From a virus (lineage: Duplodnaviria; Caudoviricetes): a DNA stretch of 41,219 bases. Position 1 is the first letter of the stretch. Each line of letters starts with the position of its first letter. Positions 1 to 41,219 of this stretch are shown piece after piece. The position numbers and the translations under genes are program-made. The notes beneath the pieces were generated by a model. That model worked only from the letters and a program-made list of their open reading frames with translations, had not been told where the DNA came from and did no database searches. The DNA lies in the IMG/VR virus record IMGVR_UViG_3300020045_002325, positions 1 through 41,219 of that record. One strand, given 5' to 3'.

Positions 1-315
1 GTTAATCTGTTAAGTAACGCTTTAGCTAAATTATCTTTACCAAATATCTCTACTGCGTCATCATAAGCATCAGACAATATCTGCAGTTCTATCTCTAGGT
101 CGCGAATCTTACTTTGCTGCTAAAGAACTTTCTCTTCTAGATACTTAACGGTCATTCTGCTTGCTCCTTACCTTGTACGTTATTGTCATACATAACACCC
201 AGCAGAAGGTTTACCGCCTGAACTACCATCTGTACGTGCTGGGGATGGAGCGCATTCCACTCAGGTAATCCTTGGGTTGTGTCACGCATTCCATTGTAGA
301 ATTTAATTACGTCCA

Positions 316-771
316 TTATTTATCCTTAATTTCAATGTTGTTAAGCAACCTATATTCTAGCTCACTCTCAAACAATTCTTCAACATACGTACCTTTAATT
401 CCATGCTGAGTCTTTAGTACAGCCCAGATGTGCTCGTCTGTCATATCCTTCAGTGCAACATACGTCTTCTTCTGCTTTCCACCCTTACCGTATGTACCCC
501 ACACGAATGCCTCGCGTTGTAGATCAAAAGCATCTGCAGTTGTAACCGTCATATCAACATAAGGTACTGCATTTACTGAACGTCGTCGGTAATGATCCGT
601 ACCACTGTCCACGAAGTATAACTCACCTGACACTGTATCCATGTGCGGTATGTAGTCCCAACGGGAGTAGCTACGCAGGATTGTATTATCTGGGGTTTGG
701 ATGGCATTGCGTAGGACGTACACGGGTTTTACATTCTCTACTGAGTTTGTTGTTTCTTGAGTGTGGTACAT
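316..771 (-). CDS. hypothetical phage protein
   Basis: 151-aa ORF in a tightly packed leftward operon with an AGGAG RBS; contains a WGTYGK motif. Confidence 0.7.
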   Translation of the reverse strand: MYHTQETTNSVENVKPVYVLRNAIQTPDNTILRSYSRWDYIPHMDTVSGELYFVDSGTDHYRRRSVNAVPYVDMTVTTADAFDLQREAFVWGTYGKGGKQKKTYVALKDMTDEHIWAVLKTQHGIKGTYVEELFESELEYRLLNNIEIKDK

Positions 772-773
772 GA

Positions 774-1040
774 TTACTCCTTTAAGAGTCCGAGCCTATC
801 GGAATCGTCCTTATTGCTGGGTATGTTATGAAGAATACAATCCGGGCTAATCCGTAAGTATCCTTCGTCTGTTTTACTCTCCATTAGCTCCTCTGAATTA
901 TACCCACAAACCCACGTCTGTCCGAAGCGTCTTGTCTGTAGGAATGTACAGGAACCTTCTTTGGTTCTACAGACTGGTGTACCGCTTGGTGCGTGGTATG
1001 TTTTAATCTTGATTGTCTTGTAGGTCTTACTGTCTGTCAT
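774..1040 (-). CDS. hypothetical Cys-containing phage protein
   Basis: 88-aa ORF; ATGA overlap with the upstream gene. Confidence 0.6.
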   Translation of the reverse strand: MTDSKTYKTIKIKTYHAPSGTPVCRTKEGSCTFLQTRRFGQTWVCGYNSEELMESKTDEGYLRISPDCILHNIPSNKDDSDRLGLLKE

Positions 1041-1690
1041 TCTGATTCCTTCTTAATAATTAAATCCAAACCCGTATCGTAACGCTGCTGATCACATTTA
1101 GGGTACTCTTGTATTTTAACGTACTGCAGCTTACTAAGCATAATACGCTTGTCTGTGGCACTACCTATGAACTGAAAATACCTGTGTTTCTCCAGAGGTT
1201 TAACCATCTCTATATTATTCTCCTTGGCCCACCTAGTAGGATCAGTTATTCCACGATCACGTAGTGTCATTGGGTGTGTTCGTTTACCATCAACAATATA
1301 GGCTTTGTCATGGGATTTAGTTGCACCAGTGTACACCCAGTTAGTTGCTTGGTAGATAATCCCACAATGTCCTTGCTCCATATCTGCATAGCTGACAACA
1401 GCGCAGGGTTTAATAGGGAGCATTTTTAAGCTGTTAGCTACGAGGAAACTAGCTGCATTCTTTGTCTTAGTTTGAACGACTACCCTAGACAGTTCATACA
1501 GTCTAAAATCTCTGTCTTTGAAAGCGTATTTCTGAATAGGTGGTGATGGTTGTCCATACACAGCAACACCAACAATAAAACCATCTTCTTCTAGACCAAA
1601 GCCAGCCCAGAATATTGAAGCTCGGTGACTGTAATGCTGTTGAGTTACAAAAAGTTCACATGTTGCTTTATCGAGTTTAACTACTTTCAT
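1037..1690 (-). CDS. mom: Mom-like (GNAT-fold) DNA adenine modification protein
   Basis: Motifs HYSH, ELSR, NAASFLVANSLKML and VVSYAD..QGH.G.IYQATNW.YTG, typical of the phage Mu Mom family. Confidence 0.8.
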   Translation of the reverse strand: MKVVKLDKATCELFVTQQHYSHRASIFWAGFGLEEDGFIVGVAVYGQPSPPIQKYAFKDRDFRLYELSRVVVQTKTKNAASFLVANSLKMLPIKPCAVVSYADMEQGHCGIIYQATNWVYTGATKSHDKAYIVDGKRTHPMTLRDRGITDPTRWAKENNIEMVKPLEKHRYFQFIGSATDKRIMLSKLQYVKIQEYPKCDQQRYDTGLDLIIKKESE

Positions 1691-1845
1691 TCTGTGCTTA
1701 CTTTAATAATCAGCTCACGAACGTACTCTGTCCAAGGGAGTATTTCTTGTTCTTTACACTGAAGATGCGCAAGAGACTCTATGATAAACACACAGCCTTT
1801 TAACGCCTTTACCACTTCCGTCTGATTAACGTTGCACTCATTCAT
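1687..1845 (-). CDS. small hypothetical protein (52 aa, MNECNVNQ...ELIIKVSTE)
   Basis: Read manually; fills the gap and overlaps the start/stop of both neighbours. Confidence 0.5.
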   Translation of the reverse strand: MNECNVNQTEVVKALKGCVFIIESLAHLQCKEQEILPWTEYVRELIIKVSTE

Positions 1846-2009
1846 TATTCTGCTTCCTTCTTAATATAAGCTTTAATCTGCTCTACTCGCACTTGTACTT
1901 CTTCAAGCATAGACGGTGAACGTGAGGTTGAATTCACGTAGCCTTCGCAGCATTCTAACGTCTCTTTTACATCCAGTAGAAGCTTCTGTAGTTTAGTATC
2001 TATTGTCAT
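1845..2009 (-). CDS. small hypothetical protein (54 aa, MTIDTKLQ...YIKKEAE)
   Basis: Read manually; GGAG RBS upstream and TAATG coupling to the next gene. Confidence 0.5.
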   Translation of the reverse strand: MTIDTKLQKLLLDVKETLECCEGYVNSTSRSPSMLEEVQVRVEQIKAYIKKEAE

Positions 2010-2090
2010 TTTAGTACATACTCCACAAGTAAAATTACTAAATTAAGAAGAGATGATATTAGAACAACATCTATTACGAACCTCAGTGTT

Positions 2091-2387
2091 TTATCCATTT
2101 AATACTCCTTTGATTGTTTTTACACATGCATCATACGCTAAACCAGAAATCATTACAGCAATTCTATCCTTTACATCTTCGGTTAGCGCCGTGTAATCCA
2201 TCTGACAACTCTCGTTATTCTGGATGCTTACGAACTGAACAGATTCTACCTCAAACCATCCGTTGTAATCCCAGTCTGAATCCACGCACCTATGATTTGG
2301 TTCTTGACCATCGCAATCCACGTAGCATTCTACAGTGAATTCATCACCGTTCTCATCCTCTATGCTGAAATCTAGGTTTACTTGCAT
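2091..2387 (-). CDS. acidic hypothetical phage protein
   Basis: 98-aa ORF with AAGGA RBS, abutting the upstream gene. Confidence 0.6.
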   Translation of the reverse strand: MQVNLDFSIEDENGDEFTVECYVDCDGQEPNHRCVDSDWDYNGWFEVESVQFVSIQNNESCQMDYTALTEDVKDRIAVMISGLAYDACVKTIKGVLNG

Positions 2388-2612
2388 TTATTGTTCCTTT
2401 GTTTCGTTGATAGGTTCCTTCGGACTAGCTGGAATGTACATCCAGTACAACGGAGGTTTGATCTGGACTGGCAACCAACCATAGTACGTACGGTACTCCA
2501 AACGTCTCCATCCTCGTTTATTGGCGTACTCAGCAGTCATTGAATCTGGCGCTTCATACGGATACACTAGAACGTCCGTAAAGGCCTTAGGAAGAGCCTC
2601 TGATGTCTTCAC
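2388..2612 (-). CDS. DUF551-like small phage protein (start may lie further upstream)
   Basis: Pattern 'SE.LP....VLV ... YWM.IP..P'. Confidence 0.45.
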   Translation of the reverse strand: MKTSEALPKAFTDVLVYPYEAPDSMTAEYANKRGWRRLEYRTYYGWLPVQIKPPLYWMYIPASPKEPINETKEQ

Positions 2613-2720
2613 CCATGCTGTAGGTGCCTTGGGTTGTAAAAGCGCAGGAAACGCTCGTACATCATCTCTAGTAACTCCTCGTTTGTAAGTGGTGCTTGCA
2701 TGTTATCCTTTCGTTACTAT

Positions 2721-3002
2721 TTATCGGTACTCGCCGTCTTTTCTCACGTGCTTGATTCTGTGCTTAACTAGATATGCACGTTGTCTGTCACTGGTTGAAT
2801 TATAGCCGTAAATCTCGTGTTGTACGATCCTTTCTTTCTGGGGTTTTGGTGGGCCTATGAATATTCTAGCCATCTCTGAACACCAAAGGATTTCAGCGCA
2901 CAACGATGGAAACTTAGGCCGTTGCCATGCTGGTGCTGCTGGGACTGTAGGAATAGGTGTGATTGCTTTGGTATAAGCGGAAAGGTCTTGTTCGTAGCTC
3001 AT
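2721..3002 (-). CDS. hypothetical protein, first gene of the leftward operon
   Basis: 93-aa ORF downstream of a -10-like TAAGAT on the minus strand. Confidence 0.55.
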   Translation of the reverse strand: MSYEQDLSAYTKAITPIPTVPAAPAWQRPKFPSLCAEILWCSEMARIFIGPPKPQKERIVQHEIYGYNSTSDRQRAYLVKHRIKHVRKDGEYR

Positions 3003-3150
3003 GTGTTTCTCTGTGTGTTTAAGATGCCTATATCTTAGCGTGTTTTCTTGTGTGTTGCGTGAAATTCAAGGAATTTATTTTAAGTATTTTACTAGTGTTC
3101 CACAGATAGACATGGTACACTGTAGTTTCCGTAACAACAAAGGACTATTA

Positions 3151-3408
3151 ATGTTTAATATACCAAGTGACATTCTTTCTGACACTATTCTTTCTAGCTC
3201 AACAAAGCTCGTGTACTTGTACATCGTAGGGTCTATCCCAATGAGTCCTCAGCTCTCCTATGAGACAATAGCAAAAGCTACAGGGATTACCCGCATGAGC
3301 GCCATCAGGTGTACTCAGCACTTGATTGATGCTGGATTGCTTGAGAGAACTAAGGATTCTAAGGGGTGGTTGCACTACAGTGTGGTACAGTCCAGCACTA
3401 ATCAATAA
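3151..3408 (+). CDS. winged helix-turn-helix DNA-binding protein
   Basis: 'LSSSTKLVYLYI...SYETIAKATGITRMSAIRCTQHLIDAGLL'; start moved to ATG 3151 behind AAGGA. Confidence 0.75.
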   Translation: MFNIPSDILSDTILSSSTKLVYLYIVGSIPMSPQLSYETIAKATGITRMSAIRCTQHLIDAGLLERTKDSKGWLHYSVVQSSTNQ

Positions 3409-3418
3409 GGAACACTAA

Positions 3419-3931
3419 ATGACAACAGTTCACGTCCAGCACAACTCAGGTAACAATGAGTGGTACACGCCAGTTTATCTGATAGAAGCAGCAAGGTCAG
3501 TGATGGGTACTATCAGTACAGACCCAGCATCTTGTCCAGTAGCACAAATCAATGTTAAAGCTGAAGTATTTTATACACAAGAAACAGACGGTCTAGATAA
3601 GCACTGGTTCGGTAACGTATGGATGAATCCTCCGTATAGTTCAAAGCTAGTCAAGCAGTTCATTGAAAAACTAAAGCACGAGATACATATTGGTAATACA
3701 CAACAAGCTGTAGTGCTGGTTAATAACACAACAGAAACGCAGGCTGGACAATCTTTGCTTAGTATGTGCGATGCTGTGTGTTTCCTGAAAGGTAGGGTGA
3801 AATTCTTGGATGAAACAGGAGAACCAAAGAAAACACCACTACAGGGACAAATGGTTCTTTACTTCGGTGACAACACAAGTAAGTTCATGTTTAACTTTCA
3901 AGAGTTAGGCACAGTTTTCATTAGTCAGTAA
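3419..3931 (+). CDS. phage DNA N6-adenine methyltransferase (Dam-like)
   Basis: EWYTP, DPAS, DGL...W and WMNPPYS (NPPY catalytic motif). Confidence 0.88.
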   Translation: MTTVHVQHNSGNNEWYTPVYLIEAARSVMGTISTDPASCPVAQINVKAEVFYTQETDGLDKHWFGNVWMNPPYSSKLVKQFIEKLKHEIHIGNTQQAVVLVNNTTETQAGQSLLSMCDAVCFLKGRVKFLDETGEPKKTPLQGQMVLYFGDNTSKFMFNFQELGTVFISQ

Positions 3932-3961
3932 ATTAACTAACAAGTATTTCAGGAAGAAATT

Positions 3962-4147
3962 ATGAAAATTACATTAAACACCGAGGCATCGTCTATGCTG
4001 ATACAGGCACGTCAGTTATCAGATAAGAATTTCAATAGCTTAATTAAAGAGTCTATGGAACTTCTAGTAGAAAAGTACACAAATCAATCAACCACAAAGG
4101 AACACAATGTTCAACAAAACAGAAAAGACCCACCAGAACACACTTAA
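3962..4147 (+). CDS. small putative ribbon-helix-helix-like protein
   Basis: 61 aa; beta-strand followed by two helices pattern; AGGA RBS. Confidence 0.45.
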   Translation: MKITLNTEASSMLIQARQLSDKNFNSLIKESMELLVEKYTNQSTTKEHNVQQNRKDPPEHT

Positions 4148-4511
4148 ATATGTACGTTTACCATTAGAAATGCTAGCCGAGCCTTGGGTAGCTAATGCTG
4201 ATATTATTGTGTACGCTTATATGCTTAATCGTTTTAACTTCTTCAAGGCGTTGCAAAAGAGGTACTACGAGAACATCAGGGACATAGCAGAAGGTGTTAA
4301 GCAAGACGAGACAACTGTCAAGAGAGCTATCAAGAAACTGAAGGAGCACTCTTACCTAACTGTGAGTAAAGTTAAGGTTGGTCTTGGTGTCAGCAATAGT
4401 TATGATGTAGTGGACGTACACTCAGTAATGGATGTGAAGCCCGTCAATGCAGCAGTGGATAAACCAAAGGTTAAATTGAAGGAAGATGAGGACGAAAATT
4501 TACCTTGGTGA
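4107..4511 (+). CDS. HTH protein, candidate replication initiator
   Basis: 'IIVYAYML...IRDIAEGVKQDETTVKRAIKKLKEHSYL...SNSY' resembles the N-terminal wHTH of phage replication proteins; followed by iteron-like repeats. Confidence 0.6.
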   Translation: MFNKTEKTHQNTLKYVRLPLEMLAEPWVANADIIVYAYMLNRFNFFKALQKRYYENIRDIAEGVKQDETTVKRAIKKLKEHSYLTVSKVKVGLGVSNSYDVVDVHSVMDVKPVNAAVDKPKVKLKEDEDENLPW

Positions 4512-4538
4512 CGTAGGCTAGAAAGTGTGTTTTACCAT

Positions 4539-4620
4539 TTCTACAAAGGGTTTTTTACACCTTCTACAAAGGGTGAAATACCCTCATAGAATAAAGGAGG
4601 AGAATAAAAGAAAAGAATAA
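4539..4620 (+). repeat. iteron-like direct repeats (TTCTACAAAGGGT x2 at 4539 and 4562; AGAATAAA x3)
   Basis: Seen directly in the 510-bp intergenic region. Confidence 0.6.
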
Positions 4621-4655
4621 ACGAAGGTTATACTTAAGTTAAACCTTATGTATAG

Positions 4656-4692
4656 CGTGCATTACAATCTACTTCGTAGGGTGCATCGCACA
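4656..4692 (+). repeat. 37-bp element, copy 1 (inverted copy at 24531-24567)
   Basis: 34/37 identical to the reverse complement of 24531-24567. Confidence 0.85.
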
Positions 4693-5022
4693 TACACATT
4701 AAGTTCCAGCACAAGAATAAAGAAGTAACCTAAAACTAGAAAGCAACCAAGACAGAGACAAACCAAGAACTTAAGCAAGCACTACATGGAAGAAGCTACA
4801 GCTTAACTTAAGTACATGCTGATCTTCTTTGTTGCTTATTCTTTAGCTCTTTTATTCTTTATTTATAGAATTGTGCTAAAGCCGAAGGCTGAACCTAAGG
4901 TTCAATGCAGGGTCACTACGCAATGCAACTTATGTTCTTTCGTTTATCGCGTGTTGAACCTGCATTACACCTAGAACTTGTGCTAACATCCTTACACCTT
5001 AACCAACTAACTGAAAGACAAC

Positions 5023-6120
5023 ATGACTCAAGTGCAACCAGAAATGCAAATTCAAACTTACCTTAAAACCCACGGTCTATCAAAGCTACAGTCTGAGCTT
5101 GGTATCAAGGTTAAGCTCTACGAAAACGAAGGTTTAATGGTACTGAACTACTCTCAAGTTGATTCACCTAAGAGTCATCCTGTTGTTATGGAATGTCGTG
5201 GCTTGATCTTAGATACAGAATTTAATGTAGTGTCTAGGTCTATGGACAGATTTTTTAACTTAAATGAGGTTCCAGAATCACAGTCACACATCGACATGAG
5301 TAAAGCTATTTGTTACCAGAAGGTTGATGGCAGTCTTATCCGTATCTATAACCACAGAGGTACATGGTACGTAGCTACACGCGGTATGGCCTTTGCTGAG
5401 GCTACTGTGAATGGTTTTGACGTGACATTCAAGGAGCTTGTACTGAGGGCTTTGGACTGTACAGAACTGGAGTTTCAAGAACGGTGTTTACAGTGGTTAA
5501 ACCCTGCAGTTACGTACATCTGTGAGATTACATCAACTGAGAATCGTTGTGTGAAGTCCTACATTGGCTACACCTTATGGTATCTGACTGCACGTCATAA
5601 CAGCACTTACAAGTACCTAGACGAATCAGACAAAGCTCACGTATTTGGTATGTCATTTCCGAAGGGTTATACATTCAACTCTTTATTGGACTGTAAGGAA
5701 GACGTACAGAACCTAAAGAACCTCGATGAAGGTTACGTACTCTACCAAGACATGATTCCAGTGTGTAAGATCAAATCACCTGCGTATTGTGCAGTGCATC
5801 TTCTGCGTGGTGAAGGGTTGAATCCTAAGAGTATCAGTGAGCTTGTACTAACAGGTGAACAGGAGGAGTACTTAGCGTATTTCCCAGAGGATCGTGCATT
5901 CATTCAAGAGTACGTAGATAAACTCCAGAGTATTATGCTGGACTTGAACACAGCTTATGAGACGTGCAGTTCAATCCAAGATCAGAAAGAGTTCGCTCTG
6001 GCTATTCGTGCTGTGAAAGGTAATAGCGTATTGTTCATGGCACGTAAGATGAATAAAACAGTACAACAAGCATTTAAATCCATACCTGATACAGCAAAGC
6101 TCAAAATGTTGATGGAATAG
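5023..6120 (+). CDS. RNA ligase, T4 Rnl1-like
   Basis: ECRGLILD, RFFN, adenylation motif I KVDGSL, EGYV, KIKS. Confidence 0.88.
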   Translation: MTQVQPEMQIQTYLKTHGLSKLQSELGIKVKLYENEGLMVLNYSQVDSPKSHPVVMECRGLILDTEFNVVSRSMDRFFNLNEVPESQSHIDMSKAICYQKVDGSLIRIYNHRGTWYVATRGMAFAEATVNGFDVTFKELVLRALDCTELEFQERCLQWLNPAVTYICEITSTENRCVKSYIGYTLWYLTARHNSTYKYLDESDKAHVFGMSFPKGYTFNSLLDCKEDVQNLKNLDEGYVLYQDMIPVCKIKSPAYCAVHLLRGEGLNPKSISELVLTGEQEEYLAYFPEDRAFIQEYVDKLQSIMLDLNTAYETCSSIQDQKEFALAIRAVKGNSVLFMARKMNKTVQQAFKSIPDTAKLKMLME

Positions 6121-6160
6121 TGCTAAGATCACCACAGCTTAACCAACTAAGAAAGACAGT

Positions 6161-6385
6161 ATGAAAATCATAACCTTCACAAAGAACCAACTAAATAGAT
6201 TAGTGTATTTCAACAAAATAGGTGCACCTGTGTTTATCCGTGGTAGTACAGGAATAAGCGACTACTCATATGTCTACGAAGACCGTGGAACGCATAATGT
6301 AGTGCATCTAGTTAAAGATAGTTTTGAGGTACACGCTACTTATGTTCTTTGGTCAAGCTCTTTTATTACAGACAAACATGAGTAA
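6161..6385 (+). CDS. hypothetical protein
   Basis: 74-aa ORF with the same leader as the RNA ligase gene. Confidence 0.55.
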   Translation: MKIITFTKNQLNRLVYFNKIGAPVFIRGSTGISDYSYVYEDRGTHNVVHLVKDSFEVHATYVLWSSSFITDKHE

Positions 6386-6653
6386 ACTCCATGAACTCCT
6401 CCAGCTCAAAGCTCAAGGTATCACACCAGTTCAACCCCAGCACATCTCAGATAAACAACGCAAAGAACTCCAAGCTTGTATGGTCGTATCTATCAAGGGT
6501 GCAACAGCAAAAGAGCGCAGGGAAGCACGTGAGATGTTCTACACGCTTCTGGACAGCATAGACCCTGAATTGATCTATGATGAGTGCATGATGTATAACG
6601 GACGCAGGAACTACAGGACTATCGGAGATATGCAAAGTATGCAGCGTTGGTAA
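6378..6653 (+). CDS. hypothetical protein
   Basis: ORF; likely start ATG 6378, overlapping the upstream gene end. Confidence 0.55.
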   Translation: MSKLHELLQLKAQGITPVQPQHISDKQRKELQACMVVSIKGATAKERREAREMFYTLLDSIDPELIYDECMMYNGRRNYRTIGDMQSMQRW

Positions 6654-6702
6654 TGTGGAAATGCTGTTAGACTATGGACTTATTAATTACAAAGGAACAG
6701 AT

Positions 6703-7125
6703 ATGAACCACAACACAGAATTAACCAAATGCTCTAAAACGCTCTATAACTGCGTTAAACCCAAGTTGGCTACCTTCGTATCAACTACCATGCTCTCGTT
6801 CATTCTAGGGTGCTCTACGCCCGTCCTAGCGGGATCTATGCAAACCGACGAAGTACAGTTCGCTAAGCTGTGCTTTACCTTGAGTAATTCAGTGTATGAT
6901 ATTGTGCAGAAACCAGAAGCTAAGGCTGTAGCACAAAAGGACTATCTACTAGCTACGTTCGATAACAAAGGTCTATCTGAAGCATACGAGGATTTGTTCT
7001 ATTTGGCTCAGGCGAAGAAAGAAATCTACAAGAATCAGAACCTGAAGGCATATTTGCGGTTGCACTGCACTGGTATTATACGGAAAGCAATGGACAAGGG
7101 CTATGCTGCTTATCTGACTGAATGA
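6703..7125 (+). CDS. hypothetical protein, possibly exported
   Basis: AAGGA RBS before ATG 6703; hydrophobic stretch ending in 'PVLA'. Confidence 0.55.
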   Translation: MNHNTELTKCSKTLYNCVKPKLATFVSTTMLSFILGCSTPVLAGSMQTDEVQFAKLCFTLSNSVYDIVQKPEAKAVAQKDYLLATFDNKGLSEAYEDLFYLAQAKKEIYKNQNLKAYLRLHCTGIIRKAMDKGYAAYLTE

Positions 7126-7156
7126 TTATTTTATTAACTGCTTAAAGGAACTTAAG

Positions 7157-7531
7157 ATGACACACCAAGAAGAACTCCGATTAAACAAAGAACAGCAAGA
7201 AATTAAACGATTTAAGCTGAATCTTCTACTGCAAGAAGTACGCTGTACTGAAGCGGAGATTGCAAACTTAGAACAAGCTGGTTGTAACTGGGTGTTTGAA
7301 ACGCACTATGACGCTGAGTACCACATTCGAGAGTACTACGAGAACGTTGCGTACCAAGCCTGCGAGGGTTCTTACAATCGAGGTGATGATGAATATGAGC
7401 AGAGTTATCAGTTAATTGCTTCTGACTTTATCTATCAAGGAGTATTTAAAGTAGAATACAACCGACACGACAAACAGTACTACTATATTGATGGTACATC
7501 ATACGAATTCACTCAGGTTTATCCTGCTTGA
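7157..7531 (+). CDS. hypothetical phage protein
   Basis: 124-aa ORF with AAGGA RBS. Confidence 0.65.
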   Translation: MTHQEELRLNKEQQEIKRFKLNLLLQEVRCTEAEIANLEQAGCNWVFETHYDAEYHIREYYENVAYQACEGSYNRGDDEYEQSYQLIASDFIYQGVFKVEYNRHDKQYYYIDGTSYEFTQVYPA

Positions 7532-7554
7532 GCTTAAATAACCTGAAAGATTAA

Positions 7555-7803
7555 ATGTACAACACAAGAAAATGGTTAAATAAAAAGAATAGTATGTCTT
7601 CTGGTTCTGTGTTTATCTACGAAGGAAAGTATCCGTATAATGGATCAAAACTAGTTGATAGCAAATTCATAGAAATATCTGATTGTCACTCGAAGGTGAG
7701 GCTACATAAGTCTTTTGCTGATTCTGATAAGGACTGGGAATACAAGGTAGATAGGCTGATTAAAGAATTAATCAAGTACAGAGACTATATGGACAATAAA
7801 TAA
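7555..7803 (+). CDS. hypothetical phage protein
   Basis: 82 aa; RKWLN...EISDCHSKVRLH. Confidence 0.65.
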   Translation: MYNTRKWLNKKNSMSSGSVFIYEGKYPYNGSKLVDSKFIEISDCHSKVRLHKSFADSDKDWEYKVDRLIKELIKYRDYMDNK

Positions 7804-7827
7804 TTCACTAATTACAAAGGAAAACAA

Positions 7828-8322
7828 ATGCTACTTAAACAAGAATTCAATGACTTGACCGACCGTTACCACTTCAATACAGACGAGGAAATCCTAGCTG
7901 CATTCGTGTGGTCAAAAGCTGAACAAGCCCAGCAAGAGAGCTACAAACAAGAGGATCAGCAGCAGTGTACTGACATTGAAACAGCAGAGAATAAACGCAC
8001 GGACTTCAGCACAGAAGAAATCCAGAAGTACTATTCTGGTTTTAGCTACTTACCTAAGGATAAAGCACAAGCTAAGATTACCGCAAGTGAAGCTCAGTTC
8101 TTGTCTAGCCTGTTAAAAGTAGCACTGAATACTCTGGAAGAAGTCAAGAAGTACGACAAACATAAAGCTGAAGTAATCTGGCAGATGTGCGATGGTACAC
8201 CAAATACTGTTGATTACTACATAGAACTGAAACAACACTTGAACCGTAAAGACAAGACGAAGAAGCAAGCGAATAAACTCGCGGCTATCCAGAAGAAGCT
8301 CAAGGTTATTGCTAGTTCGTAA
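7828..8322 (+). CDS. hypothetical coiled-coil protein
   Basis: 164-aa ORF with AAGGA RBS. Confidence 0.65.
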   Translation: MLLKQEFNDLTDRYHFNTDEEILAAFVWSKAEQAQQESYKQEDQQQCTDIETAENKRTDFSTEEIQKYYSGFSYLPKDKAQAKITASEAQFLSSLLKVALNTLEEVKKYDKHKAEVIWQMCDGTPNTVDYYIELKQHLNRKDKTKKQANKLAAIQKKLKVIASS

Positions 8323-8340
8323 GTATTTAATATAGAATCT

Positions 8341-8380
8341 AGCCCACAGAACCCATGCAGAAATGTGTGGGCTTTATTTT
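8341..8380 (+). terminator. putative intrinsic terminator
   Basis: CCCATGCA-GAAA-TGTGTGGG hairpin (alternative pairing AGCCCACA/TGTGGGCT) followed by TTTATTTT. Confidence 0.55.
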
Positions 8381-8401
8381 ATTGTACATCTGGAGAATAA
8401 A

Positions 8402-8755
8402 TTGAGTAAACGTAAGAAGTTCGAGTTAATGGCTACGTGCTTTGACAGTAAAGGTCGTGTGATATGCTCCAGACCTAATGCTTATAAGAGCCACCCACAG
8501 CAGAAGATGTTCAGTATAATGGCAGGAATGAGCGCAGAAAGGACGAATCTCCATGCTGAGGTCCATGCACTGTTAGCTTCTAGAAACAGCAAAGGTGTGT
8601 CTAAGGTGCATTCTGTGCTTGTACAGCGGTTTGATTCTAGGGGTAATCCTGCGTTAGCCAAGCCGTGCTTAAGTTGTATGTTAGCTCTTAAGATGTTTAA
8701 CGTGCGTATTCTGAGGTATACTACTTGCAATGGAATCAACGAGGAACACCTATGA
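8402..8755 (+). CDS. cytidine/deoxycytidylate deaminase-family protein
   Basis: Zinc motifs HAE...PCLSC; start taken as TTG 8402 behind GGAG. Confidence 0.75.
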   Translation: MSKRKKFELMATCFDSKGRVICSRPNAYKSHPQQKMFSIMAGMSAERTNLHAEVHALLASRNSKGVSKVHSVLVQRFDSRGNPALAKPCLSCMLALKMFNVRILRYTTCNGINEEHL

Positions 8756-9156
8756 AACACAAACATAAACTAGCATACATGGAATGCGCGGAAGCATTCG
8801 CGAAGTGTAGCGTAGCTCAACGCCTGAAAGTAGGCTCAGTTATTGTGAAAGATAACCGCATAATCTCTTGCGGATACAACGCGCACGCAGCACACATTAA
8901 TGACCCAGTGGAGCTACCAGATGGTGCAACTGACCCTAGGGTACGCCACAGTGAGTTGAACGCTCTGATGGGCCTTGTACGTAGCAACCAGAGTGCATTA
9001 GGTGCTGAGTTGTTCTGCACGCATAGTTGTTGTGTTTATTGCTCAATTGATATTGTTGATGCTGGTATTACTTCCGTGTACTACAGGAACGAGTACAGGG
9101 ATTCATCTGGAATTGAGTACTTACTTGAGCATGGGGTTTTTGTGGAGAGAATGTAG
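8752..9156 (+). CDS. dCMP deaminase
   Basis: A..S...RLKVGSVIVKDNRIISCGYN, HSELNAL, THSCCVYC; ATGA-coupled start at 8752. Confidence 0.85.
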   Translation: MKHKHKLAYMECAEAFAKCSVAQRLKVGSVIVKDNRIISCGYNAHAAHINDPVELPDGATDPRVRHSELNALMGLVRSNQSALGAELFCTHSCCVYCSIDIVDAGITSVYYRNEYRDSSGIEYLLEHGVFVERM

Positions 9157-9212
9157 GCAGTATGTCGTAGAACTGTAGTAGAATTCACTCAGATTAACAA
9201 AGAAAGGTACAC

Positions 9213-9626
9213 ATGAAAACACCAGTATATTTAGCATTAAAAGCTATGGTTGATATGATGGATAGTGGAGATGAATCATGTAAAGGGAGTGAATGGTATA
9301 ACAATGCTGTTACTGCTCTAAAACAGGAGGAAGCGCAGACGGTGGAGCCACGTTTGCTTGATGCTGCAAAGCGTTTGGTTGATCACGCCGACTTCAAACT
9401 TGGTGGAATTCTGAGTGCGGATAGCAAGGCGGTGTCGCAAGTGAAGGCAAGGCATCTTGCTGCATTGCGTGATGCTATCGCCGCCGCACCACAGCCACCA
9501 CAAGCTGATTTGAAGGAACGTGGAGAAGTCGTCGTAACTTGGTCACAAGACGGTCAAATCCAAGCTGTAACCCGCCAGGACTCAGAAGGTAGAATCTTGA
9601 GTATAATTGCGGAGTCAAGAGTTTAA
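9213..9626 (+). CDS. hypothetical mosaic phage protein
   Basis: 137-aa ORF with RBS; GC-richer middle section. Confidence 0.6.
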   Translation: MKTPVYLALKAMVDMMDSGDESCKGSEWYNNAVTALKQEEAQTVEPRLLDAAKRLVDHADFKLGGILSADSKAVSQVKARHLAALRDAIAAAPQPPQADLKERGEVVVTWSQDGQIQAVTRQDSEGRILSIIAESRV

Positions 9627-9680
9627 ATCGAACAATTCAGCTACAATTACACACACACATATAAACTGCAGAAGGAACAT

Positions 9681-10028
9681 ATGACAAACACAGGAACTTC
9701 AGTCAACACACCTAAGCCTCATATTCACCGGGACTTTATTGTTCAGTGGGCCAATGGGTGTACTATTGAGCAGTACGTTGTGGATACATGGTACGAAGAT
9801 GCTCAACCAACATGGTTAAAAAACCGAATTTATCGCGTAAAACCACAACCTAAACCCAATATTGTTATGTACGCGAATATCCACGAAAGTGTTTCTAGTA
9901 GAGATGTTGATTCTTTGGCATACAGCCTCTGTGGATACTTCAATGAGCAACAGGTTAAAGGTGATAATATCAAGGCAGTATATTCAGGAGAAACTGGTGC
10001 ACTGTTGTCAGTTGAGTTGATTAAATAA
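9681..10028 (+). CDS. hypothetical phage protein
   Basis: 'PHIH.D.IVQWANG..IE...P.W....YRVKP' motif common in small phage proteins. Confidence 0.65.
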   Translation: MTNTGTSVNTPKPHIHRDFIVQWANGCTIEQYVVDTWYEDAQPTWLKNRIYRVKPQPKPNIVMYANIHESVSSRDVDSLAYSLCGYFNEQQVKGDNIKAVYSGETGALLSVELIK

Positions 10029-10050
10029 TTAAATTAACAAAGGAATACAA

Positions 10051-10434
10051 ATGGAACTCGCTCTACTAGTCTACGGTATATCAGTCATAAGCAGCTTTGC
10101 TGCATTCTGTGTATTTATATGCGTTTGTCTAGTTATTGTTATAATTTTTAAACTAGTTGCATACGATTTTATACCTTCATATAATCGCGCAGAGAACCAA
10201 TGGGAGATCACAAAGAAATCTATTCTGAAGTACATCGTAGCTTTTATTCTAGTATCTTTTACATCTGTCTTAATCCCAAGTGAAAAGACAATGTATGTAA
10301 TGGTTGGAGCGTATGCTGCACAGAAGGTAGCACAAGCGCCTGAGACTAAGGTTATCTCTGCAAAGGTGCTTAAGGTAATTGAGCAGAAAATAGACGAGCA
10401 GATTAAAGAAGTCGCTGATAAGAAATTGAAGTAA
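10051..10434 (+). CDS. membrane protein (2 TM helices)
   Basis: Two hydrophobic segments followed by IPSEKTMY. Confidence 0.7.
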   Translation: MELALLVYGISVISSFAAFCVFICVCLVIVIIFKLVAYDFIPSYNRAENQWEITKKSILKYIVAFILVSFTSVLIPSEKTMYVMVGAYAAQKVAQAPETKVISAKVLKVIEQKIDEQIKEVADKKLK

Positions 10435-10450
10435 ACGTAAAGGAATATAA

Positions 10451-11113
10451 ATGCAAGTAAAAATCGTAGGTTACACACAACCATCAGAAGAATTCAAGGA
10501 TAAATTCACTGACCTCAAAAGCTTTGTTGCGTATTGTGCTCGGGTATCTAATCCAAGTAATAAAATCAACAATGAAACAGCAGATAAACTAATCAAATAC
10601 CTAGTGAAGCACTTGCACTGGTCCCCTCTAGAGATGGCTAGTGTTACACTAGAAATTCAGACTACTCGTGATATTGCTCGTCAACTGCTCCGACATCGTT
10701 ACTTCTCATTTCAGGAGTACAGTCAACGGTATGCAGACCCTGTCAAGGACTTACAGTTTGAACTCCGTGATGCACGTATGCAAGACCAGAAGAATCGCCA
10801 AAACAGTACAGTACTGGATATGGAAGATGAAGATAATCGTTTTATTTACTCAGAGTGGAATCGTCGTCAACTGGAAGTAATTGAGCTAGTTAAGGAGAAC
10901 TACAAGTGGGCGGTGAATGTAGGTATTGCTAAGGAGCAAGCACGTTGTATTCTCCCAGAGGGTTGTACTCAGAGTATCCTACAGGTTCAAGGTACACTGC
11001 GATCATGGATTCACTACATTGCAGTTCGTCAACACGAGAGTACACAACTAGAGCACCGAGAGTTAGCTACAGAGGTTGCTCGTGCTATTGCTATGATTTT
11101 TAAGGTCGAGTAG
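10451..11113 (+). CDS. thyX: flavin-dependent thymidylate synthase
   Basis: AYCARVS, HWSPLE, signature RHRYFSFQEYSQRY, KEQAR..LP. Confidence 0.95.
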   Translation: MQVKIVGYTQPSEEFKDKFTDLKSFVAYCARVSNPSNKINNETADKLIKYLVKHLHWSPLEMASVTLEIQTTRDIARQLLRHRYFSFQEYSQRYADPVKDLQFELRDARMQDQKNRQNSTVLDMEDEDNRFIYSEWNRRQLEVIELVKENYKWAVNVGIAKEQARCILPEGCTQSILQVQGTLRSWIHYIAVRQHESTQLEHRELATEVARAIAMIFKVE

Positions 11114-11275
11114 TATGAACAATTGGCAGTTTAAAGAAACTACTCTGGAACTCTTCAAACGGTTCCACTTGCACTACTACAAGGTGTATAATTCATACAC
11201 TCTCAAGGAATACTGCAAGTACATCCTGAAGATCAACCGAGATAAACCAACTGTTAACAACGTAAAGGAATCAGC

Positions 11276-11686
11276 ATGAAACTTACACTAAAAATCATCT
11301 TAACCAAAGCTCTTATCGCAACAGCAATCACTGGTACTCTTTTGGCGCAAGGCTGTTCAACTGACGCTCAGATCGCCTCACAGAACTTGTCTAAATCCGC
11401 AGATATGTTCCAGATTGAGCGCCGGATTGTGTTCTACGATTCAATTCAAGGTACTTATCTTCTGTCTATTGAAGGTCGTTGTTCTATTAAGAAAGATACA
11501 GTAGACCAACAACTAGAGGTTGTATGTAAGACTTCACCCACGGAGTACAAGAAGCATTTCTTGGGTGTGTCGGATAACGTGACGTACTTCGCAGAGCAGC
11601 TAGGAGAGTCCAACGTGAGTGTGTATAACTACAAAGTTATCTTCAAGCCACTGTCGTTGATTCCTTCTATTGATGTTAAACTCTAA
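11276..11686 (+). CDS. putative lipoprotein, conserved phage protein
   Basis: Signal peptide with lipobox-like LAQGC; RRIVFY..I...YLL.IEGRCS; YKKHFLG.SDNVTYF. Confidence 0.7.
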   Translation: MKLTLKIILTKALIATAITGTLLAQGCSTDAQIASQNLSKSADMFQIERRIVFYDSIQGTYLLSIEGRCSIKKDTVDQQLEVVCKTSPTEYKKHFLGVSDNVTYFAEQLGESNVSVYNYKVIFKPLSLIPSIDVKL

Positions 11687-11709
11687 GCACTAAATACAAA
11701 GGAACCTAA

Positions 11710-11958
11710 ATGAGCACTCAAGACCATTGCAGCAAACATTGGAGCAAGGACTGGATTTCAGTAGATGCACAAGAGCTGAGGAACGTGGAGTTCAACCAAG
11801 CGTTCACTATTCCTGGTAACTCTGAGCTTTATCAAGTCTTCAGTAAAGGTGAGCTGACTATGATTTATGCTAAAGTTTTAAACGAAGGTAAATATAAGGG
11901 TTGGATCGTTTCATTCCCGGATTATTTGATTGTTAATACTTATGAAAGGAAGCACTGA
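11710..11958 (+). CDS. hypothetical protein
   Basis: 82-aa ORF with AAGGA RBS. Confidence 0.6.
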   Translation: MSTQDHCSKHWSKDWISVDAQELRNVEFNQAFTIPGNSELYQVFSKGELTMIYAKVLNEGKYKGWIVSFPDYLIVNTYERKH

Positions 11959-12357
11959 ATGAATACCCTTACACCAGCTAAGATCGAAGAACTAGCGTAC
12001 AACGCAGGTATGTCGTTGGCTGTCAACAAACACGGTAATTGGCAATTTTGTGGGCATATCACAGAGATGGAGCGATTCGTTAATATGGTTCAAGTCAAGA
12101 CTAGGAATGAAGGGTACATTACTGGTTCTACTTCAGGCTGTAACCGAAGTCATCCACATGAGAATATGAGCGTAGAATGTGCATTAAAAGCTGAGATTGC
12201 TTGGTTGAGGAGTCAATTAGAAGTCAACCGGACCGAGTTAAGCAGTTATGTACGTGTAGGCATGTTATTACCGTGCAAAGAAGGCGCATTCGTAGATGTC
12301 GATAAACCAGTATCTTTGGTAGAATCCACATCATTATTTATAAAGGTTAATGTATGA
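11959..12357 (+). CDS. hypothetical protein
   Basis: 132-aa ORF abutting both neighbours; CNRSHPHE motif. Confidence 0.6.
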   Translation: MNTLTPAKIEELAYNAGMSLAVNKHGNWQFCGHITEMERFVNMVQVKTRNEGYITGSTSGCNRSHPHENMSVECALKAEIAWLRSQLEVNRTELSSYVRVGMLLPCKEGAFVDVDKPVSLVESTSLFIKVNV

Positions 12358-12656
12358 GTGCAGTAACTAAACAAAAGCTAATCACACATCCTTCTTTGGT
12401 TAAGCTCGTGTCCAGCCAATCTGACTACCCACAGTATATTGTCAAAGATATACTACGTGCTTTAGCTGTAGTTCTACCAAAAGAACTGACCAAAGGCTCT
12501 AAGGTTAAGCTCGAAGGTGTAGGTACATTCAGCATAAAGAAAAGCACAAAGAGGGATTTCGTCAGTATGCTTACAGGTGTACGCAAGGAGCAATGGACGA
12601 AGGTAGGATTGAGCGTTAAGCCCGATGGGTATATGGCTAATAGTTTGAATCCATAA
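12354..12656 (+). CDS. HU/IHF-like DNA-binding protein
   Basis: 'L.KG.KV.LEGVGTFSIKK...R....TG......KP' histone-like signature. Confidence 0.75.
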   Translation: MSAVTKQKLITHPSLVKLVSSQSDYPQYIVKDILRALAVVLPKELTKGSKVKLEGVGTFSIKKSTKRDFVSMLTGVRKEQWTKVGLSVKPDGYMANSLNP

Positions 12657-12709
12657 GATAAAACTGATGTAGAATAGACTCAAGATTAATAACACTTCTA
12701 AGGAATATC

Positions 12710-13075
12710 ATGGAATCAAACACACCAACTCTTCGCTGTAAAGTCAACGAACTCTGCTGGATCAACAAAGCACAACACCTTATGAACATCGGTAAGATCG
12801 TTACCTGTAATGAGTACTTAGGATACTTCCAACGCAATGAGCAGTTCATACACCAAGGAGAAACATGGTATGCTGCAGATACTGGGCACTTGTGGGTAAT
12901 CAGCAGTAAATACGGACTAGAAACACAGTACGGAACCAGCACAACAGCGCATATTCAGGATAGGTGGTTAACACCTATTATTCCGCGAGGGGAGGAGATT
13001 GCTAATAATCTAGTTGGAATCTTTGATGAAGACACTGGTACATTAGTTAAAGAAAAGGATACAATCAGTGCTTAA
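12710..13075 (+). CDS. hypothetical phage protein
   Basis: 121-aa ORF with AAGGA RBS. Confidence 0.65.
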   Translation: MESNTPTLRCKVNELCWINKAQHLMNIGKIVTCNEYLGYFQRNEQFIHQGETWYAADTGHLWVISSKYGLETQYGTSTTAHIQDRWLTPIIPRGEEIANNLVGIFDEDTGTLVKEKDTISA

Positions 13076-13277
13076 TATGAGTAATACAAGTAAACAACCT
13101 AAGGTGAAATCCACTAAACCAACTGCAGCTTCAAAAGCACAGCAGCGATACTACCAGATGGATTTATTTAGTGATTTTAATTCAGAGCTACAAGCTAGTA
13201 CGCATGATCAGGAGTTACAATACGAGCTAAAGGGAATGTTTAGTTCAAGTGTAAAACCAAAGCACTACGAAGATTAA
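13068..13277 (+). CDS. hypothetical protein
   Basis: 69 aa; GTG start behind AAGGA. Confidence 0.5.
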   Translation: MLNMSNTSKQPKVKSTKPTAASKAQQRYYQMDLFSDFNSELQASTHDQELQYELKGMFSSSVKPKHYED

Positions 13278-13293
13278 CAAATAGGAGCTACAA

Positions 13294-13698
13294 ATGTCAA
13301 TATATTGTAAATTCAGTGAAGTCCTAGGATTAACGTTCACTTCAGTTATGAGTTCTGACGATGAAATTACATTCACAACAAGCTCAGGATTAGTCTACAA
13401 ACTATATCATGAGCAGGACTGCTGTGAGAGTGTATACATTGAGTCAATAGTAGGTGATCTGCAGGACTTAGTTCAAACGCCTATCCTACAGGCTGAAGAG
13501 TCTAAGTCCATTAGTATTTTTGATCCTGATAAAGACGATTCAAGTACCACATGGACATTCTACAAGTTAGCCACAATCAAGGGCTATGTAGATATTAGGT
13601 TCTGTGGAAGCAGCAATGGTTACTGCAGTGAAGGTGTGGACTTCGTGAAGTATAATACTATAGGTGATTCACCAGATAATCGTTATATTCCTTCCTAG
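13294..13698 (+). CDS. conserved hypothetical phage protein
   Basis: YHEQDCCESV...GDL.DL...WTFYKLAT.KGYVDIRF.G.SNGY motif. Confidence 0.75.
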   Translation: MSIYCKFSEVLGLTFTSVMSSDDEITFTTSSGLVYKLYHEQDCCESVYIESIVGDLQDLVQTPILQAEESKSISIFDPDKDDSSTTWTFYKLATIKGYVDIRFCGSSNGYCSEGVDFVKYNTIGDSPDNRYIPS

Positions 13699-13714
13699 AT
13701 AGGAGAATGAAACT

Positions 13715-13891
13715 ATGAATAAGACCAATCCTACAATACATCTTTGTATCCGTCGTAACGATACTCTGCATATGCTGTGTGATATTGTTATAGTAGACAA
13801 ATATAGCAATATCCTTGAAGTAACTCATACAGGAATAACTTTAGAACAAGCACAGTGTATTGTAGAATCCAACCAAGACTGTATGCATTAA
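13715..13891 (+). CDS. small hypothetical protein (58 aa)
   Basis: Read manually; AGGAG RBS upstream. Confidence 0.45.
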   Translation: MNKTNPTIHLCIRRNDTLHMLCDIVIVDKYSNILEVTHTGITLEQAQCIVESNQDCMH

Positions 13892-13911
13892 GTACATCCA
13901 GAAAACCAGAT

Positions 13912-13943
13912 TTATTTTCAGGCATTTCGCCAAGATTCAGGAA
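13912..13943 (+). repeat. 32-bp direct repeat, copy 1
   Basis: 29/32 identical to 14724-14755. Confidence 0.8.
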
Positions 13944-13971
13944 ATTAGAAACTTCAGAACTACAGGATTAT

Positions 13972-14127
13972 ATGAAACACCAAGAAAAGATAGAGCAGAA
14001 ATTATCCAAGCTGGAATACTCCCGTTTATTCATGCAACAAGCAGAGGACGAAAGTAAACCCAAAGGTAAGAAGCCCAGGAAACCGGACTGGAATGAACAG
14101 CGCGAACGTAAGCGGACTGTGGATTGA
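13972..14127 (+). CDS. small basic hypothetical protein
   Basis: ATG 13972 behind AGGA; coupled to the hydrolase gene. Confidence 0.5.
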   Translation: MKHQEKIEQKLSKLEYSRLFMQQAEDESKPKGKKPRKPDWNEQRERKRTVD

Positions 14128-14702
14128 CTATTAATGTAGCACGTAGGGCTTTACTTGGGTTATTCCGGTTCAGTCTTACGTGCTTTATTTACTTTTTATT
14201 TTGCTTTCTTATTTTCTACTACAGTTCAACTCAACTTGATACACCTGAACTACACCAGCGACACCTCAAGCAAGAACACGTCTGTGCTACATGGAATCTA
14301 ATGCACGAAGCTAGAGGTGAGGGAATCGAAGGTATGCGAGCTGTACATCAGGTGGTACTGAACAGGGTTAAGAGCCGGAAGTACCCTAGCACAATCTGTG
14401 CTGTTGTACTGCAGAAGAATCAATTCAGTTGGACTAGGGATAAACGTAAGGTCAACGGGGTGTTTAACGGAAGCGGCTACAAAGGGTTTAATGGACGTTT
14501 ACTGGACTTTAACCAAAAGGATAGCCTAGCGTACCAACAGGCAGTTATCGTGGGTTCTAGGGGCTATACAGGCGATTCTAGCTATGGTATGGACAAGAAT
14601 TTACAAGGTGTTCTACACTATGCTAGGTTCAATGTTAGAGTGGACTGGATGAAGAAGATGAAGGCTGTAAAGCGCATAAAGAATCATGTGTTTTATAGGT
14701 AG
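14124..14702 (+). CDS. cell wall hydrolase (SleB/Hydrolase_2 family) with N-terminal TM segment
   Basis: HEARGE...AV.QVVLNRV....P.TICAVVLQKNQFSW...I.NHVFY. Confidence 0.9.
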   Translation: MTINVARRALLGLFRFSLTCFIYFLFCFLIFYYSSTQLDTPELHQRHLKQEHVCATWNLMHEARGEGIEGMRAVHQVVLNRVKSRKYPSTICAVVLQKNQFSWTRDKRKVNGVFNGSGYKGFNGRLLDFNQKDSLAYQQAVIVGSRGYTGDSSYGMDKNLQGVLHYARFNVRVDWMKKMKAVKRIKNHVFYR

Positions 14703-14723
14703 CAGTATTGGAATTTATCGAAC

Positions 14724-14755
14724 TTATTTTCTGGGATTTCGCTAAGATTCAGGAA
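14724..14755 (+). repeat. 32-bp direct repeat, copy 2
   Basis: 29/32 identical to 13912-13943. Confidence 0.8.
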
Positions 14756-14797
14756 TTTTCAGGTACACTCGCTCATCAACTTAAACAGAAAGACCAA

Positions 14798-15055
14798 ATG
14801 TACAGATTAGACCAACCAACCTTGGGTAACTTCGTTGAAAAGGAGTGTAAAATGGAATTCACTTACCGTTTGACTACAGATGAATGGGCGTTGTCCAAGG
14901 GTTATACGCATGAGATTGATGTTCTAGACGGAACTAGATTTGCTAGGGTTAAGCTCACGGTTGCATATGTTCTGTGTGATGGTGACAGCTATTACGATGA
15001 CCCAGAAGAACAGAAGTGGTTACTTACCAAGAATGTTAGACTTAATAAGGACTAA
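14798..15055 (+). CDS. hypothetical phage protein
   Basis: Likely start ATG 14798 behind a GAAAG leader. Confidence 0.6.
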   Translation: MYRLDQPTLGNFVEKECKMEFTYRLTTDEWALSKGYTHEIDVLDGTRFARVKLTVAYVLCDGDSYYDDPEEQKWLLTKNVRLNKD

Positions 15056-15057
15056 AT

Positions 15058-15252
15058 ATGCTAAATATTGAACAGATAAAGCACAAGAAGAGTACAGCAG
15101 AATCCTATATTCTTTCAATACTCCTAAAGCTCCAAGCTGATACGGGTTGTAATATAGAGTCGCTTGATATGGATACTATCAGAGCACAGGATTTAACGAA
15201 CTATACTGATAAGTACATGGTATCGAATATCTGTATTAAACTCTGTCTTTGA
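15058..15252 (+). CDS. hypothetical protein
   Basis: 64 aa; AAGGA RBS. Confidence 0.55.
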   Translation: MLNIEQIKHKKSTAESYILSILLKLQADTGCNIESLDMDTIRAQDLTNYTDKYMVSNICIKLCL

Positions 15253-15272
15253 CACTAAATATTAAGGATAAT

Positions 15273-16187
15273 ATGAACATGAATAAACAAGTCAAACAAA
15301 CCGAAGTAAATTTCAACGGGAAGGTATTCAAATTAGGTGACAGTGTTAAATGGGCGGCGAGTGAAGTACAGGGTGTAATTACTGCTGTCACAAACACAAG
15401 CATTACAGTAGAGTGGAACATTATCAATAACGGAGGAGGCGAGCGTGTGCTTAATCGAGCAACGTGGCAGTATTTGATCCATTTACCTAAACAATCTAAG
15501 GATAATATGAAAGACAATGTAAAGAACCCAAAAGGTATCCCAGTGGACTACCGAGTAGCTGAATGTATTGAGGATTTTAAAGCAGGAGATATTGTGTACT
15601 GGAGCTGGAAGAATTCATCTGTAGAAAAAGGAGTAGTAGTTCAGGTTGATTACTACTCCAAGAAGGTGCAAATTTCGTGGAGTGGTTCAACTTATATTTA
15701 TTCGCACGGTATTCACGTGTTTAACTGTATACATATTCAGGAAAAGCAGAGTAAACCAACCAGTGTATTCCTTGAAGGTCATCGGGTGCGTTGGTTGCAG
15801 AAAAGGGCAGTAGGTGTTGTAACTGGGGTTACAGATAAGGAAATATTCATCCGTTGGGATGGTCGTATGTACTCAAGTGCTTATTTGCTGGAAGTATATG
15901 CTGGCCTGCTTGAAGTGATGCCAGAAGTAAAGGCTGAAGTACAACCGAGTGTATATAGTCAGAAGATCCGCAGTGGTTCGCCCATTCAACATGAGAATAA
16001 CAAGAGTGATATTACACTTGATCTGAAGTTAACCTTGGATTTCAGTACTGAAGGTATTCGTGCAGTTATCATGGATTGTGTTCAAGCTGTGTTGAAGCAG
16101 GAGAAATACCAAGAAGCAAAAGAGTTGTGTGATCTACTGATTAACCTAAAGGGACTAGAAGATTCAAATTCCAATACTACAAAATAA
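15273..16187 (+). CDS. protein with three tandem SH3/KOW-like domains
   Basis: Three repeats of F..G..V.W.....GV...V.....I.W. Confidence 0.65.
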   Translation: MNMNKQVKQTEVNFNGKVFKLGDSVKWAASEVQGVITAVTNTSITVEWNIINNGGGERVLNRATWQYLIHLPKQSKDNMKDNVKNPKGIPVDYRVAECIEDFKAGDIVYWSWKNSSVEKGVVVQVDYYSKKVQISWSGSTYIYSHGIHVFNCIHIQEKQSKPTSVFLEGHRVRWLQKRAVGVVTGVTDKEIFIRWDGRMYSSAYLLEVYAGLLEVMPEVKAEVQPSVYSQKIRSGSPIQHENNKSDITLDLKLTLDFSTEGIRAVIMDCVQAVLKQEKYQEAKELCDLLINLKGLEDSNSNTTK

Positions 16188-16483
16188 ATCAGAAAATCGG
16201 AAGGGGTTTGTGACTAAAAAGTCCAGATGCCCTTTGGGTTCTTTTATTATTTTATACACACCTAAATTAATTCATACAGAATCAGTGCTTTGAATTTCAA
16301 AAAGACCGTTTGGGTCTGGAATGGTTTTAGACTAAAGGCTCAGGACAGTAAAACCTAGAAATTGCTCGAAAATAGCTGAAAATACCGTCGAGTCAGAGAA
16401 TAGACTGGTTAGTTTCTGACTATACAGTTCAGTCAAAGACTATACTGATCAGTATTATTTATACTCGATGGTATTTACGCCTT

Positions 16484-16639
16484 GGCTCTGCACTGGGACG
16501 CCTACCGCTGACGCTGGCAGGCTCTGCACTGGGACGCCTACCGCTGACGCTGGCAGGCTCTGCACTGGGACGCCTACCGCTGACGCTGGCAGGCTCTGCA
16601 CTGGGACGCCTACCGCTGACGCTGGCAGGCTCTGCACTG
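16484..16639. repeat. perfect 36-bp tandem repeat, 4.3 copies
   Basis: Unit GGCTCTGCACTGGGACGCCTACCGCTGACGCTGGCA, no spacers. Confidence 0.97.
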
Positions 16640-17113
16640 TAAGTAAATCGCGCATATACGCGTAGCAAATACCGTGCCATTTAGCAGGAATTTATTTTGC
16701 ACTTATTTTCAGTTATTTCTAGTTTTTCGCGTACTGGGTGAATTTATGCACAAAATGCCGTTATACTTTAGCCATGCCAGCAGAAATCGAATCCTTCGGT
16801 TTCGCTTTTAAGCAATAACGCAAGGTGAACGAAAGAACAAAATGGATAAATTTGAAGTAACAATGTTGGTAGTTGCAGCCGCTACCTGTGTAGGTACTTT
16901 CTACTCGATCTTTTCGGTCTGCGCTGGTTTCGTGATCTAATAGGTGACATAATGAAAGCCCTTACACTGATAAATTTAACCCTTTGGTTTATCATCCTAC
17001 CTCTAACCAGCTATTTAATGGGGTAGAATCAGCACAGTAAAGCGACACGTTAAACCTTCGGACAATCGAGGGTTTACCGGGTGTTTTTACCCTAATTTAT
17101 TTTGAGCATTATT

Positions 17114-17425
17114 ATGTCTAAAATTTCTAGTTCTTTGGTTCAAACAGGCCAATTTTGCACGGTGACATTTATCACCAACTCCGGCGAGATTCGCACAATC
17201 AATGGCCGAACCGGCGTTAAGAAATACCAAAATGGGGTCGCCAAGTACAAAACAGCGGAACAAGTAGCTCAAACCGAGCGTGACTACCTCTTGATTTATA
17301 CCCGTTGTGGCTCTGTTCGCTTCGATGCACCCCGGAATATTAATCGCTTGAATATTATCAGCGTAAAAGCCCACGGCATCAAAGCGCAGAAAAACGCAGC
17401 GTCTGACTACGCAACTAACGTATAA
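17114..17425 (+). CDS. hypothetical phage protein (possible SH3/WYL-like fold)
   Basis: 'F.TVTF....GE.RT.NGR.GV...R.IN...I' pattern. Confidence 0.6.
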   Translation: MSKISSSLVQTGQFCTVTFITNSGEIRTINGRTGVKKYQNGVAKYKTAEQVAQTERDYLLIYTRCGSVRFDAPRNINRLNIISVKAHGIKAQKNAASDYATNV

Positions 17426-17467
17426 TCCAAGCTTGTATAAATTGGATTGCATTCAAAGGACAAGATC

Positions 17468-17701
17468 ATGCGCTACGTTAAAACGGTCACAATCAGTTCT
17501 TATCGTGAACTGGAAGGCATCCAAGTCGGACAATGGTTTAAATTCGCAGGTAAGTGCAACGTAAGCCGTGGTCAGTGGCTTGGGAAGACACCTGAAGGAA
17601 TCGATGCGGTGAGGATGCAAGTGGGTACGTTTGGCAAACCCAGCGACTTAACGAGGAATAAGCTGCAACGCAATTGGGCGAAATCTAAAGGGGCTAAGTA
17701 A
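17468..17701 (+). CDS. hypothetical protein
   Basis: ATG 17468 behind AAGGA. Confidence 0.55.
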   Translation: MRYVKTVTISSYRELEGIQVGQWFKFAGKCNVSRGQWLGKTPEGIDAVRMQVGTFGKPSDLTRNKLQRNWAKSKGAK

Positions 17702-17972
17702 ATGGAAAATACAATGACACACAGCGAGGCCATTGAAAATATTGTTGAAACCTTACGCGAGGTTGACGGGATGTTTTTAGTGAAAATATATAATATGGTA
17801 TGCTCTGAGCGCCTAGAATACATTGGTGACTCTTTTTACACTACAAACGAGGACTAAAGATGCACTACAATAAAGACACTGAAGAAAATCACGGTAAACC
17901 CCAACAGGGAAAGCCAAGCCGAGACCGTAAGCAACAACGCGATAACAAACGGCAGTTTTAACAGGCAATATC

Positions 17973-18167
17973 ATGAAATTAATTCAGACAATACACCGGG
18001 CTAGTGGGCATAGTGCAAAGGTAAGCATTAATGAAGCAGAGCGATTCTATATTGTGGAATACTGCTATAAAGGATTGGAATGTAATACCCGTTACATCGC
18101 CAACACCCTACAAGATGCTGTTGACACGGCACAACTTGAATTAATGATTTTACAGGACGGGGATTAA
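17973..18167 (+). CDS. hypothetical protein
   Basis: 64-aa ORF in a co-oriented cluster. Confidence 0.5.
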   Translation: MKLIQTIHRASGHSAKVSINEAERFYIVEYCYKGLECNTRYIANTLQDAVDTAQLELMILQDGD

Positions 18168-18403
18168 TATGCTGAATAGATACAAGCCGCACTACAAAGC
18201 AAAGCGCATAATTCAGGATGGTTTCTTAGTTGGTTTTAAACTGTATACAAATAATGGCTTAACCTTTGAGCGTTATTTATGGTGCAGTAAGATACACAAA
18301 ATAGGTTAGAATAAATAGAAAGTATCAGATTATGCCGCTATTTAAAGTGGTGGCATAGTCGGGCATTTTCCCGGCTTGGCTTTACATTTAACAGAGCAAT
18401 ATT

Positions 18404-18862
18404 ATGGCTTACCTCAAAGACGCAAATGGTTTCGTTTTTACTTCAGATTACCCACAGCATCACATGGGCTGCACCAAGTTGACCATTAAGGCAGGTAAAG
18501 CTGAACTTAAAGCACAGTGCATAGTGAACCTTAAAGCACTAATTAAACCCGGTGATACTGTGCGCACGAGTTGCTTACACGTTTCAAGCTCTGGAATGTC
18601 GCGCCGGATCAGCTTCTATATTGTTGACCCACGCGATAATGAGATTATCAACATTGATCATTTCGTGTCAGTTATCACTGATTACAAGCACAGCGACAAG
18701 GGCGGTTTAATCGTGAATGGATGCGGCATGGACATGGGTTTTGCAGTGGTATATAGCCTGGGGTTAGCTCTGTGGTCTAATGGGACGGATACACCGCACG
18801 GGACACGGAATGCAGCGCCCGATAGTTCAGGCGGGTATGCGCTGAAACAGCGCTGGCTTTAA
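18404..18862 (+). CDS. conserved hypothetical phage protein
   Basis: HVSSSGMSRRI...GCGMDMGF..VY.L motif. Confidence 0.7.
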   Translation: MAYLKDANGFVFTSDYPQHHMGCTKLTIKAGKAELKAQCIVNLKALIKPGDTVRTSCLHVSSSGMSRRISFYIVDPRDNEIINIDHFVSVITDYKHSDKGGLIVNGCGMDMGFAVVYSLGLALWSNGTDTPHGTRNAAPDSSGGYALKQRWL

Positions 18863-18927
18863 TCGGGTACAATTCAATGGTGGGTAAGCGAAGCCCGCTA
18901 CATCAATCTTCACAAATAGGATAAATT

Positions 18928-19254
18928 ATGTCAGCTTACATTATGCACGATACAGATTTATACGCTCTCGCTTTGTACTGCGCTCCAAGCCCAGAATTAG
19001 CGCAGGAATTAGCCAATGCTTTAAAGCGGGTTAATATCAAGAGCGTGAATTACAGGTACAGGGATAAAACTAGAGTAACGAAATGCAAGCCATTGGACAA
19101 TATAACTTTTAATAAAATACAGGATAAACCCTATATTAAGAGTTTAATACAGTGCTGGGGTTATCAATCATGCGAGGATGTATTTAATCTCGAGTTTCAT
19201 ACGCTGGAAGGTTTCTTGCTGAACTCAATTACACCGAAATCAGAAGTTTATTGA
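18928..19254 (+). CDS. conserved hypothetical phage protein
   Basis: MSAY...N.KSVNYRY...YQSCE motif. Confidence 0.7.
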   Translation: MSAYIMHDTDLYALALYCAPSPELAQELANALKRVNIKSVNYRYRDKTRVTKCKPLDNITFNKIQDKPYIKSLIQCWGYQSCEDVFNLEFHTLEGFLLNSITPKSEVY

Positions 19255-19261
19255 GGTTATT

Positions 19262-19468
19262 ATGTATTTCATTTTCGACTGTCAAGGGAATATTGTAGGT
19301 AATCCTAAGGGCTACCGGACAACCACAAAGGCTGTCACTCAGCAGAACATGCACGGTAGTGCAGCTAATACTGCAATATGGTTAGCTTATTCTATGACTC
19401 ATAATGACAGTAGGTTTTATGGGCCGGGCTTTTGGGCGTTATCAAGTATCCGTTTTATTAAAGCTTAA
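19262..19468 (+). CDS. hypothetical protein
   Basis: 68 aa; GAGG RBS. Confidence 0.55.
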   Translation: MYFIFDCQGNIVGNPKGYRTTTKAVTQQNMHGSAANTAIWLAYSMTHNDSRFYGPGFWALSSIRFIKA

Positions 19469-19491
19469 CATTTCTTTTTACTGTAATCATT

Positions 19492-20364
19492 ATGTCAATC
19501 ACTAAAACCAAAGCCACTAAGCCTAGTAACGTCATCATGTATGAAGGCCCGAGCTTAATCGACGGCTCACCAATCGTAGTCATCCTGACGGGTTTAACAG
19601 GCGGATCACAGAACGATAAAACAGGGGCTATGCTGCAAACTTGGATCCTGCGCGGAGATAACGTCAACCCAATAGAGGCAAGCCGCCTAGGGCTCGACCG
19701 TGGCATCTGCGGAGATTGTCCACATAAGGGAACACCTAATTTAACCAAATCTACGGGATGGGCAGATAATCGGAGTTGTTACGTTAACCTCCTGTTTGCT
19801 CCATCACAGATATATAAAAGCTATAAACGTGGTTCTTACAAGCGCATCACCAGAGATCAAATAAGCGCAGTCGGTGCCAGTAAGACCGTGCGATTGGGCT
19901 CATACGGTGATCCGGCCGCTTGCCCCCAATTCATTTGGGATGCGTTACTATCAGAAGCTAAGGGCTGGACCGGGTACTCACATGCAAGCGGAATCAAGGG
20001 TTTAGACGGCAAGACAATCAAGGTTGACCCTGCATTGATGATCTCAGCAGATAGCAAGCATCAAGCGCAATATACACAGTCGCTTTTAAAGCGTAGAACG
20101 TTCAGGGTTATCGATGTTAAAACATGGCAAGAACAAGGGAAGAAAGCATTGCTTAAAACTGAGATACTATGCCCAGCGTCAACCGAAGGGTTCAGGGAGG
20201 GTGTAACGTGCTCAAGCTGTGGACTATGTAACGGCGTGAACGTTGATAACCAACGTAAGAGCAGCGCAGGTATCAATGCAGGATCAATACCAGTGACTAT
20301 GCGCAAGTCAATTGCTATCGTCGCGCACGGTACTTCTAAGGCTAGCTTTAAAGGTAAGGTGTAA
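19492..20364 (+). CDS. Cys-rich putative metal/Fe-S-binding phage protein
   Basis: N.KTG.M, CGDCPH, CYV, RLGSYGDPAA, GYSH, CPA, CSSCGLC. Confidence 0.7.
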   Translation: MSITKTKATKPSNVIMYEGPSLIDGSPIVVILTGLTGGSQNDKTGAMLQTWILRGDNVNPIEASRLGLDRGICGDCPHKGTPNLTKSTGWADNRSCYVNLLFAPSQIYKSYKRGSYKRITRDQISAVGASKTVRLGSYGDPAACPQFIWDALLSEAKGWTGYSHASGIKGLDGKTIKVDPALMISADSKHQAQYTQSLLKRRTFRVIDVKTWQEQGKKALLKTEILCPASTEGFREGVTCSSCGLCNGVNVDNQRKSSAGINAGSIPVTMRKSIAIVAHGTSKASFKGKV

Positions 20365-20517
20365 ACCTATGCTTATAGTAATGTACTTTTTGACCATACC
20401 TTTCACGGTGTATATAGTGCTCGGTGCGATGGTAATAGCATTGCAGATCATAGTATGGTGCCATGATAAGTTCTACGGTCTAGGCCCGTAAAATGACGGT
20501 GTAACGCACGATAAACG

Positions 20518-20540
20518 CCCGCTTTATGCGGGTATTTTTA
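20518..20540 (+). terminator. intrinsic terminator ending the rightward block
   Basis: CCCGC-TTTAT-GCGGG followed by TATTTTT. Confidence 0.65.
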
Positions 20541-21290
20541 CGCCTGTTTATAGCTCAGAATAGTGCTATTGGTTTAATCATTTGATATCGTCGCACAGTG
20601 CATCACACGTATAAACAGCACAATCCACCACATTTCATGCTATCCACGCTATAAACCCACGTTATACCCTCATTCCCGCGCAATAATCCACTATAAAGCG
20701 CAGGTATAGCAGCATAAACACCGCTGAAACGCATGTAAAATCGACGATAAAATGATGCTACAGCGACCGTAGATATTTTGAGCGTTAAACGGAAAGTGAA
20801 ACGGGGCTCGGCACGTTCTGTCTAACCCATGTGCCGGCCAGCAGTTAGCAACCAATGAACTATCAACAATGTAACAAAAGATTAACAACTGATTCCACCA
20901 TTGATATTACACACATGAAACACACGCTACAGCACTGATTAAACGCCACCAAACACACCTAGAACGCACGATAATCAGCACGGAGTACACACGTAGCCAA
21001 CACAACATGAATCGCTTCTAAGGGTGTTTAAATGGGAGTATAACTTAGGTTGTTTGGCTGTATACCGGATGTTTTAATGCACATAAGAAGACCAACCCTT
21101 TGGGCTTTGTTTATAGATATACACAGAACATTGATATTATGTACTTCTATATTTCTAGTAAATGTATTTATTAGCTCTATAAAAATTTCAAATTAGTAAG
21201 ATTAACCATACGCTGACTTTCAAGAGACTTACCTTGGAAGGCTTGTCTTCATGCAGTAGATGGCTTATCGATGTATGAGATATTTATAGG

Positions 21291-21325
21291 CAAAAGAAAA
21301 GACCCAAGGAGTTAACCAAGGGTCT
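21291..21325 (-). terminator. intrinsic terminator of the leftward clpP/phoH operon
   Basis: Minus strand AGACCC...GGGTCT stem followed by TTTCTTTT. Confidence 0.65.
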
Positions 21326-21380
21326 ACTGGAATTTTAAAATTAAGATGTACCTATTAGGTTAGTCTCTTATAGGATTACT

Positions 21381-22259
21381 TTAAGCGGTTGCACTTTGCA
21401 ATTGCGCCCTTGTCTTCTTGACTTTACTACTGAGCTTCGTAGTTGGTGCTTTAACATCAGGCCATACTCCAGTCTCTACAACTGGTACAGCATGAACTTC
21501 ATCTTCGTACTCACCACAACTACAATTATCACAGTCCCCTTCGCATCCTAACTTCTCATCACAATCTTCTTCGTACTCCTTGACTAACTCCTCTCGCTTA
21601 ATCAATCTACTCTGAATCTCTACTGCGTTCAACCACAGCTCCTTACCCTCGATACAAGCTCCGATCTCATCCTCCGTCAAGAACCCCCAGTAGATACCTC
21701 TGAATACTTCAGCACCTGTATCATGCGTGTGGTCAACGAACGCTTTAATATCACTGGATTTACCTGCAGTACCATACCGCACGAAGTGACACAGCATGCT
21801 AGCAAACGGAGATACCTGTACTTCATCGCAACTCAATGCAAGCATACTAGCTGCTGAGTGACATTCTCCATTCATATAAGCAATCGTAGTAGCCTCTGTA
21901 CGTAGGACTGCAGAGAGTAGAGCTGTGAGTCCATTGTAAGCCCCACCGGGTGAATGAATCTCGAATTTGATTAGATCATTCTCTGATGTGTTAGTCAAAC
22001 GTTGAGCTACATGACGGTAGTAGCTAGCTTCTCGAATACGTGTATCAATAGGGATGGTCAAGCATACAGATACTTGCTGTTCTTCGGTGTAGCCAAGGAA
22101 GGACTCTTGTGGTTCTTCTTCGTAGTCCTCTTCGTTTAGTTGAGGAGAACTTGTACTTGCTTTGATAGCATAACCAGAACCCTCTTGATATTTAGTAGAG
22201 TGATATTTGCCTACCTGATATTTACCTGTAGTGTATTTATTTGTATTGTTGAATTTCAT
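21381..22259 (-). CDS. clpP: ClpP-like protease
   Basis: IHSPGG, catalytic SAAS, MLCH, ELWLNA.E; acidic/Cys-rich C-terminal extension. Confidence 0.8.
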   Translation of the reverse strand: MKFNNTNKYTTGKYQVGKYHSTKYQEGSGYAIKASTSSPQLNEEDYEEEPQESFLGYTEEQQVSVCLTIPIDTRIREASYYRHVAQRLTNTSENDLIKFEIHSPGGAYNGLTALLSAVLRTEATTIAYMNGECHSAASMLALSCDEVQVSPFASMLCHFVRYGTAGKSSDIKAFVDHTHDTGAEVFRGIYWGFLTEDEIGACIEGKELWLNAVEIQSRLIKREELVKEYEEDCDEKLGCEGDCDNCSCGEYEDEVHAVPVVETGVWPDVKAPTTKLSSKVKKTRAQLQSATA

Positions 22260-22285
22260 GTATTGTCCTTATTTAAAATACTAGA

Positions 22286-23062
22286 TTATCGGCCAACTTT
22301 GAATTGCTTGTCTGTGTTAGATTTAGAAATAATAGCAGTACCATCCAGATCAGCTTTCATCTCTTCCTCAAAAGCAATAACGAAATCACGGGTAATATCA
22401 CTACGACAGATATCATCACGATTGAACTTAATATTAGCTGTATCTGGGATATTGTATTTCTGTACCAGCTTCTCTAAGTACGTCAATCCATCCATACCGT
22501 TCTTAACATCAGTCTGTAAACCTGAGTTATCACCGCAGAAGATCATCTGTGAATTTGTACCAATACGTGTAGTCAGTGCTTGAATCTCAGGTACAAACAA
22601 GTTCTGTGCCTCATCGACAATTATAATTGAGTCAGACCAACTACGACCACGAATAGTCTCTAATGAACAAATCTCAATACTTCCATTCTTAATATAAATC
22701 TCTGTAGAGGCTTTACCCAAGTAGTCCTCTAAGTAGTCCACCATCTGTTGATAGTAAGGCATCAGTTTAGCCAAGGCATCACCGGGCATAAAGCCAATAG
22801 TACGTCCAACTAATGGTTGGTATGCACGTAGAAGAATGATTTTCTTAACATCACCAAAGAATAACTTACGTGCTGCGTGGTGCACAGAAAGTAAACTTTT
22901 TCCAACTCCAGCGCTCCCGGACGCAACAATGATAGTATTGAACTTCAGTGCATCAAGCATTTCCTTCTGGTGTTCATTCATTGGAAGAAGAACTGGGAAT
23001 TGTACACGAGTGAACTTCTCTTTTTGTACACGATCTGATTGGACTTTTTGATTACGTTTCAT
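22286..23062 (-). CDS. phoH: PhoH-family ATPase
   Basis: GSAGVGKS (Walker A), IGFMPG, RGRSW, IIVDEAQN, TRIG, GD..Q.D, DICRS. Confidence 0.95.
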   Translation of the reverse strand: MKRNQKVQSDRVQKEKFTRVQFPVLLPMNEHQKEMLDALKFNTIIVASGSAGVGKSLLSVHHAARKLFFGDVKKIILLRAYQPLVGRTIGFMPGDALAKLMPYYQQMVDYLEDYLGKASTEIYIKNGSIEICSLETIRGRSWSDSIIIVDEAQNLFVPEIQALTTRIGTNSQMIFCGDNSGLQTDVKNGMDGLTYLEKLVQKYNIPDTANIKFNRDDICRSDITRDFVIAFEEEMKADLDGTAIISKSNTDKQFKVGR

Positions 23063-23128
23063 CTGGGTTCCTTCTTTCTTGGATTAATAAAAATGTACCT
23101 GCGGTTAGACAGGTACGTACTTACTCTG

Positions 23129-23413
23129 TTATTCTACTACCTCATACGTCAGTTCGAAAATATCAGGCTTACATGGGTAACATTCACCTTTTACACCAAT
23201 GATAATCCAGTCTCCGATATTAGCGAACATACGGCCTTCAAGTGTATGAATATACAGACCTTCTTTGTTTACTATATCAACGTACTCTGACCATTTACCT
23301 GAAGAAATATCAGTGTGGTTATCTGTGAATTTAACCACTTCAACTAGATTTAACCCAGTCCACTGAACAGCTTCAATTACTACTGGTTTCTTACGGAATT
23401 TTGTAGCCATCAC
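23129..23413 (-). CDS. conserved phage protein (RKKPV...PCKPDIF family)
   Basis: KFRKKPVVIEAVQW...TLEG...GDWII.GVKGE.YPCKPDIFE.TYE. Confidence 0.8.
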   Translation of the reverse strand: MMATKFRKKPVVIEAVQWTGLNLVEVVKFTDNHTDISSGKWSEYVDIVNKEGLYIHTLEGRMFANIGDWIIIGVKGECYPCKPDIFELTYEVVE

Positions 23414-23700
23414 TTCTCCTTACGTTTGTACTTCGCTTGTACTTCCTTCAATACAGTAGCTTCAACCATGGGTTTATCCTCCTGTACTACCCCACCAAGA
23501 CCAGGAAATGGCTCTTCTGTGGTCTTCACAAGAGTGAATGTAATCATACTACCGAATTGCTGCGGATAGCCTTCATTGCTCTCTAGATCAATCGTATAAC
23601 CCATGATAATTCCATCCTGAGCTTGCTGTAGTGCTTCGGCTAAGCTATATGCCTGTACTTTAATTAAAGCTGGTGTTTGTTCTTTAGTAATCTCTGTCAT
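23410..23700 (-). CDS. hypothetical protein
   Basis: 96 aa; AAGGA RBS. Confidence 0.6.
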   Translation of the reverse strand: MTEITKEQTPALIKVQAYSLAEALQQAQDGIIMGYTIDLESNEGYPQQFGSMITFTLVKTTEEPFPGLGGVVQEDKPMVEATVLKEVQAKYKRKEK

Positions 23701-23803
23701 GTATATTTCCTTTCGTGTATAAATATCTCTTTAAGCGGATATTGTTGCTTTATCTTGTATGAGCTATTGTAACTTACTTTTAACTCAGATCAATTTCCTT
23801 AGT

Positions 23804-24139
23804 CTAAGATAAATCAATTACCTTGTATGCAAGACTTGCAGCGTACAGCACAATAGCTCTACGTGTTTGTTCAAATGGATCATCCCGGAATACAGTCTGA
23901 TTACCTACTGTTGTACCAAAGCCTTTATACTTCGGTGTTTCAATACGCATACCTAGTGTAACAGCTAATCGTAGAGCATCTCCGTCTGAGTCTAGAGGAT
24001 TCCACTTATAGTTCACATCATCCTCTGCATCATAAGCACTGTAATCCTCGTAGAATGAGTCGTAACCCTTGAATACGATACCCTGAGCTTTAGCTGCTAG
24101 TGTGATAAGCTCTAGGTCTTGTTTGGATAGTTCTGGCAT
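23804..24139 (-). CDS. hypothetical phage protein
   Basis: WNPL..DGDALRLAV.L...TRRAIV..AA motif. Confidence 0.7.
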   Translation of the reverse strand: MPELSKQDLELITLAAKAQGIVFKGYDSFYEDYSAYDAEDDVNYKWNPLDSDGDALRLAVTLGMRIETPKYKGFGTTVGNQTVFRDDPFEQTRRAIVLYAASLAYKVIDLS

Positions 24140-24530
24140 GGAGTCCTTTCGTTTATATGTTTAGATTGTAACGTATGTTCTACGTGCGATACAACTTTAG
24201 GTGAACTTTATTTTATTGCACGGTTTACATACATAGTGCTTAAGGTGAGCTAAGAGTCTAGCACTAAAAAGATAAGACAAAGAAGTAAATAACCAAGTAA
24301 GAAATAAATAAAGTACAAACCATAAAAGAGAACACAATAAGTTTAATTTATTCACGCTAGTCTTTACTTTGAATGGAAGGTGTAATGTCTGTTTGTACTT
24401 GGTAGCTTAAGGTTGACCAGACGGTGTTACTTCCATTGAAGCTGTAGATCTTCTGGTTTGTGTTTTACTACTTAGTTCTCTATTCTTTGTGCTAGAGCTT
24501 TAGCTGAACTACAGGTGTACCGGAGTTTGT

Positions 24531-24567
24531 TGTGCGATGCTACCTACGAAGTAGATTGTACTGCACG
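24531..24567 (-). repeat. 37-bp element, copy 2 (inverted relative to 4656-4692)
   Basis: 34/37 identical to copy 1. Confidence 0.85.
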
Positions 24568-24692
24568 TTGCTTGTCTCCCATATATTTTTCTTATTAGGG
24601 ACGGATGCCTGAAAACCTCTGGAGAGCCTTGATTCTATTGGGTTTTTTGGAACTCGTAGAAAAAAGATAATGAGAGCCTTCATTATAATCCT

Positions 24693-25901
24693 TTATTCAT
24701 CTAACCAATCCATGAACAAATCACGCATTCTTTTGCTCAAGAATGTCACTTTCATCGGCAGTCTTTCGCGTATGCAACCTCTAAAAACCCACTGTATTGC
24801 TTGGTTGAGTGCAAAGCTTTCTTCGTTTATTTCAAACCCGTAGCTCAACAAGTAGGACTTTACTGTAACATTGTTGAAGATGTTCATAGCATGAATTGCG
24901 TAAGTCTTGTGTGCTAGTTTATTGGTTGCCCTACAATTACAAGCCACCAAGTTATCTGCAGATACATTGCTACATTTAACCTTAGATAGATTACTCATCG
25001 GTATAGTGTAGTACACCTGTGCGACTGGAACCTTCTGTGTCTTTGGAAGAGATACAAGTAGTTTACGTACATCATCAGGATTGATAGTCTTACGCTCTAT
25101 GTTGGACTCCCACCAAGTAGAAGATAAGTTGAACTTACTTTGTGTGTCAAGGAACTTCTTAACAGATATTGGTTCAACGAACTCAAGAAGCTCTTTTATT
25201 TCAGTTTTATTCTTACTGTTGCCTCTAAGCAACGGAATACTCAAGGATTTAAATCCAATCTTGTGTAAGGATAAAAATGCTTGCATGATCGAACCCCCAA
25301 AGTTATATGTCAACAGAATAAATCTATCAGAGCTAATAATAAGATCAGGTGAAAGGTACGTAACTAACATTGTGCTTGAGTTCTTCTCCCCGTACAGGCA
25401 CCCACGGTCACACAGACGTTTAATATCCCCATACCTTGCGTCATCTGACATACTCTGTTTCAAGAACGCCATCTTACCTAAGTTATCAACATCTTTGCTT
25501 AACATATTTTCAGAGTACAAGAAATCAACATCTTGCTTACTGATCTTAAAGTCATCAATTAAGTTCAACTCTTCATCACATACAATCTGATATTCTTGTA
25601 GCTTGATATAGTCGATGTGCTCCTGTTTGAAGTGTAGTGTTAAAGCGTGCGTACAAGCTATATTCTTACCTTCACGCATGAACTCCAGAATCTGCGGTGC
25701 TAGAGTGCCGTTCTTTGAGTCAGCAATATGAAATGCCATGTTAACCCTATCAGCTTCTTTTTGTACTCTTGTATTTACTTCATCCTTCATTGGTGACAAG
25801 TACAACCAAGGCTTCTCTTGGTGCTTTGCCATGTACTCAAAAATAGAGTATGTCTTTCCGCTACCCGGAAGTGCATCTAGTATCTCGATCTCTTTAGTCA
25901 T
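24693..25901 (-). CDS. SF2 helicase-like protein, possible origin-binding protein
   Basis: N-terminal Walker A DALPGSGKT, Walker B-like IVCDEE, C-terminal QW.FRG.IR (motif VI-like). Confidence 0.7.
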   Translation of the reverse strand: MTKEIEILDALPGSGKTYSIFEYMAKHQEKPWLYLSPMKDEVNTRVQKEADRVNMAFHIADSKNGTLAPQILEFMREGKNIACTHALTLHFKQEHIDYIKLQEYQIVCDEELNLIDDFKISKQDVDFLYSENMLSKDVDNLGKMAFLKQSMSDDARYGDIKRLCDRGCLYGEKNSSTMLVTYLSPDLIISSDRFILLTYNFGGSIMQAFLSLHKIGFKSLSIPLLRGNSKNKTEIKELLEFVEPISVKKFLDTQSKFNLSSTWWESNIERKTINPDDVRKLLVSLPKTQKVPVAQVYYTIPMSNLSKVKCSNVSADNLVACNCRATNKLAHKTYAIHAMNIFNNVTVKSYLLSYGFEINEESFALNQAIQWVFRGCIRERLPMKVTFLSKRMRDLFMDWLDE

Positions 25902-25947
25902 TTTGTTCCTTTAGTTAAGCCCACATTCTACACTTCTTTTCTGTACA

Positions 25948-25976
25948 TTGTACTTGCTTTATAAATATGTTACAAT
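25948..25976 (+). promoter_or_regulatory. sigma70-type promoter
   Basis: TTGTAC-17 bp-TACAAT with extended TG. Confidence 0.55.
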
Positions 25977-26008
25977 CACTTATACCACAATTACACCGCA
26001 AGGACTGC

Positions 26009-26554
26009 ATGAATTCTACACAAACTACACCTCCAGACTCAACCCCACGTCTCCTCTACAGTTCAACCTTCCCTAACATCGCCTACGATCTCTTGAATGG
26101 CACCTTCTGGCGCATTGATCGTAAAACCAAGGCTACCACTAGGGAATTACCTCTGGACGATTCTAGCAGGGTTGTATGCCGGTCCAGTATCACTGGTAAG
26201 AATACGAATAGAAAAGGAGCAATCCTAGCGTGGGAGATGATTAACAGGAGAGAGCTTCCGGTGGATCATGTGGTGTACTTCAAGGATATGAATGATGATA
26301 ATCTACGCGGGTATAACCTAGGGTGCTGCACCAAAGCTGAATGGAGCTTAATCAAGGATGCTACCGCGAATCTAAGCGGGTATGCTAAGTTAGTACCGCA
26401 TCGGACTGAGGTTTATTCGTACAAGGTACGGTACAAGCAGGGAGGGTTCAGCACCCATCAGAGCTTTCATGATATTACTGCTGCTAAAGCCTTCCTTAGA
26501 ATGCTAGTTTGTACGAGTACAGTGTTGTTGAATAAGTATATAGTGAGCGCATAG
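26009..26554 (+). CDS. HNH-endonuclease-like protein, degenerate active site
   Basis: 'LAWEM...LP...VYFKDMNDDNLRGYNL' matches HNH spacing but lacks the His; start ATG 26009 behind AAGGA. Confidence 0.6.
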   Translation: MNSTQTTPPDSTPRLLYSSTFPNIAYDLLNGTFWRIDRKTKATTRELPLDDSSRVVCRSSITGKNTNRKGAILAWEMINRRELPVDHVVYFKDMNDDNLRGYNLGCCTKAEWSLIKDATANLSGYAKLVPHRTEVYSYKVRYKQGGFSTHQSFHDITAAKAFLRMLVCTSTVLLNKYIVSA

Positions 26555-26600
26555 CGCGAACGGGTTACATTGTGTCTGCTTGAGTACATAGTTCCTAAGC

Positions 26601-26629
26601 TTGACTTAATTACCAGCGTACGATAAACT
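26601..26629 (+). promoter_or_regulatory. sigma70-type promoter for the ncRNA cluster
   Basis: TTGACT-17 bp-TAAACT. Confidence 0.6.
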
Positions 26630-26635
26630 GCCGAC

Positions 26636-26915
26636 TAATTCAACGAACAATACCGTAGGTTTGAACTACAGTACATCCTGACGTAAGAACAAGTATTAAG
26701 CGCTTGTTGACTGCTGTGGAATAATTGCCAGCTAACGCCGACATACGTACCTAGTATTTATCCTACGGTCAATCGCTTGTGGTCTTCTGTTGTGTACTTA
26801 TGTAATGTATCCACAGCAGAATCCGGCAAGGCTAGACCCGTTACTAGCACATTTCAATACTTCAGATTACACCGAGTCCGTAGCTGAATCCTTCGGATAC
26901 GCCTGTAGTCATGCT
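26636..26915 (+). ncRNA. candidate large structured RNA
   Basis: About 320 nt between promoter and first credible start; long-range complementarity including a perfect 10-bp pair, 26711-26720/26810-26819. Confidence 0.4.
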
Positions 26916-26957
26916 CCAATACCACAACCTAATAAGAAGAACAAAGGACTCAAACCA

Positions 26958-27191
26958 ATGCAATGCGTAATCTGTCGAGCTACCTTCCGTCTAACAGCCT
27001 ATAACCGTACAGACACCTGCCAGATGTGCCAAGTTAACACACCTCAAGAACCTCAAGATGATGAGGATTTAGAGCTGGAGTATAACCTCATGACTACTCA
27101 GGGTAGGACATTAGCTGTGTTTGATTCTGATGTGTATAGCTCCTGCTCAGATATAGGAAATGATTATGAGGATTATGGACACGGCCTTTAG
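26958..27191 (+). CDS. small Zn-finger plus acidic-tail protein
   Basis: MQCVIC...CQMC; ATG 26958 behind AAGGA. Confidence 0.6.
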   Translation: MQCVICRATFRLTAYNRTDTCQMCQVNTPQEPQDDEDLELEYNLMTTQGRTLAVFDSDVYSSCSDIGNDYEDYGHGL

Positions 27192-27264
27192 GCTGAGGCC
27201 TCTATGGGCATGGTCTGTGAAACAGCTATGCCTTTACGGGCACGGACTTTGAGGTTATAACTCA

Positions 27265-27335
27265 CGTACATTAGAGAAGGTATCTCGTTAAGCACATAGC
27301 TTAAAGATCACTGGTTTAAATTCCAGTATGTACGT
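27265..27335 (+). tRNA. atypical tRNA-like gene, anticodon CAT (Met/Ile2-like), possibly pseudo
   Basis: Acceptor CGTACAT/ATGTACG, D stem GAGA/TCTC, anticodon stem TTAAG/CTTAA with loop CACATAG, T stem ACTGG/CCAGT; A at position 33, 8-nt T loop, no encoded CCA. Confidence 0.6.
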
Positions 27336-27388
27336 GGGCATCTTCACTTACTATACTACTTATGCTTAATCTGTAGTATAATGCAGAT

Positions 27389-27490
27389 AGCTCCGGGGCT
27401 TACACCGCAGACGTATCCGCAGGATGCGGCTAACGAGGATAACACGGCTGTTTCTAGTGGGTATATCCTGCGTGGATCAGGGAGCCTAAC
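27389..27490 (+). ncRNA. candidate small structured RNA between the tRNA-like genes
   Basis: TATAAT at 27377-27382; closing stem GCTCC/GGAGC; hairpin CGTATCC-GCA-GGATGCG. Confidence 0.35.
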
Positions 27491-27525
27491 GTAAGACGAA
27501 TGTGAAGAGTAATTGAAGAACATAC

Positions 27526-27612
27526 GGGCTAATAGCATAATGAGAGTGCAGCTACACCAGAGAGATACTGGAGGTAGAAAGCGTTGGGTTTAAATCCCAG
27601 CTTAGTCCACCA
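27526..27612 (+). tRNA. tRNA-like RNA with encoded CCA and elongated anticodon arm
   Basis: Acceptor GGGCTAA/TTAGTCC plus ACCA, D stem GCAT/GTGC, T arm GTTGGG-TTTAAAT-CCCAGC, arm CTAC..CCAG-AGAGATA-CTGG..GTAG. Confidence 0.65.
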
Positions 27613-27659
27613 GTTAAATAGAGATAAGATTTTAATATAATAGATATTGGAGCAGAAGT

Positions 27660-28004
27660 ATGGCGTTTGTTAAAGGTGTGAGTGGTAATCCTGCTGGTCG
27701 CAGCCGTGTATTAGATGCGGATAAGCCCACTAATAGGTCGAATCGTACTAAGGAATTGCTAATTTTGGTCAGGAAGCTGAAACCGATTCAGAGTAAAGCT
27801 ATTCAAGCTGCGGTTAATATTTTAGATAATAAAGATGCGTCAGAGAATGGTAAGCTCCGTAGTGCTGCCCTGATTATTCAGACATATAAAGAGCTACTGA
27901 AGGATTTATATAATCCACTGTACGACAGTGAAGAGTCCGAAGAAATTCAGCAGGACAACAAGCCCGTGTTCTCACTGAAGATTGTAAACACAGAAGAAAG
28001 TTGA
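27660..28004 (+). CDS. putative terminase small subunit
   Basis: N-terminal FVKGVSGNPAGR motif (DUF5681-like); located upstream of TerL. Confidence 0.7.
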   Translation: MAFVKGVSGNPAGRSRVLDADKPTNRSNRTKELLILVRKLKPIQSKAIQAAVNILDNKDASENGKLRSAALIIQTYKELLKDLYNPLYDSEESEEIQQDNKPVFSLKIVNTEES

Positions 28005-28010
28005 AGTTTT

Positions 28011-28092
28011 AAACAAGGATAGGTTGGCCGACCGATAAGTGTGATTCCTCACCACACTTCCTCTGTTTTATTAGTGAGAGCAGGAGGTAATA
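28011..28092 (+). promoter_or_regulatory. endonuclease-leader three-way-junction RNA, copy 1
   Basis: P1 AAACA-AGGA/TCCT-C-TGTTT; P2 GGTT-GGCC-GACC; GATAA; P3 GTGTG/CACAC; loop ATTCCTCAC. Confidence 0.75.
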
Positions 28093-29310
28093 GTGGTAGA
28101 TCAAGTAACTGGTAATTTCTCAGAAGAACCTATTTTCTATGTGTATATTCATAAACGCAAAGATACCAATTCTATATTCTATGTTGGAAAAGGTAAAGAT
28201 AGACGAGCATGGTCAACTAGATCAAGAAACCCTCATTGGGTAAATACTGTTAATAAGTACGGGTATATCGTAGAGATTATTCACCAAGGATTAACAGAAA
28301 AAGAAGCCTTTAATTTAGAAATCAGCACTATAGCATTATATGGTATTGATAACTTAACAAACCTTACCATCGGTGGAAATACTACATCTGGATTTAAGCA
28401 CTCTGACTCTACAAAGAGAGTACAACGTGAGATCACTAATAAACGTAGGTTAGACAATCCAAGTTGGGCGCAAGATTGTGACGCCCGTATGCAGGAATTA
28501 GTACTTGCTCAAAATAAAGACAATAGCTTCCGTAAAATGGTTGCTGAGATAAACAAACAGAACTACAATAATTTATCTGCTGAGGGTAAAGAAGAGTACA
28601 TTAGTAAGAGAACTGCTTGGATGAATGATCCAGATAAAAAGAAAAGTGCAATTGATAAGTTCATACTAACATGCTCAACACCTGAGTTTAAAGAAAAACA
28701 AAGTCAAGCCACAAAAGCAGCTTGGGAGAATATGTCAGAAGATACTCGTAAGCTACGGTCAGAAAGCTCCAAAATTATATGGGATAACTCAGAGTTTAAA
28801 GCTAAACTCCTTGAAATGCGTTCATATAAAATAGTAGTCAATCGTAGATTTATCTTTGATTCTATCAAGGATTTTAGTCGTAAAGTTGGCAACAGCAATT
28901 CTTTATATACGACACTGAGTGAAGCAATAGCTAGAGGGTACTCCTTTACAGTGTTTAAAGGTATTCTTGTGGAACACTATAACCCTGATATTCATTCCAA
29001 TGCCACAAAATATAACAGAGAAGTTCTTCAGAAATTGCCTACAAAAATAATGCCAAAGAACAATGCTGTAGTCATGGATGATGAATTGGTATTCACGAGT
29101 TTTAAAGCTGCTGCTGACTACTTCGGTGATCAAAGAACAGACAGTACTCCAGAATGGATTTCAAAATGTATGAAGAATAGCTTACCCGCTATGGGGCACA
29201 ACTGGAGAAAAGCAACAATACCTGAGATTGAGCTTGAAATACTAAAACAATTAGACGCTGTGTATTTAGATACTGCGGAATTAAATACTGAAGGAACTAA
29301 TGGCTACTAA
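28093..29310 (+). CDS. GIY-YIG homing endonuclease (free-standing)
   Basis: FYVYIHKRKDT..IFYVGKG..RRA, E..A..LE, LTN...GG, NUMOD3-like KHSDSTK. Confidence 0.85.
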   Translation: MVDQVTGNFSEEPIFYVYIHKRKDTNSIFYVGKGKDRRAWSTRSRNPHWVNTVNKYGYIVEIIHQGLTEKEAFNLEISTIALYGIDNLTNLTIGGNTTSGFKHSDSTKRVQREITNKRRLDNPSWAQDCDARMQELVLAQNKDNSFRKMVAEINKQNYNNLSAEGKEEYISKRTAWMNDPDKKKSAIDKFILTCSTPEFKEKQSQATKAAWENMSEDTRKLRSESSKIIWDNSEFKAKLLEMRSYKIVVNRRFIFDSIKDFSRKVGNSNSLYTTLSEAIARGYSFTVFKGILVEHYNPDIHSNATKYNREVLQKLPTKIMPKNNAVVMDDELVFTSFKAAADYFGDQRTDSTPEWISKCMKNSLPAMGHNWRKATIPEIELEILKQLDAVYLDTAELNTEGTNGY

Positions 29311-30808
29311 ACGAAAAGACTACTCAGATAAAATCGTGCTTGCACCGGCAAGTATCCCTCAGGAATGCTTCCTTTCAAGTACTAGCACAATTACATGCTA
29401 CTCTGGGAGCGCGGGTGCTGGAAAAACTTTTGCTTTGATTCTTAATATGGTTAAGTTCGCAGCTAAACAGAACTCAACTATTATCTGCTTCCGAAGAACC
29501 AGTACCCAAATCCGCTCCCCCGGTTCTGTATGGCAAGAGGCTAGTGTTATTTTTGCACAGATGTTTCCTGATGCTAAAATCAGAAGTAGAGATTTAGAGA
29601 TATTTATTCCTAGTACTAACTCAGTAGTTAAATTCGCTCACTTACAGCATTTATCTGACGTAAACAATCACTTGGGATCACAGTATAGCGCAGTCTTCTT
29701 CGACGAGGCTGTTACATTTGACCCATTTGAATCGTTTGTTTTACCACTAATGGGCCGTATGCGTAATGCTAAGGTTGATTATACCCCTCAAATGTTCTGG
29801 GCAACTAATCCTAAGTTTGGACCCGGTATTTACGACTGGTTAAAGGACTTTTATTTAGATGATCAAGGTATCCCCCTCAAGGAGAAATCCAACGTAGAGA
29901 GGTACTTCGTTCTGAAGGACAGTAAGCCAGTTTGGTTCAATGATAGAAAAGAAGCTGAAGCATTATATGGCGATCAGGTGCGTAGTTTCCGCAGTATACG
30001 TGCCCATGTGACAGACAATAAACCGCTCATGTTAGCTAACCCTGATTATATTTATAATCTGATGGCTTTACCTGAAGTTAAGAAACGAATATTCTTAGAT
30101 GGTTCATGGACTGCTCGTGAGCAAGAGTCTGGATTCTTTAAACGTGAATTCTGCAAGATTGTCCCTTACCCTAATGCTGTAGCTCACCGTAGAGTACGTT
30201 CATGGGATTTAAGTGCAGTAAAGCCCTCTACAGCGTCACCTGACCCTGATTGGACTCGTGGTGTACTCATGAGTAAAGATAAGAACAATATCTACACTGT
30301 AGAGGATGTACAGAGTTTACGTGATAGACCTTATGAAGTTGAGAATCTAATCTATAGAACTGCACTAGCTGACCCAGATGGTACGATTGTAACTATCCCA
30401 CTTGACCCTGGTCAAGCAGGTATTGCTTACTCGAATATCATTAAGTTAAAACTCTCAGAAATGGGTATAACTTGCAGGTTAGTACGGACGAATAAATCCA
30501 AGTTAACACGCTTCTTACCATTCTCTGCTATATCTGAGGCTGGTCTAGTTAACTTTGTTAAATCAGAGTGGTTAGACGAGATGCTAGTAGAGCTTGAGAA
30601 CTTCACAGGTGAGAAGAATAATGGACACGATGACTTGGCTGACTGCGTTTCTGACTGTATCCTTACACTTAATCAGGGTGTAATGGAACTCCCCTCCTTC
30701 ACCCTGCCTGATCTACACCAGTCCAATTCCTACTCTAACCTCGGATTCTCCCAGCCGGTATTACCTCAAGGTGAAGCACCTAGGATTATACAAGGAGAAT
30801 TCCAATAG
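29300..30808 (+). CDS. terL: terminase large subunit
   Basis: Walker A GSAGAGKT, Walker B FFDEA, ATNP, nuclease RSWDL.A...DPDWT, HDD.AD. Confidence 0.93.
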   Translation: MATKRKDYSDKIVLAPASIPQECFLSSTSTITCYSGSAGAGKTFALILNMVKFAAKQNSTIICFRRTSTQIRSPGSVWQEASVIFAQMFPDAKIRSRDLEIFIPSTNSVVKFAHLQHLSDVNNHLGSQYSAVFFDEAVTFDPFESFVLPLMGRMRNAKVDYTPQMFWATNPKFGPGIYDWLKDFYLDDQGIPLKEKSNVERYFVLKDSKPVWFNDRKEAEALYGDQVRSFRSIRAHVTDNKPLMLANPDYIYNLMALPEVKKRIFLDGSWTAREQESGFFKREFCKIVPYPNAVAHRRVRSWDLSAVKPSTASPDPDWTRGVLMSKDKNNIYTVEDVQSLRDRPYEVENLIYRTALADPDGTIVTIPLDPGQAGIAYSNIIKLKLSEMGITCRLVRTNKSKLTRFLPFSAISEAGLVNFVKSEWLDEMLVELENFTGEKNNGHDDLADCVSDCILTLNQGVMELPSFTLPDLHQSNSYSNLGFSQPVLPQGEAPRIIQGEFQ

Positions 30809-30971
30809 TTAGGATGTGGTGATTAAGAGGCATAACTAGAAAGTTAAATACTTCCGTGTTATGCTAGAACGAGTACAAGGTACGAGATGCCTTGTTGTTT
30901 CATGCGTAAATCATAAGCACAGATACCTGCAGTACAACAGCAGTAATACAGAAATACTTACAAGGATAATA

Positions 30972-32384
30972 ATGGCAACAAAGATAATCAAAGAAATCGT
31001 AACTGATGTTGGTGGTAATACCACGATTGAGTTCAGTGATGATACTACGCAGAAGTACAATGTAGCTGATGTGGTTACTGCACAAGTTAATCCTGTCACC
31101 GGGGGGATTAGTTTATCGGGCATAAATACCCAGATCGCACTGGCTGCAAAAAACACGATGGGCCAGAAGCTAATGGGCATTTCAGGTGTTACAGATCAAA
31201 CGTCACCCTACACGTATCTCATGAAGGTTGCACTGGATGCAGACTTTGATTCAGTCCGTGTTGTGTACTACCACCACGGAACGGGATCACCTGTCATCAC
31301 GGCTTGCGTAGCTGCGACAGAAACAGCACAAACAGACACTACCGACCATCTTTTTGAGCCGATTGCAGGGGGTGTAAAGTATCAAGTAAAAGACAGCGCA
31401 ACAGATGACAAGGGCTGGCGCTCGGTACTGTGGGCGGGGGCTGCTTCTCCCACTGTGGTGGCCGCTTCAAACTCATGGGCTCCGACTATCAGCGCATCGG
31501 ACTGGATACCGCTGCAAAGCGTTCCACGCGCAGATGGCGGGACGCTGCCACTTTTGATGCTGCGCCTTTACTCGGCAACAGCAGCAGCACAACCTTACAG
31601 CAAGGTGTCGTGTGTAGCCGCAATGCGTGATGCAACAGCTGCAAACAATGGGCGAATTCTTCAATCAGCAGCCTATAGTGGCGATGCAGTGGGCACTATT
31701 TCAGATGCTGCACGGCCCGGATCGCTGGCATCTTCCTGCCCAACTGTTGGAATTCAATTTAGAACACGCTCACGGGGATTGGTGATTGTTGGCGTTGGCG
31801 ACTCGATTACACAAGGAGATGGGCAAGTAGCCGACCTGTTTTCTTCCTGGGGACTTCGTGCGGCTGCAAAACTTTCAACCGCAGCACGGCCTGTAAGCTA
31901 CTGGAATAACGGGGTTGACGGGAAAACTAGCTCGTTTTACCTCCCATCCGGCCTAAATACGGCTGTCGCCGTAGCGCCAAACATCATGGTTTACTCGGCT
32001 TACTCACCAAATGACTACGGCGCAGCGCCAACGGCAGGGGCTTTACGTTACGCGGTGCAGACAATGATGGCAAAGACGCAGGCAATGCTTGATTACTGCT
32101 ATGCGAACAACATCACCCCAATCCTGACCACTGGAAATCCACACTCTGCACAGCTAACAACGGTAGCAGTTGACGATGTTCGCAAGGTGTACAACGCAAA
32201 GATTCGGGCGATGTGTGCAGCGAAGATGGCATACCTTGCTGATTGGGATTTGGCTCTTTCTGACGGTGCATCGCCAGCCGCTTATTTGCCGGCGTATGAC
32301 GTTGGCGACCACCTACATCCGAATGAAGCCGCGATTGAAGTCATGGCGAACGTGCTGGCTGCTACTGTCCGAACGATTTTCTAA
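30972..32384 (+). CDS. SGNH/GDSL esterase-domain protein, probably virion-associated
   Basis: Block I GDSIT, N.GV.G, PND, DHLHPN; start ATG 30972 behind AAGGA. Confidence 0.8.
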   Translation: MATKIIKEIVTDVGGNTTIEFSDDTTQKYNVADVVTAQVNPVTGGISLSGINTQIALAAKNTMGQKLMGISGVTDQTSPYTYLMKVALDADFDSVRVVYYHHGTGSPVITACVAATETAQTDTTDHLFEPIAGGVKYQVKDSATDDKGWRSVLWAGAASPTVVAASNSWAPTISASDWIPLQSVPRADGGTLPLLMLRLYSATAAAQPYSKVSCVAAMRDATAANNGRILQSAAYSGDAVGTISDAARPGSLASSCPTVGIQFRTRSRGLVIVGVGDSITQGDGQVADLFSSWGLRAAAKLSTAARPVSYWNNGVDGKTSSFYLPSGLNTAVAVAPNIMVYSAYSPNDYGAAPTAGALRYAVQTMMAKTQAMLDYCYANNITPILTTGNPHSAQLTTVAVDDVRKVYNAKIRAMCAAKMAYLADWDLALSDGASPAAYLPAYDVGDHLHPNEAAIEVMANVLAATVRTIF

Positions 32385-32494
32385 TCCCCTCTGCACGAAG
32401 ATTACACCCGTTCAACCAAGAACAACGGGTGTTCTCCACTACACGTATTCCAAGTATTCCACTTATTAACTCACATAGAACAAAGGAGCCAACA

Positions 32495-33985
32495 GTGGCT
32501 ACACGTAAAACTAAAGAACAACCACAGTCAGTAACCAAAGCTAACTACCTAGATACTCCTGAGCGATTCCGTCTATCAGAAATCGGCAGCTTAGGCATCA
32601 ATACGTTCGGTGGGTGTTCAACGGAAGAGCTGAAAAGAGAACTCAACTGGCCGAACAACATCAAAATCTACAAACAGATGACCTACAGCCCATCTATCAA
32701 TTCTGCATTGACTCTCTATGAGAATATCATCGGAAAAGTAGAATGGGCATACACCGCACCTCAGAACCCCACAGAAGAAGACACCAAACGTGCTGTAATC
32801 ATCAATGAAATGATGCGTGATCTGGACGGTGGTACATGGCGTGAGTTCATTAATGATGTGCTTTCAATGATGGTGTATGGATTCAGTGTACACGAGAAAG
32901 TATACCGCCGTAGATACAAGAGTAATGGCTCACGTTTTAATGACGGTGTAATCGGCTGGAAGAAACTCGCTATTAGAAACCAAGAGACTATCGAGCGTTT
33001 CACCTTCAGTCCAGACGGCTCTGATATTACGGGTGTAAAGCAGAATCTTTATGGTGTAGGTGATACTCTAGGACGGTATAGCTCCAGAGGTTCACAAGAG
33101 GTTGTATTACCACGTAGCAAGTTCATGCTGTTCCGTACAGGTAAGCACAAAGGTAATCCATTTGGTGTATCTCATCTACGTGATGCGTATAGCTCATGGA
33201 AGTACCTTACAGCAATTGAAGAGATGGAAGTAGTGGGATTCTCTAAGGATTTAGCTGGCGTTCCTCTGCTCAAGATTCCACCGCAGTATATGTCAGCAGA
33301 TGCTAGTACTGATCAGAAGAGGGAATACGAGAATTTCAAGAACATGATTCGTAACCTACAGCAGAATCAACAGTCCGGTGTTATCTTACCTCAAGCGTTT
33401 GATCTAGAGACTAAGCAACCGTTGTTTGATCTGAAGCTACTCTCGAATGAAGGTGGCAAGAAAGCGTTCGATTCTGATAAAATCAAGGACTATTACAAGC
33501 GAGCTATTTACGTAGCGTTATTCGCTGAGGTATTAATCTTCGGTTCAGCTTCAGGTGGTAGCTTTAACCTAGGTGTTATCAAGAATAGTATGACGGGTGC
33601 AGCAGCGGAATCAATGCTGAAGAATATCCGTGATGTACTTAATAATGACCTGCTGGTACAGACGTTCCAGCTAAATAACTGGGACGAAAGTCGCATAGGA
33701 TCATTTGATTTTGATGGTGTAGATGTCGAAGATATTGAGTCCAAATCCAAAGCTTTCCAGAGATATGCAAGTACTGGTTTACTTGAACTTGATCGTGAAG
33801 TACTAAATGCTGTACGTACATCAGTAGGTATTGATCCATTGCCGATTGATATGCCCCCGCAGACAGATATTCTAACTGGTTCAACATCTAAAAGCGGCCA
33901 AGGCTACGCTAGTCCTACAGGTATCGGAACAAGTACTCAAATGACTGGTGAAGATACAAGCTCAAATAATCTCGAAAATAGTTGA
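32495..33985 (+). CDS. portal protein
   Basis: Position after TerL; YGFSVHEKVYR, NPFGVS.L, DLAGVP; GTG start 32495 behind AAGGAG. Confidence 0.85.
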   Translation: MATRKTKEQPQSVTKANYLDTPERFRLSEIGSLGINTFGGCSTEELKRELNWPNNIKIYKQMTYSPSINSALTLYENIIGKVEWAYTAPQNPTEEDTKRAVIINEMMRDLDGGTWREFINDVLSMMVYGFSVHEKVYRRRYKSNGSRFNDGVIGWKKLAIRNQETIERFTFSPDGSDITGVKQNLYGVGDTLGRYSSRGSQEVVLPRSKFMLFRTGKHKGNPFGVSHLRDAYSSWKYLTAIEEMEVVGFSKDLAGVPLLKIPPQYMSADASTDQKREYENFKNMIRNLQQNQQSGVILPQAFDLETKQPLFDLKLLSNEGGKKAFDSDKIKDYYKRAIYVALFAEVLIFGSASGGSFNLGVIKNSMTGAAAESMLKNIRDVLNNDLLVQTFQLNNWDESRIGSFDFDGVDVEDIESKSKAFQRYASTGLLELDREVLNAVRTSVGIDPLPIDMPPQTDILTGSTSKSGQGYASPTGIGTSTQMTGEDTSSNNLENS

Positions 33986-33989
33986 GGTC

Positions 33990-34017
33990 TTGCCTTATTT
34001 AGTAATAATGGTAAAAT
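33990..34017 (+). promoter_or_regulatory. sigma70-type promoter ahead of RNA motif copy 2
   Basis: TTGCCT-16 bp-TAAAAT with extended TG. Confidence 0.55.
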
Positions 34018-34020
34018 AAA

Positions 34021-34103
34021 TTAAGCTAGGGTAGCACCCGAAAAGAGTGATTAGTTACCACTCCTGCTTAACTTCTAAGTAACTGTCCTTAACTAGGAAC
34101 ATA
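34021..34103 (+). promoter_or_regulatory. endonuclease-leader three-way-junction RNA, copy 2
   Basis: P1 TTAAGC/GCTTAA; P2 GGGT-AGC-ACCC; GAAAA; P3 GAGTG/CACTC; loop ATTAGTTAC. Confidence 0.8.
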
Positions 34104-35018
34104 ATGATTAAGATAATAAAAGCTTTTGATACTAAGCCAGTGGATTTCTACGTCTATTTACATAGAAGACTTGATACTATGGAAGTATTTTACGTAGGCA
34201 AAGGAAGTAAAGATAGAGCATGGATGGTCAGTAGCAGAAGTAGAGATAAGAACTCACACTGGGGCAACGTAGCTAAAAAGCACGACATATACATAGAAAT
34301 AGTTAAAGATAAACTCCAAGAATGGTATGCACTTGAATTAGAAATAGAGTTAATATCTTTGTACGGTAGAAGTGATCTAAAATTAGGTAAGCTTGTAAAC
34401 AAAACAGACGGAGGAGAGTCCGGGCTTGGAATAATATTCACAGAAGCTACAAGACTTAAACTGAAAGAGTGTCAACTCAAGTATGGTAAAAGAGTCACTC
34501 TTAATAATCACATATCTTTTCTGACAATAAAAGATGCAGCAAGGTATTTACTTGGAGATGGTAAAACTGATCTTGAATACAGAAGAGTGTGTTCAGCAGT
34601 ATCTAGTTGTTTATGCGGGCGTAGTAAAACGTATAAAGGCAATTTACTCTACCAACCACATAATGATTACGCTATGGTACTTAAAGAATCCGAGAATTAT
34701 CTTAAAGTAAGACATTCAGACGAAGTAATGATACAAGCGTATAACGAGTACATGTCCAATAAAAAGACTATGGTAATACTAAGTAAAGAACTTGGTCTAG
34801 CTGAAGGGTATCTGCAGAATCTATTCAAAGGTGTGTACAGACCGCATCTGAATTTCAAACAGAAGTCTCGTGAAGATAGTTTAAGATTTAACAACTCTGA
34901 TATTATAGCAAGCCTTGAATACTTAACTGCGATCCAAGCTATGAAGTTATACAATATCAGTAAAACACATTTGTACAGAATAAAACGAAGTGTAGGACAA
35001 GAAACTAAAAGCAACTAA
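34104..35018 (+). CDS. GIY-YIG homing endonuclease (free-standing)
   Basis: FYVYLHRRLDT..VFYVGKG..DRA, ELEIELI, LVNKTDGGE. Confidence 0.88.
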   Translation: MIKIIKAFDTKPVDFYVYLHRRLDTMEVFYVGKGSKDRAWMVSSRSRDKNSHWGNVAKKHDIYIEIVKDKLQEWYALELEIELISLYGRSDLKLGKLVNKTDGGESGLGIIFTEATRLKLKECQLKYGKRVTLNNHISFLTIKDAARYLLGDGKTDLEYRRVCSAVSSCLCGRSKTYKGNLLYQPHNDYAMVLKESENYLKVRHSDEVMIQAYNEYMSNKKTMVILSKELGLAEGYLQNLFKGVYRPHLNFKQKSREDSLRFNNSDIIASLEYLTAIQAMKLYNISKTHLYRIKRSVGQETKSN

Positions 35019-35033
35019 CTTAAAGGAGCGTCT

Positions 35034-36545
35034 ATGCCTTGCGTACATTGGGGTATTCTACGTGATCAAACACTACCAGCAATGAAGGATAAAACCCTAG
35101 AAGAGCGCAAGCTCTTCGCTAAGGTAGCTAATGCAGCTTTATCCCAATGTAAATCCGAGAAAGAAGCAATCATAGCTGGTCTAGCTGCTGTGAAGAATAT
35201 AGTAAATAAAGCTCAGGCTATTCCACTACATCTTCAAGCAGTTCTTGATCTTGTTGAGAAAGCTAGATCAGACCCACCTGTAGATGCTCCTGTTAAGTCA
35301 CCAGAGGCACCTACAGCCTCTTCTAACTGGTTTAGCAGCACAATATACCAAGCTAATGCTACGGTCGATTCTAGGGGCCTTACAGAGGGTTTAAACGCTA
35401 GTATCAAAGAACGTAGCCTAATCCGTGCAAGCTTCGATACTAAAGGTCGTCTAGTCCTTGGCTTTGACAACGGTGATACTATCATTACAAACGAACAAAT
35501 CCTGAAGGAGTACATCGAGCAGTACATAACTGTTCATACTACTCCTTTCTTTGATTGGATTAAGTTCAATACTGAAGCTAATGTGCCTAATGAGGACTTC
35601 ACAGCAGGTATGCTCAGGTGGAATTCCTTCGATGGCACTCTGGATCTACGTATGGGTGATAACGCTACTCTCCAGCTAGGTATGGAGATGTACTGCCCAC
35701 CTGTACTGAACATAACCGGAAGTACTATCCCACAAGGTTCTGTAGTAGCTGCTACAGGTGGCGACATGGGTACTTCTAGGATTACCTTCGGATTGGCTAC
35801 AGCTAATCACGCGTTCAACTCCTTCAGGGTTCTTGGGATATGTACTGAAGATATTCCTTCAGGTATGACTGGATTTGTTACTAACTTCGGGTTAGTCCGT
35901 ACCTTGGATACTACTGGTACACCCTATGGTGAAACATGGGCATCAGGTGATATTCTGTACGTGTCCTCCAATGTAGCAGGTCAGTTAAGTAATGTTAAAC
36001 CAGTACCACCTAATGAAAGTATTCCAGTAGCCTTTGTGGGTATTGTGAGTTCAACAGTAGGGACAATCTTCGTTAAACCCCAAGCTGTAACACGGCTGGA
36101 TTATGCTTCGTTCTACGATACTACAACTCAGGTACAGACACTGACAGAAACACCAAGTGCTATCCGTGTGAATACCACCAAAGAAGCCTACGGTATATCT
36201 GTAGTGAATAACACAAGAATAACCTGTAGTACAGCAGGACTGTATGAATTCCAGTTCACTATGCAGGTATCTAAGTCAAACTCCAATGCTCAGAATATGT
36301 GGGTATGGGGGAGGATTAACGGAGTAGATATCCCAGCTAGTGCAAATAAGCTCAGTGTACAGGGCTCAGGTACTCTGCTGGTTCCAAGCTGGAGCTTCCA
36401 AGAGGCGATGAATGCAGGTGATTACTTTGAGCTAATGTGGGCAGTGGATAGTACTACTATTACGCTCGTAGCTCCTGCTAGTACGGGGTTCTGCCCAAGC
36501 ACGCCTAGTTGTACTGTGACTGTAGCACAGGTTAATATTAGCTAA
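35034..36545 (+). CDS. putative head decoration/fibre protein (multi-domain)
   Basis: Position in the head module; ChaB-like N-terminal helices; beta-rich middle; C1q/TNF-like C terminus (AGLYEFQF...GDYFELMW). Confidence 0.55.
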   Translation: MPCVHWGILRDQTLPAMKDKTLEERKLFAKVANAALSQCKSEKEAIIAGLAAVKNIVNKAQAIPLHLQAVLDLVEKARSDPPVDAPVKSPEAPTASSNWFSSTIYQANATVDSRGLTEGLNASIKERSLIRASFDTKGRLVLGFDNGDTIITNEQILKEYIEQYITVHTTPFFDWIKFNTEANVPNEDFTAGMLRWNSFDGTLDLRMGDNATLQLGMEMYCPPVLNITGSTIPQGSVVAATGGDMGTSRITFGLATANHAFNSFRVLGICTEDIPSGMTGFVTNFGLVRTLDTTGTPYGETWASGDILYVSSNVAGQLSNVKPVPPNESIPVAFVGIVSSTVGTIFVKPQAVTRLDYASFYDTTTQVQTLTETPSAIRVNTTKEAYGISVVNNTRITCSTAGLYEFQFTMQVSKSNSNAQNMWVWGRINGVDIPASANKLSVQGSGTLLVPSWSFQEAMNAGDYFELMWAVDSTTITLVAPASTGFCPSTPSCTVTVAQVNIS

Positions 36546-36656
36546 TATAGAGTCACTTGTCAGATAAACACTGGCATGATAGACTGTTCGGTTAATAAAC
36601 ACCAACACAATGTAATCGCAGCTTATCTAGGCTGCTCTAAATAGAAAGAACCAATA

Positions 36657-36902
36657 ATGCTTACTCAAGATACATCACCAAGCCCTTACGTTTTTGCAGT
36701 AGTACCGCACGCTAGCTTGAACTTCACACAAGAAGTACGCCAGTTATACGCAGGTACTGCTGGGGATATTACAGTAGTTAATCTAGATAATACCACTGTT
36801 ACATTTGTGGGTGTTAACGCAGGTACAACCCTAGGTCCATTCTACATTAAGCGCGTAAACGCTGTGGGTACTACTTGTACTTCAATCGTGGCGTTTATCT
36901 AA
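36657..36902 (+). CDS. head spike base protein (RcGTA Rcc01079-like)
   Basis: 'AVVP......VRQLYAGTAGDITV......VTF....AG..L.....RV.A.GTT...IVA' pattern; 81 aa. Confidence 0.75.
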   Translation: MLTQDTSPSPYVFAVVPHASLNFTQEVRQLYAGTAGDITVVNLDNTTVTFVGVNAGTTLGPFYIKRVNAVGTTCTSIVAFI

Positions 36903-36933
36903 GAGTGCTACCTTTATTTAAGCGGAGGTTTCT

Positions 36934-38625
36934 ATGTTCATAGGAATGGGGATTAGAATAGGTGGTAATAAGGCGGTACTCTCGGATATTGCTAAAGCGA
37001 TTGCTTTCCTGAAGAGTCAAGGTGAGAATGCCCACGTATGGCTACCCGGCATTGGTGCGCTCAATGGCATCCAAGCAGGTAACTACCTAGACAGCGCAGG
37101 CACTACGCTTGCTGCTATTGATGGGCCTGGTGGTCGGGTTAATGATGGGATGGGCGTGTTGGGGGTGGAGCTAGTGACGAATGGGGACTTTAGTTCACCT
37201 GTTGGGTGGACTCTACCCTCATCAGCAACTATCAGCGGCGGCTCTCTTAACTTCAATAGCTCGACCCCTGAGTTTGCAACGTTACCTCTTATGTTTGTTG
37301 CTGGAAAAACCTATGTCATTGAGTTTGACTACACCCATATTAGTGGCGGTGGGTTTCGCGGGCCGTACGACGGTGGTGCAGGAAATATTATCTCGGTAAC
37401 TGCGACGGGTCACTATAAGAAAATTATGTACTCGACATCAGGTAATGTTTTGATGTATGTTGGTTATGGTGGAACATCGACTGGGTCCTTTGACAACATC
37501 TCCGTCCGCGAAATCTCCGGCATCCACCTGACCCAAGCTACAACCGCGAGTAAGCCTGTATTACGGAGGGGGTTGTTGAATCAGGCGTTGCAGAGCAATG
37601 CACCTACTACAAGCCCTTGGGTTTTCTCTCCAGCCGCTAATGGCTGCACTAAAGATCAAGTTGGGCGTGATGGGTCAGCCAATTCAGCGTGGAGAATTAC
37701 TGCGTTAACTTCATCTAGCGCAATCTACTCATTTACAACAGTAGTACCCGGCGTTTACACCTTTGCATTTTGGGCAAAGTCAAATGGTGGAACACAGAAC
37801 TACATCGGTTTGTGGGATCGCTATGGCGTAGGCTCAGTTAGCTCGTCGAGAGACTTTACGGAAGAGCTATCAACAACAGAGTTTCGACTGATAACAATCA
37901 CGCATACTGTGGCGGCGGGTGGTACTACGCTGTATTACTACATCACCAGAGATAAGCCTGCTGGATCAGTGGATGTAATCATCCAAGATGTCGGACTATT
38001 CCAAGGCACCCTAACAGCAGCCGACATCATCAAACAAGGTGGCATCCCAGTAACCACCACAGCACCAGCAAGCAATCCAAATGCTGGGAGTTATTCGTGG
38101 GCATTCGACGGGAGTAATGATTCGCTGCAACTGAGTGCTGTGCCGTTTCAGATGTCGGATGATCATTGTGTGATTGCAGCGAGTGAAAACCAGAAGATCA
38201 CAGGGGCGCCTTATATTTTCGGTGTGAAAGGGGACTCTTACCTTTGCTCTGGAGCTATAGCCTACGCATCAGGAAAGCCAATGGCATTCTGGTATGACGG
38301 GACTACAACAGCAGCAGTAGTGCACGGGTCTGTAGTGACCGCACCCTGCGTTATCACAGCGTCTAAGGTTGGTGCCAATAAGACCCTTAGGGTTAACTCT
38401 GTCAAGTCTGGAGCAACAAATACGTCAGTAATGGCCTCTGTCGCTACTGGGTCGGCTTACATAGGTAGCAGCAGTGGTGCAAGTGCTGGCACGGTTGAAA
38501 ACGCGACTTATGCATTCACTGGCAACCTCGGCCCAGTAATCGCAATCAAAGGCAATGTCAGTGACGCAAACCTGCTGCTGCTTGAGAAACTGGTTGCGAA
38601 TCTTTCTGGAGTAACCCTGCCATGA
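36934..38625 (+). CDS. head spike fibre with carbohydrate-binding/lectin-like domains
   Basis: N-terminal MFIGMGIRIG anchor like RcGTA Rcc01080; ELVTNGDFS...DNISVRE (CBM-like); FDGSNDSL (LamG/ConA-like). Confidence 0.7.
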   Translation: MFIGMGIRIGGNKAVLSDIAKAIAFLKSQGENAHVWLPGIGALNGIQAGNYLDSAGTTLAAIDGPGGRVNDGMGVLGVELVTNGDFSSPVGWTLPSSATISGGSLNFNSSTPEFATLPLMFVAGKTYVIEFDYTHISGGGFRGPYDGGAGNIISVTATGHYKKIMYSTSGNVLMYVGYGGTSTGSFDNISVREISGIHLTQATTASKPVLRRGLLNQALQSNAPTTSPWVFSPAANGCTKDQVGRDGSANSAWRITALTSSSAIYSFTTVVPGVYTFAFWAKSNGGTQNYIGLWDRYGVGSVSSSRDFTEELSTTEFRLITITHTVAAGGTTLYYYITRDKPAGSVDVIIQDVGLFQGTLTAADIIKQGGIPVTTTAPASNPNAGSYSWAFDGSNDSLQLSAVPFQMSDDHCVIAASENQKITGAPYIFGVKGDSYLCSGAIAYASGKPMAFWYDGTTTAAVVHGSVVTAPCVITASKVGANKTLRVNSVKSGATNTSVMASVATGSAYIGSSSGASAGTVENATYAFTGNLGPVIAIKGNVSDANLLLLEKLVANLSGVTLP

Positions 38626-38999
38626 CCAACGCTTACAACCACACCCTAAGCATCACCCTGCCTGCGAACTTAGCTGGCATTGCATCGGCCATAGGTCGCG
38701 CCCTCGATCCTGACAGTGGTGGAGACAAGAGCTTTACCCCGTCGGAAGATGGCCTAACCATCACCACATCAACACCCTGCACCGCAGAGTTCTACGCACA
38801 AGCGCAGTACATGCTGGCAAATCCTGAAGCATTGCACGCTGCTGTGGCCGCTGACTACGCTGCCCGGTGGGGTGATCTGGTGGTGCCTACGCTTGAGGAA
38901 TGCACGTTGTTCTGCGAGAGTATAGCACCGGCTTCTATAACTCCTGTAGCTCTAGTACAAGAGGTGCTACAAGAAGTTGTTCCAGTTGTTCTGCCTTGA
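38622..38999 (+). CDS. hypothetical protein coupled to the fibre gene
   Basis: ATGA overlap; GC-rich like the fibre gene. Confidence 0.65.
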   Translation: MTNAYNHTLSITLPANLAGIASAIGRALDPDSGGDKSFTPSEDGLTITTSTPCTAEFYAQAQYMLANPEALHAAVAADYAARWGDLVVPTLEECTLFCESIAPASITPVALVQEVLQEVVPVVLP

Positions 39000-39023
39000 G
39001 CTAGGCTTGTCTAGCAACCCGCC

Positions 39024-39052
39024 TTGACTTCTAATACCCATAATGCTATTAT
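39024..39052 (+). promoter_or_regulatory. sigma70-type promoter
   Basis: TTGACT-17 bp-TATTAT with extended TG. Confidence 0.6.
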
Positions 39053-39125
39053 ATTAGCTAATTAAATCCAGTGGACAATAGGTTTATACTATCAGTCCAA
39101 TGGACTACAGAATAAGGAGTACGAC

Positions 39126-39521
39126 ATAAGTACTGCAAAAGATACAAAGAGTCTTCCTATTGTTAAAGCATTGAATGAGGAATTAATGCAGGTTACATAC
39201 GTGGCGATGAAGCCCGGCGTGGACTTACATTTTCACTCAGTTGATCTAGAAGAAATTCGACTAGCTAAAGAGTCATTCAATAAGAGTCTAATGCGGGCTA
39301 ATCTCTTCCACATGACTATGACGGATTCATTCAGCATAATCGAGTCATTTTTATCACCGACAGACATGATTTTAAATAAGCAGTTAGTCACTAAGGGTGA
39401 ATGGCTGGTTACTCTTCAGGTTCATAAAGGGCATGAGGATGTATGGAACATGATTAAGAATGACGAGATAACGGGCGTTTCAATCGGTGCTATGGGCATC
39501 CTAGAAGACGTTGAAGAATAA
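39126..39521 (+). CDS. XkdF-like prohead serine protease (probable ATA start)
   Basis: VDLH, NLFH, IIES, KGEW, W..IK..EITGVSIG; frame stays open upstream of TTG 39171 to ATA 39126, 6 nt after AGGAG. Confidence 0.75.
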   Translation: MSTAKDTKSLPIVKALNEELMQVTYVAMKPGVDLHFHSVDLEEIRLAKESFNKSLMRANLFHMTMTDSFSIIESFLSPTDMILNKQLVTKGEWLVTLQVHKGHEDVWNMIKNDEITGVSIGAMGILEDVEE

Positions 39522-39529
39522 GTAATATA

Positions 39530-39612
39530 AACAAGGCTACCTCGACGGAGGGAAAAGGTGATTCATCCACACCCTGCCATTGTTGTTTGGATGCATTCTT
39601 GATGGAGAATTA
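39530..39612 (+). promoter_or_regulatory. endonuclease-leader three-way-junction RNA, copy 3
   Basis: P1 AACAA-GGC/GCC-A-TTGTT; P2 CCTC-GACG-GAGG; GAAAA; P3 GGTG/CACC; loop ATTCATCCA. Confidence 0.8.
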
Positions 39613-40458
39613 ATGAATAATATTTACTACGTCTATTTACATAGACGCAAAACTGACAACAAAGTTTTCTATGTTGGTAAGGGTAAAGGACGTAGAGCAT
39701 ATAGCACAAAAGGTCGAAATAATCATTGGGTGAACATAGAAAAGAAGCACGGGTTAATTGTTGAAATTGTATTTGATAATCTAACTGAACCTGAAGCATT
39801 CCAAGTAGAAAAAGACACTATTTTAGAGCTTAGGTATTTCGGCCATCCCTTATGTAATATGACAGATGGTGGTGAAGGTCTTTCTGGTTTTAAATGGTCT
39901 GAAGAGCAAATGAAACATCACCCTAGTCTATCCAACATAGGAAGAAAGCAAAGCAAAGAGGAAATCGCTAAAAGAAGCGAGGCGATGCGCGGTAGAACTC
40001 TATCAAAGGCTACCCGAGAAAAGATAAGTAAAGGACACCAAGGTACTTCTGTCTTTTCATTTATTGTTAAAACTTTAATGGGAAAACGTATCATACCGCA
40101 TAAGCTCCGAGCAAAAATACTAGGCATATCACCTCTTGAGTTATTTAAGAAACCAACAGTAAAGCCCAGATTCACAGCAGAAGCTATTGAAAAAGCTGCA
40201 GCAATGAAGAGAGGGAAGCCCTCGTGGAACTCTGGAAAGAAATCACCAGAGTCCTCCGGTATTTTAAACAGTTCTGCAGATACTCGTATTTTTGAATTTG
40301 AAAGACTAGTAGATGGTCTAGTTTTCGTAGGTACACGGTACGAGCTTAGTGAAACATTCTCTCTTAATCTATCTGAGATTGGAAAACTATTCTATACAAA
40401 GGCTAGAAAATCAAGTCAAGGTTGGAAACTAATAAAGGAAATTAATGGAACAAACTGA
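39613..40458 (+). CDS. GIY-YIG homing endonuclease with NUMOD3-like repeats
   Basis: YYVYLHRRKTD..VFYVGKG..RRA, LCNMTDGGEG, SKATREKIS; start ATG 39613 behind GGAG. Confidence 0.88.
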   Translation: MNNIYYVYLHRRKTDNKVFYVGKGKGRRAYSTKGRNNHWVNIEKKHGLIVEIVFDNLTEPEAFQVEKDTILELRYFGHPLCNMTDGGEGLSGFKWSEEQMKHHPSLSNIGRKQSKEEIAKRSEAMRGRTLSKATREKISKGHQGTSVFSFIVKTLMGKRIIPHKLRAKILGISPLELFKKPTVKPRFTAEAIEKAAAMKRGKPSWNSGKKSPESSGILNSSADTRIFEFERLVDGLVFVGTRYELSETFSLNLSEIGKLFYTKARKSSQGWKLIKEINGTN

Positions 40459-41219
40459 AAATAAGACACGTAAAGCACAGAAGAAACTACGTGCATTGGA
40501 TTTCTCAGGTGTAGACAGTCATATGGCTCTTGTGCATAAAGATCAAGGTGGTTGTGCAAGTGGAGCGAATTATAAACTTGTGGTCAAGGCCACTTCCAAG
40601 TTCTCTGATGCTTTCGTAACCAAAGCAAGCAAGATTAAAGTAGAGCTAGACATTAACGAGTACCTTGAGCGATTCTATCATATCTACGGTGTAGACAATG
40701 AGCTTCTAGCACGTACTCTGGGCTTCACAACTGCAGGCATGGACAAGGCTGCAATGGAGGTAAAAGAACAAGCACTGGAAGATATAGAGACACCTGAGTA
40801 TCCAGAGTGGGATTCAGAGCCGGGGGATGCTGATTATGAAGCATATATTAATTCTAAGCTGATGTCTATTTCGGTAATGAAGGCTTTGCATGAAGCTGAA
40901 AGTCAAGCTGAAGTTCTAGCTAGTCTGAGCGAAACAGAATACCTAGTGATGCTAAAAGATCAAGCTATGCTTGAAAAAGCATTTAAGAAGATTGACGCAG
41001 CTAAGCTCAAGACAACCAAACAAGTAGCTAAGGCTGCAACCAAATCCAAGACTGTAGTAGTCGAAGATACCTCAAATATCGCTAGCGAGGTAAACAAGGG
41101 GGTATCTATCCCTATCACAAATAAGGAACTAAAAATGACTGTTGAATCAACTGTAGTTGAACAAGAAGTTGAAGTAGTTGCTAAGAGTGCTTTTGTTGAA
41201 CTTGAGAAGAGCCTTGGTG
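40445..41219 (+). CDS. capsid scaffolding protein (runs off the window end)
   Basis: Open frame MEQTENKTRKAQKKLRALDFSGVDSHMALV..DQGG.A.G; acidic/helical; position after the protease. Confidence 0.65.
   Translation, partial: MEQTENKTRKAQKKLRALDFSGVDSHMALVHKDQGGCASGANYKLVVKATSKFSDAFVTKASKIKVELDINEYLERFYHIYGVDNELLARTLGFTTAGMDKAAMEVKEQALEDIETPEYPEWDSEPGDADYEAYINSKLMSISVMKALHEAESQAEVLASLSETEYLVMLKDQAMLEKAFKKIDAAKLKTTKQVAKAATKSKTVVVEDTSNIASEVNKGVSIPITNKELKMTVESTVVEQEVEVVAKSAFVELEKSLG

Follow-up and report, generated by a model that had tools for sequence, protein, structure and literature searches.

Regulatory RNAs comparable to the leaders

In P1, the C4 RNA is a structured element within the transcript that it controls, and its loops pair with repeated targets nearby. 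The CI RNA of P4, as described in the consulted part of PMC4825925, has the same design, arises by processing of its own transcript and has two sequences as pairing partners. The same part of that article presents IsrK of prophage Gifsy-1, a 5′ RNA that is both a portion of an mRNA and a trans regulator of the translation of that mRNA. Hairpins over the ribosome-binding site (RBS) limit translation of the T4-type homing endonuclease genes I-TevI, segB and mobE; for the remaining T4 homing endonuclease genes, the consulted part of PMC2988022 calls translational control not obvious and untested.

Closest in structure is the orphan Rfam motif int-alpA (RF02996; Rfam type Gene; sRNA), a P1-UA-P2-GAAAA-P3-CU junction with a 9-nt P3 loop. 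The motif reportedly stems from Weinberg 2017, and its name presumably implies a location between integrase and alpA genes. A literature search that was blind to supplements, including those of Weinberg 2017, which could bear on novelty, found no functional study of int-alpA and no work joining C4 RNA with a homing endonuclease or a structured RNA with HNH. The main text of Weinberg 2017 (PMC5737381) does not mention int-alpA, which appears only as a table entry in PMC12370729 and only as a gene-order label in PMC13612085.

Three leaders ahead of GIY-YIG genes

The window, a stretch of 41,219 nucleotides of phage DNA, carries three leaders that fold as three-way junctions, all on the + strand and each ahead of a GIY-YIG-type endonuclease gene. 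A descriptor scan of the whole window and a purpose-built covariance model agree on these three and reveal no further copy; positions, stems and loops are as the initial annotation gave them.

Leader 1 (28011–28068) follows a terS-like gene (27660–28004; weak matches to DUF5681 and phrog_3900), which precedes terL in relatives. It comprises P1 (28011–28019/28059–28068), P2 (28022–28033) with the palindrome GGCC (28026–28029) and P3 (28039–28057) with the loop ATTCCTCAC (28044–28052). By loop–site matching, site 1 is GTGAG (28074–28078). Site 2 lies within the Shine–Dalgarno (SD) sequence AGGAGGT (28082–28088) and is limited to the four Watson–Crick pairs of GAGG (28084–28087), shorter than the GAGG(T)AAT first proposed. 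Endonuclease 1 (405 aa; 28093–29310) starts with GTG, replaced by an ATG at equal spacing in the relative L390, and is followed by the terminase large subunit gene (29300–30808).

Leader 2 (34019–34072) lies behind the portal gene (32429–33985). Its P2 (34029–34039) has a GC dyad at 34034–34035, its P3 (34045–34063) displays the loop ATTAGTTAC (34050–34058), and the matched site 1 is GTAACT (34079–34084). A further hairpin, P4 (TCCT/AGGA, 34086–34098), holds site 2 (TAACTA, 34090–34095) in its loop and the SD in its 3′ arm, ahead of endonuclease 2 (304 aa; 34104–35018). Leader 3 (39529–39584), located after a gene for an XkdF-type prohead protease (39171–39521), has a P2 (39540–39551) closed by a GACG tetraloop with a CG dyad (39546–39547) and a P3 (39557–39573) with the loop ATTCATCCA (39561–39569). 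Matching places its site 1 at TGGATG (39588–39593); its P4 (ATTCT/AGAAT, 39595–39610) has the loop TGATGG, containing site 2, and the SD GGAG (39604–39607). Endonuclease 3 (281 aa; 39613–40458, counted from ATG 39613) matches phrog_314, a homing endonuclease family.

Assignment to the int-alpA family

Against RF02996 the leaders score 35.8, 34.5 and 34.1 bits (E 7e-4 to 2e-3), so that copy 1 stands at the gathering threshold of 35.8 and copies 2 and 3 slightly under it. All three align over the full length of the model (positions 1–71), and 37 of the 40 relatives tested reach the gathering score, with a maximum of 79.8 bits. The junction and the 9-nt P3 loop of int-alpA recur in the leaders, copy 1 departing in its linkers (GAUAA and a single U). 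The leaders are most probably divergent members of int-alpA. The initial annotation had found no named family for them, which is corrected here, and had held that a match to an already characterised Rfam family would remove novelty; the family is indeed a known one, but the search yielded nothing on its function, and the 71-position model is without site 1 pairing, P4 or a P2 kiss. The genomic setting also differs from the one that the name suggests, as the window genes concerned are terS, portal, xkdF and GIY-YIG genes and none of the 98 proteins encoded downstream of leaders matches an AlpA family.

The folding energy of the leaders is unexceptional (z −0.2 to −1.7), and support for them thus comes from covariation and not from stability. 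Compensatory changes and G–U pairs occur in 13 of the 16 counted pairs, a level reached in none of 500 shuffles, in an alignment that was selected on stem pairing. Unremarkable z-scores are what a chance or DNA-level repeat devoid of RNA function would give; the covariation effectively refutes such an origin, which the cognate-loop results below and the fixed position before start codons also oppose, and its probability is practically nil. Minimum-energy folding was uninformative as evidence.

One loop and two downstream sites

Each P3 loop forms its strongest duplex with its own downstream region, as expected of a copy-specific key: cognate duplexes of leaders 1, 2 and 3 reach −6.4, −5.9 and −7.1 kcal/mol, against −0.4 to −5.1 for non-cognate ones. 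The relatives extend this pattern. One element was taken per locus; the stem filter removed 55/119, 16/121, 101/120 and 1/17 loci, and two leaders with short flanks and four without an assigned start were also dropped. In 105 non-redundant relatives, with 67 different P3 loop keys, both sites are matched by 58 of the 67 keys (5.5 with swapped loops, maximum 13) and in 91 of the 105 leaders (10.3 with swapped loops), although these relatives are not phylogenetically independent, a point that weighs against the brake proposed below. Loops without an anti-SD sequence behave alike (23/27 versus 2.3 swapped), and in leaders of DUF1376 genes the loop and both sites vary in concert. In a protein-led set the match to both sites is weak when taken alone (8/10 versus 2.8; keys 5/7 versus 2.0, maximum 5), another point against the brake. 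The complementarity of the loop to two sites, first seen in three copies, is thereby upheld, and its loss in homologues, named beforehand as grounds for abandoning the switch model, is not what the relatives display.

Site 2 lies at the RBS in most leaders. Its 3′ end lies mostly 5–12 nt upstream of the start codon, it overlaps an SD-like match in 71 of 101 leaders and it is at most 2 nt away in 87. The claim that it overlaps the SD in every copy holds as a statement of location, but in copy 2 it abuts AGGA (34095–34098) or overlaps it by 1 nt. Once the 18 of 101 leaders lacking two 4-bp sites had been removed, 83 were left. Site 2 falls within the loop of a small hairpin, P4, in 74 of these, and the corresponding count for site 1 is 7; controls gave 40.5/83 with the spacer shuffled and 30/83 with 3′ arms swapped. 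P4, which goes beyond the initial annotation, frequently includes the SD in its 3′ arm. It is weak (mean −3.5 kcal/mol) and falls below threshold in copy 1, where the minimum-energy fold instead pairs the SD with the 3′ strand of P3/P1; both facts about copy 1 tell against the brake. The very stable RBS-sequestering hairpin of T4 type was thus not found. Predicted P4 resembles T4-type hairpins in covering the RBS, as they are described in the consulted part of PMC2988022; those, however, are single, very stable and bypassed by a late promoter, whereas P4 is weak and read by a distant loop.

The position of the SD in P4 could be taken for that of an activating device, in which the loop, on pairing with either site, would open P4 and free the SD, as with IsrK and orf45 (PMC4825925, consulted part). 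Like IsrK, the leader is a 5′ RNA and a putative trans regulator of its own mRNA, and site 1 overlaps the 5′ arm of P4 by 1–3 nt in 16 of 74 cases. It is clear of P4 in the other 58, P4 offers little structure to open, and binding to a site 2 that overlaps or abuts the SD in so many leaders should obstruct the ribosome. Moreover, IsrK differs in activating and in being made by a terminator, and no Rfam IsrK match was obtained here. Activation is accordingly quite improbable.

A self-complementary P2

In all 53 distinct P2 arms a palindrome ends exactly 4 nt before the junction, a position that the search patterns had left free; at other offsets palindromes occur in 11–25 of the 53. The 2-mers are GC (22), CG (13), AT (5) and TA (1), and the 4-mers GGCC (6), TGCA (5) and GATC (1). 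All 29 inner types are palindromic, against 11.7 in shuffles (maximum 20). Long-P2 variants have 6-mer palindromes, TAATTA at three loci and TCATGA at one (by eye). A physical precedent, and no more than that, comes from MuLV, where a GACG tetraloop or a short palindrome in a hairpin loop (SL-C/SL-D) joins two RNAs and GACG tetraloops make loop–loop contacts in retroviral dimers (PMC5874298, consulted part); the origin of these dimers is unrelated and their purpose is genome packaging.

This feature bears on the main model of the initial annotation, a purely cis pseudoknot switch. In that model the P3 loop would alternate between site 1, the on state, and site 2, the off state, under the control of folding kinetics, of ribosomes arriving from the gene upstream or of a host factor. 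The two sites and their positions fit such a switch, the U-rich linker of 5–13 nt after P1 would permit pairing in cis, a second molecule is unnecessary, and copies 1 and 3 come immediately after a stop codon. Yet site 1 is the first to be transcribed and mostly the stronger partner, so that a lone RNA would park its loop there and the switch has no obvious driver. Nor does it explain a P2 self-complementarity kept in one register while varying among CG, GC, AT and TA. Together with P4, this self-complementarity favours an intermolecular mechanism, and we consider the cis switch unlikely.

A proposed concentration-dependent brake

Based on the sequence patterns above, each leader may be a brake that slows translation of the following gene in a concentration-dependent way, its P3 reading two sites and its P2 being self-complementary; we give this reading an even chance. 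A lone RNA would hold its own P3 loop at site 1, leaving only the weak P4 over the RBS, and translation would be on. At higher transcript levels, a leader would dock with a second copy of itself through a P2–P2 kiss. The P3 loop of this partner, which could be a complete mRNA or a fragment from the 5′ end, would then kiss the P4 loop, block 30S binding and turn translation off. IsrK (PMC4825925) is a phage precedent for such trans action by a 5′ RNA upon the mRNA to which it belongs. Repression is the direction of control that we infer. With a P2 dyad and a P3 key of its own for each copy, the three nuclease genes would stay independent of one another, and the likely purpose would be a ceiling on dose-sensitive cargo, in this genome the nucleases that were inserted into the late head operon.

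In line with this brake, the loop pairs more strongly with site 1 than with site 2 in 53 of 83 leaders (means −7.9 versus −7.1); site 2 is equal or stronger in the other 30 and the gap is small, which counts against the brake, as does the ability of the P2 loop at two long-P2 loci to pair with P3 in cis. P2 length shows no link with site spacing (rho 0.07), a result at odds with a rigid two-armed clamp, and P1 length shows none clearly with the offset of site 1 (rho 0.21, p 0.057).

The partner could also be a short RNA. In a processed antisense of the C4/CI type, a stable RNA of 50–60 nt cut from the leader would bind both sites in trans, possibly with Rho-dependent termination among the outcomes, and P2 self-pairing would be incidental or merely stabilizing. 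Such processing is known for CI, which pairs with two sequences (PMC4825925, consulted part), many leaders start near a predicted transcription start, and the U-rich linker after P1 might be a cleavage site. Of 104 relatives, 24 have a hexamer resembling a −10 box 9–13 nt upstream of the junction (mean 2.1 in other windows). The promoter first assigned to copy 2 is a predicted one, a sigma-70-type consensus match with an extended −10 (TTGCCT-16-TAAAAT with TG, 33990–34017); such sites number 32 against 29.8 in shuffles. A consensus scan found no terminator after P1 in the three leaders, and at least five T within 8 nt after P1 occur in only 32 of 105, with no clear terminator for a short RNA, a further point against the brake. 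The short RNA is hypothetical here, RF01695 gave no matches at E≤10, and no C4 or c4-2 match appeared at E≤5. Both leader targets are downstream (only downstream sites were scored); CI differs in having a target on either side of it. The analogy with C4 and CI, proposed at the outset, holds as a way of working, through loops pairing with repeated nearby targets; unlike those RNAs, the leader has one loop with a hypervariable key for two downstream sites, a self-complementary second loop and diverse cargo. A processed antisense RNA of the C4/CI type is improbable here.

Genes behind the leader

The three nucleases are of GIY-YIG type, with invariant Y6, Y8, H10, Y20, G22, K23, G24, R28, E66 and N82 in 12 of 12 rows; the two-strand Tyr motif with catalytic Arg, Glu and Asn is thus present. 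LEM-3_GIY-YIG matches occur in 9 of 13 aligned rows, all under the curated cut-off, profiles match the GIY-YIG structures 9u75 (E 4.7e-5) and 9u7u, and NCBIfam gave no family for them. Comparison with relatives indicates that leader 1 arrived together with nuclease 1. Travelling with the nuclease, as initially suggested, nevertheless does not hold generally: among 80 GIY-YIG loci at least 24 have the leader, most GIY-YIG relatives do not, and in relatives it heads HNH, 14 DUF1376, Rha, helicase-like and tail genes, even terL. The leader is not nuclease-specific. Three copies are also present in Curvibacter phage P26059A.

A role as RNA guide or cofactor of the nuclease, listed initially as a lesser alternative, could draw on this joint arrival and on the variable loop. 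It is rejected as extremely improbable, given the absence of obligate nuclease linkage and of DNA-target matches: against empty-site DNA the loops reach matches of 5 nt each, which is no improvement on other loops, and their partners lie within their own leader.

Significance

More broadly, and with slightly less than even confidence, we suggest from the same comparisons that leaders of the int-alpA family may be a widespread protein-free feedback device, in which a kissing-loop homodimer of 2–6 nt would let a reprogrammable key of 5–6 nt shut the RBS. It would be a portable dosage cap for mobile genes (homing nucleases, replication proteins, Rha), with dozens of independent codes; a single leader variant is already found in the prophages of 55 E. 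coli genomes out of 5426. An orphan Rfam motif thereby gains a concrete and cheaply testable mechanism, which bears on an open question, the means by which most free-standing homing endonucleases keep their expression in check. If true, the dimer model would represent negative feedback made of RNA alone, with orthogonal variants supplied by nature, and would be usable for expression control. If the cis switch alone were true, this would still be a naturally reprogrammable leader across phages and prophages.

Identity of the leaders

The three-way-junction leaders (stems P1, P2 and P3) that the initial annotation placed at 28011-28092, 34021-34103 and 39530-39612 are present in the window on checking the sequence. 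The GIY-YIG-type genes 3' of them (nucleases 1-3) are insertions within the phage head operon, following terS, portal and the XkdF protease, and the nearest cultured phage for nuclease 3 is Curvibacter phage P26059A. Although the leaders had been assigned to no named family, an Rfam scan of the window returned four matches at E ≤5, three of which are the leaders against the int-alpA motif RF02996 (35.8, 34.5 and 34.1 bits; cut-off 35.8). C4 antisense RNA (RF01695), listed as a motif in PMC2864571, has no match in the window. Being already catalogued, the RNA is not categorically new. No functional work on int-alpA was found in the literature searched, outside which lies the supplement of PMC5737381, possibly describing loop complementarity.

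Relatives were gathered by four pattern scans in which the junction letters alone were specified, followed by a stem-pairing filter. These scans are samples, giving at least 210 elements among the matches listed (16 from 17 loci, 64 from 119, 105 from 121 and 19 from 120, with 3 more from 8 protein-led loci and the 3 window copies); deduplication and loss of 2 short flanks left 105 non-redundant leaders and 67 loop hexamers. They form one family, since 37 of 40 relatives tested pass the RF02996 cut-off. The folding energy of the leaders is by itself unexceptional, and the junction letters, imposed by the search patterns, carry no evidential value. Stem covariation is strong, with two-sided changes in 13 of 16 counted pairs and 0 of 500 shuffles as high, in an alignment of 22 rows selected on stem pairing.

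Other genes of the window include an SGNH/GDSL hydrolase-domain gene (30861-32384) between terL and portal, missing from L390-L393, close relatives in which terL and portal are neighbours, and a weak HNH_3 gene (25967-26554) lacking an int-alpA-family leader. A Mom-family DNA-modification gene, RNA ligase, ThyX, ClpP-like protease and PhoH are also found (1037-1690, minus strand; 5023-6120; 10451-11113; 21381-23062, minus strand).

Loops and their partners

The window copies carry three different keys (P3-loop hexamers) and three different P2 loops, and each P3 loop finds its best pairing partner in its cognate leader. The proposed complementarity of the loop to two downstream sites holds across the family: requiring at least 5 Watson-Crick pairs at the 5' site (site 1) and at least 4 at the 3' site (site 2), both sites are present, among the matches listed, for 58 of the 67 keys, against a mean of 5.5 (maximum 13) over 100 rounds of loop swapping, and in 91 of 105 leaders, against 10.3 after swapping. 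Pairing involves loop positions 4-9 at site 1 and 4-8 at site 2, and the sites lie 10-15 nt apart in most leaders. The match goes beyond anti-SD:SD pairing, because 23 of 27 loops lacking an anti-SD pass (2.3 expected; among the matches listed) and because loop, site 1 and site 2 vary jointly in DUF1376 leaders over a near-constant downstream SD. Among listed matches with an assigned start (101 leaders), 71 show overlap of site 2 with an SD-like match, and in 87 the two are no more than 2 nt apart. A third 6-nt match of loop 3 (ATGAAT, 39613-39618) covers the start codon and uses loop positions 1-6, rarely paired in the family.

Two features had escaped the initial annotation. The first is P4, a small hairpin that begins directly 3' of site 1, stops a few bases 5' of the start codon and displays site 2 in its loop in 74 of 83 leaders, against nulls of 40.5 (maximum 51) and 30 (maximum 43); site 1 occupies a hairpin loop in 7 of 83 (both among the matches listed). 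P4 is present in copies 2 and 3 and absent from copy 1, where the 3' strand of P3/P1 contains an additional anti-SD stretch (28056-28064) that can pair with the SD and may act as a substitute. The second is the P2 loop, self-complementary at a fixed register in all 53 distinct arms among the matches listed, with varying palindromes (GC, CG, AT, TA, GGCC, TGCA, GATC). Long-P2 variants have six-base palindromes in the loop (by eye), and in two of them the P2 loop can also pair with P3. At L392:6710-6740 and in L467, L476 and L479 the palindrome sits in a 10-nt purine-flanked loop that resembles a retroviral dimer-initiation loop.

Downstream genes

The suggestion that the leader travels with its nuclease stands in part. 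In L391 (terL 93% identical) terS runs directly to terL, nuclease 1 and leader are both absent and the sequence shared with the window stops at the leader start; L390 carries both, and L392 lacks both nuclease 3 and its leader. Against strict linkage, the nuclease 3 homologue of P26059A is leaderless although that phage has three leaders at other places, and leaders accompany at least 24 of 80 GIY-YIG loci (best 80 of 148; 18 by covariance model, 2 by parser, 4 by eye). Linkage is also broken in L392 (3612-3692) and L393 (7902-7982), where a leader whose 8-nt loop has its matched sites directly precedes terL with no nuclease, possibly the remnant of a lost nuclease or taken over for terminase control.

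Among 98 proteins scanned 3' of leaders, some with possibly misassigned starts or clipped by the flank, 20 match HNH families, 3 NUMOD3 or GIY-YIG, 14 DUF1376, 13 other families (Rha, Phage_rep_O, SNF2-like, Dam, tail etc.), 48 nothing and none AlpA families. An RNA guide role for the nuclease is rejected because of this distribution, with diverse non-nuclease genes downstream and many GIY-YIG loci leaderless, and because, in a further test against empty-site DNA, the leader loops gave no better matches (5 nt each) than others did. Leader copies occur in cultured phages, and one variant in 55 of 5426 E. coli genomes.

Proteins with a GIY-YIG-like N-terminus and a later HNH_3 domain, two nuclease motifs per chain, lie behind leaders in P26059A (gene 15, L008:11928-12755), L027, L030, L037 and L048. 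In Acinetobacter phage Ab105-2phi (L388:1500-1600) P1 and P2 are unchanged, the P3 arm is far longer and a Rha gene lies downstream. At L459:625-690 a GIY-YIG gene follows a simpler hairpin, outside the family, whose loop is anti-SD-like. Leaders also precede short genes that by eye resemble tail assembly chaperones (L046, L062, L064, L081, L147) and have no Pfam match; int-alpA leaders may thus serve structural genes too.

Mechanism

P3 and site 2 are very probably the means by which the leader, in one way or another, controls translation. A loop bound at or beside the SD should block the 30S subunit, on the established principle of the T4 hairpins (PMC2988022), and activation by the leader appears improbable. 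A purely cis switch of the P3 loop between the two sites is unlikely: in a lone molecule site 1, transcribed first and, in 53 of 83 leaders among the matches listed, pairing more strongly than site 2, would tend to capture the loop, leaving the switch without a driver and the P2 palindrome unaccounted for. A second leader copy would supply that driver and a use for the palindrome. GACG loops form loop-loop contacts (PMC5874298) and a phage 5' RNA can act in trans on its own mRNA (PMC4825925); a processed antisense RNA is rather improbable. For these reasons we favour dimer-dependent repression, to which we give an even chance and of which we infer every step. Against it stand the small energy gap between sites, the atypical copy 1, a site spacing with no relation to P2 length and the lack of a clear terminator in our search. 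The leaders are real and widespread, and the mechanism proposed for them is unusual and directly testable.
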